A DNA stretch of 63,854 nucleotides, the filler included, from Dugesia japonica (taxonomy: Eukaryota): NCBI GenBank assembly GCA_001938525.1. It is 6 parts of 6 records of this genome, joined end to end, with 100 filler letters (N's around TTAATTAATTAA, not from the genome) between each part and the next. Parts side by side here need not be neighbours in the genome. Positions count along the whole stretch, not along the records: positions 1 to 11,400 come from MQRL01589082.1; 5 more parts are not named here. One strand, given 5' to 3'. Made by a program: the position numbers and the translations under genes. Positions within the stretch are counted from its first letter, which is position 1, and each line of letters opens with the position of its first letter. Below are positions 1 to 63,854 of this stretch, piece by piece. The notes under the pieces are model-generated. The model did no database searches and was not told the origin of the DNA. It worked only from the letters and a program-made list of their open reading frames with translations.

Positions 1-389
1 ATTTGAAAATTATTTGTAAAATCAAAAATTTGACTCCCTCACCCCCCGTGACGTAATGAAATTTAATCCTAATGCATTTAGTTAGAAATTGAAAATTGCA
101 TCATAAAATGCATCTTTAGGTAACTATTGCGTTACTGTTTTTAAATTTTCCTGTGTATTTAGTTGGGAAAAAATTGGGCTCACAAATTATGTCATGAGAT
201 TAATTTCATCGGTTAAATTTTATGTAATAGGATTAACTTTTTTTGAATTTTTCCAATGTATTTAGTTGGGAAAATTTTTTAGGCTTTTTAGCTGGAAATT
301 TATTCGGTTACGTTGAATGAGGTAAATTTTTGATTAGGTTTTATTAAAAATTTCCTTGGTGAGGTCAAATAAGGGGTATCAAGACATTA

Positions 390-1005
390 TCCCCTTGAAC
401 AATTTCCCTCCGGACAATATCCTGACAATATACGTGATCTACAACCCATCCGGCAACGAGCAAATAATCCAATTCTAGTTCCATTATCTGCTGAAAATTT
501 TATCTTACCAGATAAATACAAATTAACAATCAACGGTCAGGATTTTTCATTGAAAATTAAGATGAAATCTTAATTTCAGCCCTAGCGTTCGTTCCTCCAC
601 CAGATGTGATGGCTGCATTTGAAGAGTTGTCTAATAAACTTCTGGCTGAAGCACAACCTGACACCTACATTGGCAGACCACAGTGACGAGGATGTCGTCC
701 ACTTTTCTTTGAAAGTGATTTTTGGAACATGTATCAACGATCACAAGATGAACTTCAGAGATCAAACAACTCTGTTGAAGGATGGCACAGAAGTTTCCAG
801 TCAAATTTTGGCTGTAATCATCCTAATTTTTAAAGTTTCCTCGACTGCATCAAACGTGAACAAGCCCTGCAGCAAGTACACTTGACACAAGCTCTTGCTG
901 GCCACGCATCTCAACCTGGAAGAAAGACTTATTCAGATCTAAAGGCTTGAATACTGACTATTGTACAAAACGTTGGAAATCGTAACAAATTGGATTATTT
1001 ATATA
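390..1005 (+). mobile_element. MULE (Mutator-like) transposase remnant, internally deleted
   Basis: Manual translation gives ALAFVPPPDVMAAFEEL (from 579) and WNMYQRSQDELQRSNNSVEGWHRSF...HPNF*SFLDCIKREQ (from 723), matching the MULE C-terminal RTNNxxEGWH motif. Contains stops and frameshifts. TIR-like ccccttgaacaatttccctccggacaat at ~391. Confidence 0.8.
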
Positions 1006-1289
1006 TGTATAACCATCCCGTCGGATTTGGTGACAATTTTTGAAAATATCAAAGGTATCTTAGATTTAATTATAAATCAGTCTATTTGATTGAGAATTTT
1101 TCACTTATTCTAAATATGTAAACCTAAAATCATCAAGCATTAAAGATAAAAAGTAATATGGAAAAAACAAGAACAAAATTTGAGAGTCACTGAGTAACAT
1201 AAAATAGGACGATAATTTATTTGGCAAGGTCAATTTTGAGTGGTATTTAAGATCAAATTTTACACTTCACCAATCCTCAGACAACAATA

Positions 1290-1445
1290 CTCTGCACTCT
1301 GTACATTAGTAATCAGTCATCAGTTCTTTTGAACTCCGTACACTAGTGCTCAGATATCCAAATTCTGCAAGCTGTTCATTAGTGCTCAGTTAATAATACT
1401 CTGCTCACTGTGCATTGATCTTTCAGTTATCAATGGTTTTCTCAC
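1290..1445. repeat. Imperfect tandem repeat, ~36-37 bp unit, 4 copies
   Basis: ctgtacattagt / ccgtacactagt / ctgttcattagt / ctgtgcattgat recur at ~1299, 1336, 1372, 1408. Confidence 0.7.
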
Positions 1446-2004
1446 TCTTTGCAAGTCTTTACTCATCACTAGTGGTAAATGCACTGTTTAATTAGTATTT
1501 AATTTTTTAGCATATTATATATTTTTTACTTGTAATTTTGAAATTCAATTAGATTTCATGTGCATTTTAATTACTGTTCTATTTTTATCGTTAAAATTGA
1601 ATAAAAGATTAATTTATAATATGACATTTTTATTAAGATTGATTCATTAAAATAATTTATAATCATTTATTAAAAATAATCCAGATATTTTATTGAATAA
1701 ATTAAGCATGGTGAAATGATTAATTTTCAATGTGTAATTTGATTAAAACTATGCTTTTGTTGATAAATTGAATTAGGCTTTGAATAAATTTTTAAGGTAA
1801 TTTAGAAAATAAATTAGATTTCATGTGTAAATTTTTATGATTAAGTTAAAATTATAATATAAAATGTTTATTAATTATTGGTGAAATTTTGAAATATTTT
1901 TAAATCAAATTAAATTTCGCATGTGATTTTTAATTCATGTTTAATTTATAATAGAAAAGTTTTATTTAGCATTGATTCATTGAAACAATTAGATGATATC
2001 AAAT

Positions 2005-2207
2005 ATTGTGTATAGTAAGACTTAATGATAGTGAGAGTTGTGTTTGTTAAGAGCTGTTTGTAAAGAGTATTGTGTTGATATAACTGTTGATAGTGAGAAT
2101 TATGTATGTTAAGACTTAATGATAACGAGCATTGTGTATGTTAATACTTCATGATAGTGAGAGTTGTATATGTTAGGAGTTGTTGGTAGCGAGTATTCTA
2201 TATGTTT
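2005..2207. repeat. Imperfect tandem repeat, ~32 bp unit, about 6 copies
   Basis: Consensus ttgtgtatgttaagacttaatgatagtgagag repeated at ~32-bp period. Confidence 0.8.
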
Positions 2208-2599
2208 AAATACTCTTCCGAAAATATTAATATTTGAAATCAAGAAGATTTACTATGAATTTATTTGAATGAATTATTAAGGCAAGAATCTTAACAGTAT
2301 TAGAATCACTATTACAGAAAACATTATGGAAATTTTCAACAGTGAATAAAAGGTTCCTGTAAATTTTTAACGGTGATTAAACAGATTGTGGAAATTTTAC
2401 CCAGGTTTAATAAAGTTCTTGTCTTTTTTCAATGATTTCAAATCTTTGAAATATTTTCCTATTCCTTTACATAATAATTTTAAAAATTAAAAGGTTTGTG
2501 TCATTTTTCAACGCTGTTTGAAAAGATTGGAAAATAAATGAAAAGTAGGCCAAAATCAGTTGTTCATGAATAACTCCACTCTGGTTAGTCCCAGAATCT

Positions 2600-2890
2600 T
2601 GTGGTAAGAAAAATTGGAAAGAAGTGTTATCTGGTCAATGGGATTTTGCAACTAGAAAACGTTATTATCATCAGAGGGACTACCACAGGGATTGGGAAAT
2701 TGGGCCAATAACAACCCAAGAAATAAAAATAAAACAAAGACTCAAACATTACATGGGGGGTTTAAAAATAGACGCCAATGGCGTGACAGAAAACGGTAAA
2801 AAATTCTCAGAAATCAAAGTCTACACCAATAAAAAACCAGAAATCGGAATTAAAAATAGCTGGCCAATGCTGATCAAATCGGGTTGCATC
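2600..2890 (+). CDS. Unknown basic protein fragment (family M5), homologous to 33100-33290
   Basis: WDFATRKRYYHQRDYHRDWEIGPITTQEIKIK...IDAN aligns with WDKKNGERRGYLQESQKKGWKIKPIT*QENKLK...LDxN at 33.1-33.3 kb. Runs into an N gap. Confidence 0.45.
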
Positions 2891-4846
2891 NNNNNNNNNN
2901 NNNNNNNNNNNNNNNNNNNNNNNNNNNNNNNNNNNNNNNNNNNNNNNNNNNNNNNNNNNNNNNNNNNNNNNNNNNNNNNNNNNNNNNNNNNNNNNNNNNN
3001 NNNNNNNNNNNNNNNNNNNNNNNNNNNNNNNNNNNNNNNNNNNNNNNNNNNNNNNNNNNNNNNNNNNNNNNNNNNNNNNNNNNNNNNNNNNNNNNNNNNN
3101 NNNNNNNNNNNNNNNNNNNNNNNNNNNNNNNNNNNNNNNNNNNNNNNNNNNNNNNNNNNNNNNNNNNNNNNNNNNNNNNNNNNNNNNNNNNNNNNNNNNN
3201 NNNNNNNNNNNNNNNNNNNNNNNNNNNNNNNNNNNNNNNNNNNNNNNNNNNNNNNNNNNNNNNNNNNNNNNNNNNNNNNNNNNNNNNNNNNNNNNNNNNN
3301 NNNNNNNNNNNNNNNNNNNNNNNNNNNNNNNNNNNNNNNNNNNNNNNNNNNNNNNNNNNNNNNNNNNNNNNNNNNNNNNNNNNNNNNNNNNNNNNNNNNN
3401 NNNNNNNNNNNNNNNNNNNNNNNNNNNNNNNNNNNNNNNNNNNNNNNNNNNNNNNNNNNNNNNNNNNNNNNNNNNNNNNNNNNNNNNNNNNNNNNNNNNN
3501 NNNNNNNNNNNNNNNNNNNNNNNNNNNNNNNNNNNNNNNNNNNNNNNNNNNNNNNNNNNNNNNNNNNNNNNNNNNNNNNNNNNNNNNNNNNNNNNNNNNN
3601 NNNNCTGGCCAATGCTGATCAAATCGGGTTGCATCCAGAAAGCTATTTAAACCCCCTGAAAACTTAGCAAAAATTATCATTTTCTAACACAAAAAACTCT
3701 ATTAATTCAGTGTAAATCGTGAACTTTGAGTATAATTAATGAAATTTGTGGAATCATCAACAAGAAATTCGACACCTCCAGTGGTTTAATTATTATAAAA
3801 TTAACAAATGAAATTATTGAGAATTTAAGAAAAGAAAATCAGTAGATACCAAAAATCCGGAGAAAACATTTCTAAATCAAACTTCGTGACTTTATTACTC
3901 CCGTTGCAGCAAAGAGAAATTTAACAATAAGTAAGCATGAGTTCATCAATTTTGTTATTTTGTTGTTTAGTGAATGTGGAAAATTACTTGCGGTTATTTA
4001 TCCAATAAAGTTTAATAATCATCTTTTTTTTTAACTTCTATGATATCTAAAATTTCATAAATTTTNTGAATAATAACCATTCAATTGGCATTCACTAGGT
4101 GTTGTGAAATGAAATCTAATGACTGAAATTTGCCGCATAGTTGTCCCGTAATTTTATTATAAGTACATGATAAATTTCCTGAAAAAAAATCTGATCATCG
4201 GATATCAGTCAATGGAAAGTTACAATATGATTCGATATCACTACAGTTACGGCGCTCAATATTAGTACATGCAACCACGTAAATACAGATTCATGGCGGT
4301 TATATCTGGCACATTCCCACGTCGAATATGGAAAATACACCTACTGAATATAACATTTATTGCAATTATTTCCGTGATATATATTTTCTACCATATCCAC
4401 TTTAAGCATCTGTTATAACCAAAGTCAGCTGTTTTTCTTTTCTTGTCTTAAGGCATGCAAACACCATTATTGACACAGACACGCTTAATTTGAATGCCAC
4501 CGTAATTATTAACGATATAGCTCCCATCAGTAGGACAGTAGTATATTTCAGTATAAGTAACAATGAAATATCTGGGCAATATGTGTAACATGANNNNNNN
4601 NNNNNNTCGGTTTGATCACTTACCAGATTCAGGGTTCATACTCTATAAGTTTTAATGACGTCGTTGTTTGGATTGCACTTATGAGTAATATCGTTAAAAT
4701 CACCATGGCTAACATTACTATTGTGTTATAATTGCATACAATTTCATGACTAATATCATCAGTGTTCATTACTGTTGATTTAAATATCACATTATATTTA
4801 TATTAATTAATAAATATTGATTATTGTTAATGATATAACTTTATCA

Positions 4847-5161
4847 CTATAGGGATATTCCAAAACCCACAGTATCATCTAACACTCTTAGTAATACCAC
4901 AGTGGTTATTTCTTTAGACGGAAAATAAGTATAATGGATAACGTTCCGTATGTCGTGATCATTACGATCATCATCACGCCTGTCATGGTTATTATGTTTC
5001 TTATCAGTGTCACCGATGACCAGTTTTTTTTCTTCTGTGCTATAGTCATCTACCATGACAAAATTACCTATATTAATACGGATTTATGGGTTATCGGTAA
5101 CGGCAGGGTCATGGCTTACATGATGGCGTTGATTAAATTTGGGTTGTGCAGCAGGCATAAT
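4847..5161 (-). pseudogene. Divergently oriented small ORF (Asp/His/Asn-rich) upstream of cassette ORF M1
   Basis: MPAAQPKFNQRHHVSHDPAVTDNP*IRINIGNFVMVDDYS... continues in frame into the 69-aa ORF 4847-5056, with one stop. Weak similarity (P...NP...IN) to a minus-strand frame at ~30950-31050, the equivalent position in the second cassette. Confidence 0.3.
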
Positions 5162-5200
5162 GAGTTCCTTTTTTAAGTATATAAATTATTAATTTAACCA

Positions 5201-5383
5201 ATGTCTGGTGAATTAAGGAAGTCACTGAAGGTGAGATTGAAGCAACGTGAGGCCTCTCGATTAAGGCAGCTATTGGTCCATCTTCTTACCCGAGGTAAGG
5301 TAGAACACCCCGACGAAACCGATTTAGCTTGTTTCGTCGAAATGTTCCCACTACTACTTCAGGTGGATCTTGACGAAGCGTGA
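5201..5383 (+). CDS. Cassette ORF M1, 60-aa unknown protein
   Basis: Intact ORF with a homolog at 31133-31315 sharing HLLTxGxxEHPDETDLxCFVEMFP; most third codon positions differ between copies. AATAAA downstream at ~5426. Confidence 0.75.
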   Translation: MSGELRKSLKVRLKQREASRLRQLLVHLLTRGKVEHPDETDLACFVEMFPLLLQVDLDEA

Positions 5384-5574
5384 CAACCCTCCTGTGAAAT
5401 ATAATAACTGTCATGCTTTGATTTAAATAAAGTCGAATAAATAGTTTAATCATCACTCTGAATTTATTTTATCGTAATTAGTTTATTCTTTTGTTATTTT
5501 ATTATAAATTATTTTCATCATAATTCAGTAAATTTAAATATTGATCATAACTGTTGAAAAATAATTACAGTAGG

Positions 5575-5985
5575 ATGGAGTACAAATGGTAGGTACTATT
5601 GGACAGGCGCACAAGACGTACGGTGTTTAAGAAATACACCAACCCCTATGACCGTAATGCGGGCATCCTGACTGACTATTCGAATCTGTCTAGTGAAGAT
5701 GCGGATAATGAGAGAGAATGAGCTGCTACTGAGTGCCAAGCTTTTTATCAATGTAGCGGCCCCGATCCCACCCGAGAGATGCTTCACTGTGTCACCATCA
5801 TAGATCCAGTAACTAACCAGATTACTAGTACGTGGCGGGACGGTCCTGCGTTGGTGCCCGTGTGGGTCGTCCACCTACCACGGACTATTAGATTCTCCGC
5901 AGATATAGGAAACACCTTTTGGAACCTAAGGAATATCGCTAGCGGAGGTGAATCGGAAAATAACGCGCCAAAAAATGAAGCGTAA
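5575..5985 (+). pseudogene. Cassette ORF M2, unknown protein with two in-frame stops
   Basis: MEYKW*VLLDRRT...NPYDRNAGILTDYSNL aligns with MESIWERTVDR...NPYNQDAGILVDR*NL from 31433. Confidence 0.6.
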
Positions 5986-6202
5986 AGTCAATGAATGATT
6001 TTTTCATTTTTACTACTTGTTGGTTGTTGTAAAAAAATAAAAATTGTGTTAAGAAATTTTATCTTCCCTTTCTTTTAACTGAGAAGGTCCACTTAATTGA
6101 TTCCGTAATTCTGTTAGTTGATCTTTTTATATTAATTGTTTCAAATTAGTCGAAGTTTCGCTTGTTAATTAACCACAAATTTCTACAATGTATATTTTGC
6201 AG

Positions 6203-6561
6203 TGCATTCCTCACTGAACAGAACCACGGCTCCGATCAAAAAGATGAGGGATGCCAGCGAGGACCAGGAAATGACNTGGGACCTCTATCGCCTCACGAAG
6301 CGTCGCTGGGAGGCAAAGGTGGCNACCTCAAATAGTAAAGTACTTCGGTATAAGAAAAAATGCATCGCCTTTAAAAAGGAAGCCAAAGCCTCACACACTC
6401 GAGAACGAGTGTGAAAGGGGCAATTTGAGTTCTTCGCAGAAATTATCCGGTCCCACCATGACCGAGAGAATAGACTGGTCAGCGACATATTGCATCTCAA
6501 GGAGAAAATGCCTCTCAAACCCTTGATGATAGATAAAAGCACCCAAACTCCACAACCGTAG
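6203..6561 (+). pseudogene. Cassette ORF M3, coiled-coil-like protein ending in DKSTQT (one TGA at a Trp position)
   Basis: Homologous over its full length to 31965-32323 (HSSLNR...EMTWDLYRL...RYKKKC...PLMIDKxTQT). Begins at acceptor ttttgcag|TG. Confidence 0.75.
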
Positions 6562-6724
6562 ATACCCGGTATTATATGACTATGAAAATAAACATTTCTT
6601 TATGTTATTGTGACTTTGTTTTCATTAGTCTATTCCTTTTAAGTTAAAATAAAATTGTTGTCATCAAATATTAGGACTAATATAGTTCATTGATGTTTTA
6701 TCTTTAATATTTTACTCGTTTCAG

Positions 6725-7086
6725 TGCCATGTATCCAGTTGCCCCGTAGTCTAAAACGATGCCACCGACTCATCCAGAAACTGCTACTCGAGAGACACTT
6801 TAAACGCTAATCTGAGCGTGCTTTGCTCTATCATTTAACGCAACGAAATAGACTGATAAAGCGGTTGGACGTGATTGTAAAGAAACAAAAGGACTTAGCT
6901 GAACACACAAAACAGCTCCTACAGCACAAGGTCGAATTTTTGAAGCGTTACATTGCCGACCTGTCACGCCAACTGGGCAATGCTGCATATCTCAACTGGG
7001 ACGATAATGGCGACTCAGTGTTGTTCGACTTTATACCAGAAGAGCTGACCCAGTGGTTAGACCTGGGTGCTCTCGATGATTTGTGA
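6725..7086 (+). pseudogene. Cassette ORF M4, basic region + leucine-rich coiled coil + acidic/aromatic tail (one stop)
   Basis: Three homologous copies (here, 10986-11368 -, 32444-32839 +) share KQxDLA...K(V/I)(E/D)F...I(A/S)DLSxQ(L/I)GN and QWLDx. Begins at tttcag|TG. Confidence 0.75.
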
Positions 7087-7142
7087 ATTATAAAATAATA
7101 TACAGTATTGATAGTAGTTCTTGTTCATTTTATTATTTTTTT

Positions 7143-7329
7143 CGTGAAAGTAAGGAACCCGAATTAAAGGTGTACAAGTGAGCACCTCCCGTAAAGGGTG
7201 AGGGTCAACCACTCTGCGCTGAATATCTAACCTAGGGGCGTTAGATTAAATTCTTGAGAGAGTACCCCTGAGAACCGTTTTTATCCGGCCAGCATCGTTT
7301 TCACCATGAACTCAGGTGGGACACCAACA
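7143..7329 (+). ncRNA. Putative structured RNA, copy A (unrecognised family)
   Basis: One of four homologous copies. Stems GGTGTA/TGCGCT, TCTAAC/GTTAGA and CCTGAG/CTCAGG covary with the other copies. Invariant TAAATTCTTGA. Confidence 0.6.
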
Positions 7330-7681
7330 GAATAATTATAGTAATTATTTGATTATAAAATGCCTGAATTTAAAAGGACTTTAGTTGATCAGGTAAATGA
7401 TGGTTTGAAAAACGAAAATAATTCAAACATGAAATGTAAAAAGCTAACTTAAAGAACAAGAAACAAAGAAAGAAGAATTTAATAGAGAATAAGATACAGA
7501 AGAAGCATACGAAGAGGAAGCATATAACATAGGAACAGGTAAAGAAACAATTGAGTGAGTTCAAAAAACTATCAAAAAGCTTTGGATAGAAAATTTCAAC
7601 TGTTAATGGAAAATGGATCAATGTGACTGTTTGTATTTAAATAAACATTTTGAAATTTAAACAAAGTCTTCGTTTTTTAAT

Positions 7682-7969
7682 ATATTGCTAAAGGTTCCAA
7701 AAGAATCGACAAGGAAATTGTTACAGTTATTTTCAACATTTGTCATAGATGATTTGCTAGATATTATTGTAAATATTATTCGTGGTAATTTAATTATCAG
7801 TAAAAAGAAATAAACTAGAACTAAGCGTCATAAAAGGTCACTGCTTTCAATTGTANATACAAAGAATAAGAAATTGATGAGAAAAATAATATATAAACAA
7901 AAGGGAGGATTCCTTTCTGTTCTATTGCCAATCGCATTAACAGCTTTAGGACTAATAAATTTCACATAA
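7682..7969 (+). pseudogene. Polinton/adintovirus small basic protein with adenovirus pX-like C-terminus
   Basis: ...NIIRGNLIISKKK*...KRHKRSL...YKQKGGFLSVLLPIALTALG resembles the QxGG|FLxxLL protein found upstream of Polinton integrases (xGG|x protease-site-like). Confidence 0.65.
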
Positions 7970-8079
7970 ACAATGGGTAACTTACAATCATTATCAACAA
8001 TTTATTTCAAATTTATATCAAATTGTTGTAATGGACAAAATCAAACCAATATGAACAGACTCAAAAAATCCAGTAGGGT

Positions 8080-9066
8080 TCAACGGAGTGGAAAAACTAT
8101 CGAAAGCAAAAGACAATTTAAAGCGAGACAAGAAAGCGGTTATCAAACCAGTTAGCGTACAGTCTGAACAAGCCATTGTTTAAAAGATTCCCAACAAGAC
8201 CGTATAAAACCTTTGGTATTGATGATTTATGGCAAATGGATTTGATGGAAATGATANCTTATTCGAGAATTAATAAAGGATACAAGTATATTTTGTCATG
8301 CGTTGATGTATTTAGTAGATTTGCAAGAGTTGTACTAATAAAATCAAATTCTGCTAATGATATGGAAGCTGCAATGAAATCAATTTTCAAAGACAGGCAT
8401 CCTGATAATTTGCAAACGGATTTGGAAAAAGAATTTTATAATTAAAAAGTCAAAAATATTATTAATCATCTGAAGATTAATCATTTTTCTGTATTTCTAC
8501 AATAGAAAGCAGCATATGTTGAAAGATTTAATCGAACATTGAGAGATGCATTGAAAATGTATTTTGCATGCACTGGTAATAAAACTTGGATACACGTTTT
8601 ATTGAAAGTAATCGATATTTATAATCATTCAAGTCACAGAGAATAAAATGGAGCAAGACCTGTTGATGTATCATCCTATAATTCAATGAAATTATGGCTT
8701 TTGAGACAACAACCAAAAGCAATCAAGAAACCAAAATATAAAATTGGTGATCATGTTAGAATCTCAAAGATATCAGCTTCACCATTCATCAAGAATTTCG
8801 ATAGCAATTGAAATGATGAAGTATTTTATAAATCAAATATCAATACCAAACAGAATCCATTTATGTATGTGATTAAAGATCATTAAGAAAATATCATTGT
8901 TGGAAAATTCTATGAACAAGAATTACAAGTTATTCCACAACCAACAGTATTTAAAGTAGAAAATATTATCAGATCAAGGGGAATGGGAAAGTATAAACAA
9001 TTATATTTAAAGTAGCATGGATATGAAAAACCAAGTTGGATATCAGCATCTCAAGTAGTAATTTAA
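8080..9066 (+). pseudogene. Polinton/Maverick retroviral-type (rve) integrase with C-terminal chromodomain, degraded
   Basis: IDDLWQMDLMEM, GYKYILSCVDVFSRFA, LQTDLEKEFYN, KAAYVERFNRTL, KYKIGDHVRISK, GKFYEQELQ, LK*HGYEKPSWI; several stops and frameshifts. Confidence 0.9.
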
Positions 9067-9085
9067 ACTAAGAAGAAAAATAAAA

Positions 9086-10097
9086 ATGAGCAAAACGAAT
9101 AATTTCTATCCACCATTACCGAGTAATAGTTTTCCACGTATTCATCCTGATAATAACGCAAGTAGATTCTGTGTTGCACTTGAAAATCCCATTTACTTGA
9201 ATGAACAATGGGAAGTAGCCTTGATGGACTTTACCTTTATATATTCTGCCTTTCAATTATATAACAAACGATACATCCAATATGTAACAGGTAATATCAT
9301 GAGAGTAATGTAGAAATAATAATCAATAACAAAGAAAAATCATTGATGGTTCATGATGTTGGTTTTGTGGTGATTGATGAAAGATCATTGTCAATCNNNN
9401 NNNNNNNNNNNNNNNATGTTGTAATATTTGACAATTAAAAAGATGCTAAATAATTTAGATTTAATACTTTAATGAATAATATAGAATCGGATACTACCAT
9501 ACAATATCGAAACTTTAAAAACGATGATTCAATTGATATTGTGAAAATGAAATAAGTATTTTCAATAGAAACTAATAAATTCATATCTTTAAAAAATGAA
9601 TATTACATATTNNNNNNNNNNNNNNNNNNNNNNNNNNNNNNNNNNNNNNNNNNNNNNNNNNNNNNNNNNNNNNNNNNNNNNNNNNNNNNNNNNNNNNNNN
9701 NNNNNNNNNNNNNNNNNNNNNNNNNNNNNNNNNNNNNNNNNNNNNNNNNNNNNNNNNNNNNNNNNNNNNNNNNNNNNNNNNNNNNNNTTAATTCATTGGT
9801 TTTAAAAATCCAAAATTAATCACTAATCCACATAAAATGTTCATCTATAGTAAAATTGTTGAACCTATAGTTGTTGGTGGTGTTAATGTTCCTTTGTTGA
9901 AATCTGTATGGTTAGAGAATTGTGAAGATGATCAAGTAGCTCAGATTATAATCAAGAATCCAATGTATTTACCAGTTGCCACTTCATGTATAAACAATAT
10001 AAAAATAAATATTCAAGGAGATAGTGGAGAATTAATAAACTTTGCTAAAGACTCAAAAACTCATTTAACTCTACATTTTCGAAAAGTAAATGTCTAA
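9086..10097 (+). pseudogene. Polinton minor capsid (penton-like) protein, degraded and gapped
   Basis: N-terminal FYPPLPSNS...NNASRF...IYLNEQWEVAL and C-terminal FIYSKIVEPIVVGGVNVPLLK...NPMYLPV...GELINF...LTLHFR are the conserved ends of the Polinton minor capsid protein. Confidence 0.75.
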
Positions 10098-10386
10098 TCC
10101 CAATATTATTAAACTTTATAGTATCAGCCAAGCTGGTGGAGAATTGCCGTACTTTGTAGGAAAACAGTTTGTATATAGATGNTTGAAAANAACTGGTGGA
10201 TTTGCTTTGCCTATTCTTAGACGTGTTGTAGCTATTGGTATGAAAACAGCACATGATGTTACAAAAAATAAAACAAATATTTTACAGTCACTCAAAACAA
10301 ATGCTATGACTGAATTCAAAGAATTTATGGCTTCTCCAAAAGTAACGAAAATAATGCCAAAGGACAACACCACAAAAGAATGTTGA
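10090..10386 (+). CDS. Polinton small core-like protein (QxGGxLPxFxG family), probably degraded
   Basis: SQAGGELPYFVGKQF...FALPILRRV directly after the minor capsid gene, the usual position in Polintons. Confidence 0.6.
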   Translation: MSNPNIIKLYSISQAGGELPYFVGKQFVYRXLKXTGGFALPILRRVVAIGMKTAHDVTKNKTNILQSLKTNAMTEFKEFMASPKVTKIMPKDNTTKEC

Positions 10387-10431
10387 CATTTTTTTATATT
10401 ATTTAGCATATATTATACATCTTTGACACAC

Positions 10432-10590
10432 CTTTTACCATATTAACGGAACCTTTAAGTATCATTGACCATATTACTATGGGACCTTTAAACATCACAG
10501 ACCATATTACGATGGAACCTTTAAACATAATTGACCATATTACTGAAACCTTTAATCACAATAGACCATATAATATTGGAACTTTTTTTT
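10432..10590. repeat. Tandem repeat, ~30-33 bp unit, 5 copies
   Basis: gaccatattacgatggaacctttaaacatcatt-like unit. Followed by a 14-bp ctccatttttaatt x3 at ~10678-10722. Confidence 0.85.
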
Positions 10591-10741
10591 GATTTACCTA
10601 AATTTAAAATAAATTGACATTTAAAAATATAATTTGAATTAATCATATAAAAACAATTAACACATAAAAGAAATAAACTCACCATTTTTTAATTCTCCAT
10701 TTTTCATTCTCCATTTTTAATTTTAAATACAACTAAGTAAA

Positions 10742-10926
10742 TGTTGTGGTTCTACCTGAGTTAGATGGTGAGAAACACGGCTGAGGGAAAACAGCCCTCA
10801 GGGAAACTTTTTCAAGAATTTAACCCACCGTCCCTAAGGTAGGTTTTCAGTTCATGGTGGTTGACCTCTCTCTTAATGGGAGGTTCACACTCATAAACCT
10901 TTGTACTCGGGTTCATTATTTCCCCT
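10742..10926 (-). ncRNA. Putative structured RNA, copy B
   Basis: Reverse complement reads GGGGAAATAATGAACCCGAGTACAAAGGTTTATG...CCTACC/GGTGGG...TAAATTCTTGA...CCTGAG GGCTG/CAGCC CTCAGG...CAACA. Lies downstream of the minus-strand M4. Confidence 0.6.
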
Positions 10927-10985
10927 TATATTAGTAGCAAAAAAATACGATATTAATTATATACATTTTATTTCATAAAAATTAT

Positions 10986-11368
10986 TTATATCAAATCCAG
11001 CGCTCCTGGATCTAACCACTGGGTTGGATCGGTCAACTAAAAATTGAAGGCGGNAATGCCGTCATTGTCGTCCCATTGAGTCCAGGTTGTGTTGCCTATT
11101 TGGCGGGAGAGATCGGCGATGTATTGTTTAAGAAATTCTATCTTTCGCTGTAAAAGTTATTTCGTCTTTGCTTCTAAAGTGTTGGTTTGAGTCGCCAAGT
11201 CGCTCTGCTTCTTTACGATTAGATCTAATTGTTTTATTAACTTATCTCTCTAGGCCACTTGTTTGAGGATGACTCGGCCCGCCTTCCTTTTAAGATGTCT
11301 CTTTATCAAGAGTCGTTTCATAATCCGATGACACCATCGTAGGCTATTAGGGAAGGTTATACGTGGCA
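10986..11368 (-). pseudogene. Cassette ORF M4, second copy (three in-frame stops)
   Basis: tctttag|TG PRITFPNSLRWCHRIMKRLLIKRHLKRK...KIEFLKQYIADLSRQIGN...QWLDPGALDLI*. Confidence 0.75.
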
Positions 11369-11400
11369 CTAAAGAAAAGAATTATTAATGATATTCGAAG

Positions 11401-11500
11401 NNNNNNNNNNNNNNNNNNNNNNNNNNNNNNNNNNNNNNNNNNNNTTAATTAATTAANNNNNNNNNNNNNNNNNNNNNNNNNNNNNNNNNNNNNNNNNNNN
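11401..11500. other. Artificial scaffold linker (44N-TTAATTAATTAA-44N)
   Basis: The same 100-bp construct, with TAA in all six frames, recurs at 20711-20810, 29664-29763, 39472-39571 and 55429-55528. Confidence 0.95.
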
Positions 11501-11699
11501 TCATTTATTTTATTTGACAGAAACTTAATGTCAATTTAACATGGTGATATCAATGTGTCATAGAAATGAAATATCGTTATAATAATTAGAATACCTTGAA
11601 AAGGAAAGAAAATTTATTGCTTTCTTAAATATATCTTCCAACTTTAATTGTTCTAAAATGAAATAGTCCAATCAATACAGATTTGAAAAGACAACAACA

Positions 11700-11893
11700 G
11701 CCTGATAATCAAGACATTGGTTCACTTTTTGCATTGCTATACAAATTAACTTCTAAAGTTGAAACGGGTTGCGTTTTAAGACTCAGAGGAACAATAATAC
11801 TTGTGAAGATTACAAGTTTATTTAAATCTACTGGTGATTATAGAACCTTGATCTTGTATCTTGAACCATGTATCTTTAGAGAAATAACAACCA
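11700..11893 (+). mobile_element. Possible non-LTR (LINE) reverse transcriptase remnant
   Basis: LVKITSLFKSTGDYRTLILYLEPCIFREI loosely resembles the AKIxPIFK..NYRPISLL..KIFE motif of LINE RTs. Confidence 0.3.
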
Positions 11894-12262
11894 NNNNNNN
11901 NNNNNNNNNNNNNNNNNNNNNNNNNNNNNNNNNNNNNNNNNNNNNNNNNNNNNNNNNNNNNNNNNNNNNNNNNNNNNNNNNNNNNNNNNNNNGAAATCTC
12001 TTATACTAACTAACAATTTTGTTTTGTGATTTACTAATCTCATTTTGCGAGATTTTGAATTTTAACCTGGCGACTTCTTCCGAATATCGAAATTCCATGC
12101 ACTCAAAAGTCAAATTATTGCGAACGTTGAGCAAACAGAAGAACTTAAATTTAGAAGAGATTATTTATCAAAGAAACGGGTTTGCTATATTACTCATTGA
12201 TTAATATTAATAATGTTGTGGAATATAAGTTTTAAATCGTGATCGATAAGATTACTCTATAG

Positions 12263-12757
12263 CAGGAGTCTCGAACTCAAATGATCTCTCGGGACACATT
12301 AGACCATATTCGTTAGTCAGCGGGCCGCACTAATACTGTAACTCTAGGCCCTATAATCCATATTTGCAGCTTTTCGTTCAACAACAAATTACTGTTAATT
12401 ATTTAACAGTTGAACTTTTTGAATCAACTTTTCTTAAAGCATTTTGTTTGTATTTTTTATAAAAGTATTTCAACATTTTTCATCTGTCAAAAATCAGTAA
12501 TCTAAATTTGACATATTTTAGAAATTATTCATGCTTAACTACCGTAATTACCTAATGGTGGCGGTATATTCAAAATAAATGTACACATTTTGTTGATTAA
12601 TAGCAAAAAAGAGTATAATGAAAAAGATGTTAAGCGAATTCTACCTATTTTATATTTATTCTGCATCGGTTTGTTATTTGATTATATATTATTGTGTGCC
12701 GATATATTAACCGGGTCACCAATATGTTCGTTGAGGGCCACGAGTTTGACACTCCTG
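12263..12757. mobile_element. Non-autonomous hAT element (MITE)
   Basis: TIRs caggagtctcgaactc / gagtttgacactcctg; 8-bp TSD ctctatag / ctccatag. Confidence 0.85.
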
Positions 12758-14809
12758 CTCCATAGTATTGAAGTAATGGCTTACTTTCGGAAGCAATTAA
12801 GGCAGTTTAGATCTTGAAATAGAAGGGATAACTTTGTATTCTCTCCTAGATTAGCTAAGTAAAGTTCAATACGTTTTTAAAGGTCATTTGTTTCATATAA
12901 TATTTTTATTATTATAACTGATTAGTATGAGGATGAATTAGTTAAATTACAAAGAAAATAATGATTCAGTACGTTGAGTGTATTGCCTTAGTCGATTACT
13001 GACCGAAAGCATGACGATATCGAAATCGAAAGAAGCGTACAAAATATTGATAGTGTATGAGAAAGACAGGTGAAGAAACACAAAAGACAGAGACATACCA
13101 AGTTGATAAGGAAGAAAATCAATCGTTTTATAGTAATTTTAGAAGTGGCAAGCGAGAAAAGAAGCGTATGGAAATCTCGTTAGAAAAGCGGTTGATGCCC
13201 AACAAATTCGTTCTCAAGAATTACAGCGGTGATGACTAAAGGGAACGTGTAGTTATTGTACACACTCCAGCTTTTTCGGAACCAGTGAAAACGTTCGGTG
13301 AGTTTGACGTTGGATACGGAGCTCACTGAATAATATAAAATGAGTGCACAGCATTTTAGCTTATGTTTTAAAATCAATATATTTTAATTTTAAACTGTGT
13401 CTATTTTATGATCTTGATCATTTATTACAGTTAAAATAGGACATCTTCTTATTTAATACCATCCATTAATTAATGTTTAATTTTATTTATTATAGAACGC
13501 AAAAATCTAAAAAATGTGAATGATTTGGACTCGCTGAAATATCTCAAGACAAATATTTCAGTCGATACCCAGAAGAATTCAGAATTGCATGGCTTTGAAA
13601 GGAGAAAAGACAAAATATTAAATTTTGTACTATTTATACTATGTAACATTGACTTTATAACTGAATAACAATTTTTATAATCAAGTTCATTCTTTTACAG
13701 TTACTTTCAATTTAAAGTGCATTTTTATATTCATTAAATAATCATTCAGGGATTACCAATGCATTTGAATACGACAGTAATTTCATTTGCGTTTATTATT
13801 AAATGATTGTATATCACAGGACAATATGATTTTGATAAAATAAATGAAGAATTTATCAACAATTTAGAAACCAAAAAAAAATCAATTTCAACACGAACTC
13901 CATAAAAACTTACCATGTAACATGGAATACTATTTCCGAGAACTAAAAGTATAAATAAAATAATAAAATCTTAAATTTGCAAAAAAATTTATTAAATCTT
14001 AAAGCAAAACAGAAGACTTGATTTAAAATTTACTCACTATTTTCTGATAGTAAACAATCACATGATACTGATACAACAGTTTGTTGATGATTATTTATAT
14101 ATTGATGAATATCCGTATTAGGAACAATCGATATATTTTCAACAGCATACAATATTTTCAGATTGTCATAATTAGATGAGTACCTAAAATAATTTAAGAT
14201 AAAGGGAAAATTATATTGAATTAACATTTGAATTAATACGGTTATTTCTTTTGAAGCGCCTTTTTTCATATTCTATTTATTTTTCCACGTGTAAAAGTCA
14301 AATTTATTGGTTACAGTTACATTAATTTGAATCTTTCAATTAATTTTTAGAGGAAGATTTTAATATTGAAATGAAATGTGACTTCTTCTGTTTCAGAAAT
14401 AAGAGATTACATATAAAGTCGGTCATAAAATACAAATCTTCGTCGTTTAGAAATAGTTCGCCACAGCTAACAAACATTATAAAAATAGAAATAATCATAC
14501 TATGCATTCTAAGGATGAAAGGTGTGAAACAACGCAATGCAATTATCATGTAATGTGCTTCAATAAAATTCAATTCTACTTGTTTCTCAAAAGACTAAAT
14601 GAATAATCTTAAATATGGGAAGATTTAACTTTTGAGGTTATTTATCAATTATAAAATGTCTATTTAATTTTAAATGTTTTAGAAAAGGAAAAGAAACACT
14701 ATTTTTCACTTTAAACGTTAAAATTTGATAAAATTTACAAGTTATACATTCAGTGTTTAAAGAAACCTGTCGTATAAAGCACCCAGTCAAAATAGCACCA
14801 TCAAAAAGT

Positions 14810-15038
14810 TTATAATAATTATTATTATTGTTATTAATNNNNNNNNNNNNNNNNNNNNNNNNNNNNNNNNNNNNNNNNNNNNNNNNNNNNNNNNNNNNNN
14901 NNNNNNNNNNNNNNNNNNNNNNNNNNNNNNNNNNNNNNNNNNNNNNNNNNNNNNNNNNNNNNNNNNNNNNNNNNNNNNNNNNNNNAATCCCAAGAGAAAA
15001 AAGAACAATACAAAATAGCTTAAAAAATAATAATAATG

Positions 15039-15071
<33 letters not shown>

Positions 15072-15121
15072 NNNNNNNNNNNNNNNNNNNNNNNNNNNNN
15101 NNNNNNNNNNNNNNNNNNNNN

Positions 15122-15155
<34 letters not shown>

Positions 15156-15316
15156 TTAATACATAATAATATAAAATAATATATAATATAATAAAATTAT
15201 TAATAATATAATAATAATATGATTAATAATATAATAAAATAAAATATAATAAAATTAAATATAATAATAAAAAACATAATATAATAAAATAATATATTAA
15301 TAATAATAATAATTAT
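14810..15316. repeat. (AAT)n microsatellite / low-complexity tract
   Basis: Direct reading; partly gapped. Confidence 0.9.
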
Positions 15317-15975
15317 AAAATGAATGTGACTTCTTCTCTTTCAGAAATAAGAGAAGTCACCATCGTATAATGAGATATCAATAAAAAACATAGTATCATA
15401 AATCAAATAGTTATTGAAATAAATAAAACACTTCTAATATTCAAAATGATTACGCAGTAATTCTCAGAGATCAATTTTACATTGTACAAATTAAGATGAA
15501 TGAGAACTGATTGAAATGATCGTATTGTGATATGATGTAAATATTTGTACAAAAGACGTCTGTAGAAAACATACACGTATACACATGAGTTGAAAAGGTT
15601 TGGTTCATTTTGTTTAACTCGGTCTACCCAAGAATTTTTCCAACCTCGAAACCAAAAACTCATCTAAATCATGTCTAAAAATGGTTCATATTCACTGGTT
15701 TATTTTAGATTATTTTAAAGGGATCAACAGAAACTCTATCGTTAAATATTGCATGATTAGTCAATATATTATCATTGAATTTCGCTAACGAGTTCTGGAT
15801 TTCTTTGCTACATTGTCAGTTCCATAGATGGACCATATTTATTAATAAGACAAATGTATATTCTAGCAAAATCATTGAATTAATGGTTTAATAATTTACT
15901 TCACCACATTTTATTAATTTTTTAAAATAAATCGTTTGTTTTATTAATTTAGCATATTTCTTTGTTAATGAATTA

Positions 15976-16121
15976 TTTCATTAAATTAAAAGCTTCTATC
16001 AAAATGTTGTTTTGTTTCTTTTTTGTTAGATATTCGAATCTTCGACTATTGTTTTCCTCAGGAATATCGTAAATAATAAAAAGAAACAAAGCAAAATTTT
16101 GATTGAACCTTTTGATGAAAT
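15976..16121. mobile_element. Short MITE, copy 1 (copy 2 at 44657-44834)
   Basis: Inverted ends cattaaattaaaagcttctatcaaaatgttgttttgtttc / gaaacaaagcaaaattttgattgaacc; internal sequence shared with the 44.7-kb copy. Confidence 0.7.
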
Positions 16122-17239
16122 CTCAAATGCAATCAATGGTTAAGTCCTACAAATTATTTGGTTTCCATTTTTCTATTATAAGAATAATGGCTTTTAATTT
16201 TTATCAATTTATTTTATATTTATGTTTGAATTAAACTCGAACTCAACAGACATACATTAACACACACGTAAAATAAATTGATTTATAAAAATTGTACCAT
16301 TTTCCTGAGATTGTAATGATAGTATATGGTTGAAGGCAATCAATTTGGTTTTGAGATGCAACAACAAGAATCTTTTCATTTTCCCCATTTTCAATGCTTT
16401 TCGACCACAGAAATAAAAAGTTAATTGTTTTTGTAATTTCAATTATCATTAATTGCAATTTCTCATATTCTTCTTTATTATCTGCATTTTCTAAATAAGA
16501 AAGCTATCAAAAAAANNNNNNTTTTGAAATTTCTATTATAAAGATAGTTTAATGGAAAATGTTTTAATGATAAAGATTGAAATCATTAAAATATTACAAA
16601 GTTTATTTTCAACTTTAGAGAAATTACTTGTTGAATCAAAAAAATAAAGCAATAAAAGCAACAAAGGAAAATTTAATACCATTGCTAGGCGGAACAGAAA
16701 CGCTCACCGTAGAGCTTAAACTTATCCATAACCAATTTATATAAAACAAAAGACATGTTTTTATTTTGTTCAGTGAATCAGAATAAATATTTCATACAGA
16801 GCCAAACAATTTGAAAATCAACTTCAATTTCCAAAATACATTTAAAGATATATTTACAAAATAACTAAAAGTTTAAAATCTTAATTTAATTCATTTATTT
16901 TTTAAAATATGTTAATTTCCATAAATGAAGTTTAGCTTTCAAAAAATCTAAACTCTGTACTCAACAGTTTATTAAATATATAAATTTACATAAATTGATA
17001 TGAATATTACTACAGAGTTATCACATGGATTGGTAATAACCTGGCAAGCGAGTTCGCAGAAAGAAATTTTCTGCACACGTTAAGACGGGGGAAATAATGG
17101 TGGAAACACTATTAAAAGTAGCAAATTCAGTAATGTAATTTTCAAGATAGAAAAGCCCCAAATCAATCTAGCTATAGTTTCTAAGCAAGAACTGATTCTG
17201 AAATTTGTTAATGCTAGTGAACTGTTGAAACAGTAAGGA

Positions 17240-17400
17240 GGAAACAAGGATCCTGGTGTCAGACAAAGGAAAATTTATTCTGAGTTGGATTCTATTCTAC
17301 TTGTATTAGCGATGGAACTAATGGGGTCTGTGTGGCCACCTGCATGTATGGTCGAACGAGGACTGAAGTTCTTGTACCATGGAAGGACTGATTTGTGGCG
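17240..17400 (+). mobile_element. Possible LTR-retrotransposon integrase remnant
   Basis: ILVSDKGK and PPACMVER in nearby frames resemble the SDNG and NGxxER integrase motifs. Confidence 0.3.
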
Positions 17401-19089
17401 AATTCGTATGGAAATCTTTTAGTTCGATACCTCTTAAAAGAGGAGAAAACCTGACTACATGGTTAGGTATTAATATATTTAACAATTTGGAGGTTTTACA
17501 TATATTGATGCAAATTTTTAAATATATAAATATATAATCATGTAATAAGAAACACTAAACTACATAGTTCTTTAAGGAAAACAATGAAAATCGATGGTGT
17601 TCTTTTCTCTAAAAATTATGGAATGGAAACATTTTAATAAATCAAGTATTTGGAGTTAATCTTTTTTTGCCAACGAAATCTGAGCTAAAAAGTCTTTGAC
17701 GGGTGTGAAATATGACTAAGAATATTATAATATTTTCATATTGACCTTTATATAAGTAAATTGACATATGTATGTGATAATAGGTGAATTGACTGTTTGA
17801 ATGTGTGTATGATTTTAGTGCTCAGACATTATTACATAACTGATTCTTCAAAAGTTATATATCTATATATTTATATATTTGTTACAGTGTTATTTTGGAT
17901 TTAAATATATATTTTATGCTTAATTCTATTTCCAAGTCTAACAACGGGATAAAGTCTTTTCAAAATAGGGAAGCCATTATCTTAGAATTCTAAAAATCTT
18001 TGAAGCGTTTTTGACGTAGCACAAACATATAAAAACACGACGGTACCTTTTCTGGTTGGGAACATATTTCATTATCGCTGTAATCCTGTTCTTCTTGAAT
18101 CTACTCGGCTAATGATAAAATTGTCTATTCAGAAGGTGAATTAGCAATGATCAAGTTAGAATCCACAATAATATACTGGCTAAAATCAATCAGTCAAATA
18201 AGATGAAACAAGTTCAAATAAACTGTCATTTACAGGATGCTCATCAATATACTATACGAATTAGTTTTCGAAAATGCTATTAAACCCAACATGTCGAAAG
18301 TAATTTATTATCGTGTAATCAGCAATCTTTTCCAATGAATCTTTAAGAATATGACCTGCTTGATGCAGTCGAAAAAAGATTATCATCGAAAACTTGGAAT
18401 GCTAACAATAACTAAAAAATATCATTTTGATCTAAACTTTCTAATTTATTTAAACTTTAAAAATGCGATCAATGGTTAAATCCAAAAATTATTCTCGAAA
18501 TAATCGTAATTGCAAAATAAAAATGTGTCAAAATTTTAAGATATAGAAGTGTAAAAATTTAATTTTCGTGAATATTATAATTCTTTATCACAGTAAACTT
18601 ATTTCTTCTGATAATTTTTACAGACTTCAAGTTAAAAGAACCAGTAAAACTAGGCAGCTTTAACTCTTTTGGGTATAGTATGTTAAAAACTTATCCATTT
18701 CAAAACCTGAATATTAACAATATGATATAATTTACTTTGGTGAAAAATTAATAAACATATATAAAAAATATAAAGCAAATTTCTCATAAATTCTATTTTT
18801 TTACAAAAAAATTATGTTAATATCAAAAAGATTTCACTAATACACTTACTGTGCTTAATAAAATACTTGCTGAAATAATCGGAAAGAACCACTTCACTCT
18901 TTTTACGAGATAATATTTTATTCAGTGTATTCACGTGGCCATTCCTATACAAAAATTTGTGTAAAAAATGAAATAAATTACAAAAATATAAATGACTCAT
19001 TTAAATCGTCAGCTACTCACATCAAACAAAAGGTAAGGAAAAATAAATACATTTTTTATATAATGAAATTAATAAAGTTCTTAGTGTGT

Positions 19090-19640
19090 ACAGGATTTCC
19101 CATCAGTTTTCACACATTGCTGCAAGCGGCGTTAAAAGACCAACATTTGTTAGCAATTGTAAGATTATTTTAGAACATTTATTTGAGATAAATTCCATTA
19201 GTTGCTCTTTAACGCAAGGGTTTCGCTTTTAAACTTCATTTTTCAGTCAACCCCAATGAAAATATCGGACGGAGAAAGGTCTTTGGATCGTGATAGAAAT
19301 TTTTTATTAAGAATGTGTACGAGTTCCCTCTTGTTGAAATCATATCTTCTGTAAAAGTTTCTTTCGTTTTAGTAACGGAACTAAAACTTCTTCTATCATA
19401 CGCAAATAACCATCCCCTTTGATGGTATCTTTTGCATTCTCTGGAGGAACAACGCTCGCAGATCTACCTTATTGAGTTAAGTTCTAGTTTCCATACATTT
19501 TTGTAGATGCTCCTGATGGTTTTGTTACTTGGAATATTTTCAAATTTCTTTCTTGTTTATTTCCGACAAATCGATGTCGAGCCATCAGCAATACAATTTC
19601 CGTTCTTTCTTTAATTTTCAGCATTTTGAAATTTTGGTTT
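19090..19640 (-). mobile_element. Tc1/mariner transposase remnant
   Basis: LSRSKDLSPSDIFIG (cf. WPPRSPDLxPxDFFLWG) and N-terminal MLKIKERTEIVLL on the minus strand; internally deleted. Confidence 0.6.
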
Positions 19641-19943
19641 TTCGAATATTAAAACAAGTTTAAAACAATATTAAAACAAACCCGCATTATTATTTCATAG
19701 ATTTTCCCTCAGACTGCTGGCTTCTAAGACAATATATATATAAGCCGATGTCATTTTTAGATAATAAATTTTAGAACACTGATTTGAACTTTTTAATAAC
19801 ATGGCCTAAATTGTGCTGTTGAAATATTTGTTTTCTTTATATAAGAGAATAGTCCAAATAATATGCCTATGTTAATTTTTTCATGGAAATATCTGTTAGT
19901 TATAAATGGTTCGCAGCTTTAAATGACATTTCTCACTTTAGAC

Positions 19944-20353
19944 CAGTAGTGGGCAAATGGTGTGTCGCGGCAAGTGTTCTGGTGTCGCGAAAAATAATTA
20001 AAAATTACAAAAAACTCTTCACAGCGGCAAGTCCATACAAGTAGAGGGATAGTAGCNNNNNNNNNNNNNNNNNNNNNNNNNNNNNNNNNNNNNNNNNNNN
20101 NNNNNNNNNNNNNNNNNNNNNNNNNNNNNNNNNNNNNNNNNNNNNNNNNNNNNNNNNNNNNNNNNNNNNNNNNNNNNNNNNNNNNNNNNNNNNNNNNNNN
20201 NNNNNNNNNNNCTTATGTTTTTCCTGGTTTTTCAAGAAGAATTTAAATAAATGTTTTTTGGTACCGTTTTAAATTGCGAAAAAAGAAATTGTAGTGTCGC
20301 GAAAAAAAAATTACTTAGGTGTGTCGCGGCTTGAAAATGTTTGCCCACCACTG
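19944..20353. mobile_element. Non-autonomous hAT element (MITE)
   Basis: TIRs cagtagtgggcaaa / tttgcccaccactg, perfect 8-bp TSD ctttagac, subterminal gtgtcgcg repeats. Confidence 0.9.
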
Positions 20354-20810
20354 CTTTAGACTAATAAATTAAGCATTTAAAAGCATAAATAATCATACTT
20401 TTTCCATTTTTTAAAATCATTTTTCGGAGTAAATGGTTGTATTTCTGAATCAAAGAGAAATGATTTTAAATCCAAGATTTCCGAATTTTGTTTTCCAAAT
20501 TCATTATAAATTGGGGAATTCATTTTATCAATTTTTAATTCGTCACAAGTCTGAATTTGAATATCAAGAAACATTAATTAAAATGGAGTGTTTACATTAT
20601 CATCACTTAGGGAATGAAAATGTTCTATTTCAACTGAATTTTCGCATTCTTTGGCATCATTATATTGAAATTTTTCTTTAATAGTTATTTCCTTAAAAAT
20701 ATTTTAATTANNNNNNNNNNNNNNNNNNNNNNNNNNNNNNNNNNNNNNNNNNNNTTAATTAATTAANNNNNNNNNNNNNNNNNNNNNNNNNNNNNNNNNN
20801 NNNNNNNNNN

Positions 20811-21560
20811 CAGGCCAAAAAATGTAGCTTTCATGGCATTTTCGATTATGTTGGTGTAATCCGAGTCCAAGAATTTCGGACCCATTGTACAACATCGTCA
20901 ATTTTTGGCTTAATTAAGTTTTTTCTTGTATTTCGCTCTTGTTTTTATTCAATAAAAGGGTTTATCTCTTCTTGAATGTAATCTTTAAATAGTTTGTTAA
21001 TAACAATGTCCAAACTTTGCAAATATGGAGTGGTGCCCGAAGGCATTATTAATTGAAGAGAGGAATTCTTTCATAGATCTCAGTCTGTGAGTACTTCCAG
21101 AATTCAATATTTGAAGCCCTCTTTGTCCATATCGAAATACCGGTGGCCTTATCCTTTCTAGACATTTTTTATGACATCTTGTGTACTCCAGGATTTTGCT
21201 GATTCGATTAAATAAATACCGTTTTTATAAGTAATTTAATTTTTTGAACTTTTTATAATAATCATGGGTAGTATTTTTTCAGTATCGAGTCAAAAGACCA
21301 AAATACATGTCAGTCTAGAGCTTTCATAACCTGTAAACTAAACTGCTTGCACTATGTGTGACTGTTGTTTGGCTATTTCTCCCAAAGCTTTTTCATTCAT
21401 TGCTATAGAAAAAATGTGTTTATACTGTTTGATAATGATATGATAAATTAATACTATTTAGGCAAGTGCGCGTCAAATAATTTCATGGTCTGGATGTTTG
21501 AAAAGAGTTGCAGACCTCCGTAGGAACATTCTGTAAATTTAAATATAAATTTTTTAAAGT
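20811..21560 (-). mobile_element. pogo/Tigger (DDE_1) transposase remnant
   Basis: IMPSGTTPYLQSLDIVINKLFKDYIQ and TGYESSRLTCILVF*LDTEKILPMII match pogo motifs. Confidence 0.8.
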
Positions 21561-22837
21561 CAATCAAAGTGCCTTGTATTTACTTGTATTTATTCAAAAA
21601 AAAAATACACGAGTGCTTTTAATAAAGAGAGTACTTCAGNNNNNNNNNNNNNNNNNNNNNNNNNNNNNNNNNNNNNNNNNNNNNNNNNNNNNNNNNNNNN
21701 NNNNNNCATTCAAATAAATACCCGTTAAAATAAATATATAATGAAAGACAAATTTATTTTTATTATTTAATTTATTTGACCATTTAATTAGTTACTCGAG
21801 CCAAATTCGTAAGAGGCTAAGGTTATACACTTAGAAAAAATACATTTAGTAACAAATACACGTTTTAAAACTTGGAGCTCTAAATACAGCGCGTTACATT
21901 TTCATATTTATATTATGATTCAAATTTATCGTATAATTTAATTAAATGTTTTTATTTTTACAAAATTAATTTTATTGAATTATCTTGAATATTTTTACAA
22001 TTAGTTTACAATTGTAAACTAACGTTTGTAAAAACATTAAATGTGACAATCAACAAAAATTTTGACGATAAACTTCGAAAATTTCAAGAAATCAGAACTT
22101 TACAATTTATCATTTTACTCTATGAGATAAAATCATTAAATAAATCCTATCAAATTAAATTTTATTCTGTTAATAAAGTTAACTAAAAATGAATACATTT
22201 AAAGTCTAGACATACTGTCAGATTTAATTGTTCATTAGATAATTTTTGATTACCACTTGCAAATTTTAATTAATTATTCACTTAATATATATAAANNNNN
22301 NNNNNNNNNNNNNNNNNNNNNNNNNNNNNNNNNNNNNNNNNNNNNNNNNNNNNNNNNNNNNNNNNNNNNNNNNNNNNNNCATTAATTTATTATGAAATAT
22401 AAAATTTGTTTCAAAATACTGAACAACATTTTAAAACTTTATAAACCAATTTAATAATAATTATTATTTAAAAATTAAAAAATAATGTAAATATAAAATT
22501 TCCTATAAATCCATGATGCACACAAATTCTGTAATTTCAAGCACCTACATATAATTATCCCAATAAATTTACATGCACATTAATTTTAGTCATCTTTATC
22601 TAGATTTATAAATGATCAACCAATAGAAAGTGAATCACATAATCGATTTTCTTGTTACAGGCCTTATCATGCAGAAATTAATAATTTTTGCACACATTTT
22701 TATAAATATATAAACACGGAAAATTGCTTTAAAATTATTATTAAGAATTAACAAATAGATTTATTTAAATTATAATCAGTTTATTTGAGATTCTTAGTTT
22801 GGAATTATTTTGGAATATTTTCTGAACAAGTCACAAA

Positions 22838-29391
<6,554 letters not shown>

Positions 29392-29595
29392 AACCGACAA
29401 TACTTTTAAATACAATTTATTTCTCTAGTATATATTATTGAACATTATTTTTGTGAAATGATTTTATAGCACTGGATTTGCTTTATTCTTTGTTATTGCG
29501 ATGTTATTTTATTAAATAACATGTTTTGTATTTTCTAAGTTAATTTGATTTAAAAAATTTATATGTTTATAATAATTTCATTTATTAAGTAACAA

Positions 29596-29596
<1 letters not shown>

Positions 29597-29663
<67 letters not shown>
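29597..29663. repeat. (TTA)n microsatellite at scaffold end
   Basis: Direct reading. Confidence 0.9.
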
Positions 29664-31132
29664 NNNNNNNNNNNNNNNNNNNNNNNNNNNNNNNNNNNNN
29701 NNNNNNNTTAATTAATTAANNNNNNNNNNNNNNNNNNNNNNNNNNNNNNNNNNNNNNNNNNNNTTTAATTAAAATTAAGCGTTACCTTTGAATAATAAAA
29801 TATTTATAAAGTACGTTTTGATTTTTGAATTACATAGCAGAGTTCACATATATTAGTTATCTATATTTGTGTAAAATCTTCATATATAATAATTGTATTG
29901 ACACACACAAAGAAAACGAATCAAATCATATAAAATCATTATAACACATTANAATCGAACCATAAATAACTTGTTGAGTAGAAATACCCAACATATATAA
30001 TGGTAGCCATTCCTGTCTTGAAATACTAATAAAAGACAAAATTACTAAAAACCAAAATCATATATAGATAAGTTAAAGAACTATAAATATTAGCCTAAAA
30101 TCAATTAGTACAAATTAAGTATGCATTTGATTTATATTTATGACTAAGAAAGAAGAAGAAAAATAGGATTCGAATAATTTATTTAGATAAAAAATTGTTT
30201 ACCTTCGATAATGTGGAAAAGGCACAACGCCCAGGATTTCCATAAGTTAATCCCCAATAATAAGTGTAATATATTCCATGCTCAGTCAAATTCCCGTAAT
30301 TTAGCGATGTTCTCTTCATTTTCTTGGAATTCCTTGTGAATAGAGAACAAATATTTTGCTGCTGAATTAGCCTTGTATTGATGTGTTATGAATATTACCA
30401 GAATGGCATAGTGAGAAATTCCTAAGAAAACTGAAATAACCCACTAGTCGATTGCGTGCGTATGCAGTATGAGGAGAATGACATTATCGGCTTGATGTCG
30501 CTACATACGTTAATTTTTTTTGGTGTTTCCACACACAGCCTTGACCATTGTCGTAAAAAACTCTGTTACCAAGGGAACAACTGCTAGGTAACCCTCACAA
30601 CATACGGAAATTTAAAATGAATAATTGCATTAACATTTTAATTTTCTTTTATTTAGTTTATGATGATTGAAAACAATTTTAGTGGTCCTCGTTATTAGAG
30701 AGGCTCCATCCAATAAAATTCTTCTTTTTATATACGCACTTAATGAGCTATTTTTCATCATTGGCATGGAAAGCGCTAACGCTACATACCCTATTGATCC
30801 AGGGATGAACATTCATAAATAAGAAAGGGCGTGCCACTGCAAATGTTAATAAAATGTTTTTCGTGAATAATTTTATTGATAATATTATTGTGGAAGTAAT
30901 TTCACCACTGGTTATCATTATGTTAGTATATATGTTTAATATTATTCATATTGGAAGAACCACTATTATCGGTCCCGAGGAAATTAATATGTTCTTAATT
31001 AATAGAGTTTTGGGGATTACCACTTATACTCGGTTTTGGTCATACAAATAATAAGGTTCATCAAGTGCAAATATAATTGTTGATTCGAGTCTTGAGTTAT
31101 ACGTTACTATTAACCATTTCAATTTTTAGCTC

Positions 31133-31315
31133 ATGCCATCGGAATTATATTGTATTCTACGTTGGGTAAAAGAGCAACGCCCAGCTAGTCGATCCAAACA
31201 ATTAATAGCGCACCTACTGACCAAGGGGGAAATTGAGCATCCAGACGAAACGGATCTGAGATGCTTTGTAGAAATGTTTCCCTTTATGGCAGAAATCGAA
31301 CTAAACGCAGAATAA
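31133..31315 (+). CDS. Cassette ORF M1, second copy (60 aa)
   Basis: Same length as, and homologous to, 5201-5383; preceded by tttttag|ctcATG. Confidence 0.75.
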   Translation: MPSELYCILRWVKEQRPASRSKQLIAHLLTKGEIEHPDETDLRCFVEMFPFMAEIELNAE

Positions 31316-31432
31316 GTCATGCTGTTTGTAGCATTGTCATGAAAGTAAATTACATGCGCCATCTCGTTGACGTTTTTATTGTTTATGGAAAATTTGGTTT
31401 TATTCTAATCATTCTCATACTTTAATTAGGAA

Positions 31433-31780
31433 ATGGAATCTATTTGGGAACGCACGGTGGATCGACTTTCCGGCGGCACCACAATCCCTACAATCAAGAT
31501 GCCGGGATCCTGGTAGATAGATAAAATCTACCCCCCTCGAAGCAACTGTTGCTCGTATTCAGAGCTTTGGAGAGCAACTAAACTATCGCCAGGGGAATGG
31601 TCCTGAGCGTAACCACGCCACTCCATTCCGGTACCAACCTCCAGCTCCACCACCAGTATTTTAGGCCTTTATAGCTAAAATGCTCTGGGGTGTTAGGGAA
31701 CCCTCCGGCCTGGCGGATTAGNAAAATACAGTTCCCCCTGATACTAAAAATNCCGACTCTTGATGTTATCATAATCGTAA
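31433..31780 (+). pseudogene. Cassette ORF M2, second copy (frameshifted)
   Basis: NPYNQDAGILVDR*NL motif; occupies the same position between M1 and M3. Confidence 0.55.
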
Positions 31781-31964
31781 AATGTGTGTTTCTTTGAATA
31801 AATAAGTGTCTTAAGTAGTGTTAAAATACTCTCTAGCACTTTGGGAGGATTCCCTTTAATACTGTTATTCAGTGTTTTTATGCTTTAAATAAAGTTGAAC
31901 AGATATTAGTAAATTAGTCAGCAAGTCGATGAAGAGAAATGATTCTTATGATGTTTTCTTTTAG

Positions 31965-32323
31965 TGCATTCATCGTTAAATCGTCCCCCAGCTCCAACCA
32001 AGAAAATTCGAGACACGAGCGAGGACCGCGAAATGACGTGGGACCTCTACCGACTCGCCAAACGATGTCTGGAGGCGGACGTGGCCACTGCGAATAGTAA
32101 AGCGCTCCGTTATAAGAAAAAATGTGTTCTTTTCAAAAAGGAAGCGGAGGCCTCCCATTTACAGGAGCGCACTTGGAAAAAACAAGTGGAATCTTTTTCA
32201 GAGATTATNNNNNNNNNNNNNNNNNNNNNNNNNNNNNNNNNNNNNNNNATTTTGATTCTCCGGGAGAAAATCCCCCTCGAGCCGCTAATGATCGACAAAG
32301 GTACTCAGACGAGCCGCTCCTAG
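31965..32323 (+). CDS. Cassette ORF M3, second copy, ending in DKGTQTSRS
   Basis: Open apart from an N gap; begins at ttcttttag|TG; homologous to 6203-6561. Confidence 0.75.
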
Positions 32324-32443
32324 CTTGATATTGCATTATTGTTTGAATTAATAAATTATTTAATTGTATGAAATTCCTCTGTTACTTGTTTTTCCCGAGT
32401 CATCGACTAAGTATTCATTAATTTGATTGTATTTTTTCTTTAG

Positions 32444-32839
32444 TGNNNNNNNNNNNNNNNNNNNNNNNNNNNNNNNNNNNNNNNNNNNNNNNNNNNNNNN
32501 NNNNNNNNNNNNNNNNNNNNNNNNNNNNNNNNNNNNNNNNNNNNNNNNNNNNNNNNNNNNNNNNNNNNNNNNNNNNNNNNNNNNNNNGTAAGCAAAACGA
32601 CTTGGCAACCCAAACCAAAGCCCTAGAGGCAGAGAACAGGAAATTACTGTTACGAAAAATAGATTTTTTTATTTTTTTTTAATTTTATTTTTTTTAGATT
32701 TTTTCATATCTGACCTCTCCACACAGATTGGGAATCCGCCTGGATTCATTGGAACGATGACGACGATGTCGCCGCCTTCAATTTCACAATAGACGACCCA
32801 GATCAATGGCTAGACCCTAGCATATTAAATGATCTATAA
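32444..32839 (+). pseudogene. Cassette ORF M4, third copy (gapped, T-rich insertion)
   Basis: KQNDLATQTKALEAENRKLLLRKIDF...ISDLSTQIGN...QWLDPSILNDL*; begins at ttctttag|TG. Confidence 0.7.
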
Positions 32840-32896
32840 ATGTTATATTAATAAATGTTCCAAGAAGTATTTGGTATAAAATTTTGTGTAAGTTGA

Positions 32897-33085
32897 GGGA
32901 AAACTATCGAATCCGAATACAAAGGTTTATGGGTGTGCACCTCCCATTAGGAGAGAGGTCAACCGCCATAAACTGAATACCTACCCTAAGGGCGGTAGAT
33001 TAAATTCTTGAACGGGTTCCCCTGAGGGCTGCTTTTTTCCCCAGCCACATTTTTATTACCATCCGACTCAGGTGGAACCCCAACA
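32897..33085 (+). ncRNA. Putative structured RNA, copy C
   Basis: Stems GTTTATG/CATAAAC, ACCTC/GAGGT, CTACC/GGTAG, GGGTTCC-CCTGAG/CTCAGG-GGAACCC, GGCTG/CAGCC. Confidence 0.65.
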
Positions 33086-33099
33086 AATGTAAATTAAGC

Positions 33100-33290
33100 C
33101 AAAATCTGAAAAAAGGCAACAACTTTTGAGTGGTATGTCCAAAATCGTTGGGACAAGAAAAACGGTGAAAGACGAGGATACCTTCAGGAGAGTCAGAAAA
33201 AAGGTTGGAAGATCAAGCCAATAACGTAACAGGAAAACAAATTAAAACCAGAAACAAGAAATCACAAGACATCTAATTTTAGACGNCAAT
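33100..33290 (+). pseudogene. Family M5 remnant between RNA copies C and D
   Basis: WKIKPIT*QENKLK matches WEIGPITTQEIKIK of the ORF at 2624. Confidence 0.45.
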
Positions 33291-33418
33291 AAAACACAAA
33301 GGAAGTTTTGAAAAATTTAGAAATCGAACTATGAATAGGTCACATTTTAGCACCGGATCGAATTATTCCCACTCGACCCGGACATTAATTCATAATTACT
33401 GTTTATTTGGTTAATAAT

Positions 33419-33605
33419 GGGAAAAGTAATGAACCCGAAATAAAGGTATACGAGTGAGCACTTCAAGTATACGTTGGAAGTCAACAGCTTTGTACCGATA
33501 GCCTAATCAGAGACATTAGGTAAATTCTTGAATGGGTCCCCTGAGGGCTGTCTTTTCCCCAGCCACGTTTTTTCTTCTTCTACAAACTCAGTTAGGACCC
33601 CAACA
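33419..33605 (+). ncRNA. Putative structured RNA, copy D (most divergent)
   Basis: Stems GGTATA/TGTACC, ACTTC/GAAGT, CCTAAT/ATTAGG, GGGTCC/GGACCC, GGCTG/CAGCC; 5' GGGAAAAG complementary to loop CTTTTCCC. Confidence 0.65.
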
Positions 33606-33855
33606 ATAATATTTATTTTTATTATTTACCAATTAATTCATTTAATGGTTATTTTTATTCGGTTCCGATTTTTATATCCTTTCTCATACATTTCTGATCT
33701 CTAATTCTTTTCTCGGTTTTACTTATTTCGTTAACTAGCCTGTTTCAGCCCAACATATCGTTGTTAGAAAAATTTGGCTTGAATGACCCATACAGAGGTA
33801 TGGTAAAGAGGTATCATAAATGCTTGTGGGTTTTAAGTATGCCCCTAGACAGAAA

Positions 33856-33950
33856 CGAAAGCCAAATATTAAAAAATTGTGAATGGGAAAGCCAAATATT
33901 AACAAATTGTGAATGGGAAAGCCAAAATATTAACAAATTGTGAATGGGAA
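33856..33950. repeat. Near-perfect 30-31 bp tandem repeat, 3 copies
   Basis: gaaagccaaatattaacaaattgtgaatgg x3. Confidence 0.9.
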
Positions 33951-35371
33951 ATGACAGTGATAATAAAGTTTACATTTCAAAAATCAAAATCCTAAAACCC
34001 CNACATAATTAATAGATTTATATTTATTCATATAGAAACCATTACAGAAAAATTTCTTCATAACTAGCATGACGGATATTAATTTATGATTTCCCCTCAT
34101 TAATATATTATCATAACATTACCAGCTCTAGGATTTAGTATTCATCAATGACGTTATTATCATAATTTCTCGGATGTAATAAACATACAATAAATCATTG
34201 GCTTTCTTTGGATATCCTTACAACGATCTTTTAATTTCCATGAATTATATCATGTGAAAAGATGTCCAGTTCCACAGTCTCTCTTTTCTCTTGTAGTTTA
34301 TCTTGTCCANTTTGCTTATATTTTCCTTTATCATTTTGAATCTAGGAACCGCAAGTGTTTGCACCTTTATTTCAAGGTTCAGTGAATCTTGGCGGTAAAC
34401 TGATTGTTAATTTGATAAAACAATAGCTCTAATTTGAAACATCAATTTGACAAAAACTTTTTGCGTTCTTACATTAACTTCTTTTATTGTCTTTCTAATT
34501 ACGGTAAAACAGTAACTCTTGATAATATCTAAAATTTCGCAGTTATTGTCAGTTCCCACGATATTGGTTTTGTTATAATTAAAGCTATTCAGTTTTCAAT
34601 AAATTATCACTTCATCGGTATATCTATTAATTTTCTGTGCAGCATTCTTTGATCTACATTCGTGAAGACTTAATTTAATTTTTTTTAAAAATTAAGGACA
34701 CCACACAACGCCAATTCAATATTCATACGTTTAATCTAAAATTGATAGAAAATAGTCCTTACTATTTATCCTGAATTGAATATATATCAATATTTTATAA
34801 ATTAGTACAAATTATTTTTTGAAATAAAAATATTATACTAAACGAATTATTACAGAAAATTTTTATAATTCTTTTTAACCAGAATATTACATTATAGAAT
34901 ATTTCATTTAATAAGACCTTTTACTGTTATTTTACAGTCGACCTAAGGTTTTTAAATGTCAATTAAAACCTATTTAATGCGTCATTAAATACCGAATTAT
35001 TCTTGTACATTTTCGTAGGTAATTTTAGAAAATGTAGCGTATTAAACATCATCGATATAACTTGCAGTTTTTATTAACTTATATGTTAACAATCCAGAAA
35101 ATTCATTATAAAATTTAATTTCAATGATAATATCCAAGAATTAGTTTTTTATTAGAACGATTAAATAAAATAAAATAATTCAATAATGAATTAATTCTGT
35201 TTCAAATTTATTAACAATCTAAAATCAGATATAATAGCTACCAAAAAAAAACAACCTCATTATGGAAAACAAAATAAGTTAATAAATATAAATCTAGAAA
35301 TAAGGCTCTGAATAACTATAATATTAATTTAGTAAGAAAAATAAGATATTTCCAAAACATTTTATTCACAT

Positions 35372-35766
35372 TTATTCAGCAACTGGTTCTGAAGCAGTAA
35401 CTTCAAAGTAAACAGATGGTTCAATAGTGATGGAATTAATTTTTTGAACAATATCCTTTGCACCAGTTAAATCCAAAACACGTTTATGAATTTTCATTTG
35501 AAGACGATCCCAAGTTTTTGAACCTTCACCGCATGGAGTTTTACGAACAGTGAGACTTAATTTCTATAAAGATAACAGTTGGAAACATGAAAAATATTAA
35601 ATACTGTAGTTGGCATACGAACTGGACCATGAACTTTAATATTCTTTTGTTTAGCCAAATTAACTAAGTCACTCACTACTTTCTCTAATGGTTTCACTTC
35701 TTTAGATGTAAGAGTAATTCTAATTCTGTCAACTTGTGACACCTCTTCAACTTTCTTATCAGACAT
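35372..35766 (-). CDS. RPS20: 40S ribosomal protein S20 (uS10); exons 35766-35605 and 35563-35372
   Basis: RIRITLTS...GPVRMPTT|[32 protein letters not shown]; 41-nt intron at 35564-35604; probable 5'-UTR intron at 35767-35807 ending right before the ATG. Confidence 0.97.
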
Positions 35767-36604
35767 CTATTTACTATAAATTTTAAAAATTTAAATCACA
35801 ATCTTACTTTTCAAATTTGTTTTTAAAATTGTTATACAAAAATTTAAACAAATTTTTTATTAATAAGCGGGATTTAATTATTTTATAATAAAAAATTCAT
35901 TTTTTTCTTACAATTTAATTTAATATACTATTGACAGTTTTTTAATTTTTCAATAAATAAATGCTTTTGGTAATTGTTGTTATTTAATAAATTCATCTTT
36001 TAAAATTTTAAAAACAATCGAAATACAATTTTCATTTTTATTAAATGAAGTTTTAAATTTGCAAAGGTAAGAGATTTCTACAATTACAATTTCTACAATC
36101 TCAATTTTCAAAAAAAGTAAAAAGCATATGCATTATATATTTTATATTCTTAATTTTTATTAGCTCTCTGAATTTTCGATCAGTCTTCTTTAGAAAATTA
36201 CTTNNNNNNNNNNNNNNNNNNNNNNNNNNNNNNNAATAAGATTTATATCTAAAATATTGGTAGTGTTCTGCCAATTGAAATATTATAAATTTAAAATAAT
36301 AAAAGATGCTGCTGTGTTTTGTTAATTGAATAGGACAGTTAATCAAAATTATTGTAAAATTTCTTACTTTATAACTGTAGACTTTTTAATATTCTTGTTT
36401 TTAGTAAAATCAGGTCTCTAAGGAATTTCTATTTTACATAATTTTAATTTTGGTACCAATTTCAATAAAATAATTTTTAGAAATATAAGCAGTTTGTTAA
36501 GATTTAGTAAAATTAATTACACCTTCAGTTGGTAATCAGGAACACGCAATGTAAATGTATAAAAACTGAAACATTCACTCACACATATATATTGTGTATA
36601 TATA

Positions 36605-37783
36605 CAGTCAAGGGATGGATAAAAAGTGTAATCTTAAACACCCCAATGTTGCGATGTTTTTTTTTTATTCGAAAAACAAATCAACAGTTGTGTGAGTTTA
36701 TATAAGCAGTTTAATTAGAAAGTCTGATAATATGTTATTTATAAATATATATGCTTTAGAAAAGAAAGAATACGGTTTCAACATTACATAAAAAATTTCA
36801 AATATTTTCATTGCCTGATCCTTTGTGTTTAAAACTAGAAATAAACTTCTGGATTCTGGCAAAGATATTTCTTCTCTATTTAAAAAGAAGAAGCATTTCC
36901 GTTAAATGATGATTTTGTTCAACAGTTTCTCGGTATAATTAATGAAAATTATTATGCATCAACGATAAACCTTTTTAATCAACTACACGTGTCGGAATAA
37001 ACGATCAAACGTTCGATACATTGTTACCTAAAATGCACGTCAACATAGTATAATTAGTACAATTAATATCAGAAGAAACAGGTCGAATCGTTTATTGAAC
37101 AAAGTCAAGCATCCTGGGTGTTCTAATATGATATTGTTTATTTCAGATGAAAAGAATCTTGTTCAAGATCACAAGATATATAGAAGGAACGATATATTGC
37201 ATTGCTCCAGTTCTTCTCAGATTTCTATTTTTACGCACACTGAATTTTCATCATCTTTAATGATCTTGGGTGTTGTCAGTAACAAAGGCCATGTCATGCC
37301 TTCGTACTTTCCCCAGAAAGACTTAGAATTAATTTAGTTAATTACATCAAGTTGCTGAACTTCTCTATGAAACTTTGCATTGAAGAAGTGGCCCAAAGAA
37401 GGTCATGCTAGTTAAAACAAGACTCAGCTTCTTGTCACACAACAGCCAAAACACAAGAATGGCTGGCGGAGAACTTTCACGATCACGTGACCCCAAATTT
37501 ATTGCTACCTAATTAATTATGTTTGTATCTCTTGGACTATTTTGTCTGGGCATCGTTGATAAAGAAACGAAAAAACATCCTCACAATAAAATGGGATTCA
37601 TTATAGGCTGCTATAAGTATTGAATTTCTAATTAAAACTAAGGGTGGTTTTATTGAATAAATATTTAGTATATGTTCTTAAAACAATTATATTAAAAAAT
37701 TTTGTAAAAATAATATACTCTCCGTTTTGCCAATAATATTATATTATATTATAGTTTTGTTCTCAAATCGCTAATGCATCCTG
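36605..37783 (+). mobile_element. Tc1/mariner-superfamily (maT/DD37D-like) transposon, degraded
   Basis: FISDEKN, SLMILGVVSNKGHVMP, KQDSASCHTTAKTQEWLAENF, LLDYFVWGIV; ends are approximate. Confidence 0.8.
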
Positions 37784-38879
37784 TATATACGCTATATCGT
37801 GACTTAATGAAAATTAAATAATTACTTTTCTAAAACAAATTTTTTTCTAATATCATTAGGAGTTATACAGTAATATCGATATCAATATTAGACGTTTATT
37901 ATTTGACTCAACGATCGTCCAGTACAAACAGCAAAGATTAGTTATTAGTTAAAAATGTTTTACAACTGAAATGTGACACTATTTATATTAATTTTTCATT
38001 ACACAAAAAACCTTTTAAAGTCAAAAATCCATAATTTTTTTACAAAAACTAATAAAATCTATTTAAATAATCAACAACACCTGCTTAGAAAAACTGCAAA
38101 TTTTCCAATCAATATTTACATGAATTAAATTGTTACATAGTAAAGTGTTTATGCAATAATTTCATCTTTAATTAATTTCTTTTTGGAAACATTTTACCTT
38201 TAGCAATAATTTAACAATAATAATTTTAACAATTTTATATATTATTAAAGATTTAACAGTGTGCAAGTAGATATACAGTAGCACACTGCACCAAACTCCC
38301 CGTCGCTCGCTGACATAATTATATAAAGTGGGCAAGTATTGTATGTGATTTTAATTGGGAAGAAAATTTATACAGTTGGAGAAAAATATTTATTTAGTTT
38401 TAGTCAAATTTTGCTTACAATGGTCGTATTTGGTCAATTTTCGTCAAATAATTAATCGGAATGATCGAATTTCATTGATTTTGGTCGAAATTGGCTAGTG
38501 ATGGTCAAAGACCTTCTCAGATTGGTTGAATTTGGTCGTAGGGATGGCAAATTAGTCAGATTGGTTGTAAATTTGATATATTGGTTAAACAGTGGCTATG
38601 TATATGATGGCTTAGTATCAGCATAGAGTTTCTGAAGCCACTAAACAAAGCTTATCACGCCAGACATGGATCGTTAAGTCATAATATATTGTTACCATCA
38701 CAACTAAATAATTGTAACGTAATTAGTCTAAGGTTATGTAATAATGGGAAATATATATATATATATATATATTTATCTTTTTTCTTAAAACTTCCTATGG
38801 TACGCGATTTTTGCGCCACACTTAATTTCTACGGATCACTCGTCATCAATATGTTGAGATGAATTCGGAATTTAATTTA

Positions 38880-39471
38880 TGTCTATTCTCTGACAGCATT
38901 TTTATGGGTGAACAACTTTTTAANNNNNNNNNNNNNNNNNNNNNNNNNNNNNNNNNNNNNNNNNNNNNNNNNNNNNNNNNNNNNNNNNNNNNNNNNNNNN
39001 NNNNNNNNNNNNNNNNNNNNNNNNNNNNNNNNNNNNNNNNNNNNNNNNNNNNNTTTGTTACTAATTCTTCTTTAGAAAATATCTTGGAACTAGCCAATAG
39101 TATTAATGACAACATCAAATTCACTTTAGAGAAGTCAATCAAGTTTCAGATTCCTTTTCTGGACACCTTAACTCAAAAGAAACGTGGTGAATCATTGCTT
39201 ACCCAGTTGTATATAAAACCATTTCACAGTGGACATATATTACCCTGGAGTAGTAATACTACCATCAGACAGAAAATTGGAATAGTCAAGGGTGAAAGAA
39301 TAAGAGCTGAAAGACTNTCTTCAAACGAAGAAATGAGATGACTTCCCTCAGGTTGATAAAAAATAAATTTCTAAATAATGGGTATCCAAAAAGAACTATA
39401 TCTATCCTCAAATACAGAAGTTAATAAAATCAAACAAAAGACAAATACAGTAATTAAATTACCTTTTATTA
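38880..39471 (+). mobile_element. Penelope-like element reverse transcriptase (C-terminal/thumb region) remnant
   Basis: NSINDNIKFTLEK...IPFLD...LYIKPFHSGHILPWSS...RA...NNGYP is the PLE RT signature. Confidence 0.8.
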
Positions 39472-39571
39472 NNNNNNNNNNNNNNNNNNNNNNNNNNNNN
39501 NNNNNNNNNNNNNNNTTAATTAATTAANNNNNNNNNNNNNNNNNNNNNNNNNNNNNNNNNNNNNNNNNNNN

Positions 39572-42500
39572 AGTCAATAAATTATCATATTATGTAGTGG
39601 CATCAGCTAATTACCGCTTGATATCGAAAAGGATGGATACATAAAGAATTAACCGTCAGAACATTCGACTTCCAGATAGGCCAGTGGCATCAGGGCCAGC
39701 TCCTGTTGTTAATGATTCAGAAAGAAATTCTCAAATTCAATATCAAAAGCAAATCCAGAGAGACTGACCGACAACATCCATGAAGTTCATTACCAGAAAG
39801 TTATGTAATGAATAAAAAGATTTTCCACCTCCAAAAGAATAAATTTTGAGGTCAGGTATGTGTTTTTGTTGTGGTTCAAATGGACATTTCCGCAATAATT
39901 GTCCTCAAAGAGATTGTTTAATTTGTTTAAAATCGGAACATAATTTTAGAAGTCATGGACGGCTTTGGAAATATCACTACGGAAACGATGTTAGATGTAT
40001 TGCGAATGAAACTAATAAAAAAGTTGCAATAGATGTAATTTGCGATGAATAGGATGAAGTAGAGCATGATGTGAACTATTTAAACGATAAGGACTTCACT
40101 GTTCCAATTTCATCTGTGGAATCAAGACAAGTAAGAACAAATCAAAATCAAAATTTAAACGTAGATGACGAGATGTATGTGAAGAGCGATGTAAGAATTT
40201 CAAGGGTGGTTAAAGTGAATAGTAAAGGTGTGGAGATGTTATGTGGCACAGGAACATCGATTTCAGTAAGGAATATGAATGCTTGTTTCCATTGTAAAAT
40301 TAAGAAATAAAATTGAGTGGAGCATTTTCGAGAGAAGCAGTTAAATGCTTAGGCATCTGAAAAGTGAAAATTGAGTATCATAATATGACTGAAACTGTCA
40401 ATTTGGTGTTAGTACAGAGTATAAGCCCAGAGTTCATTGGATAAATAAACATGCTTAAAGTTTTTAATATCCAATTAAAGATGATTGGATTAATCGAGTC
40501 AGATAATGTAATGAATGATATTTCTGATGATGATCATTTAAAGATCACTATGGACGTTTCCAAACCAAGAGTTGACACCTTGAAAATATTGTTAACGCGT
40601 TTCAATTCGATATTCATGGCACATACGCTTGATATGGGTAAAACATACCTAGTTAAACCTCCTATTCATGCAACGGGAAATCTTGTCTTACAACAGCTAA
40701 GACGACAACCGGTGCATCTAGAAGTCAAGATTATTGAAATGATTCAAACATTTGTCAAAAGCGGTATTATAAAAGAATGCAGTAGCCCACGGAACTAACC
40801 TATGGTGATTATTAACAAAAATAATGGAGCTATTCGTATGTGTCAGGATTTCAGATTATTGAAGGAACTAACTGATAAATTTTCTTTTCTTATGTTATTC
40901 GATCATCTTAGTCAGTGTACCATATTCTCAACACTAAATATAAGTCAAGCGTATTTTCAAGTCGGACTAGAAGAGGAGGATAAAATTGAATCCGCGTTTT
41001 TTACAAAGAAATGTCAGTACTTTTATGATCGCATGCCATTCAGCCTATCAACCGCTCCAGCTACATTTCAAAATTTAATGCATATAATTTTGTTGGATAT
41101 TCTATTTAAAGTCATTGTACTTTATATCAATGATATTCTAATCTTTGCGAAAAATCGGAAGGAACATGATCGTATTCTATCAAAAGTATTTCACAGAATT
41201 TAAGCATCTGATCTTAAAGTAAATACAGCCAAATGTAAACTGTATCAGGAAGAGCTCGTGTTTCTGGGTCATACAATAAANNNNNNNNNNNNNNNNNNNN
41301 NNNNNNNNNNNNNNNNNNNNNNNNTTAATGCTGGAATTCCGAAATGTACTAAATAGTTGCGATCTTTTCTTGGAATGGCAAACTATTACAGTAAATTTAT
41401 AAAAAAGTTTTCGCAACTTGATACACCTTTTTATGCTGCTACCGAAGGTCCAAAGCACGAAATAATGTGGACAAAGGAATCCGAGACGAGTTTCGAGTAA
41501 ATCAAGGAAGCTCTTTGTAACTCTCTAATATATGGGTATCCTAATTCAGAAGGTCAATTCATTCTGGATACTGATGCCAGTTTTTCGGGAATTGGTGTGG
41601 TACTGAACCAATCACAAAACGTTATGGAAGTCGAAATAGTAAATGGATCAAGGTTATAAAAAAAGAATATTCCGTGACAAAGAAGGAGTTATTGGCTCTT
41701 TATAAATTTATTCAATATTTTTGGCATTATCTTTATGGGAAAATTTTTATCGCGAGAACCGATGACAAAGCTTTAGACTTTAAAGAATTCGAGATAAGCA
41801 ATTACACCGCAGTTGCAGACTTGTATAAACAAGTTATCAGAATATGATTTCGTATTGAAGTATAAGAAAAATTACCATCATTACAATGCTGATAGTAAGT
41901 CAAGACTGACGTCCAATTATTTTTCACAATGCCAGACCGAACATGAAAATGCGAAGTGTAAATCGTCTAAGGTAAAATATTTAAATGTTATGAACGTTTT
42001 CAGAAGTGATTCACATAATTACATAAAAGAAAGTTAAAAAGATGAATTATTTAAGGAAAGCAAAATTCATTTGATGGACAAAACTGTTAAGTTATCAGAA
42101 ACGGTAAAAGCCTCCGAGTATTTTAAATATTTGCTGTTAATTTGCTTAACTAATTTTGAGAACGAAATTCATAAAGATTTATGCCATGTTCAAATAACAA
42201 AATCAACAAAATATGTATCTGATTAATTTTTCTGGCAGAATATGATTACATATATTCAGAATGCTAACAGAGAACGTCATTTTTGTATGCACAGGGCGGT
42301 TAGTAGTGATAAAGTTAAGGAAAAGTATATACCAAGATACGTAGTTAACCCGATGGAAGAAATTGTGATAGATGCTACATATATCGATCACAGGAAATCC
42401 TATAAAAAATACATGATTGTNATAATTGATCAATTCAGCAAGTTAGTCAGCCTTTATGTAGATAAAAATTAAAACAGAAACACAATGCAAATTGCGTTGT

Positions 42501-43330
42501 TAAATAACTGGAATTACAAATATGGAAAACTTAAACGCATTGTTTCTGATAGACGAAGAATGTTTGAAGGAAATGTTTTACAAGAGTTTGCTTCAAGATT
42601 ACATATTTCATGGATATTTACATCTCCCCATGAGCATAAATCAAATGATTGAGCAAAACGCGCAATTAAAATTGTCAGAGATATGATAGTAACTTACTTG
42701 AAATCTGGAGGAGAGGAGAAGTGTTGAAATGAAATCCTTCCAAAAGTGGAGTTTTCATTCAATAGCACGATATCAAAGGCGAAAGGATTCTCTTCGATAG
42801 AAGCAATCTATGAAAGGAAAATTAATATTCATTCAACGAAAGAATTCAAGAGTAACCGTAAAGAAGTTCTGGAAAAGACCGTGAATCTTGAGAGGAGGGA
42901 GAAACAAATGAGCAACCTGTTCTGTTTGTTGCTTTCAATCAAGCAATGAGGAATCCATGACCCTTCTTTATTCACTTTGCCTAATTGATGAAAATGAATC
43001 GCAATGTTGATTTTAGAGATCCGTAAGCGATCTTCAAATTCCCGTGTTTTAAGCTTTGGGTCTTCATTGATCAATTCACTTTATTATACACTTTGCCTAT
43101 TTGATGCAAATTAATCGTAACCTAAACGAAGCTTCAAAAAAAATGATGAAGTCAAGAAGTTGAAAGGGAATTTAAAGTAAGGGATAAAGTTCTGATGGGC
43201 CTTTCGAAATTATGGAATTCATATCACCGCATCAAGCAAGATTGCAGAATTCAGAAGGTTAGAAATACAGACGTATGGAGTGGCTGAAAAGATGTTAAAA
43301 ATCTGAAAGAGACGGAGAACTTGGAAATTG
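39572..43330 (+). mobile_element. Ty3/gypsy LTR retrotransposon, degraded (gag zinc knuckles, PR, RT, RNase H, IN)
   Basis: CFCCGSNGHFRNNC; RMCQDFRLL; RMPFSLSTAPATFQ; LYINDILIF; FILDTDASFSGIGVVL; IIDQFSK; GPFEI. Confidence 0.92.
42877..43075 (-). mobile_element. TIR-less mariner transposase fragment inserted in the gypsy integrase
   Basis: Inverted high-identity copy of ~43703-43896 (INEDPKLKT...SWIPHCL). Confidence 0.85.
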
Positions 43331-43512
43331 TTGTAACCTTGATGTTTTGTTTATATATTAAAGTGTAAATAATAAATATATTTTTGAATTTCAAGATATC
43401 AATTATAANNNNNNNNNNNNNNNNNNNNNNNNNNNNNNNNNNNNNNNNNNNNNNNNNNNNNNNNNNNNNNNNNNNNNNNNNNNNNNNNNNNNNNNNNNNN
43501 NNNNNNNNNNNN

Positions 43513-44253
43513 ATTGTTTGTTACACGAGTTAAGAAAATGATCAACTACCTTTAAAAACAATTCATCGGTTTATTCAGATTCTGGATTGTCACTGAATAA
43601 ATGTTAAAAATGGTTCCGAAACGTCAAGAGAAGAAATTTTAATCTATCTGAAAGTAGAAGAGAAAGTACTTCAAATTTGAATTACAAAACCTTTTTGACT
43701 CTTATTAACGAAGACCCAAAGCTTAAAACACCGGAATTTGAAAATCGTTTACGGGTCTCTCACATCAACATTGCGATTCATTTTCATAAATTAGGCAAAG
43801 TGAAAAAAGAATGGTCATGGATTCCTCATTGCTTGATTGAAAGCAACTAACAGAACAGGTTGTTAATTTGTTCTTCCCTCCTCTCAAGATTCACGGAAGA
43901 ATTTTTTTTAAAAAGAATGATGAAGGAAATGAAATGTGGGTGTTTATGTTAACATTAAAATAAAAAAAGGACTAACACTTGGCTAGAAGCCAATATTTAC
44001 AGACAAATCAGGACTTTATCCTCGTCAGATAATTATGTCTCTTTGGTCTGATTATTGCGGTGTCATAAACTTATGCAAAACATATCTATCACAGGAAACA
44101 TCCACTAGGTCATTGAAAAGAATTTTCACAAAGGAGTATATCAAAACCGCCCTGGAAAATTTCTTTGTATCTAAGTCATCCACTTTTTATGAAGATTTGA
44201 TCATGAATTTAGCTTTAAGATGGCAAAAGGTCATATACAGCAGTGGAAAATAA
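43513..44253 (+). mobile_element. mariner transposase remnant
   Basis: KWFRN..., SWIPHCL, IMSLWSDYCGVI, LALRWQKVI; internal deletion. Confidence 0.85.
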
Positions 44254-44656
44254 ATAAATAAAAATAATGCTTATACATGAAATGCATACAAACAGAATTC
44301 ACAAATCAAAGCTTCTAAATATAATAAAAAAATTAATAATTTATAAAATAGAAAATGTTGCTAATATATTAGTGAGCGGGATTGACTGTCATAAATCATG
44401 TTTTTATATTTCCTTAACCTCAGCAATATGTTATTTACGCATATTATCTATCAATGATTAGATGTTGCCTGTGACTATTGAGACAATAATAATAAATATT
44501 TATCAGAATAATATTTAAAATTTATTATTAATTAAAATCTTATTAAAAATATTTTTACAATTAAAATATTTACTAGAATATTGGAATTAACTATTGGTTT
44601 TTACAATAACAATTATCGCGAGAATAATTATTACACTTAACTATTGATCATATTTG

Positions 44657-44834
44657 AGATGTCATTAAATTAAAAGCTTCGATCAAAATGTTATTTTGTT
44701 TTTTTTCATATCTTTTTGGTAGTTATTCGAATTTCCAACTATTGTCTTCTTCAGGAATTCCTGAAGAAATAAAAAAAAGAAATAAAAAGAAACAATACAA
44801 CATTTTGATCGAAGCTATCAATTTAATGAAATCT
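44657..44834. mobile_element. Short MITE, copy 2
   Basis: cattaaattaaaagcttcgatcaaaatgtt / aacattttgatcgaagctatcaatttaatg inverted ends. Confidence 0.75.
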
Positions 44835-46284
44835 TAACTATTGATTTCAATAAAAGTAAAATGCGTATATAAGTTAAATTATTCTTTTTAAAATGTTTCA
44901 AGTTTGGAATAAAATTTTCACAAATTGAAAGAGAATTGGTTTATAATATTTAAAAATATTATTCCCACCGTAAAATATTTTAATATTAAAATTTGAAATA
45001 AAAAGATATTTTGAAAATACTTAAAATTTGTCTAATTTTGACAAATTTATAAAAATATTTTTTAGTATAATACAATTTTTTTAAAAGATTTAAATTAAAA
45101 TAATCTACAAACTAAAATAATTTACAATAATTTATAAATAATTAATTAATAAAAAATTTTAACGAATTATTTTTTTAAAATTAATTTAAAAGTTTTCTAA
45201 GGTATGAACTAATTCTTATACTGTAGATCTTTAATTTAATTTTTCTTTAATTTCTTATTATATATCTCAAATTAAAATAACGAGAACCTTTTTTATCTAT
45301 GCTTTTTATTTTTATTAAAAAATATTTTTATTTTATATATTTTTAAACCTCCCTAACTTTGGTAAGAAAATAGAAAATTAAAGAATCGAAACAATATAAT
45401 TATTTCATTTCCGGAAAAAAATTGAAGAATCAATTTAAAAAAATTTAAAGTTAAATATTGAAAATAATAAATTAATAGTTTTGCGTTTAATATGTAATAG
45501 AAATAATTATTAAAAAATAATGCTTTTTGCAAGCTTCTTTCAAAAATACAGACTATGGTTTAAATGGTTTTAATAATAAATGAATAAAGAAAACTTAAAA
45601 GCTTTAAACAAAACGAAAAACAGATCCAAAAACTTACATTAATTCATTAACAAAATTGTATTAAATTATTTAAAATCTTAATTAAACATAAAATAAAATA
45701 AAAATTATTTTTCGCAAATTAAATTTTAAGTTCATAATTGGAAATAATCTTTAAAAACATTTAAAATAAAGAATTTTGATCAGAAAAGTAGTATTGCTGA
45801 TTTTTATTTTTATATTATACATTATGTTTTAATTATTCTATACATTTTACATTTTTTCATTATATACATATAAAATTTCAAAAAAATATAATAGATTTAC
45901 TTACATACCTCATAAAACTTCGGAATGGAAGAATTTATTTAACGATAACAGTATATTAATGCACGCAATTTCAAAAAAAAATTGAAATGCAAATAGATTT
46001 CAAAAAAAAATTGAAAAAAAAAATAAAATAACAATCGATTTATAGAACCAGTCAGATTTAAATTAAAAACAAAACATGGTCACTCAAAACTAAAATCGTA
46101 TTAATGATTTCATACTAGCAATAATAATTCATATTTTAAATAATTCTATTGCTATGTTTATTTTAAAACTTTAATAATAATTTCAAATATTTAAGAAGAA
46201 ATATTTCATAATAAATATTTATCTAGTTACTTTGTTTAAAAAAATATTTAATTACAATTGTCTCTAATTATAATTAACAAACTA

Positions 46285-47031
46285 CAGTTGAACCTTTGTA
46301 TAATTTCACTGATTTTTATTTTCACTGTAATTTATAATCCCAAACTTTTGCCATTATAATTTCTTTTTACAGTAACATTGTTCATATAGTCACCTTCGTA
46401 GAATAAATACTGTGTTTATTGTCTCTTGATACTCACATTAGCTTATGTTTTGAGATTAAAAATTGAAGAAAATTTAAGTATATGCTGAAAAAAGATAAAT
46501 TTAAAAGCATGGTGCACATGTACACCTTTATTTTTTATTAGAAATCTGAATCGGACAAATTCCATTATTTACTAACTAATAAATTGAGCTCAGATGAATT
46601 TAATACAAAACCTTTTGATGCCATTGATACGATGACATAGAAAACCGTTGGTAAAAGCAACGAGCAACCATTGATCACGAAATTCTTTACAAATAAACAA
46701 CCAATGATCATGGCAGTAACATTTTTTATTTTGAATAGCACTAAACCAATTTGTATGTAATAATAACAGTTAAATATAAAAATAATANNNNNNTAAAAAT
46801 AATATGATCATAAAATAGAAAGTTGACTTTTTCTCCTGTCAAGCTAAAACTAGAAATCACTAGTTATGATCCAAAAAATGTTACAAAATATTATGCAGTA
46901 CATTCAAATACAGAATTTGGTAGGTGATTCTTTTCTAAGATTTCTATGACTTATCTCTTTAAACTCATATTTTCCTTACAGCTATATTCTTTATATAGTC
47001 CGGTTAATGCAATTATACAGAGGTTCAACTG
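46285..47031. mobile_element. pogo/Tigger-like non-autonomous element
   Basis: TIRs cagttgaacctttgtataatt / aattatacagaggttcaactg flanked by TA. Confidence 0.85.
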
Positions 47032-47281
47032 TAATACAGTACAAGCCAGTATACGCTGAAAACATTATCCATAAAAACAAAGTATTCTTTAATTGATTTT
47101 TCAACATTTATCTAAAAATTCATTTGCAGACAAACGTTATTAGGATCGGAAAATTTTGAATCTTTTGTCTTAGTAATTTTCAATTTATATTTTGTAATCA
47201 GCAAAAGGTCATAATCATTAAATTAATTATATAAATTAATAAAATATATAGACAAATTTATTAATGAAAAATAGACTTTAC

Positions 47282-50200
47282 TTGCGACTGAACATTAACT
47301 TTGGCTCCGTGTTCAATTAAGAAATTCACAACATCAACTTTCCCAGCTAAACAAGCAATGTGCAGAGCTGTATTCCCTTTTTTTGTTGCTGCATTTACAT
47401 CAGCATTTTTAGTTAAAAGTATTTTTACAATATCTACTAATCCTTCTTTAGAAGCGATATGCAAAGCATTCAATCCATTCTAAAATATTAATATAAAAAC
47501 CGATTTAAAGATAATATGAAATAAAAAAAATGTGGATTATCAATTAATTGAAATATATTATAGAAATATTATTGTTTTACTTTATAAGTTTTAAAATAGT
47601 CAAAATTATTTTCATTTAAAAAACTAAAATTATGATAAATTAAATCTTTGTGTCAATGAGATAAAGACAAATATCAATAATAGTATGACAACTAACGGCA
47701 TTCGCAGTGGATATATCTCCTCCATTATCGAGAAAATCAATTATTTTTTGTGTATTACCTGATCGAGCAGCTCTAAGAAAACTCTGACCACCATCCATCT
47801 AAACAATGTAAACTGATTAAATCTTTTATATAATATCAATAATGCTTAATTATATTAAATGGGAAAAAACTTAATTACTGTTTGGATATAAATAGGAAAT
47901 CAATGAAAATATTAAAAACAATTTGTGAAATAAAATCAAAATATTGTATTTCATCAATAAACCAAAAAAATTTTAATTTTAAATCCACTAAGAAAATTTT
48001 TCTTAACACCTTGCAGTATTTTATTAACTTTTTTTAATGTATTATTTGTTTTGCACTAGTTGATGAGGAAATATTATTCGGTATTACACAATGTTATGAT
48101 ATAATTTGTTATGATTGTTTAGCTGAACTATTTAAATCGTCAAAAAACATTTCCAGTTGATAAAACTCATATAACTGATATTTCTCGACACTACAATTCA
48201 AATGAAGAACCTGAAATTATATCAATTATTAATTATGAAACCTGTAGTTTCATAATGAAAATTATTGAAAATATGAAATCTATTATGACTGATATCGAAA
48301 TTTATCAAGATAAATATAAAATTATGAATTCTAAATACTATTTATAAAAATAATTTCAAATTAACTCATTTAAATTTAAATAATTATTTTAACATTGTAA
48401 TAACATTTCTTGCGATTATGTATTTAAAAGTTTAAAATATACGATATATTTCAGATCTGTTTCTTCATCTGGATCAAATCACTTTTCCTTTCATAGTTTT
48501 CTCATACTGGAGATATTTTATTAAATTTATTTATGTATTCGTTAGGGTTTTATTTTAAATTAAAACTTCATTTTAAGTAAAACGTAATTAATCAATATAT
48601 AGCAGTGAATATAAAGAATTTGTTATTAAATAATATGAGTACATAAATTATAAAGCTGTATAAAGATGTATCTATACAAATCTTGAGCAGTTGAGTAAAT
48701 CTAAAGTAATTACTAAGTGCGAATTTTAAAGACAATTACTGTAACGAAAAGAAAAATGGTATGTCACATAAATTAAAGAGTTAAGAAAGTGAAAGTTGAA
48801 ATTGAAACAGAAAATGGGCGTGGTTAAATTAAATTAAACCAAAAATTGCTGAAAGAAATTCGAATGACTGAAGAAAAAAATAATGAAAAAAAGACAAATT
48901 GGAAGAAAAATCTGAGATGAAATTTTAGTATATTTTATTATAAACAAAATCTGAAATTTTTTCTAAATTTGAAAAGAAATTTGAATAAATTTGGAAAATT
49001 GAACGAGATTTAGAATTTGAGAAAANNNGAGAAAATTGGATAAATATTGTATAAAATAAACAATAAAATGAAAACTTTCAAAATCAGCCTAAATTATAGT
49101 GTTAATTTCAAAGAAACTATTATATTGCATTCGTTAATCATGTTTCAATATTAATATCATTTCTAGTTTATTAAAGAATACAATTTTGAGTCAAAGAATT
49201 CTATAAATCTAAACATCATAATTGTTTACAAATTTTTATCTGACAATTTATGAATTTATATTTTACATACAGTTAGACCCCGTTAAGACGCGGTTCAAAA
49301 ACACACAAATTTGCTTAACACACGGTCATACTATGGCTCCCAATGTTACTAAGCAATCGATATTTATAGATTGATAAATCCAACCGTAGACGTAAGTAAG
49401 CAAAATATTATGTGAAAACAATATATACCAAATTTAAATGTATATACACTTGATATTTATTAACCAATTAGAGCCGACCAACCCTATATGAGGACGGATG
49501 AATAAAAATGTATGCATTTTTCTGAGCCATGTATGATTTTGTTCTTATCTATATAAAAAAAACGAAGACATATGTAGCCTTATTTCATCTTTCTTGAAAT
49601 CTTTTAGTGTTTTACAGTCTTTCTGGTAACGCTATTTGTTATTCATCAATTTCTCCATTAGCGTGAATGGGTTAAATATATTTCATTTACAAAATGTAAT
49701 ATAATATACAGTTTTTGTTAAATTCTTTTGTCAAACGATGTTTTCAAACTGACTTCCGTTCTGGTCCAGGCACTGCTGACAACACAAATAATAATAAAAT
49801 GGGTTTTTTAAAAATAAATTTCAATTTTTATGTATAATTTTAATACTATTCTACAATAATTCAAATTTGAAGGTTTTATGCTAAGATAATATTGATTCTA
49901 AAAAATATTATATATATATATAATGCAAAAATATCGAATTTAAAGATTTAACATAAATTGCAGTTCATATTTTTTAAAATACAGTTTATTAATTTTAATT
50001 ATACAGTATACATTTATCTGTGAAATATGAAATTAATAGAATAAAGAAACAAGTTTTCTTTAAAATTGAGTCAAGTATTCTAAATGTAAAGTCAAAATTC
50101 AAAACTTGAACTAACGTCTACTTCAGGATAAGGAGTATTATTAATTTTAAGCATTAATTGGCAGAGTTTCTAAATCCATATTCCCTAGGAAATAAATATT

Positions 50201-50702
50201 CACTTAGTTTTATATATATCGAGTTAAGAAAATCGTGAAAGAAACAATGAAATAAATTACATACATCAACATGTGTGTCTCGTCTGTTTCGCAAATCAAA
50301 ATAAATCTATTGATTAAAAAATTTGTGCTTGTTGTATGAGTTACATAAGTCACTAAATTTTATTTTACAATGAATTCCATTTTGATATCAAACTAAATGA
50401 TATAAAGTAATGTTATAAATGTTATACAAAAGAATTTATGAAATAGTTAGAATATATTGGTTAAAGAATTTTGAATATAATTAGTCAAAAATAGGTTAAA
50501 CTTATGAAAATATAAAAATTAAAATAAATAACATAAACTCTTATCAAAGAAATTATCATCTAGTAAAAAACAAAATAATCAAATACATAAAACAATAGTA
50601 TGAACTACTTTCTGATTTCTGTTAAAATAATACCTTTGTTGTTGGTGATGATAAATTTGTCGATTTATCTTTATTTTGATCAGTATCTTCCTTTAAAGTC
50701 AT
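47282..50702 (-). CDS. ANK: Ankyrin (ANK1/2/3, unc-44 family), 5' exons 50702-50634, 47798-47697, 47479-47282; rest not in this piece
   Basis: [14 protein letters not shown]...ISTANA|[13 protein letters not shown]...[17 protein letters not shown]...VNVQSQ matches the start of the canonical ankyrin membrane-binding domain, with phase-0 GT-AG boundaries. The first exon ([11 protein letters not shown]...) is less certain. Confidence 0.9.
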
Positions 50703-51411
50703 TGCAAAGGTGTTTGTAAATATATTGACTTATTTAAATACTGGACAAAAATACGATAATGTAAATGATTAATTTAAACATAACTATTTAATATTTTTAA
50801 AAGGTTTAAATATTTGTAAAGTCTGATTGAATTATTTTAGTTAGACATTTGAATATTTTTTAATATAAAAACTTGTATTTTGTTTAATTAAAAATTAATA
50901 GAATTTTAAACTTTTACTATTAAATTTGATTTAAATATGTTTTGTCTAAAAAGCTTTGTAATCACACTTAATAATTCAAAACATTTACAACATTTACTGT
51001 GTTTTATAGTAATCCTGTTACATCTTATTCAATTTTTNAAGGTAATNNCTTTAGTATAAAAAAGGGATGGTCGGAAAATTAAATTTACAATTTTTTTTAA
51101 AAAAGTACTTTTTAAACAAATCTTTTAACAAGCACAAAAAGTTAGAAAAATTTCAATTCTAGTATCGTTTTACTGTAGATCAATTGAAAATATTTTCTAA
51201 CATTGTAGGAGTCTAGTATTTTTAGTATAATATGTGGTTTGCAGTATATTATGTTGTACATAGCCTATGTTTCTTTGTGCTAGATCGTCTAGGATCTGTT
51301 GTCGAATTTGTATCTTCGCTGAACTTGTTGTAGTATTTAGAATAATTAAATGATTAACGGTTAATTTTATGGACAGGCTAGTTCTATATACTGCCACATA
51401 TAGTAGTAGCC

Positions 51412-51447
<36 letters not shown>

Positions 51448-51529
51448 TATAAATTATTAGTATTGGTTTTTAAAGATTTGACGCAGGGCGCTCAGACCAA
51501 TGTCCATTGGACATAATTTAAAATTTGTG

Positions 51530-54440
51530 GGGCATTGCGACTCCTATAACGCCGCTTCTTCGACCTGTATCGCTTGTGCATTTGAATTATTATTACTATG
51601 AAAGCGATGAGGAAGAGTAATGTAATCATTTCCAATATTAAAAAAGGTGATATAATATTTTTGCATCAAATGGTTTTTTTGTTGTTGTAATCCACATTTG
51701 TAAGATTCTATTTCAAAGGTGTTGATAATCTTCTTTTGGATTATCCCGAGCATTCTCTTTCAATCTTTTTTATTTTTTGTATATATTTATCTTTATTATT
51801 GTTTTCGTTATACTATAACTTGGTGATGTATTTACCTTTAACAAAGTTGTTGTTAATTTGCTTTGGAAATCCATTGCATATGTTTCCATTATTAGCTGAG
51901 TATTGGTATTGGTTGTAATGGAACTTTAGTTTTTTTCGTGTATTCCTTTTTGTAGCTCAAATGCTAAATCCTTGACACCATTTTTTCACATCATCTTTGA
52001 TATTATCCCAATAATACTTCTGCATTACTCTTGACGTAGTTTTTCAACTCAAAAGATGTCCTTCGAGTGCTCCAGCATGGTGTTGTAAAAGTAATAACTG
52101 CTTTAAAGAATCTGGCACGACAATTACATTTTTTTCTAGGTTATTGTATATGAGCACGTTCTTGTACACTTTTATTTGGTATTTTTCTCTAGAATCATCA
52201 TTTTATTAATTACCTGTATTTTTTTATCCTTATTTTGTTCTTCTTGAAACCTTTTGGGAAATGTTCCAGTAATTACAGTTGACATAATTTCTAATATATT
52301 TATTTCTGGAATTCTGGATAGTGCATCGGCATTTTTATTTGGTTTTCTTGGTTTTTATATAATACATATGCTCATATCTCGGATATTCATCGCCCATTTG
52401 AGTATTCTACTAGATGCTTCTTTATTTTTCCATAAACCTTCTAATGGTTTATGATCGGTTCGTATAATTATTTCAGTTCTATATTAGATTGGTCTAAATT
52501 GTTTTAATGCAAATATGATAGCTAAACATACCTTCTCGATTGTTGAGTATCTCGTTTCTATTCCTTTTAACATTCTACTGCATAATCAATGATATAGTNT
52601 TTATTTTTCTCATTTTCTTGTCCGAGTACTTCTCCCGTGGCTTATCCACTTGCATTTTTCATTACTATAAATTGTTTGGTGAAGTCTGTATATCTTAATA
52701 TTGGAGCTGTCAACAATCGTTGCTTTAGTGTATCAAAGGCTTCTTGTTGTTTTGGACTCCATTTCTTTTAAGGTTTTTTGATTTTTCATCTAATTGTTCT
52801 ACAATTATAACGTTTTTACTTCCATCTTTAGTTTTCAGTCTTTTCGTTAACTCTAACAATGGTGCTGCTATCTTTGCAAGGTTTTCTACGAATTTCCTGT
52901 GATACCCTACTGAGCCATTAAATTCTTTTAGTTGTTGTACGCATTTTGGTGCTGGAAAGTCTTGAACTACTTTTACTTTTTCTGGATTTGTTTCTTATCC
53001 TTTTTATGACACAATATGTCCTAGTAATAAAACACTGTGCCCATTTACACCTTATTGGTTTTAATTTGATATTTTCTTCTCTAATTATTGATAATACATT
53101 TTCTTTATTAATTAAATGCTGTTCAAATTATGTGAATGCTATCAATATGTCATCCATGTGTACCACCACATGTTTCTACAGCTTTATCAATCTTTGGAAA
53201 GTAGCTGGTGCATTGCATAATCCAAATAGTAGTCTAACAAATTTGTATAATCCATCAATCGTGCAAAATACTATCTTTTCTCAATCTTCCTCTTGTACTG
53301 AAATTACATTTTAGCCCTTGATTGCATCAAAAATTGCAAAATACCATACATTCATTAGTTTATTGAATTGTTCATGTATTTTGGGAAATAGATGTGTATC
53401 CATTTTTGTAACTTCGTTGAGCTTTCTATAATCTATACAAATTCGAATTTCTCCATCTTTCTTTTTACTGGTACTGTTGGTGATGGCAATTGAGAGAAAC
53501 TATTTGGTATAATTCCATTTTCTTTGAGTTCTTTTATTGGTTTTTTTATCTCTGATCCTAACGCATAAAGTGCCACATATGACCGTTGTTTTATTGGTCT
53601 AACATCCCTTTTATCAATCATATATTTTATGATATTTGTTCTTCCTAAATCAAATTCATGTTTGGCAAACGCATCTTCATTTTTATCCAGCAGTTTTTGT
53701 AATTGTTGCTTTTTATTCATCTTAAGATCTTTGTACGTTATTTTTCTCCCATAATATTTCGTTTGTTTAAGTTTAATTAGTTCTGTGTCAATTGTTTTTC
53801 TAATTTTGCTTTGTTGATCTAGTATAAATTTGAATAGATCATGACTAATTAATTGACTTGCTATTTGTTCTATTTTCCCCGATCTCATTATGTTATGATA
53901 TGGCGTGTCTGAATAATTAGGTGAGAACAGTTTATTAAACTTCTGCAAGTTTGTTTTCTTTGGCTGTTCCTCAATTACAATTTCACATATCTCGTATTCA
54001 CTACCATTTTCAAATAATTTACCTAATTTTGTCCCTTTCTAAAGTTCTACATCATAGTTTAATATAATTTTCTTTTCTCATTAGTATTGTACATTTCTTT
54101 GTTTCTACACATTCGAGCATCATTGATAGATTATGTTTTACTGCTAATTTGTCGTTTGTTAAAAAAATATATGAATTATTGTTTTGTAGTTCTGTATTTA
54201 TTGGTAATATACATTCACTACATTGCTCTATTTTTATTAACTTTATCGCACTTACTTCGTTATACTCTGTTTGTAATGTTANCGGCGTCGCCATTTTCAG
54301 TGTGCTAAATCAATAACATAATCCTTTATTCTTGCAAGACAATCCATGCCCAATATGCAATTCTGTGTTCCCTTTTTGATTGCTTTAAAATGGTGTGTAT
54401 TAATTTCTTGCCCAATTGTGAGTGTCAATTATTCTTTTTT
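51530..54440 (-). mobile_element. Ty3/gypsy LTR retrotransposon, degraded
   Basis: FGLCNAPATFQR, VHMDDILI, YSTIEKVCLAIIFALKQFR, RTDHKPL, NKNADALSRIP, HHAGALEGHL on the minus strand. Confidence 0.9.
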
Positions 54441-54724
54441 TTATTATATGATCTGTAAATGATTTTATACCTTTCTGTTTACAAGTTTGAATTTTTTATT
54501 TTTGAGAGTCATTTAAACATGATTCTTTTATTATTGCGAATAGTTAAATGTTAAAAGTTAAATTATGAATTATAAATTTTTAAATTTCAAACCTCTTCTT
54601 GAAAGATAATCTTCGATATTTTTTAATATTTCTTTAATATATTTTGAAATCATTTTAATTTACAAAGAAATATTAATGAAATGCAATATATATAAGTAGA
54701 TTGAGATACTAAGTCACCAGACCA

Positions 54725-55245
54725 CGTAGTAGGCCATTTTGTAGAGATTTGGCAATTTACGTTATTGGTGTAAAATGTTATCATTAATATTTAAAATACT
54801 ATCATTAACATATAAATGTCATTAAAAAATCCTCCAAATCCACATTTTTCACAAAATAGCAAAAAAGTAAAAAAAGTAAAAAAAAGTAAAAAAAGTAAAA
54901 AAAAATAAAAAAAGTAAAAAAATAATAAAAATAATAAAAAAAGTAAAAATAATTAAAAAAGTAAAGGTAGTAGGCCATTTTGTAGAGATTTGGCAATTTA
55001 CGTTATTAGATCTAAAATACTATCATTAACATATAAATGTCATTAAAAAATCCCCCCAAATCCACATTTTTCACAAAATAGCAAAAAAGTAAAAAAGTAA
55101 AAAAANNNNNNNNNNNAAAAAAAATAAAGGTAGTAGGCATTTTGTAGAGATTTGGTAATTTACGTTATTAGATCTAAAATACTATCATTAAAAAAAAAGT
55201 AAAAAAGTAAAGGTAGTGATTTTTAAATTTACATTACAGATCTAA
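54725..55245. repeat. Compound tandem repeat (3 units) containing (AAAAAAGT)n
   Basis: gtagtaggccattttgtagagatttggcaatttacgttatt recurs at ~54726, 54967 and 55129. Confidence 0.85.
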
Positions 55246-57270
55246 CCTCTAACCATAATTTTATAATATTTCAATAATTTTATAATATTTAATTCTAAAG
55301 AGGTAAAGAGGTATGATCTAAAATTTTTATCTTTAATTTTTATCTTAAATTTTTATCTTAAATTTTTTCTATAGAAAATGAGTGTCGAGAAAAAAGTTGT
55401 TAAGGATGAAGAGATAACGAGTGAGTTANNNNNNNNNNNNNNNNNNNNNNNNNNNNNNNNNNNNNNNNNNNNTTAATTAATTAANNNNNNNNNNNNNNNN
55501 NNNNNNNNNNNNNNNNNNNNNNNNNNNNTATACCAAAAGATCATTTTTCTTAAGTACCTACTATTGTACAAAATACCAAACAGATCTGTATTAAATGAAA
55601 AACATTTAAATAGTTTAGAGTTTATAATTATTATTAATTAAATTAGAAACAAATTTAGTTTTAATATTAGTTAAGAAATCATTAATTTTATGTCTTATAA
55701 TTTCATACATATTTATAAATGTATGTATTTGTCTNNNNNNNNNNNNNNNNNNNNNNNNNNNNNNNNNNNNNNNNTGCCAACAAGTTATAAAGGCATGCAG
55801 TTAAACTTTAAATGACCATTTAATTTATATAAATAATTATCGTAATTAAACTTTTGGAAAATAAGACAGTATGAAAATGTTTTGAAAAAAATTAATTAAA
55901 TTTAAATTAACGGTTATGTTTAAAAAATTAGGTAATAAAGTTTTGTAATTTAATTTTAAAAAGAAATAACAATAAATCCTTTTAACTCGACCTTAGAAAA
56001 CTTGCAAACGAACACTTTAATTTTAAACGTTAGTAAAAAAAAATTACTTAGCTTGCAGTATAAATAATAAAGTGCATTTTACAAGTAATCTATGAAAGAA
56101 TACCAATTTAGTCAACAATCACAAATGTTAAGAATAATTGAAAATTTTATTTATGAAATTTTAAGAAAACAATAAATAACTTTGTATTTTAGAAATTTCC
56201 ATAATGTGGTTATTAATAAATTATTGAATTAAAAATAAAATCTTTTCGGTTTATTTTTATTTTTTTAATCCTTAAAATTTAGTTTTCGTTTTCCGATCAT
56301 CATATAATTTTTAGGCCACTAAAACTTCCTTTACAAATTGTAATTTTAAACAGGTGTTAACTAATACACATATAAAAATTTATTTTAGAGAATATGCATA
56401 ATTGCTCGTTATTTTCTATTGTATATATCTGAAGTATAAGTATTTTATAATTTTGTATCAGAATTAATTTTGCATATTTGATCATTTAGTTAACTTAAAA
56501 TTCATAGGAAATCAAAAAAAAGTTTATAGTCACATAATACCTTATGAAAAGTTTATAAAACCGAGATTTTCAATCTACGATAAACCGTAAATCGCGGATT
56601 TTCAAAAACCGTAATTGATTCATTGTTTGATGGATTGATTGATTCTGCTCTCCAATACAAGAAGATTTCTCCATATAAATGAGAAAATTTACGTAATAAC
56701 ACTATTTTGATTTCTTAAAATATTATAATTAATTAGATAAATAAATTAAAATTCAATAATGGTTAATTTAAAATTTATGATCCAATTGAATACTTTTAAG
56801 CAAATTATTTATTACTTTTAATTGAAAATTAATTAATTAATCATAAAACAGTTATTTAGTTTATTATTAATAACAATTTTTGTATTAATAAAATCTATAG
56901 TTATTTATAATTCTCAAATGTACGATAATTCCAAAAAGGATTTGGAGGAAATAATTTAATATTAAGAAGGTTTTAAGTTAATATTGTTATTATTAGTTAG
57001 TTATTATATATGTAATATTAATTTATATTATTTAATGATTAATATTCTTTTTCTGTGTAAAAAATAGTTGTTTTAATAATGTAATTTGGGAAACAGTTCT
57101 GGAAGATTTGTAAAAGTTGAATAGGTCATTTTAATTCTATTTAATACATTTTTTTAAGGAAGATTTTGAAATTTTTTGTATTTTGAATTACATTTTGTCA
57201 ATTTCTTTAGAATACAACTTTTATTTTCTTATTTTATTTATAACATTGTAGAAATTATATCTTTGATATA

Positions 57271-57357
57271 TTAATAAATGTTATCTAAAAGAGAAAACCC
57301 TCTGAATGTAGAGTATAAAGGTTCATCCCCTAATAGAAATTGTTCTTTTTCTTCAAA
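57271..57357 (-). CDS. Probable terminal exon of an AGC-family protein kinase
   Basis: tttag|FEEKEQFLLGDEPLYSTFRGFSLLDNIY* contains an FxxFS hydrophobic motif just before the stop. No upstream exons identified. Confidence 0.4.
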   Translation of the reverse strand, partial: FEEKEQFLLGDEPLYSTFRGFSLLDNIY

Positions 57358-58829
57358 CTAAATTAAACTATTTAGACTGATTCATTAGTTTATTTAACAA
57401 CAGAAATCAGATATGAAATAATTAAATCAATAAGTTCTAATTAAAATGATTTTTATTATAATAAAATTTTAAAAAAAACATTAATAAAAATATTAATTTA
57501 AAAAAGACATAAATAAAAAAAGATAATCAGAATAAATGAATTCATTGATTTCATTTAATTTTTTCAATTAAATAAAATTAAAAATCATTATTTTCTAATT
57601 TATTTATTAATATTGTCTGAATAAAACCATTCATTAAGAAAATGAATAATAAATTTAAATTTTATGAAATTTTCAATTGTTTTTCATTTTATTTATTTTT
57701 TAAATTTGGCTGAGATTTGAAATTATTAATGTAGTGGAAAAAATTTTCAGTTATCTGAAAATTTTACAAAATAAGATTATATAAACTATTAGATGATTAC
57801 TAGTAATTTTCAATAAACTGAAATTTTTTTTTATAATCAGTTTTTTATTATTCATTCAAATATGTGTTTTTATAATTTCAATAATTATTATGATTTATTC
57901 ATGTCGTAAGTTTGATTCAATTGCCCAACGGCCTCCATAGGTTTGATCAAATCATTTCAATTATTGACAATACGGAAAATAAAATGGAAATATTTCCATC
58001 AGCCAAATATTCTTGAAATATTTATTTAAATGTAACGATAAAATAGGAAATTAATCAATGTCATTTTAAATAAACTTAATATTTCAATGAAGAGTTTAAA
58101 AATACCGAAATTAAATCAAACAAATAAATATTTATTTATTTTCTATTTAAATCATACTATACACTCAATTTATTCATTACATTTAATACATCAAATTCAT
58201 CAAAAACAAAAGACCTAAAACATCTTAATACCGGATTTTACTGAATAATATGAGTCATACTATTTAAATAGTATGACCAAAAACTTTGATTAATCAAATA
58301 CATCCATTGAACCAAATGTACTTAATGTAATTAATAAACAGAAATGCATTTAAAAAACCAAATGTATCCATTGCATCTATTAGTTTAGTTAACAATATCA
58401 CAAGTTGCCATAAATATTTATTTAATTACAAATGTTTCGGTGTTTTGTTGAAAGTTAAAAAAGCTACATATTCAGAATATTAAAACAAAGTAACTCCTAC
58501 TATTATTTAAATAAAAGAATGTTTTAAAAATTAATCCATGTCTTTTGATATTCAAATAATTATACATACATAAAACATATTTTCATATATATTTAAACAT
58601 CTTAATTAATATTTTTAATATGTAAAATCTTCCATATCTATGTATTTTAATAAATACTCATGAATTTTAATTTTAAATTAAAATTTTAATCCATAATTTC
58701 AAAATTGACATTCGAAGAAATGTCAAAAAATAAACATTAAATAATTTTAATTCCAACTTTTAAAATGCTATAATAATTTAAATATACTAAATTATTCTTC
58801 AACAGGTATCATTTTACATGAATTTGGTT

Positions 58830-58975
58830 TATCCGCCGAAAATATCTTCTGGTGAACTTATTCGTTGAACTGCCTCGTTGCATTCAGTGTATATTCAATT
58901 TCTGGTACCAAATATGACCAGTTTTTCTTTTCATCTCTATGTTGCAATGATGTAATCTATGGTCATTCGAAATTT
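58830..58975 (-). mobile_element. Gypsy integrase remnant
   Basis: KNWSYLVPEIEYTLNAT...SPEDIFG. Confidence 0.5.
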
Positions 58976-59751
58976 TTGTTCTATTATTCCTCTTATATTA
59001 TGATGATATTGACTTGAAATAATTATATTATATAATTATATTATATAATTATATTCATTGATTCTATCATCTCTAAATAAATTTCAATAAAGTGCATTAA
59101 ATATATTCTATCCAATAAATATACATAGCCCTCTCGTTTAGTTCATTCAATACTCTAAATAAATTTAATCAAATCATTAATTAATTTGTTTAAATTCAAC
59201 AAATAAAATTCGTATAATTGTTCAATACGAATATAATCACTCATTTGATTCACTTGATCTATTCAAAGTATTCAACCTGCTTAATACAGTCTCAATACAA
59301 TATACTAATTTAATACAATTAAATCTAACAAATTATTTAATCAGTTTATTTTATTAAATTTGCTTATTTAATCCATTCAATACACCCAGTCGACAAAATC
59401 AGTACGCATAATAAAAAAGTTCATCTTAATAAATACAATCTTTTTACTGAACTTGCTTAACTCATTAAATTAATACAATTCAATCAAAACTCTCAAAAGT
59501 CGAAATAAGGATTGCAACACTATAAATTTAACTTAATTAATTAATTTAATTAACTTTTTTTTAAATTCATACTTAAAAGCTTTCTGGTTAGAAAATTCAA
59601 ATATTAATGTCAACGGTGAATTTAAGATATTGATGTTCTTTGTAGGTAATTTAAATTCATTTAATATAAAAGCTTAGATCAAAATTATTGATATTGGATA
59701 ACAATTTGAAAAGCACCTAGATTCGAATATTAGATAGCTACCCCAACCCCA

Positions 59752-59954
59752 CCCTTCGTGGAAAGAAGTAACAGATGAGAACATAAAAAATGTGCATGTT
59801 CACATTCCTCGTGCATAAATACAAAATTTGCTTTGATCAAAAAAAATTGCACCATGTATTTTAAATATTTTTAAAAAATTTATCGATGTTATTCCATCAC
59901 GAAAACATATATAAATGTATGTTCTCATCAGTTACTTCTTTTCGCAAGAGGGGG
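59752..59954. mobile_element. Short MITE-like inverted-repeat element
   Basis: ccttcgtggaaagaagtaacagatgagaacata / tatgttctcatcagttacttcttttcgcaagaggg. Confidence 0.7.
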
Positions 59955-60719
59955 CTTGATTTCATGCGCTAATAAATGCCTACTAATACTGTCTGGAGAG
60001 CATTACATTGTTAATATCCACCCGAAGAGCATCTAGATTATAATAACGCCTGGGGAAAATTCAATTACCAATATTACCTAAATAGAATACTCCTTTGCAT
60101 ACACTTTTATTCATTCACCTATGTATGCTTTCATATACATGTGTAGTAATCAATTACCTGATTGCATGCACACTTCGTGAGAACTTGTTTGTAATTTAAT
60201 TATTTTTCATTTAATTTTTTGTGCATGTTTTACATATTTCAAAAACTACCAAAACATAATTTTCAGTAAGTCATTATAAAAATTTTCATGACTTGAAAGA
60301 TAAAGTTAAACAAGAAATCATTAAATTTCGTCAGTTTAAAATAAATCATTAATTTTAAATAAATCAAAGTTCTTGTCGAGTACGCATTCATTACACAATC
60401 ATTACGAAACCATGACGCAGTAACTTGCTGTGCTGTAATAGTATTTGATTGCCTAATTAACTGTATCAAATCTCACCGCACTTACGTATTCGCCAAAACT
60501 CCATTCTCTTGGCTAGCGGAGGTTTAGGGTGAGTCAGTGAGCTCCTATCTAAATATTAAAATTCTTTCAATATTTATTTTAAAATATTTTTAATATTATA
60601 TATTTCTAAATAATATTTTTATATGAAAATTCTGTTCCATTGGACTTAAAGAGTGTTTTAATTAATTATGAACAATGAATGGTTTTCTTAATCATTGTTT
60701 ATAATTGAAAATTACAATT

Positions 60720-60865
60720 ATTGATAGTAACTATTGGATTTAATTATTAATTTTAATTATTGATTATTATTGATTTTTATTATTATCGATTATTATTATT
60801 GATATTATTATTACTNNNNNNNNNNNNNNNNNNNNNNNNNNNNNNNNNNNNNNNNNNNNNNNNNN

Positions 60866-60929
<64 letters not shown>

Positions 60930-60930
60930 G
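60720..60930. repeat. (ATT)n microsatellite
   Basis: Direct reading. Confidence 0.9.
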
Positions 60931-62051
60931 CATTATTGTAATTTTAATAAGAGTAATACATATAACAATTTAGGACATATATCGATTAACACATTTCTGA
61001 GAATTATCAAAGACATTCCTCTTATATTTATCTACAAAATTTCTTTCTGATATTGCCCCATTTTATACTCTGAACTTTTGTTTAAAGAAAAAAGTTTCTT
61101 CACAAATCTAAAAACAGTACTTTTAAATTTCTATTTAATATTCTTTTTTTCAACTAATCACATCAAAAAGATTTAAAACAATATATACATTATAAATAAC
61201 TTAAAAGTAACTGATCCTTCTATTTATTTTATTTTGATGTATTTCATTTTATTTTACAATAAAAAAAAGAAAAAATTACTTTTACGATATTTAAAACTTT
61301 GTAATTATTTTTTTGCAATAAAACATTAGCAGCATGCTTTTGTTTTAATTGGTTTTGCAATTTATATACAAATATAATTTCATAATATAATTTTATTTTA
61401 CAGTAATATAANNNNNNNNNNNNNNNNNNNNNNNNNNNNNNNNNNNNNNNNNNNNNNNNNNNNNNNNNNNNNNNNNNNNNNNNNNNNNNNNNNNNNNNNN
61501 NNNNNNNNNNNNNNNAAAAATAATAATAATAAATAGTTATATTTATTAATAATTTATTTATAATTATAATTTATGGTTATTAATGATTTTCAAAATATAC
61601 AAATGTAAAATATAAAAATATTCCATGAATTATTCCAATATTTGAGTTACATCACAAGTATCATAAATCAATAATTGCTTAGCTGCTACCCGTGATGCTT
61701 ATAAGTGTTATCCAAGTTCTGAATTTTGAAAGAGAAAATAGGAAAAAGACAATTAGAATACATTCGAATTACATGTTATTCGAAATTATGAATTTCGATT
61801 TTTATTTTTAAAAATTTAAATTTGTTATTTATTTATTTGAATTTTATTTATTAGATGATATATTTAAAAAATTATTAAATTTATAGAAATTATTTTTGAA
61901 TCAGAAAATCAATTTTTCTTAAAGTCATATATCCATGTGTACAATGAAATTATAACATTATAATTTTAATTAATTAAAAAAATTTAATGGTTTTCTACAA
62001 TAATAAGTAAACTAAATTANATAATTAATTAAATACACATATAAAAGTGTA

Positions 62052-63276
62052 CTAGGTTGAGTCAAAAGTTCCCGGACACTTTTTATTTTGTCTATTTGAA
62101 TTTTAAAAAAATTGAATTATCTATTTTATTATAGTAAGTCAATTATTACAGATTTAATTTCAAAAAAATATTTATCATAGAAGCTCACAAAATGGCGGAC
62201 TTAAAAATCATAATTCGCGGTGTACTGCATCATTATTAGAAACAGGGTATACGCGTAAGAGCAATAGCCATAAAAATATGTGAAATTGAAGGTCCTAGGA
62301 TAGTCTTAAAAGCTACCGTAGGAGAATGGTTTCATAGATTTAATGAAAGCAATACCAGTCTGGAAGACAAATCACGTTCTGGAAGGCCATCGGACCTGAT
62401 AAATGAAGCTTTGTTGCAAGGTATTCAACAAATGCCAGACACCAGCACTCGCATTCTGGCTACTCAAATTGGGACGTCTCACTCAACCATGGTTTGGAAC
62501 CTTCTCGAACTTGGTTTTGCAAATATGAAACCCAAATCTGTTTGACATGAACTGACTGATCAATAAGCACGAAATTGTTGGATAATTCTAAAGATGACAG
62601 GTTCTGGAGACGAATCATAACTGTCGATGAAAAGTGGATATATTTCAGAAATCCTATTGTCATAAGGCAATAACTTCAGTCAGGTCAGAAGACATCATCC
62701 GTAGCTAAAAAGGGAAGGTTCAAACACATGGTGATGTTATCCATATGGGGGAAGTTTGAGTGTCCTGTATTATGGGGCTAATTTCAAAAGGCCAAGATTG
62801 TGGATAAAAACCTGTATGCTAAACAATTGGAACGATTTTATGATGTCTTAGTCACTCGTTATCCAGCTTTAATCAATAGAAAATAGGTGTTTCTGAAGCA
62901 TGATAATGCTCCAGTCTATAATTCTAAAGTGGTAAAGTCTAAATTAGAAGAGCTCGATGGAATCGAACTACTACCTCATCCAGTTTAAAGCTTAGACTTA
63001 GCTCCATCAGATTATCTTTAGTTCCAGTTAATGAGTCATTTTCTGATTGCCCAAAAATTTAATTCAGTAGCAGATGTCGAAAGTGGAGTCCATGAGTTTT
63101 TGCAGTCCAAGCCACCACTATGGTATCAGAAAGGAATCAAAAATTAAGCTGATAGACGGTTGTAAACCTTATCTAGCGAAGGACTTTATTTTGATAAGTA
63201 AAACTTTGATGTATTTATGACTTTTNTTCTATATATTTTTAGTTTAAAGTGTCCGGGAACTTTTAACTCAACCTAG
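62052..63276 (+). mobile_element. Full-length mariner (DD34D) transposon with inactivated transposase
   Basis: TIRs ctaggttgagtcaaaagttcccggacacttt / aaagtgtccgggaacttttaactcaacctag, TA TSD; ITVDEKW, HDNAP and LDLAPSDY motifs with stops. Confidence 0.95.
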
Positions 63277-63854
63277 TAATAAAAAAGTAAATATTATTGC
63301 TTGATTTTCTAGCTATACGTTTTAAACATAAAATTACAATTTTTTCGAACTGTTCAGTTTAGAATGTGCTTAAATATTGTGTCATAATTTTAAAAAATAT
63401 AATATATAAATCTATCCTGAAATCATTGATAATTTTATCAATTTGATAATTTATCTATAATTTTTATTTATTTTTGAAGCTTTGATTAAAACAAAAATTA
63501 AAATAAATATTTTAATTATAGTCTAATTTAGTTAAAATTATAAAATATAAATAAATAAACCAAAAAGATTTTTTAAAAGATTTATTTAAAATAGATTTAC
63601 ATTATTTACTTAACTTTGATGATATTATTAGATGTTTGAAATTATTTATTTTGAATTAAATTTTATATCAAATCATTAAACTATATATTTTAGGTGTTCA
63701 AATATGTTTTTTTTTAATTTTAATATTAATTTCATTATTTTTAATTTTAAATATTTATCGAAATAGAATCCATCATATTTATTTTTGGATATATTTTTCC
63801 TCGGATTAATATCAAGACTAAAAAACAAGTAAAAATCTGTTGGCGATAGATCTG

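Follow-up and report, generated by a model that had tools for sequence, protein, structure and literature searches.

In the planarian Dugesia japonica, we found a repeated cassette of four small genes, M1 to M4, followed by a structured element of about 185 nt; this cassette is real and, as far as we searched, undescribed. We tentatively propose, at slightly less than an even chance, that cassette and element make up the right-hand terminus of an abundant mobile element, separate from Polintons and so far undescribed, which in one copy (A) was nested in or recombined beside a Polinton. The placement beside the Polinton remnant is likely secondary. The window, the whole 63,854-nt stretch of DNA analyzed, consists of short AT-rich animal contigs chained via N-linkers, and carries type IV collagen and the S20e gene. 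A first-pass annotation had placed the cassette in a Polinton-like virus; the facts it recorded stand, and its Polinton assignment is not established.

Copies A and C lie on one contig (1-11400), and copies B and D on another (29764-39471), with N-linkers between the full cassettes A and B. The coding modules are listed below, a slash marking the putative splice boundary.
M1 copy A: 5201..5383, plus strand, 60 aa, intact
M1 copy B: 31133..31315, plus strand, 60 aa, intact
M2 copy A: 5575..5985, plus strand, 136 codons with stops at positions 6 and 49; its ATG lies 4 nt past a YAG
M2 copy B: 31432..31745, plus strand, frameshifted, end approximate
M3 copy A: 6202..6561, plus strand, 119 codons, stop at codon 71; frame starts CAG/TG; basic coiled-coil-like middle, C-terminal DKSTQTP
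M3 copy B: 31964..32323, plus strand, stop-free in the sequenced part (40-nt gap); starts TAG/TG; C-terminal DKGTQTS
M4 copy A: 6724..7086, plus strand, 120 codons, Met-free, interrupted by a stop at codon 29; starts CAG/TG
M4 copy B: 32443..32839, plus strand, starts TAG/TG, then a 142-nt gap; middle broken
M4 copy C: 10990..11369, minus strand, stops at codons 40, 71 and 111; starts TAG/TG; contig ends 32 nt upstream

The order and orientation M1-M2-M3-M4-RNA were the same at 5201-7329 and 31133-33085, and M4 with the RNA element recurred as copy C at 11369-10742 on the minus strand. Copy C is a genuine third copy; that it was called partial may reflect assembly, as its contig is cut 32 nt before the M4 start. 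The set of RNA elements was incomplete, with a fourth copy (D) at 33423-33606 preceded by no M4. As reported, the ORFs were richer in GC than their spacers (0.42-0.51 vs 0.18-0.31), and the spacers were unconserved, none of the four spacer pairs beating shuffles in alignment. Regions upstream of M1 and regions after the RNA element gave no convincing alignment between A and B either. AATAAA followed most ORFs (7 of the 9 ORF copies; chance expectation 867 of 2074 AT-rich 150-mers), and its distance was matched across copies for M2 (51/52 nt, the M2B end being approximate) and M3 (26/27 nt).

Protein identity between copies of M1, M3, and M4 was about 53-69%: 55% for M1 (58 aa), 69% for M3 (84 aa), and 54% for M4 of A and C (102 aa). 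Synonymous sites were saturated in these comparisons (pS 0.84-0.94), and pN/pS was 0.36, 0.19, and 0.31 for M1, M3, and M4, respectively (binomial p 5e-6 to 7e-17). This dN/dS-type check bears out the purifying selection on protein that had been proposed from synonymous codon pairs in the M1 block, where third positions accounted for 11 of the 14 differences (pN/pS 0.05). M2, described as a conserved ORF present in both cassettes, was upheld in a 23-codon block (score 66, 0/200 shuffles; pN/pS 0.44, p 0.03), but its tail was weak (9/200) and M2B is not intact. Thus, M1, M3, and M4 are coding and were under past selection, and M2 weakly so. GC3 was 0.37-0.58 in the cassette (7 ORF copies), 0.19-0.30 in the neighboring Polinton-type core (5 frames), and 0.22-0.23 in the host (2 genes). 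A reverse transcriptase (RT) at 40802 had a GC3 of 0.28.

The cassette proteins belong to no known family and had no homologue in any collection searched, which for M2 means sets other than the large protein collections and the Atlas. M4A and the alignments of M3 and M1 had no match in a 5.8-billion protein set, and the M4 alignment had none in 1.84 billion representatives. PDB sequence searches were empty or at chance level; matches of M2 to designed Armadillo repeats were dropped, as they lacked a passing stretch. In the Atlas, M1 and the stop-free portion of M3B each scored 0.88 at best, under the recognition level. Related loci were absent from viral contigs for M1, the integrase, and M4, and from metagenomes for M3. 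Weak coiled-coil-type matches of M3 and M4 in Pfam and PHROGs were treated as noise. Literature titles and abstracts, a set lying outside Repbase and most subscription journals, held no such cassette and no element-encoded spliced-leader (SL) RNA.

M1 and M2 carry their own ATG, located 3-4 nt downstream of a YAG in three of four cases. The M1 model was predicted to be helical at low confidence (pLDDT 63.5) and had no Foldseek match at E 0.001; that of M2 reached pLDDT 36. M1 has the motif DLxCxxE, not the canonical LxCxE, and a single Cys in its block; paired CXXC was absent from M1, M3, and M4. A likeness of the M1 motif to adenovirus E1A CR2 was rejected on LxCxE spacing. An M1-internal donor (AG/GTAAG in A) was likewise dropped, being missing in copy B.

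M3 and M4 hold up as ORFs, but a start codon of their own is absent in all five copies. An acceptor-like YAG/TG behind a pyrimidine tract opens the conserved frame in 5/5 M3/M4 copies (background, 138 of 2455 YAG), and no copy has an in-frame ATG upstream before a stop. Selection reaches the acceptor, pN/pS being 0.15 in the first 23 codons of M3 and 0.33 in the first 29 of M4. The G of TG is invariant across copies despite a match of merely 17/56 at fourfold third positions, which favors Met over Val; the chance of the kept G is roughly 0.3 cubed, for copies that are not fully independent. Since these frames start at YAG/TG without an ATG, the missing first base of the start codon is likely supplied by an upstream exon whose last base is A. 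We consider such completion by splicing quite probable, and it is common to the preferred reading and to the first three alternatives discussed below. The M3 and M4 acceptors look like host acceptors (RPS20 introns).

A TQT motif with flanks that are favorable by sequence closes M3 in both copies, DKSTQTP in A and DKGTQTS in B. The peptides DKSTQTP and KGTQTS mirror those of the validated LC8 binders BCL2L11 and SLC9A2 in Table 1 of PMC6607443, a study that also reports many TQT peptides failing to bind LC8. M3 resembles LC8-binding TQT proteins such as BCL2L11 in its C-terminal motif, and sequence homology is limited to that motif. By this match, M3 is a candidate dynein-light-chain (LC8) ligand.

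The structured element occurs in four copies.
Structured element copy A: 7147..7329, plus strand, two hairpins, invariant TAAATTCTTGA, branched 3' stem, CAACA end
Candidate donor in element copy A: A/GTGAG at 7178, plus strand
Structured element copy B: 32901..33085, plus strand, best-folding copy (z -2.5)
Structured element copy C: 10742..10926, minus strand
Structured element copy D: 33423..33606, plus strand, without M4 before it, missed in the first pass

The copies were 71-82% identical in DNA (n = 4), though neighboring synonymous sites were saturated. Their consensus fold comprises two hairpins, a long one bearing an internal loop and a short one, together with the unpaired invariant TAAATTCTTGA and a branched 3' stem. 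Among its 38 pairs, nine showed two-sided change, and 94% of 151 cells were paired, which none of 500 shuffles equaled; slid controls brought pairing down to 30-41%. Because the structure was derived from the same four sequences, this covariation test overstates the case. The folding z of single copies was modest (0.4 to -2.6) and both strands folded alike, which is compatible with RNA or DNA and with either strand. The Sm-like motif AAATTCTTGA, invariant in 4/4 copies with one mismatch against RAU4-7GR, was unpaired in the consensus fold, at a cost of 3.5 kcal/mol in copy A only. The bases preceding a conserved GT were ACAA, ATGG, ATGA, and ACGA in the four copies.

CAACA closes each of the four copies and reads TGTTG on the opposite strand, in line with the TGTNR termini of Gypsy LTRs and Gingers (PMC2836005). 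The flanks past CAACA were GAAT, AATG, TTTA, and ATAA, and 63 DNA contigs diverged directly after 33085, their loose ends agreeing at 0.47. The window copies show no sharp left boundary of the repeat, and no conserved promoter was found upstream of them. Short tandem arrays come after copies C and D. Rfam yielded no match at the gathering threshold in the window, with chance matches at E 7.6-9 near A and none near B or D. Likenesses to a ribozyme, 5S, U5, U12, or IRES were set aside, as they had no Rfam support. An element pattern matched 52 viral sequences, of which 0/52 were confirmed by BLAST, and had no match in metagenomes.

Four of 24 sequencing runs were aligned to 31753-36203 and four (two in common) to 6325-10181, intervals lying outside M1, M2, the M3A acceptor, and copy C. 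The summed contig depth was 652-2786 for M4A, 13,421-21,042 for ORF5 of the adjacent core, 102,159-365,267 for the integrase, and 404,821 at the peak of the element core, against about 8-18 for single-copy DNA; this depth is not a copy number. Hence, the cassette is repeated in the genome, as had been claimed, at a depth hundreds-fold over single-copy, and relatives of M4A are approximately 5-30 times shallower than those of ORF5. RNA reads on the cassette were sparse, fell on either strand, and came from other copies, with none for M4A in X22 and a depth of <3 per strand for M3B. No joint or leader was seen at any acceptor among the matches listed, where coverage was 0-3 reads. We infer the splicing of M3 and M4 from their sequence. 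PolyA reads of the element came from other copies and were mainly antisense (14.6 vs 3.75 and 18.2 vs 5.56, S20e-calibrated); none covered the 5' part of copy B.

In the reading we prefer, a promoter upstream of M1 would drive one transcript, which would be cut at one of four polyA sites, and cis-splicing would attach a short 5' leader exon to the acceptor of whichever gene is used. M1 and M2 would be translated from their own ATG; for M3 and M4, the leader would supply the A of ATG, so that they would be translated solely after that splice. M3 would form a dimeric coiled coil that binds LC8 via its TQT motif. The structured element would serve as the terminal sequence of the mobile element, read as RNA or single-stranded DNA, and the CAACA/TGTTG end would point to a retroviral-type integrase. 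The internal polyA signals favor an element that replicates as DNA over a retroelement. The end of copy A would have been set against the Polinton core by nested insertion or recombination. Against a separate element, the leader exon and the left end were not found in the window, support at the junction with the core comes from about five contigs, and an element core as deep as the integrase fits one copy per Polinton, with the same caution that depth is not a copy number.

The core beside copy A contains the following frames.
ORF5: 7360..7626, plus strand, decayed basic ORF; abundant Polinton-type family by contig depth
pX-like frame of a Polinton/adintovirus-type core: 7631..7969, plus strand, Adeno_PX E 0.009, below the curated cut-off
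Retroviral-type integrase: 8158..9063, plus strand, rve E 9e-11; 6 stops in 302 codons
Minor-capsid-like and core-protein-like frames: 9086..10386, plus strand, named by adintovirus motifs; the last one stops at the point where the sequence behind copy C starts

The two last-named frames had no significant Pfam match. The core was said to lie about 350 bp downstream of one copy; it is there, with ORF5 beginning 31 nt and the pX-like frame about 300 nt past the RNA element. It follows only cassette copy A, one of three, with no core gene behind B and C, and the sequence that follows copy C directly adjoins the last core frame of A. Six-frame Pfam searches of the decayed 11.4- and 9.7-kb contigs (1-2890, 3700-5199, 7330-10741, 29800-31131, and 33086-39471) gave no match to protein-primed PolB, ATPase, major capsid, or protease, and no transposase, polymerase, or RT was found on either contig besides the Polinton integrase.

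Alignments broke at the border between element and core. Among the matches listed, at least three X2 contigs had a loose end at 7330. At least one X16 contig started aligning there (34 differing letters and 13 gaps over a length of about 390) and, depending on the numbering, extended past the junction by 3 or 73 letters, and at least one further X2 contig had at least 27 unaligned letters preceding 7343. Contigs about 88% like ORF5 thus quit aligning at 7330-7343 (about five contigs, among the matches listed). As a conserved element should out-align the adjoining spacer, ORF5-type relatives are likely without this element there. The loose letters and the 3' arm of the element have a common short word (read by eye), so the loose letters may be a far-diverged element variant. 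Judging from these alignments, the sequence leading up to the CAACA end (7330) is likely a different one in Polinton relatives.

This junction is one argument against the best-placed alternative, which we regard as unlikely. Here, the cassette would belong natively to a Polinton/adintovirus family as its accessory or early region, expressed through the same alternative splicing, with B and C as rearranged or non-autonomous derivatives. Accessory regions with 'Oncoid' and 'Adintoc' genes are described in Polinton/Maverick elements and adintoviruses (PMC8097293; PMC8502044), and in vertebrate Mavericks they flank modules of this kind (PMC8097293). The cassette likewise places small orphan ORFs by an integrase/minor-capsid module in repeated, decayed copies. 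Cassette A is co-oriented with the module leading to the integrase and lies 31 nt from it, its stop density is like that of the core (4/435 vs 8/673 codons), the element core and the integrase have similar peak depths, and the arrays after C and D also fit. Polinton TIRs have an AG/AGT end motif and go with a 6-bp target-site duplication. An AGTAGT at 4537 could be a left end; however, this word arises 0.33 times per kb by chance, and none was found on the closing strand past C or D. The cassette differs from such regions in its splice-dependent starts, where intact vertebrate Mavericks are reported as intronless in PMC8097293, in a GC3 about twofold that of the core, in the absence of a core after two of three copies, and in its TGTTG/CAACA end in place of AG-type ends. 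The shallower depth of M4A relatives than of ORF5 relatives also counts against it. Oncoid is marked by LxCxE with a CK2 site and paired CXXC, whereas M1 has LxCxxE, and M1, M3, and M4 have no paired CXXC. Hence, the proposed accessory or early region is coding, repeated, and followed by an integrase region in A, but its native membership in a Polinton is not established.

LTR retrotransposons have TG...CA termini, gag/pol between direct repeats, a primer-binding site, a polypurine tract, and a target-site duplication of 4-6 bp. A 3' accessory region of such an LTR element, in which the structured element is a short LTR whose 5' copy donates the leader in cis, is rather improbable. The TGTNR-type end in 4/4 copies agrees with it, as does an element deeper than the cassette, as expected of solo LTRs; in 40 contigs with loose ends before 32909, the end word appears in inverted form some 25 letters upstream (read by eye). 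However, a primer-binding TGG followed none of the four copies in either reading. Upstream of the putative LTR start the sequence is T-rich, not polypurine, and the conserved start of the element holds a purine run of 7-9 nt, nothing longer. Matches to gag, RT, and env were absent on either contig, and the 1.6 kb (A) and 1.4 kb (B) lying upstream showed no further element copy. A genomic RNA would also be cut at the four polyA signals of the sense strand. The env of springer-subclade errantiviruses, spliced to part of its start codon, similarly builds the codon across a splice junction in a mobile element; its leader gives AU to one gene (bioRxiv 10.1101/2023.08.03.551782), whereas the cassette leader would give A to two genes, and the cassette genes each have their own polyA signal, with env, gag, and pol not seen. 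Gingers share the TGTNR terminal pattern, have TIRs of 40-270 bp, and allow introns (PMC2836005). None of the four cassette flanks fits the targets CCGG (Ginger1) or RTATAY (Ginger2), and a Ginger transposase was not found on the cassette contigs.

Flatworm SL RNAs carry a trimethylguanosine cap. That the structured element encodes an SL RNA, trans-spliced to the cassette acceptors and giving the A of the start codon in whatever element carries it, is a shade less probable still. The same low standing applies to its fuller form, a virus-like mobile element whose own Sm-class SL RNA ends in A and whose genes start with TG, a private trans-splicing lock and key: a host leader ending in AUG would put the TG-starting genes out of frame, and the element leader alone would complete the start. 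The conserved GT lies in the first hairpin beside an internal loop, preceded by A in three of the four copies and by ATG-G in the fourth, so that all four would yield an in-frame ATG on a TG acceptor. Gaps from AATAAA to acceptor (75-165 nt) are operon-like. The donor, however, is weak (GTGTG in 2/4) and was picked post hoc among two conserved GTs, no conserved upstream promoter is present, and in copy B the ATG-bearing leader would not be in frame with M1B or M2B. The polyA reads of the element, from other copies, mostly antisense and absent from the 5' part of B, also oppose it. Set against the description of flatworm SL RNAs in PMC12582326, the predicted topology agrees in having two hairpins, a donor-like GT in the first, a C-interrupted Sm-like motif, for which that source allows at most two mismatches to RAU4-7GR, and a downstream 3' stem. 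It differs in lacking the 3'-terminal AUG then GU of the known flatworm leaders and in lying inside a mobile element, where trans-splicing is hypothetical, and the 90-nt SL RNA of Schistosoma is about half as long as the element (PMC2770079).

An origin as exons of a single host gene, or as host operon genes trapped in repeats, is very improbable: the acceptors resemble those of RPS20 introns, but each ORF has its own stop and mostly an AATAAA, by which the modules are not exons of one host gene, the copies carry stops and frameshifts, their depth is hundreds-fold above single-copy with a GC3 unlike host genes, and expression of these copies was not seen.

If the separate mobile element that we prefer is correct, it would be an abundant planarian element with virus-style alternative last exons and splice-assembled start codons, of an unnamed type, with four protein families without detectable relatives, one of them a probable dynein-light-chain ligand. 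A related split start codon is already known in errantivirus env. Polintons and LTR elements are piRNA targets in the planarian stem-cell model (PMC8532177). In this stem-cell model, the terminus would be an unclassified structured sequence and, should the SL reading hold instead, the cassette would represent an element-encoded spliced-leader system.

The window is composed of short unplaced contigs chained by N-linkers, and sequences on either side of a joint are therefore not linked. The joints and host genes were located as follows:

11401-11500, 20711-20810, 29664-29763, 39472-39571, 55429-55528: N-linker joints
23000-29400 (+): type IV collagen gene, with Collagen and C4 domains
35340-35850 (-): ribosomal protein S20e gene, expressed

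The S20e gene served as the control for strand and for the single-copy level. Reads demonstrated its two cis introns of 41 nt each, and no trans-spliced leader was seen on it in the reads. PolyA reads at 32998-33060 and 7244-7282, within copies B and A of the structured element (the folded RNA-like sequence that follows the small ORFs M1-M4), were mostly antisense; their source was a different variant of the element, one of very high abundance. By eye, the pairing of the second hairpin of this variant was apparently kept with a further pair type.

Other mobile-element remnants and repeats were also identified:

40451-41203 (+): reverse-transcriptase remnant (RVT_1, E 4e-16), on a contig other than the cassette contigs
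600-960, 36900-37600, 38859-39341: remnants resembling a Mutator-type transposase, a Tc1/mariner-type transposase and a Penelope-type RT, with no Pfam match at E 0.001
21961-22064, 42879-43896, 44650-44841: palindromic or inverted repeats

The flanks of M1 and of the structured element contained the following:

4080-5180 (copy A), 30150-31130 (copy B), minus strand: decayed hydrophobic, membrane-protein-like frames upstream of M1
4537-4753: AGTAGT, then AP-1/CRE-like words at 4656, 4682 and 4747
33086-33330 (+): decayed basic ORF-like stretch of low copy, between structured copies B and D
10437-10586: tandem array, 33-nt unit, 4.7 copies, beyond structured copy C
33857-33951: tandem array, 30-nt unit, 3.1 copies, beyond structured copy D

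The hydrophobic frames gave no Pfam match, and no significant match was observed between those of copies A and B. The stretch at 33086-33330 showed only weak likeness to ORF5, the decayed basic ORF following copy A. AGTAGT at 4537 with the AP-1/CRE-like words could be a Polinton left end, though the find is within chance rates. Both tandem arrays lie 150-250 nt past structured copies C and D, and 33807-33990 showed high depth in DNA contigs; the arrays are possibly the ends of Polinton-type elements.

Follow-up and report, generated by a model that had tools for sequence, protein, structure and literature searches.

How does translation begin in a gene whose DNA carries no start codon? The question is raised by M3 and M4, two adjacent short genes in a 63,854-nt stretch of Dugesia japonica DNA (assembly GCA_001938525.1), which consists of six parts joined end to end with filler between them and is referred to below as the window. 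The initial annotation had proposed that both genes begin directly behind a splice acceptor and that an intron splits the initiator codon, A|TG. In the sequences compared here, the acceptor half of this proposed splice-built start holds, while the donor half is weaker.

A repeated four-gene cassette

Apart from transposon debris, the AT-rich animal DNA of the window contains one clear host gene. Comparison of the window with itself revealed four short genes (M1-M4) on one strand and, downstream of M4, a non-coding element (CE) some 185 nt long. Copy 1 of this unit lies at 5201-7329 on the plus strand and copy 2 at 31133-33085, with an extra CE at 33422-33606; copy 3, at 11368-10742 on the minus strand, holds only M4 and CE, which gives two near-full copies and one partial copy in the window. 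The genes are spaced 120-220 nt apart, in agreement with the flatworm definition of an operon; AATAAA is found within 60 nt past the stop at 6 of the 8 gene ends compared, and acceptor-like sites stand ahead of 7 of the 8 gene starts compared, the exception being M1 copy 1. M3 and M4 have about 120 codons each, no similarity between the two was detected, and every copy of either is damaged by stops, frameshifts or N gaps. A repeated, now decayed mobile cassette is the best explanation for M1-M4.

Searches of M1-M4 against Pfam and PHROGs gave nothing above cut-off, and phmmer, run with the M2-M4 stretch on 1.84 billion representatives, found a single match, to M2 only. Neither of the two M3 candidates from a word search was significant, and the Atlas search with M4 gave no usable match. 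M1 matched nothing in Pfam, PHROGs, the PDB or viral folds: its predicted model (pLDDT 61) found no viral fold at E <5, no PDB sequence came below E 0.3, and none of 162 pattern matches in prokaryotic genomes was confirmed. The four-gene cassette, with its structured RNA of no known family, is previously undescribed. Its first two genes have an ATG:

5201..5383, plus strand: M1 copy 1, a 60-codon ORF that is intact and starts with an ATG; identity to copy 2 is 56%
31133..31315, plus strand: M1 copy 2, with an acceptor-like TAG 3 nt ahead of the ATG
5528..5573, plus strand: putative 5' UTR intron before the M2 ATG in copy 1; A|GTAAAT, AG at 5570 or 5573, 43 or 46 nt
5575..5985, plus strand: M2 copy 1, with an ATG start and an ORF broken by in-frame stops
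31433..31720 (3' end approximate), plus strand: M2 copy 2, frameshifted, with an acceptor-like TAG 3 nt ahead of the ATG

The only outside relative of the cassette that was found, P0003, is a 94-residue homolog of M2 and begins MExxW, as do both M2 copies, which supports the M2 ATG; among 3 candidate relatives of P0003 only P0003 itself was recovered, on a 512-nt contig. The candidate intron ahead of M2 copy 1 is of host length, and its donor reaches the 93rd percentile of random GTs. With a strong host-type intron candidate just 5' of this ATG, it looks as if the cassette habitually places introns close to gene starts.

Two further intron-like stretches were seen in these genes. At 5179-5218, a 40-nt host-type GTATAT...TAAG lies across the ATG of M1 copy 1, and its excision, with use of an upstream ATG, would keep the frame; because the M1 ATG is common to copy 2, this stretch is probably a product of chance. 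At 5828-5902, within M2 copy 1, a GC-rich, frame-preserving stretch of 75 nt reads A|GTACGT...CAG, and copy 2 and P0003 are without about 24 residues there; it is either an unusual intron or an insertion. A fusion of M2 to M3 was rejected: M2 copy 1 has phase-1 GTs, and by eye none stands at the aligned place in copy 2.

Splice-acceptor motifs at the starts of M3 and M4

The coding parts of M3 and M4 are as follows:

6203..6561, plus strand: coding exon of M3 copy 1; in-frame stop at 6412-6414, AATAAA 26 nt past the stop, 61% identity to copy 2
31965..32323, plus strand: coding exon of M3 copy 2; short N gap, AATAAA 27 nt past the stop
6725..7086, plus strand: coding exon of M4 copy 1; no Met in frame, reading frame interrupted by a stop at 6808-6810, long helix and acidic tail predicted
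32444..32839, plus strand: coding exon of M4 copy 2; N gap from 32446, frameshifted
10984..11368, minus strand: coding exon of M4 copy 3; starts TAG|TG, N gap beyond 32 nt upstream

The acceptors described initially were all recovered: YAG|TG stands at the start in 5 of 5 copies (6203, 31965, 6725, 11368 on the minus strand, and 32444), behind a pyrimidine-rich tract with 7, 9, 10, 10 and 10 pyrimidines, respectively, in the 12 nt ahead of YAG. As background, YAG precedes 138 of the 6744 TGs in the window (2.0%), and 34 of 6744 (0.5%) combine this with at least 8 pyrimidines in 12. The lack of an ATG start was likewise borne out, since none of the five copies has an in-frame ATG between the upstream stop and the TG. 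An in-frame Met is absent from the whole of M4 copy 1, the lone early Met of copy 3 is not shared, and the first Met common to the M3 copies is codon 24.

In codons 2-23 of M3, copies 1 and 2 show 6, 2 and 14 mismatches at codon positions 1, 2 and 3, and of these 22 codons 10 differ by synonymous changes only and 6 change the amino acid; the next 56 codons have 13, 8 and 34 mismatches at the same positions, and codons 2-16 of M4 have 6, 3 and 10. Ungapped identity rises at the acceptor from 6/15 to 11/15 in M3 and from 7/15 to 10/15 in M4. Homology directly after the TG had been claimed for all five copies and is seen in four, M4 copy 2 being unreadable because of its N gap from 32446. With a signature of coding selection from codon 2 and no ATG upstream, translation would have begun at or before the TG codon. 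We consider it very probable that translation of M3 and M4 requires a spliced-on 5' piece, a reading that is well supported because the acceptor motif occurs in two unrelated genes, constraint is present from codon 2, M4 offers no usable Met, and out-of-frame ATGs upstream would hinder initiation at GTG.

Two observations concern the proteins themselves. M3 ends in DK[SG]TQT in both copies (6535-6552 and 32296-32313), a terminus reminiscent of the motif through which several viral proteins bind dynein light chain LC8. In the predicted model of M4 (6725-7086), a basic helix and a helix of 60 residues precede an acidic-aromatic tail, an arrangement that may be akin to a bZIP-like activator.

Candidate sources of the initiator A

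The host splice reference was a single gene, with introns inferred by script:

22862..29391, plus strand: complete host type IV collagen gene, outside the cassette; Pfam C4, 1765-codon ORF with no internal stop

The script model of this gene, whose closest named relative is a Heterobilharzia americana protein (61%; one of 2 matches among 54 candidates), has 28 GT-AG introns, all 28 of them 40-50 nt long. Donors are GTAA (15), GTAT (7), GTTT (3), GTGA (1), GTAG (1) and GTAC (1); AAG serves as acceptor in 6 of 28 and CAG in 1 of 28. The 40-50-nt window applied below was taken from this gene, not from the M3/M4 sites. Upstream of M3 and M4 the candidate sites are:

6143..6151, plus strand: AAATTAGTC motif, common to copy 2 (31911); contains an A|GT 54 nt from the acceptor
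6155..6202, plus strand: candidate intron splitting the M3 start codon, copy 1; A|GTTTCG...CAG|TG, 48 nt, one out-of-frame ATG inside
31909..31964, plus strand: region upstream of M3 copy 2; A|GT at 31909 (56 nt), 31917 (48 nt) and 31925 (40 nt), A|GC at 31921 (44 nt); four ATGs, none in frame
6685..6724, plus strand: candidate intron splitting the M4 start codon, copy 1; A|GTTCAT...CAG|TG, 40 nt, one out-of-frame ATG inside
32399..32443, plus strand: candidate intron of M4 copy 2; A|GT at 32399 (45 nt) or 32411 (33 nt)

All donors named in the initial annotation exist (6155, 48 nt; 31921, a GC donor, 44 nt; 31925, 40 nt; 6685, 40 nt; 32411, 33 nt), although that list had missed A|GT sites at 31917 (48 nt), 6149 (54 nt) and 31909 (56 nt). 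The M3 motif AAATTAGTC is indeed shared, at 6143 and 31911, and is either a donor or a promoter/initiator element. The agreement with host micro-intron size stands for the spacings of 48, 44, 40 and 40 nt, but the 33-nt candidate at 32411 is too short, since 28 of 28 host introns measure 40-50 nt; the alternative donor at 32399 gives 45 nt.

Position speaks for these sites. Each of the five GTs located 40-50 nt upstream of the four readable M3/M4 acceptors is preceded by A (5/5), whereas this holds for 8 of 28 GTs at 57-165 nt and for 24 of 71 in the spacers as a whole; in the other distance classes A precedes 1 of 3 GTs at 25-39 nt and 2 of 3 at 51-56 nt. An A|GT at 40-50 nt is present for 4 of 4 readable acceptors, for which shuffles give a probability of 0.17-0.24 per acceptor, that is 0.044 with the two genes taken as independent and 0.0014 with four. 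The donors themselves are poor. Scored against the 28 host donors, the five lie at the 22nd, 12th, 39th, 33rd and 4th percentile of 5405 random GTs; they are inside the host score range, with just 1-8 of the 28 host donors lower, and no better than a random GT. Three begin GTC and one GTTC, and GTC occurs in 0 of 28 host donors. The GC content of the candidate introns is 24-33%, compared with 7-24% in host introns, and donor positions show no clear alignment between copies. Stronger donor sites are found in M3 copy 2 only (A|GTAAAT, 56 nt; A|GCAAGT, 44 nt). TTAGTC lies ahead of M3 and its reverse complement, GACTAA, ahead of M4; this could be a promoter or initiator motif, in which case some A|GTC would be explained without splicing. 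The proposal of a start built by splicing is supported by the acceptor, the frame and the constraint from codon 2, and loses ground at the donors, which match host donors poorly.

The likelihoods that we attach to all models of the M3/M4 start are judgements, not computed values. The best model, to which we give roughly an even chance, is that a local micro-intron of host length splits the initiator codon A|TG in both genes; a local micro-intron appears to be the likeliest source of the A, and for the donor side the evidence is positional. Each cassette gene ends in a stop codon of its own, mostly with a poly(A) signal, and under this model would tend to carry an intron at its very start. In M2, and in M1 copy 2, the start intron would sit just ahead of the ATG; in M3 and M4, a phase-1 micro-intron of host length would lie inside the initiator codon, and the host spliceosome would join a short non-coding first exon ending in A to the TG. 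Unspliced M3/M4 RNA, having no in-frame AUG and often out-of-frame AUGs, would give no protein, and expression would hinge on splicing from a weak donor. We infer transcription, donor choice, splicing and any regulatory role of these start introns from DNA. A point against the local micro-intron is that a rare arrangement shared by two unrelated genes would be explained more simply by one shared leader.

Introns that disrupt the start codon are described as relatively rare in eukaryotic genes (PMC1626468), and in Yarrowia the donor of 42 introns directly follows the first, second or third base (A, T or G) of the start codon (PMC13309789). As in those genes, the ATG of M3 and M4 would exist only after splicing; the difference is that here two adjacent unrelated genes of a mobile cassette are involved, with non-consensus donors and a predicted splice. 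Start-proximal introns are common in reduced genomes (PMC6679479, PMC3514955, PMC2784321). The ATG|GT introns of ribosomal-protein genes, microsporidia, nucleomorphs and diplomonads are short and stand at the gene start, as does the one before the M2 ATG, but they are mostly phase 0 and follow an intact ATG, whereas the M3/M4 candidates split it. A literature search on spliced Maverick genes gave nothing on point by title, and for a presumed gypsy env precedent no confirmation was found in the literature. The likely reading would mean that a rare intron class is used twice within one mobile cassette and that both proteins are strictly splicing-dependent; with no ATG in the DNA, M3 and M4 would be missed by ATG-based annotation.

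A shared leader might instead come from the element CE, which is located after M4 in 3 of 3 copies, in tandem in one, about 55 nt past the M4 poly(A) signal. Of 15 matches to CE, only 4 are strong copies:

7147..7329, plus strand: CE1, conserved structured RNA, donor-like GT at 7178
32901..33085, plus strand: CE2a, donor-like GT at 32933 with ATGG just before
33422..33606, plus strand: CE2b, tandem second copy, donor-like GT at 33454
10742..10921, minus strand: CE3, donor-like GT at 10890

The fold of CE is conserved, with 10 of 41 pairs changed on both sides, which 0 of 500 shuffles equalled, and with 93% pairing against 29-43% in slid controls, both controls being lenient because the structure was derived from the same four sequences. 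G-U substitutions speak for the sense strand, and when the 5' 120 nt are folded as single sequences the result is ordinary (z -0.1 to -1.5); Rfam returned no family and a tRNA search none. A hammerhead was rejected by eye, as invariant bases of the hammerhead core are absent. CE might serve as a leader RNA or, alternatively, as a 3' processing element with a pseudoknot.

As a leader, CE would be a spliced-leader-like RNA made by the element itself and joined to |TG by trans-splicing, or by cis-splicing out of a circular or tandem form, which we regard as rather unlikely. Its exon would extend one base beyond the end of the flatworm AUG|GU leader and would place the AUG in a frame that the host leader cannot supply. 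Such a role is consistent with a conserved sense-strand structure after M4 in every copy, with the operon-like spacing of 120-220 nt and with the weakness of the local M3/M4 donors. One of four invariant GTs (GTG[AT]G, located in hairpin 1 at an internal loop) would supply AUG in the right frame in all 4 of 4 copies: the four bases before this GT are ACAA, ATGG, ATGA and ACGA, so that three copies end in A and the copy ending in G has ATG directly before it, in frame. CE recalls the cestode and trematode SL-RNAs (PMC12582326) in its layout, with two hairpins ahead of a U tract that is interrupted by C and one hairpin behind it; flatworm SL-RNAs likewise have the donor at an internal loop of the first hairpin and hairpins flanking a U tract.

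Against this, flatworm SL-RNAs measure 78-103 nt (PMC12582326), whereas the conserved span of CE is about 185 nt; the flatworm leader ends AUG|GU, and CE has no AUG|GU. The invariant TAAATTCTTGA between the hairpins leaves the UVUUUGG Sm-like core unmatched, and the tract may be paired internally (of 8 additional pairs, 7 are intact in every copy and none covaries). The base before the GT covaries with its partner, and pairing alone may fix it. No common promoter was seen in the regions upstream of CE, four related copies are few, and the chance of a coincidence of frame is judged to be about 1 in 4; the local 5/5 A|GT would also be left unexplained. CE falls outside the flatworm SL-RNA family, and that it nevertheless acts like a member is improbable. 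The fuller claim, that a mobile, possibly virus-like element encodes its own SL-like RNA one base off the host AUG|GU and that the start codon of two genes comes only from this leader, is a long shot. If true, it would amount to a private, frame-locked trans-splicing switch and would bear on the origin and spread of spliced-leader RNAs; a search mostly outside subscription journals found no paper on an element- or virus-encoded spliced-leader RNA.

One leader would also account for two genes together if the transcript, like that of the adenovirus major late unit, had a distant first exon ending in A that is cis-spliced to one acceptor or another, with poly(A) sites likewise alternative. The acceptor-like sites at 7/8 gene starts and AATAAA after 6/8 stops fit such an arrangement, which is nonetheless improbable: the regions upstream of M1 in the two copies have no conserved block in common (the best blastn match has E 0.053), and of seven phase-1 GTs none is common to the two M1 copies.

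We give equally little credence to the acceptors joining a short coding exon that lies upstream and begins with an ATG, the junction codon then being internal. For M4, copy 1 has an ATG near 6583 and A|GTC at 6628 (97 nt), copy 2 an ATG near 32369 and A|GTC at 32399 (45 nt), and the two peptides have MK and LCY in common; moreover, a phase-1 A|GTAAAG at M3 codon 44 in both copies could fuse M3 to M4. Shuffles, however, produce an upstream exon by chance in 42-52% of cases for M4 and 72-78% for M3, the M4 exon overlaps the M3 poly(A) region, and 97 nt is twice the host intron length. In neither copy of M3 is an in-frame ATG found upstream of any donor within 90 nt.

Translation without splicing, from the GTG that overlaps the AG, would dispense with the weak candidate donors, and this GTG is in frame in 5 of 5 copies. 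It is doubtful all the same, as it leaves the conserved Y-A and pyrimidine tract of two unrelated genes unexplained. T stands at -3 in 4 of 5 copies, a poor initiation context, and in 3 of 4 readable copies the 48 nt upstream contain ATGs in other frames (1, 4, 1 and 0), which would hinder initiation at GTG.

The spliced leaders reported for parasitic flatworms and for Macrostomum end in ATG (PMC12582326, PMC8629364). Flatworm trans-splicing, in which a separate 5' piece likewise gives the start to close genes with acceptors at their starts, matches the operon-like spacing, and in copy 2 a host leader would fit the frame of M1 and M2; on M3 and M4 it is very improbable, since a leader ending in AUG is one base out of frame there and meets a stop after 4, 4, 9 and 3 codons (4 of 4 readable copies), and M4 copy 1 has no Met for reinitiation. 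The argument presumes a flatworm host, which the single Heterobilharzia match of the collagen gene makes probable.

The Maverick-like remnant and other features of the window

Directly after CE1 lies a run of decayed genes:

7772..10383, plus strand: decayed Maverick/Polinton-like genes (rve integrase, protein X-like and capsid-associated ORFs; labels beyond rve and Adeno_PX are tentative)

The match to rve, an integrase of retroviral type, is clear (E 9.8e-11, 42.3 bits, cut-off 32.6) and the Adeno_PX match is below cut-off (E 0.038). We take the run to be Maverick-like, of the adintovirus-like kind, whereas M1-M4 match no library. It adjoins CE1 and is flanked by inverted, diverged M4+CE units, CE1 and CE3 being inverted relative to each other and only 72% alike. 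In the 18 pieces scanned, no protein-primed PolB, major capsid, ATPase, protease or terminal inverted repeats were recognised, and the Atlas search with the penton-like ORF gave only glycosyltransferase leads below 0.9, which neither support nor exclude the penton label. The cassette is a candidate part of the Maverick remnant.

Other features were seen in the window. An ORF of no Pfam match at 2570-2890 has a decayed relative at 33113-33319, between CE2a and CE2b (tblastx E 2.7e-4), and is perhaps a fifth cassette gene. Identical 31-mers at 2860-2890 and 3605-3635 flank a long N gap, which suggests a scaffolding overlap. Decayed LTR-retrotransposon pol pieces and mariner-like transposase fragments were recognised by eye in translations at 40445-42469 (plus strand), 52728-54038 (minus strand), 42832-43896 and 62240-62545.

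Follow-up and report, generated by a model that had tools for sequence, protein, structure and literature searches.

Of the systems described so far, a few self-cleaving and virus-encoded RNAs come closest to the element considered here. In the available part of its description, the pistol ribozyme shows a strand order in which a hairpin forms a loop pseudoknot with a left-shoulder junction (PMC4604425), and a U stands opposite the cleavage-site U (PMC6795133, likewise as far as the available part goes). The accessible portion of a further source describes the HSURs as Sm-class viral RNAs and the XRN1-blocking folds of flaviviruses as marking a 5' end and occurring in pairs (PMC4378190). Polintons are widespread virus-like elements; the adintoviruses are described as adenovirus-like in the excerpt available (PMC11071296), and Polintons are silenced by piRNAs in a planarian according to part of another report (PMC8532177). 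A knotted RNA behind Polinton genes would show how their transcripts end, get processed or are shielded under host silencing. Our limited literature search retrieved no match to the RNA discussed below, and no description of a Polinton non-coding RNA or ribozyme.

An earlier note had claimed four copies (A to D) of such an RNA in a stretch of 63,854 nucleotides of Dugesia japonica DNA (the whole stretch analysed, hereafter the window), and direct inspection of the sequence recovers all four with the coordinates and strands claimed (Table 1). Searches of the window with a profile HMM and with a covariance model, each derived from A-D, return exactly these four places, the next-best match reaching 2.8 bits (HMM) and 10.5 bits (covariance model). 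The element is about 187 letters long with sharp boundaries, and its copies are 69-80% alike in pairwise comparison, against 55-62% for the adjoining coding ends and about 50% for the spacers. The common layout proposed for the copies stands overall, with small corrections: A begins with CGTGAAAG rather than GGGAAA, C has GAATCC and B has GAACCCGAG. Both TAAATTCTTGA and CAACA are invariant across the four copies (alignment A2), as had been claimed; no conserved 4-bp partner of CAACA was found within the alignment.

Table 1. Features of the four RNA copies and their surroundings (positions in the window)
Feature	Position	Strand	Remarks
RNA copy A	7143..7329	+	upstream orphan gene stop 56 nt away; ATG of a decayed small ORF at +31, then Polinton core-gene run
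RNA copy B	10742..10926	-	~60 nt past homolog of the orphan gene's last exon; fragment head-on to A's Polinton
RNA copy C	32897..33085	+	~56 nt past orphan-gene homolog
RNA copy D	33419..33605	+	paralog of C, 333 nt downstream of it, 71% alike; decayed ORF precedes
Pseudoknot A, 5' purine strand	D 33419..33426 (A 7143-7150, B 10926-10919, C 32897-32904)	+ (D)	
Conserved single strand around GAACCCGA	33427..33438 (D)	+	most of strand without 4-bp partner
Stem 1	33445..33496 (D)	+	long irregular hairpin, internal loop, variable tip; 15 pairs, 3 two-sided changes
Stem 2	33502..33520 (D)	+	purine-rich loop (proposed 5' strand of pseudoknot B); 3/6 pairs with two-sided change
TAAATTCTTGA, invariant	33521..33531 (D)	+	Sm-site-like, or A-rich linker plus 5' side of a 4-bp pairing with the 3' end
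Domain 3	33536..33597 (D)	+	stem 3b (CTGAG/CTCAG), stem 3c with pyrimidine loop, U-rich joining strand, purine run
Pseudoknot A, 3' strand	33552-33559 (D)	+	pyrimidine loop of stem 3c
2-nt junction in domain 3	33592-33593 (D)	+	
CAACA, invariant, unpaired	33601..33605 (D)	+	3' limit of conservation
Small 60-aa ORF	5201..5383	+	55% identical to ORF 31133-31315; shared gene block
Orphan gene, decayed	5575..7086	+	three exons inferred; upstream of A; tblastx
Orphan-gene homologs	~31430-32840; 10990-11370	+; -	tblastx
Retroviral-type integrase (rve), decayed, open part	8122..8442	+	Pfam PF00665, E 5e-9
Penton / minor capsid gene, decayed	9087..10094	+	C-terminal piece: 9 relatives, 56-72% identity
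33-nt tandem repeats	10437..10586	.	~160 nt past B; possibly subterminal
30-nt tandem repeats	33857..33951	.	~250 nt past D; possibly subterminal; high X15 depth just before

The compensatory changes reported for the stems hold in this alignment. Three of the six pairs of stem 2 are altered on both sides (alignment A2), and two more pair types occur in loose ends from sequencing runs. At pair 34/79 of stem 1, A has G-C, B and C have U-A and D has A-U, and the changes from ACCTC/GAGGT to ACTTC/GAAGT in the inner stem and from CTG/CAG to CCG/CGG are likewise present. Departures from pairing include two A-C mismatches in the inner stem 3c of copy A and, in copy D, a C-U mismatch in the basal pair of CCTGAG/CTCAGG. 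Over all helices a two-sided change is seen in 11 of 49 pairs, a count which rests on the four full sequences A-D only and was reached by none of 500 shuffles, slid controls giving 1-2; examined in this four-copy alignment, the covariation held. The consensus fold has an energy of -32.6 kcal/mol against a column-shuffle mean of -12.2 (z -6.8; 0/300), and the single copies fold no better than their own shuffles (z +0.7, -1.5, -1.6 and -0.3 for A-D). The consensus fold of the reverse strand is also significant and lower in energy (-37.8, z -6.1), so that the strand was assigned from G-U against A-C cells and from the direction of the adjoining genes. The G-U bias that had been claimed is present in that the sense strand has 15 G-U versus 5 A-C cells (seven helices, p 0.02), these cells not being independent.

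A further helix of 8 bp, pseudoknot A, joins the 5' purine tract over a long range to the loop of stem 3c, with 30 of 32 cells paired and two-sided change in four of its eight columns. It is the sole such window in the alignment, and none of 300 shuffles yields a comparable helix. The earlier note contained neither this long-range pseudoknot nor the fixed site behind a stop codon nor the high copy number described below.

Comparison by tblastx for gene homologs places copies A, B and C 56-63 nt past the stop of the same orphan gene. The fold is a conserved, three-domain one on the sense strand behind a gene stop codon, its 5' purine tract clamped to the stem 3c loop. For the last exon of the orphan gene we recovered none of 19 candidates in viral contigs, none of 88 proteins and no atlas match; for the middle exon the atlas leads were all under 0.9, and a match of that exon to a repetitive protein (E 3e-5) was judged to be due to chance. 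The integrase by A is 43% identical to that of the IMG/VR contig L091, and a penton-family structure model of modest confidence finds counterparts in the minor capsids of MELD-viruses and virophages; of 264 candidates from a scan with the penton alignment, none was confirmed. The linkage to a Polinton that had been claimed for the copies is direct for A only (integrase, penton), B, C and D being tied to it via shared orphan genes. No protein-primed polymerase, major capsid protein, ATPase or terminal inverted repeats were recognised in the window ORF list and self-comparison, the element being truncated at ~10384 and gapped. As for the mobile-element-borne structured RNA claimed by the earlier note, covariation, conservation above the adjoining coding DNA and the absence of an Rfam family bear it out, while its transcription and the type of RNA are putative.

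A same-strand ORF precedes all four copies, a plausible gene follows only A and C, and tandem repeats follow B and D. AATAAA motifs precede B and C by 46-47 nt and none precedes A, the chance rate of such hexamers here being ~0.19 per 60 nt. Flank matches amenable to interpretation as target-site duplications comprise only 5-7 AT-rich letters, terminal repeats or a tail were not seen, and no copies bracket the remnants of gag-pol (40-43 kb and 52-54 kb). The possibility of ordinary LTRs or MITEs, raised earlier, was therefore looked at and not borne out, and we rejected identity with a MITE, solo LTR or SINE for lack of duplication, terminal repeats, tail or gag-pol bracketing.

A sequencing run behaving as DNA suggests that ~10^3-10^4 related copies exist, and further compensatory stem-2 variants are seen in it. 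The summed X15 depth of the C core is ~100 times that of the adjoining gene, and the 3' loose ends behind the element, which are AT-rich and variable past CAACA, agree poorly (0.47 over 63 contigs). These values would fit an RNA that moves on its own, in the manner of a SINE or retrozyme, and whose Polinton site is secondary. However, all four window copies lie in the same gene block, three of them at the orthologous place; poly(A) tail and box B are lacking, and the depth at the element ends (~680-760 single-copy units) is near that at the gene end (390), which together with the shortness of the AT-rich flank matches makes this very unlikely. The core depth spike may instead reflect higher conservation and overlapping contigs. 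A fold acting in single-stranded DNA, or as the packaging or replication RNA of the element, would agree with the repeats near B and D and with the significant folding of the reverse strand, but the G-U excess on the sense strand, the internal position of A and the lack of a copy in the complete adintovirus-like contig L091 leave it with only a very slim chance.

Coverage in three RNA runs is thin and mostly antisense or unstranded, ~80% of it being antisense in the one stranded run; these libraries are oligo-dT or unspecified cDNA. In the 3' bin of copy C the RNA depth is 0.5-18x, compared with 1,400-2,400x at rps20. There were no ends at the element among those listed, and these thin runs revealed neither cleavage nor a transcript end nor a discrete RNA.

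That the earlier note did not recognise the element as a known RNA agrees with our Rfam model search, which gave no confident match. In particular, no match was obtained to the Rfam HDV-like, twister, twister-sister, hatchet and lariat-capping ribozymes, none of whose strand orders, to our knowledge and by eye, fits the element, nor to Rfam IRES or xrRNA models; pistol was absent from the Rfam matches at E up to 10, including those of 109-115-nt pieces. Pattern scans yielded 0 and 7 loci in viral contigs, 83 in metagenome contigs and 3 in prokaryote genomes; the covariance model detected none of these 93 (at best 11.6 bits, E 0.63), nor did the HMM detect any of the 90 compared with it (best E 0.085). 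L091, the sole related Polinton found, has no copy of the RNA. ARAGORN, which looks for the tRNA/tmRNA cloverleaf, finds no genes in the window, in line with the failure of the earlier note to match the element to a tRNA. The hammerhead core consists of CUGANGA followed by GAAA, and this pattern occurs in none of the four copies on either strand, which agrees with the earlier failure to match it. Three further candidates were discarded: GAACCCGAA read as a telomerase-like template (the window lacks TTCGGG arrays, a 3-letter redundancy is easily due to chance, and a literature search was empty), an H/ACA RNA (no H-box position common to the copies between stems) and an IRES of the dicistrovirus type starting at a non-AUG codon (no frame stays open past CAACA).

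The sharp length and limits, and an invariant strand between two stems, would suit an independent small RNA of the Polinton transcribed by polymerase II, either bound by Sm proteins at AAAUUCUUGA in the manner of HSURs or serving as a VA-like silencing decoy. Paired viral small-RNA genes are known, and the tandem paralogs C and D recall them. A strict Sm site is a single-stranded RAU3-6GR, which is found in none of the copies, though all four have one if a single C is allowed. A shared promoter or 3' box is not evident by eye in the flanks, and abundant sense RNA is lacking in the oligo-dT or unspecified cDNA libraries; we consider such a small RNA rather unlikely. A polymerase III origin is opposed by the absence of box B from all four copies and by internal T-runs of 4-6 in every one, which would stop this polymerase. 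The layout of a spliced-leader RNA is a donor followed by stems and an Sm-like strand, and the invariant AAAGGT followed by such parts would permit a virus-encoded spliced leader in which the first 26-27 bases, ending in AAAG before the invariant GU, are trans-spliced to Polinton mRNAs. The best-supported pseudoknot, however, ties up this would-be leader, and stem 1 contains the GU; no donor joint or loose end appears among those listed, a weak test at an RNA depth of 0 (C) and at most ~6 (D), and we regard a spliced leader as extremely improbable.

That the best-supported helix uses the very first conserved bases could also point to an element guarding a 5' end and promoting translation (an xrRNA plus an IRES), whose knot would block 5'-3' exonucleases after cutting at the poly(A) site, the uncapped downstream cistron then being translated. 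The AATAAA before B and C and the ATG at +31 after A and +50 after C are in keeping with it. Yet B and D lack a credible downstream ORF (11-19 codons), no in-frame non-AUG start lies past CAACA, no Rfam IRES or xrRNA matches and no 5' ends fall at the element among those listed, so that we judge it improbable.

We tentatively propose that the RNA cleaves itself, acts in cis and forms 3' ends, its strands following a pistol-like order though the pistol catalytic residues are missing. Conservation above the flanking coding DNA, two-sided changes and the place behind ORFs count for this proposal, as do the several invariant strands without a partner, which would suit a catalytic core. A Polinton (Maverick/adintovirus) family would place it behind some of its genes, where it would make or guard the transcript 3' end. 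Two further helices are predicted, pseudoknot B between the stem 2 loop and the strand just before stem 3b, and a 4-bp helix of UUCU with the 3' purine run; together they would produce the pistol strand order and leave a 2-nt junction between the right-hand shoulders. This junction is GU in A, B and C and UU in D, and a U stands opposite a U beside it, both being invariant. A cut at the junction would prevent read-through into the next gene, the element end or host DNA, and leave a knotted 3' end devoid of poly(A). The conserved U-run of the joining strand may form a third strand with the A-rich helix; in most of the 12 rows viewed of 66 this strand is a pyrimidine run, usually with 4-6 U. Catalysis would need bases other than those used by pistol, and the conserved strands without partners around GAACCCGA and CAACA are candidates for supplying them. 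Against this proposal counts the AATAAA before B and C, which would make a second 3'-end signal there redundant.

The pistol-like helices can be drawn in all four copies (16/19 and 16/16 cells paired), but neither shows two-sided change in the four copies, and chance 4-bp helices are common, shuffled alignments giving ~9 all-four helices of this length each. UUCU has a second candidate partner, and a plain extension of stem 3 accommodates the same bases with 92.0% of cells paired versus 93.8%. In run X15, the two mismatches that C and D show in pseudoknot B occur as minority states. It is doubtful, if conceivable, that the element represents a new class of self-cleaving ribozymes distantly like pistol, with a core of its own from the 5' domain tethered by the long-range pseudoknot, which ends or insulates animal Polinton transcripts in at least a thousand copies. 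Should cleavage prove true, an animal genome would be the source of a ribozyme with a new fold; the RNA would also allow a direct test of whether, in the lineage related to adenoviruses, VA RNA was not the only functional small RNA. With so many copies, covariation could be analysed with high power and activity assayed in vitro at little cost.

When set against known systems, as far as the available parts of their descriptions extend, the element combines likenesses to several. With adenovirus VA RNA I/II it shares a similar size, an origin in a related virus lineage, a pseudoknot and two close paralogs; however, GGGU/ACCC is pairable in C and D and broken in A and B, so that the tetrastem is not formed throughout, and box B and a long apical duplex are absent while T-runs are internal (PMC6599070). 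In place of a VA terminal stem joining the ends, its 5' end pairs with an internal loop and CAACA is partnerless. It resembles HSURs, Sm-class RNAs and spliced leaders in the Sm-like single strand between stems and the invariant AG-GU near the 5' end (PMC4378190), and differs in having a C within the U-run and the long-range pseudoknot; neither an snRNA promoter nor a 3' box was seen, nor were trans-spliced reads. U-rich strands able to clamp an A-rich tract, an end-protecting knot and tandem copies recall the ENE triple helix and flavivirus xrRNA (PMC4378190), but here the A-rich tract precedes the U-rich strands on the 5' side and its partner is the loop of a hairpin instead of an internal loop, the triples are putative and Rfam gives no match. 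Pistol has a G33-C41 pair and, between its pseudoknot and P3, the general base G40 together with G42, none of which has a counterpart here: 0-1 base separates the pseudoknot from stem 3b, the other register has the triplet GGG or GAA, and a GCG pattern occurs in none of the copies. The likeness to pistol lies in a hairpin loop that may form a pseudoknot with the strand joining two stems at their left shoulders (PMC4604425), in the GU 2-nt junction between right shoulders with U-U beside it, which holds only if the P2-like helix is real (PMC6795133), and in the intergenic site in a virus-like element, even as the pistol-like helices are the least supported of this fold. Relative to pistol, the present element, which has no Rfam match, is about three times longer and adds a 5' domain and a long-range pseudoknot in a eukaryotic host.

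Searching the 63,854-nt window with a profile HMM and a covariance model, both trained on the four copies of the structured element (A-D), recovered these copies and no other match of weight, and inspection of all four sequences confirmed the coordinates and strands proposed in the earlier note, whose individual base-pair claims also stood after small corrections. The copies are 69-80% alike in global alignment and contain 43-48% GC, against 27% for the window, which carries the collagen IV and rps20 genes of its AT-rich animal host. Upstream of A, B and C, the final 120 bases of coding sequence are 55-62% alike, the spacers 48-51%, and the 60 bases on the downstream side 39-58%; the element is therefore conserved above the adjoining protein-coding DNA. 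It is real, conserved and unclassified, and a long-range pseudoknot makes the case more striking than the earlier account.

Features of the window, with positions, strands and the basis of each assignment or remarks
Feature	Position	Strand	Basis or remark
RNA copy A	7143-7329	+	sequence inspection, HMM and covariance model
RNA copy B	10742-10926	-	sequence inspection, HMM and covariance model
RNA copy C	32897-33085	+	sequence inspection, HMM and covariance model
RNA copy D	33419-33605	+	sequence inspection, HMM and covariance model
Orphan gene and homologs	5575-7086; 31430-32840; 10990-11370	+; +; -	apparently intron-containing; much coiled coil predicted
Host type IV collagen gene	22000-29400	+	numerous short introns; long exon matches Pfam Collagen and C4
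rps20 gene	35375-35845	-	highly expressed; two 41-nt introns, 35564-35604 and 35767-35807
LTR-retrotransposon pol-like frames, decayed	40050-42950; 52700-54040	+; -	read by eye
Inverted pair, 193 nt, 92% alike, mariner-like coding remains	42879-43071 with 43704-43896		read by eye
Mariner-like piece, separate	62240-62542		read by eye
Ankyrin-repeat-like exon of host gene	47264-47479	-	read by eye

The consensus fold reaches -32.6 kcal/mol, versus -12.2 in column-shuffled alignments, with none of 300 shuffles as low; single copies fold unremarkably (z +0.7 to -1.6). The reverse strand of the alignment also folds significantly, at lower energy than the sense strand; a DNA-level or packaging role nonetheless has very little probability in our estimate, and we favour the sense strand on two grounds: over seven helices there are 15 G-U cells to 5 A-C cells (p 0.02, the cells not being independent), and the neighbouring genes are encoded on it. 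New to the structure is pseudoknot A, in which the loop of stem 3c is paired with the eight bases that open the conserved region (30 of 32 cells paired, four columns with two-sided change); no other 8-bp window in the alignment combines 30 paired cells with three two-sided columns, and none did so in 300 column shuffles. With all helices included, a fuller model pairs 93.8% of 195 cells and shows two-sided change at 11 of 49 pairs, a count made on the same four sequences from which the structure was derived; no control among 500 shuffles equalled it and slid partners gave 1-2, though kinship alone can beat such shuffles.

This covariation draws on the four full copies and on fragments, among which two independent stem 2 variants from loose read ends preserve the pairing through new pair types: CTAGC/GCTAG (32 reads, run X21) and CCTAAA/TTTAGG (consensus of 45 contigs, run X15, at an agreement of only 0.64). 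Two further helices are candidates. Pseudoknot B would join loop 2 to the five bases before stem 3b (16 of 19 cells paired), and UUCU, for which a second partner is possible, may pair with the purine run at the 3' end (16 of 16 cells); both have zero two-sided changes, and shuffling yields about 9 4-bp helices common to all four sequences in each alignment. If stem 3 is instead simply extended over these bases, 92.0% of cells pair overall. Both mismatches that C and D show in pseudoknot B are in the minority in X15, which fits pairing and mere conservation alike. A triple helix may also form. In the four-copy alignment we found no conserved partner for the 3'-terminal CAACA or for most of the strand around GAACCCGA.

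Upstream of copies A, B and C stands the same orphan gene, decayed and apparently three-exon, with its stop about 56-63 nt from the element; searches of viral contigs, proteins and atlases found no relatives of this gene. A 60-aa ORF further upstream is common to A and C (55% identity). The 333 nt between C and D contain a decayed ORF weakly like that at 2570 (tblastx E 6e-4). The latter ORF (2570-2890) follows 32- and 31-nt tandem repeats (2004-2398) and precedes a 714-nt gap that could conceal a further copy. The Polinton link drawn in the earlier note is indirect for B, C and D and direct only for A, which is followed on the same strand by an rve integrase and by a second gene whose 9 protein relatives (56-72% identity) have a predicted fold of modest confidence (pLDDT 64) resembling minor capsids of MELD viruses, virophages and giant viruses. 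The ORF list and self-comparison of the window yielded no recognisable polymerase, major capsid gene or terminal inverted repeat. A Polinton core gene from 10090 ends abruptly at about 10384, where the opposite-strand fragment with copy B starts, possibly by nested insertion or rearrangement.

All four copies follow an ORF and two of the four precede one, B and D being followed by 30-33-nt tandem repeats without a credible ORF. On account of this position a tie to the upstream gene is favoured, and we tentatively propose a cis-acting element that would form or guard the 3' end of a transcript, probably via self-cleavage. A 5' guard or IRES is an unlikely reading.

Four of 24 listed runs were mapped on 31753-36203, which covers C, D and rps20 and leaves A and B outside. 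X15, a run without library record, is DNA-like, covering introns and intergenic DNA evenly, and matches the window at every rps20 position, whereas the strain of the three RNA runs differs at about a dozen. Against a single-copy depth of about 10.5, X15 depths, which are sums over overlapping contigs and not copy numbers, reach about 180-390 single-copy units at two sampled places in the orphan gene, about 680-760 at the ends of C and 38,000 over the invariant core; allowing up to 31-fold contig overlap, they suggest at least about 1,200 related copies for the core. No target-site duplications were found around the copies, and we give scant weight to a self-mobile repeat. Behind D, 33690-33950 is a high-copy stretch beside 30-nt tandem repeats (X15 summed depth about 35,000 at 33830) with some RNA reads on both strands, possibly a terminal region of the element.

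RNA reads over the 3' bin of C came to 0.5, 18 and 4.7 in the three RNA runs, against 1,400-2,400 over rps20; in the one stranded run about 80% of reads at C were antisense, many from a single other locus. The 32 X21 reads with the new compensatory stem 2 variant form a cluster at 32998-33090, come from another copy and are mostly antisense to the structured strand. No joint, start or end at the element was seen among those listed in the RNA runs, whose coverage leaves out the 5' part of C; a viral spliced leader is the least probable reading of all. Two of the three RNA libraries were oligo-dT-primed, so that RNA lacking poly(A) would go undetected in them. An Sm-class or decoy small RNA, weighed against PMC4378190, is a candidate reading though a rather doubtful one. 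The 3'-end role remains our preferred reading.

Pattern scans of viral, metagenome and prokaryote sequence, rescored with HMM or covariance model, gave no homolog outside the host. A near-complete adintovirus-like IMG/VR contig (L091, 1-15597), whose ORFs look polymerase-, capsid-, ATPase- and integrase-like by eye, has no copy. No published description was found in listings, with abstract openings, from full-text searches of freely available papers, nor in passages of PMC11071296 and PMC8532177, whose supplements may hold Polinton sequences containing the element without describing it. Comparison with Rfam, one of the checks proposed in the earlier note, likewise gave no family at gathering score, the scattered sub-threshold matches differing among copies. 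Adenovirus VA RNA, as described in PMC6599070, is rejected as a match on four counts: box B, internal T-runs, the tetrastem and the terminal stem. We rate the broader kind as a virus-encoded structured or catalytic RNA; a new ribozyme class is an improbable, though not negligible, prospect. Were both candidate helices real, the 3' half of the element would have the strand order of the pistol ribozyme as set out in PMC4604425, with a junction of two bases that reads GU in three of the copies and lies at 33592-33593 in D, and beside this junction a U-U of the kind described for pistol in PMC6795133. However, the element has nothing equivalent to the G33-C41 pair and G40/G42 of pistol, and pistol is absent from the Rfam listings even when short pieces of the element are scanned; it is therefore not a pistol, and at most shares a pistol-like action with another core.

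Follow-up and report, generated by a model that had tools for sequence, protein, structure and literature searches.

A candidate structured RNA element with a putative long-range pseudoknot in decayed Maverick/Polinton DNA of Dugesia japonica

Within the window, by which we mean the whole stretch of 63,854 nucleotides of Dugesia japonica DNA analysed here (AT-rich animal DNA), we observe four copies of an element of 185–189 nt that is very probably a selected RNA structure, and whose 5' border is predicted to pair with a hairpin loop some 130 nt further along. The explanation that we prefer, to which we give a probability of roughly 40% as a whole chain, is that a piece of read-through transcript is trimmed by the nuclease Xrn2 to a stable non-coding RNA. 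A wider and doubtful proposal is that Mavericks/Polintons encode a torpedo-resistant, Sm-bound small RNA of a new fold, cut from a read-through transcript and carrying a pseudoknot of 130-nt span; if true, flaviviral sfRNA would have in it a first nuclear counterpart from a DNA element, and the RNA would be a candidate means of countering piRNA silencing.

Genomic setting and extent of the element

Copies A, B and C each come after ORF4, the last of four small open reading frames on the same strand, and the distance from the ORF4 stop to the element is 59–60 nt in A and C (Table 1). No homologue of ORF1 or ORF4 was returned by the database searches made. The two copies of ORF1 (5201-5380 and 31133-31315; 59–60 aa) are 56% identical, and in both copies of the unit ORF3 and ORF4 open with TG directly behind an acceptor-like AG (6203, 6725, 31965, 32444). 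Between A and B lie an rve integrase (PF00665, E 5e-9) and a capsid-like ORF with nine relatives at 56–72% identity, one of which falls near Preplasmiviricota clusters. Since this gene pair, by which Mavericks/Polintons are recognised, is found there, the setting of the element is, as judged from sequence, decayed Maverick/Polinton DNA; among frames of at least 70 aa we recognised no pPolB, ATPase or protease, and no terminal repeats were recognised. The arrangement of integrase and capsid-like ORF beside the RNA element is as in Polintons, which in planarians are transcribed and piRNA-silenced, and the accessible portions of these descriptions make no mention of a structured RNA (PMC6431247, PMC8532177).

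Short tandem repeats separate copies B and D from the convergent frames that they face, and A precedes co-directional genes. The repeats occupy 10437-10586 (33-bp unit) and 33857-33951 (30-bp unit), and the frame converging on D is a decayed one of about 230 codons (34050-34750, minus strand). Purine-rich stretches with short basic frames lie behind A (7357-7540) and C (33086-33418) and are mutually unalignable.

No fifth copy was found within the window by self-comparison and a covariance model, the next score being 9.6 bits against 187–197 bits for the four copies, which are themselves the training set of the model. Identity between copies is 71–81% across the element, compared with 50–66% in the adjoining 180 nt of ORF4 and 72% in the best coding exon, while the spacer and the 110 nt downstream agree only at the level of shuffles; D, which lies 333 nt behind C, is only 72% identical to it. 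Conservation starts at the first base of the 5' strand of the long-range helix, 33419 in D. Because identity within the element exceeds that of the ORF4 end and the flanks are at shuffle level, the comparison argues that the element is under selection and that its borders are sharp. The end at 33565 given by an earlier reading of the sequence alone proved too short, the element reaching about 40 nt further to 33605, and the hairpin placed at that end caps a longer stem that closes at 33587-33603.

Table 1. Coordinates of the features discussed, counted along the window; the parts of the element are those of copy D.
Feature	Position	Strand	Remarks
Copy A	7143..7329	+	59 nt past ORF4 stop; stem 4 and long-range helix most decayed
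Copy B	10742..10926	-	Behind third ORF4 copy; convergent with Polinton gene block
Copy C	32897..33085	+	Starts 60 nt past ORF4 stop, 333 nt ahead of D
Copy D, whole structured RNA element (putative)	33419..33605	+	About 187 nt
Long-range helix, 5' strand (predicted)	33419..33426	+	GGGAAAAG; register-anchored pairing
Linker	33427..33444	+	Conserved, predicted unpaired; carries GAAYCCGA and AAA
Stem 1 (predicted)	33445..33496	+	52-nt hairpin interrupted by internal loops; GUCAAC invariant; two-sided change in 4 pairs
Stem 2 (predicted)	33502..33520	+	Purine-rich loop; 3 pairs with two-sided change
Invariant UAAAUUCUUGA	33521..33531	+	Between stems 2 and 3; Sm-site-like, or UUG pairs with terminal CAA
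Stem 3 (predicted)	33533..33600	+	Lower part variable; 21–24-nt pyrimidine-rich bulge
Stem 4 (predicted)	33546..33564	+	GGCUG/CAGCC hairpin atop stem 3
Long-range helix, 3' strand (predicted)	33552..33559	+	CTTTTCCC; last 8 nt of stem-4 loop, touching the stem's 3' strand
Invariant CAACA	33601..33605	+	Conservation stops here
AATATA, listed poly(A)-signal variant	7097..7102	+	46 nt before copy A
AATAAA	10967..10972	-	46 nt before copy B
AATAAA	32850..32855	+	47 nt before copy C, then a U/GU-rich stretch; predicted ORF4 poly(A) signal
Unit of four small ORFs ending in ORF4	5201..7086	+	Precedes copy A
Second four-ORF unit	31133-32839	+	Repeat of the 5201..7086 unit
Third copy of last ORF (ORF4)	~11400-10990	-	Precedes copy B
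Decayed Maverick/Polinton block	7600..10386	+	rve integrase and capsid-like ORF, stops in both

The long-range helix and the remaining fold

The sequence-only reading had proposed that the purine run at the 5' border pairs with the loop of a GGCTG/CAGCC hairpin about 130 nt downstream, and the complementarity is present in all four copies. In D, the eight bases of the run form eight Watson-Crick pairs with the final eight bases of the 9-nt hairpin loop. There are seven pairs in C (32897-32903 with 33035-33041) and seven in A (7144-7150 with 7278-7284), of which three are G-U and one is a U-A in place of the G-C of the other copies; B has eight pairs, one of them G-U, where seven had been counted (10926-10919 with 10791-10784, minus strand). 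The hairpin itself departs from the proposed form in A, which instead has AACCG/CGGCC with two mismatches.

The register of the helix was set independently of pairing, with the 5' 8-mer ending 4 nt before GAAYCCGA and the 3' 8-mer abutting the 3' strand of stem 4. So anchored, 30 of 32 cells are paired (26 Watson-Crick and 4 G-U) and four columns contain two-sided change; pairing falls to 23–24 of 32 when the 5' window is slid by 1 nt, and among all of the anchored helices scanned this one scores highest. The pairing of each run with its own loop tops the 24 possible permutations, but by just one Watson-Crick pair over a swap of D with C, and a test in which the 3' letters are shuffled between copies yields P 0.023. 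When each copy was shuffled 1000 times, the 181–184 nt upstream of the hairpin contained a match at least as good in 0.7% of shuffles for D, 3.3% for B, 9.4% for C and 76.9% for A. Neutral simulation on synthetic helices gave P 0.002–0.012 at 12 changes and 0.08–0.18 at 6. In a GGG-aligned register every cell is paired (28/28), yet a single two-sided column is left, and for this reason three of the four two-sided columns (D and C versus B) may represent one concerted slip of both runs. The register chosen by MAFFT itself moves A by one, leaving 28 of 32 cells paired and three two-sided columns, with P 0.04–0.13 at 12 changes.

Energetically, the long-range duplex of A amounts to -2.0 kcal/mol and is outside the five best partners in that copy, and in C a segment of stem 1, which is paired inside that stem, would bind the loop more strongly (-9.5 vs -8.0). 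The stem-4 loop is 8–10 nt long across copies and unpaired in the nested ensemble of all four (probability 0.81–1.0). Given the geometry of pseudoknots, and since only 0–3 nt of linker are left within this loop, it is probable that 6–7 of the long-range pairs form rather than 8. The helix is the best-supported of the element, yet the covariation comes from four copies, with P of about 0.002–0.18 depending upon the alignment, and is suggestive; we consider it likely that the helix forms.

All copies share the same order of parts, namely the 5' helix strand, a linker of 18–19 nt, stem 1, stem 2, UAAAUUCUUGA, stem 3 with stem 4, and CAACA. Compensatory changes are seen in the long-range helix and in three of the stems (1, 2 and 4). 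The core of stem 3, CUGAG/CUCAG (33541-33545 with 33587-33591), is invariant, and pairing in the lower part of the stem is interrupted in A and B, with 20 of 28 cells paired. In the unedited MAFFT alignment, 92.3% of the 195 cells of the whole structure are paired, against at most 50% for slid partners, and there are 12 two-sided pairs as compared with 5.3 in shuffles (0 of 500 with as many), a test with the caveat that related sequences can exceed such shuffles, and all of the covariation evidence stems from four related copies. Stem 2 was taken from the consensus fold and the MAFFT-alignment test. On the gene-sense strand G-U combinations outnumber A-C ones, 16 to 7, with stem 2 excluded. 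The anchored pairing, the helix scan and the whole-structure covariation support the pseudoknot as first proposed, and the tests of the helix and of the whole structure likewise bear out the claim that this is not a simple terminator.

Single-copy folding z-scores are unremarkable and no better than shuffles (-0.45, -1.39, -1.97 and +0.72), RNAalifold assigns the lower energy to the opposite strand (-34.0 vs -29.7), and CCUGAG/CUCAGG is so nearly invariant as to be uninformative for covariation. Along with the low complexity of the runs, the ambiguity of the register and the weakness of A, these latter points would fit an account in which the stems are genuine but the long-range match has arisen only through slippage of purine and pyrimidine runs, or one in which the structure works in single-stranded DNA or as inverted sites bound by protein. 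Against that account stand the first place of own-loop pairing among the permutations, the one-strand excess of G-U and the fixed distance to a poly(A) hexamer described below, and we regard it as highly improbable.

A different partner for the stem-4 loop had also been put forward, the stem-2 loop, in competition with the 5' run as a two-state switch. The stem-2 loop is purine-rich, and in B, and only there, it is a near-second partner (-6.9 vs -8.6 kcal/mol). In any fixed register over the four copies no more than 17 of 20–24 cells are paired with it, 9 of them by Watson-Crick pairs, compared with 26 among 30 paired of 32 for the long-range helix, and in its best anchored version 12 of 23 pairs are G-U. 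We therefore reject it as a conserved switch, a function that we would call most improbable.

Two further observations concern the fold. The UUG of UAAAUUCUUGA can pair with the invariant terminal CAA in 12 of 12 cells. A hexamer resembling a poly(A) signal stands about 20 nt into the linker of D (33438-33444, AAUAAA), A (7163-7168, AUUAAA) and C (32916-32921, AAUACA), and the linker of B is without one. A pairing of GAAYCC with the 5' strand of stem 3 was discarded; it breaks in A and B and is absent from the anchored helix scan.

Candidate functions and comparison with known systems

Upstream of A, B and C, poly(A) hexamers stand at -46, -46 and -47 in an otherwise unalignable spacer (P 0.0006 in 20,000 spacer shuffles allowing any of five hexamers, the spacing test having been chosen post hoc with the data already viewed) and are followed by sequence of 47–67% U. 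These hexamers, and a gap of 10–30 nt to the cleavage site, are documented for Schmidtea in the text available (PMC5068929). D has no poly(A) hexamer within 70 nt upstream, though its long-range helix is the best of the four. The element thus goes with the end of ORF4 and not with a following gene, and it probably lies in the uncapped piece that cleavage at the poly(A) site leaves behind.

In the preferred explanation, the element would sit just 3' of the likely poly(A) site of ORF4, polymerase II would read through that site, and cleavage would take place 10–30 nt ahead of the element. Xrn2 would then trim the uncapped downstream piece as far as the long-range helix, which would clamp the 5' end and could stall the nuclease, and whose first pair is predicted to stack on stem 4. 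The RNA would persist, perhaps in complex with protein by way of the invariant, Sm-like AAUUCUUGA and the CAACA ends, and would benefit the element either by diverting the RNA defences of the host, as a decoy, or by delaying termination such that read-through continues; copy D would be a second block within the read-through RNA of C. Uncapped RNA past the poly(A) cleavage site is normally destroyed by Xrn2. In the accessible part of a source that lists the roles of Xrn2, a flaviviral pseudoknot stalls this enzyme in vitro (PMC9512700). We favour the nuclease block because a helix that opens the conserved region and would stack on stem 4 is suited to halting the enzyme there. A large share of the invariant sequence (the linker, the GUCAAC loop and UAAAUUCUUGA) is unexplained by a mere nuclease block.

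The same position behind ORF4 would suit a cis-acting 3' UTR element, for example one for export, stability or enhanced translation of the mRNAs of the four-ORF unit; the hexamer upstream would then be idle or an alternative signal. The element is always behind ORF4 and on its strand, B and D end a unit opposite a convergent gene, and D, having no upstream hexamer, would fall in a longer transcript. A poly(A) hexamer is nevertheless shared upstream and occurs at no common position downstream, and we consider such an element unlikely.

The sequence-only reading likened the element to a ribozyme, an IRES or a nuclease-resistant RNA, and it is the last of these that we retain. For an IRES or leader of the next gene, the size, the pseudoknot and a GG-rich loop do recall viral IRESs, and copy A has an AUG 31 nt on and is followed by Polinton genes of its own direction. 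The first AUGs past the element, however, are at 31, 28, 2 and 40 nt and open frames of 30, 11, 1 and 19 codons, in DNA that is unalignable between copies, and the genes met behind B and D are convergent. A lost frame might be concealed by decay; since no downstream reading frame or AUG spacing is common to the copies, this part of the earlier proposal is weak and an IRES very unlikely.

A self-cleaving ribozyme of a new class, cutting at the 5' border and speeding termination past the poly(A) site, is another candidate. HDV-like ribozymes of R2 and other retroelements are about 185 nt long, open with a 7-bp long-range helix and sit in mobile elements, with a P3/L3 hairpin before and a P1.1 GG after the 3' strand of P1. 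The element resembles them in its size, its mobile-element setting and a conservation that begins exactly at a long-range helix of 7–8 bp; it also has many invariant unpaired bases, and two of the three loci face a convergent gene. In contrast to the HDV-like class, no small P3/L3 hairpin precedes the 3' strand of the helix, no GG follows it (CAGCC or CGGCC comes directly), a J4/2 catalytic segment is absent and the first base is not fixed (G, G, A, C). The hammerhead core CUGANGA is present in 0 of 4 copies and Rfam gives no ribozyme match. With no known class matched, we think a ribozyme quite unlikely.

Of the known systems, the one closest to the nuclease block is the xrRNA/sfRNA of flaviviruses and plant RNA viruses, in which there is likewise a pseudoknot at the 5' border of a conserved viral non-coding region just past a stop codon (PMC8374639, PMC6468702, PMC9512700, as far as their accessible text goes). 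In those sources too there is a tandem second copy, and the element would similarly leave a stable RNA where 5'-to-3' decay stops short. A pseudoknot that includes the 5' border, the mark of an xrRNA, is predicted here from the 30 of 32 paired cells. Unlike xrRNAs, the element is about 187 nt long, spans 130 nt, has no three-way junction at its 5' end, and stands behind a poly(A) signal, without an Rfam match, in a DNA element whose transcription would be nuclear. The available description of known xrRNAs gives a ring of 15–16 nt around the 5' end (PMC8374639). Because no such ring is evident in the element, we do not class it as an xrRNA, and it would at best be xrRNA-like in its working.

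An snRNA-like RNA, HSUR-like or spliced-leader-like, with its start or cap at the purine run and Sm proteins bound at AAUUCUUGA, is the main rival reading, though one that can coexist with the nuclease block. Two hairpins upstream and one downstream of the invariant AAUUCUUGA reproduce the layout of flatworm SL RNAs, and the base of stem 1, 27–28 nt from the 5' border, holds an invariant AAG/GU with a host-donor-like score in B and C. Opposed to this, the canonical RAU4-6GR is present in 0 of 4 copies, as against AAUUCUUGA in 4 of 4, the spacer, being at shuffle level, shows no sign of a conserved promoter, the UUG of the Sm-like site can pair with the terminal CAA, and Rfam gives no snRNA. 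We hold this reading to be unlikely. The Sm-like site is unpaired in the consensus fold, with a single-copy unpaired probability of 0.04–0.99. Splice scores for AAG/GU and CAG/ range from -1.4 to 6.5 (donor) and from -6.4 to 1.7 (acceptor), on a matrix built from 21 collagen introns that also scores the presumed acceptors of the four-ORF unit itself low.

The HSURs of Herpesvirus saimiri are likewise small, structured, snRNA-like RNAs of a DNA virus, for which the candidate Sm site between stems offers a parallel; the element differs from them, as far as they are described in the accessible text, in having AAUUCUUGA in place of RAU4-6GR, no evident conserved promoter upstream, a poly(A) signal before it and a pseudoknot (PMC3771402, PMC6468702). 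With the SL RNAs of flatworms the element shares two hairpins, an interrupted-U Sm-like motif and one more hairpin, as well as a GU donor-like site at the first hairpin (PMC12582326, PMC3795323, in part). It differs in being inside a mobile element and, going by the available text of PMC12582326, in its length of 185–189 nt, about twice the 78–103 nt of the SL RNAs, in its AAG/GU in 4 of 4 copies where SL exons end in AUG before GU, and in a motif that ends UUGA rather than UUUGG, a partial fit to UVUUUGG. On length, donor context and motif end we rejected membership of this class; background on Sm and SL RNAs is found, to the extent accessible, in PMC4053861 and PMC3795323.

Other RNA classes were set aside by simpler means. 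A Pol III viral RNA of the VA or EBER type has no box B (GTTCRA) here and T4–T6 runs lie inside 4 of 4 copies; ARAGORN reports 0 tRNA-like genes in the window; and for group I/GIR1, RNase P, H/ACA guide and U5-like RNAs there is no Rfam match, and their motifs are absent by inspection.

Searches for relatives and other features of the window

Rfam returned 0 matches for the whole window at the gathering threshold, and at E<=10 returned 0 for C and D and four unrelated sub-threshold matches each for A and B; among the curated xrRNA, flavivirus and plant-virus models of these scans there was no match. Three pattern searches of viral contigs gave 6, 120 and 0 matches, and the best covariance-model score among 86 of these loci (the 6 and 80 of the 120) was 11.5 bits, E 0.71. 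Two pattern searches of metagenome contigs gave 0 and 0, and among these loci and contigs no homologue of the element emerged. Protein-led scans gave 0 of 178, 0 of 30, 0 of 264 and 1 of 63, the last being a contig (L127) that we take to be Polinton-like throughout positions 1-15597 from its long open polymerase-, capsid-, ATPase- and integrase-like frames, and in which the best model score is 7.8 bits, without the RNA element. No structured RNA was found in the searches made of the literature on Mavericks/Polintons, and a structured RNA of the Maverick lineage is apparently undescribed so far. Given this, and the lack of an Rfam match, the element is a candidate for a new RNA family in widespread endogenous DNA viruses. 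Were it to block Xrn2, torpedo termination would have a naturally occurring RNA obstacle, and stable uncapped RNAs could be produced with a compact tool; if it binds Sm proteins, virus-encoded snRNPs would extend beyond the herpesviruses. Its 187 nt and the four variants that occur naturally lend themselves to direct tests in vitro.

Elsewhere in the window, a long collagen-like gene occupies 23000-29400 on the plus strand, with introns of 41–47 nt in 20 of 21 calls. Behind copy D is what we take to be a ribosomal protein S20-like gene with short introns (35300-35760, minus strand), and there is presumably an ankyrin-repeat exon at 47264-47479 (minus strand). We also assume that 40445-42469 (plus) and 52728-54309 (minus) are relics of a Gypsy-like pol, and that 42879-43896 holds an inverted pair of mariner-like fragments, with arms of 193 nt that are 92% complementary.
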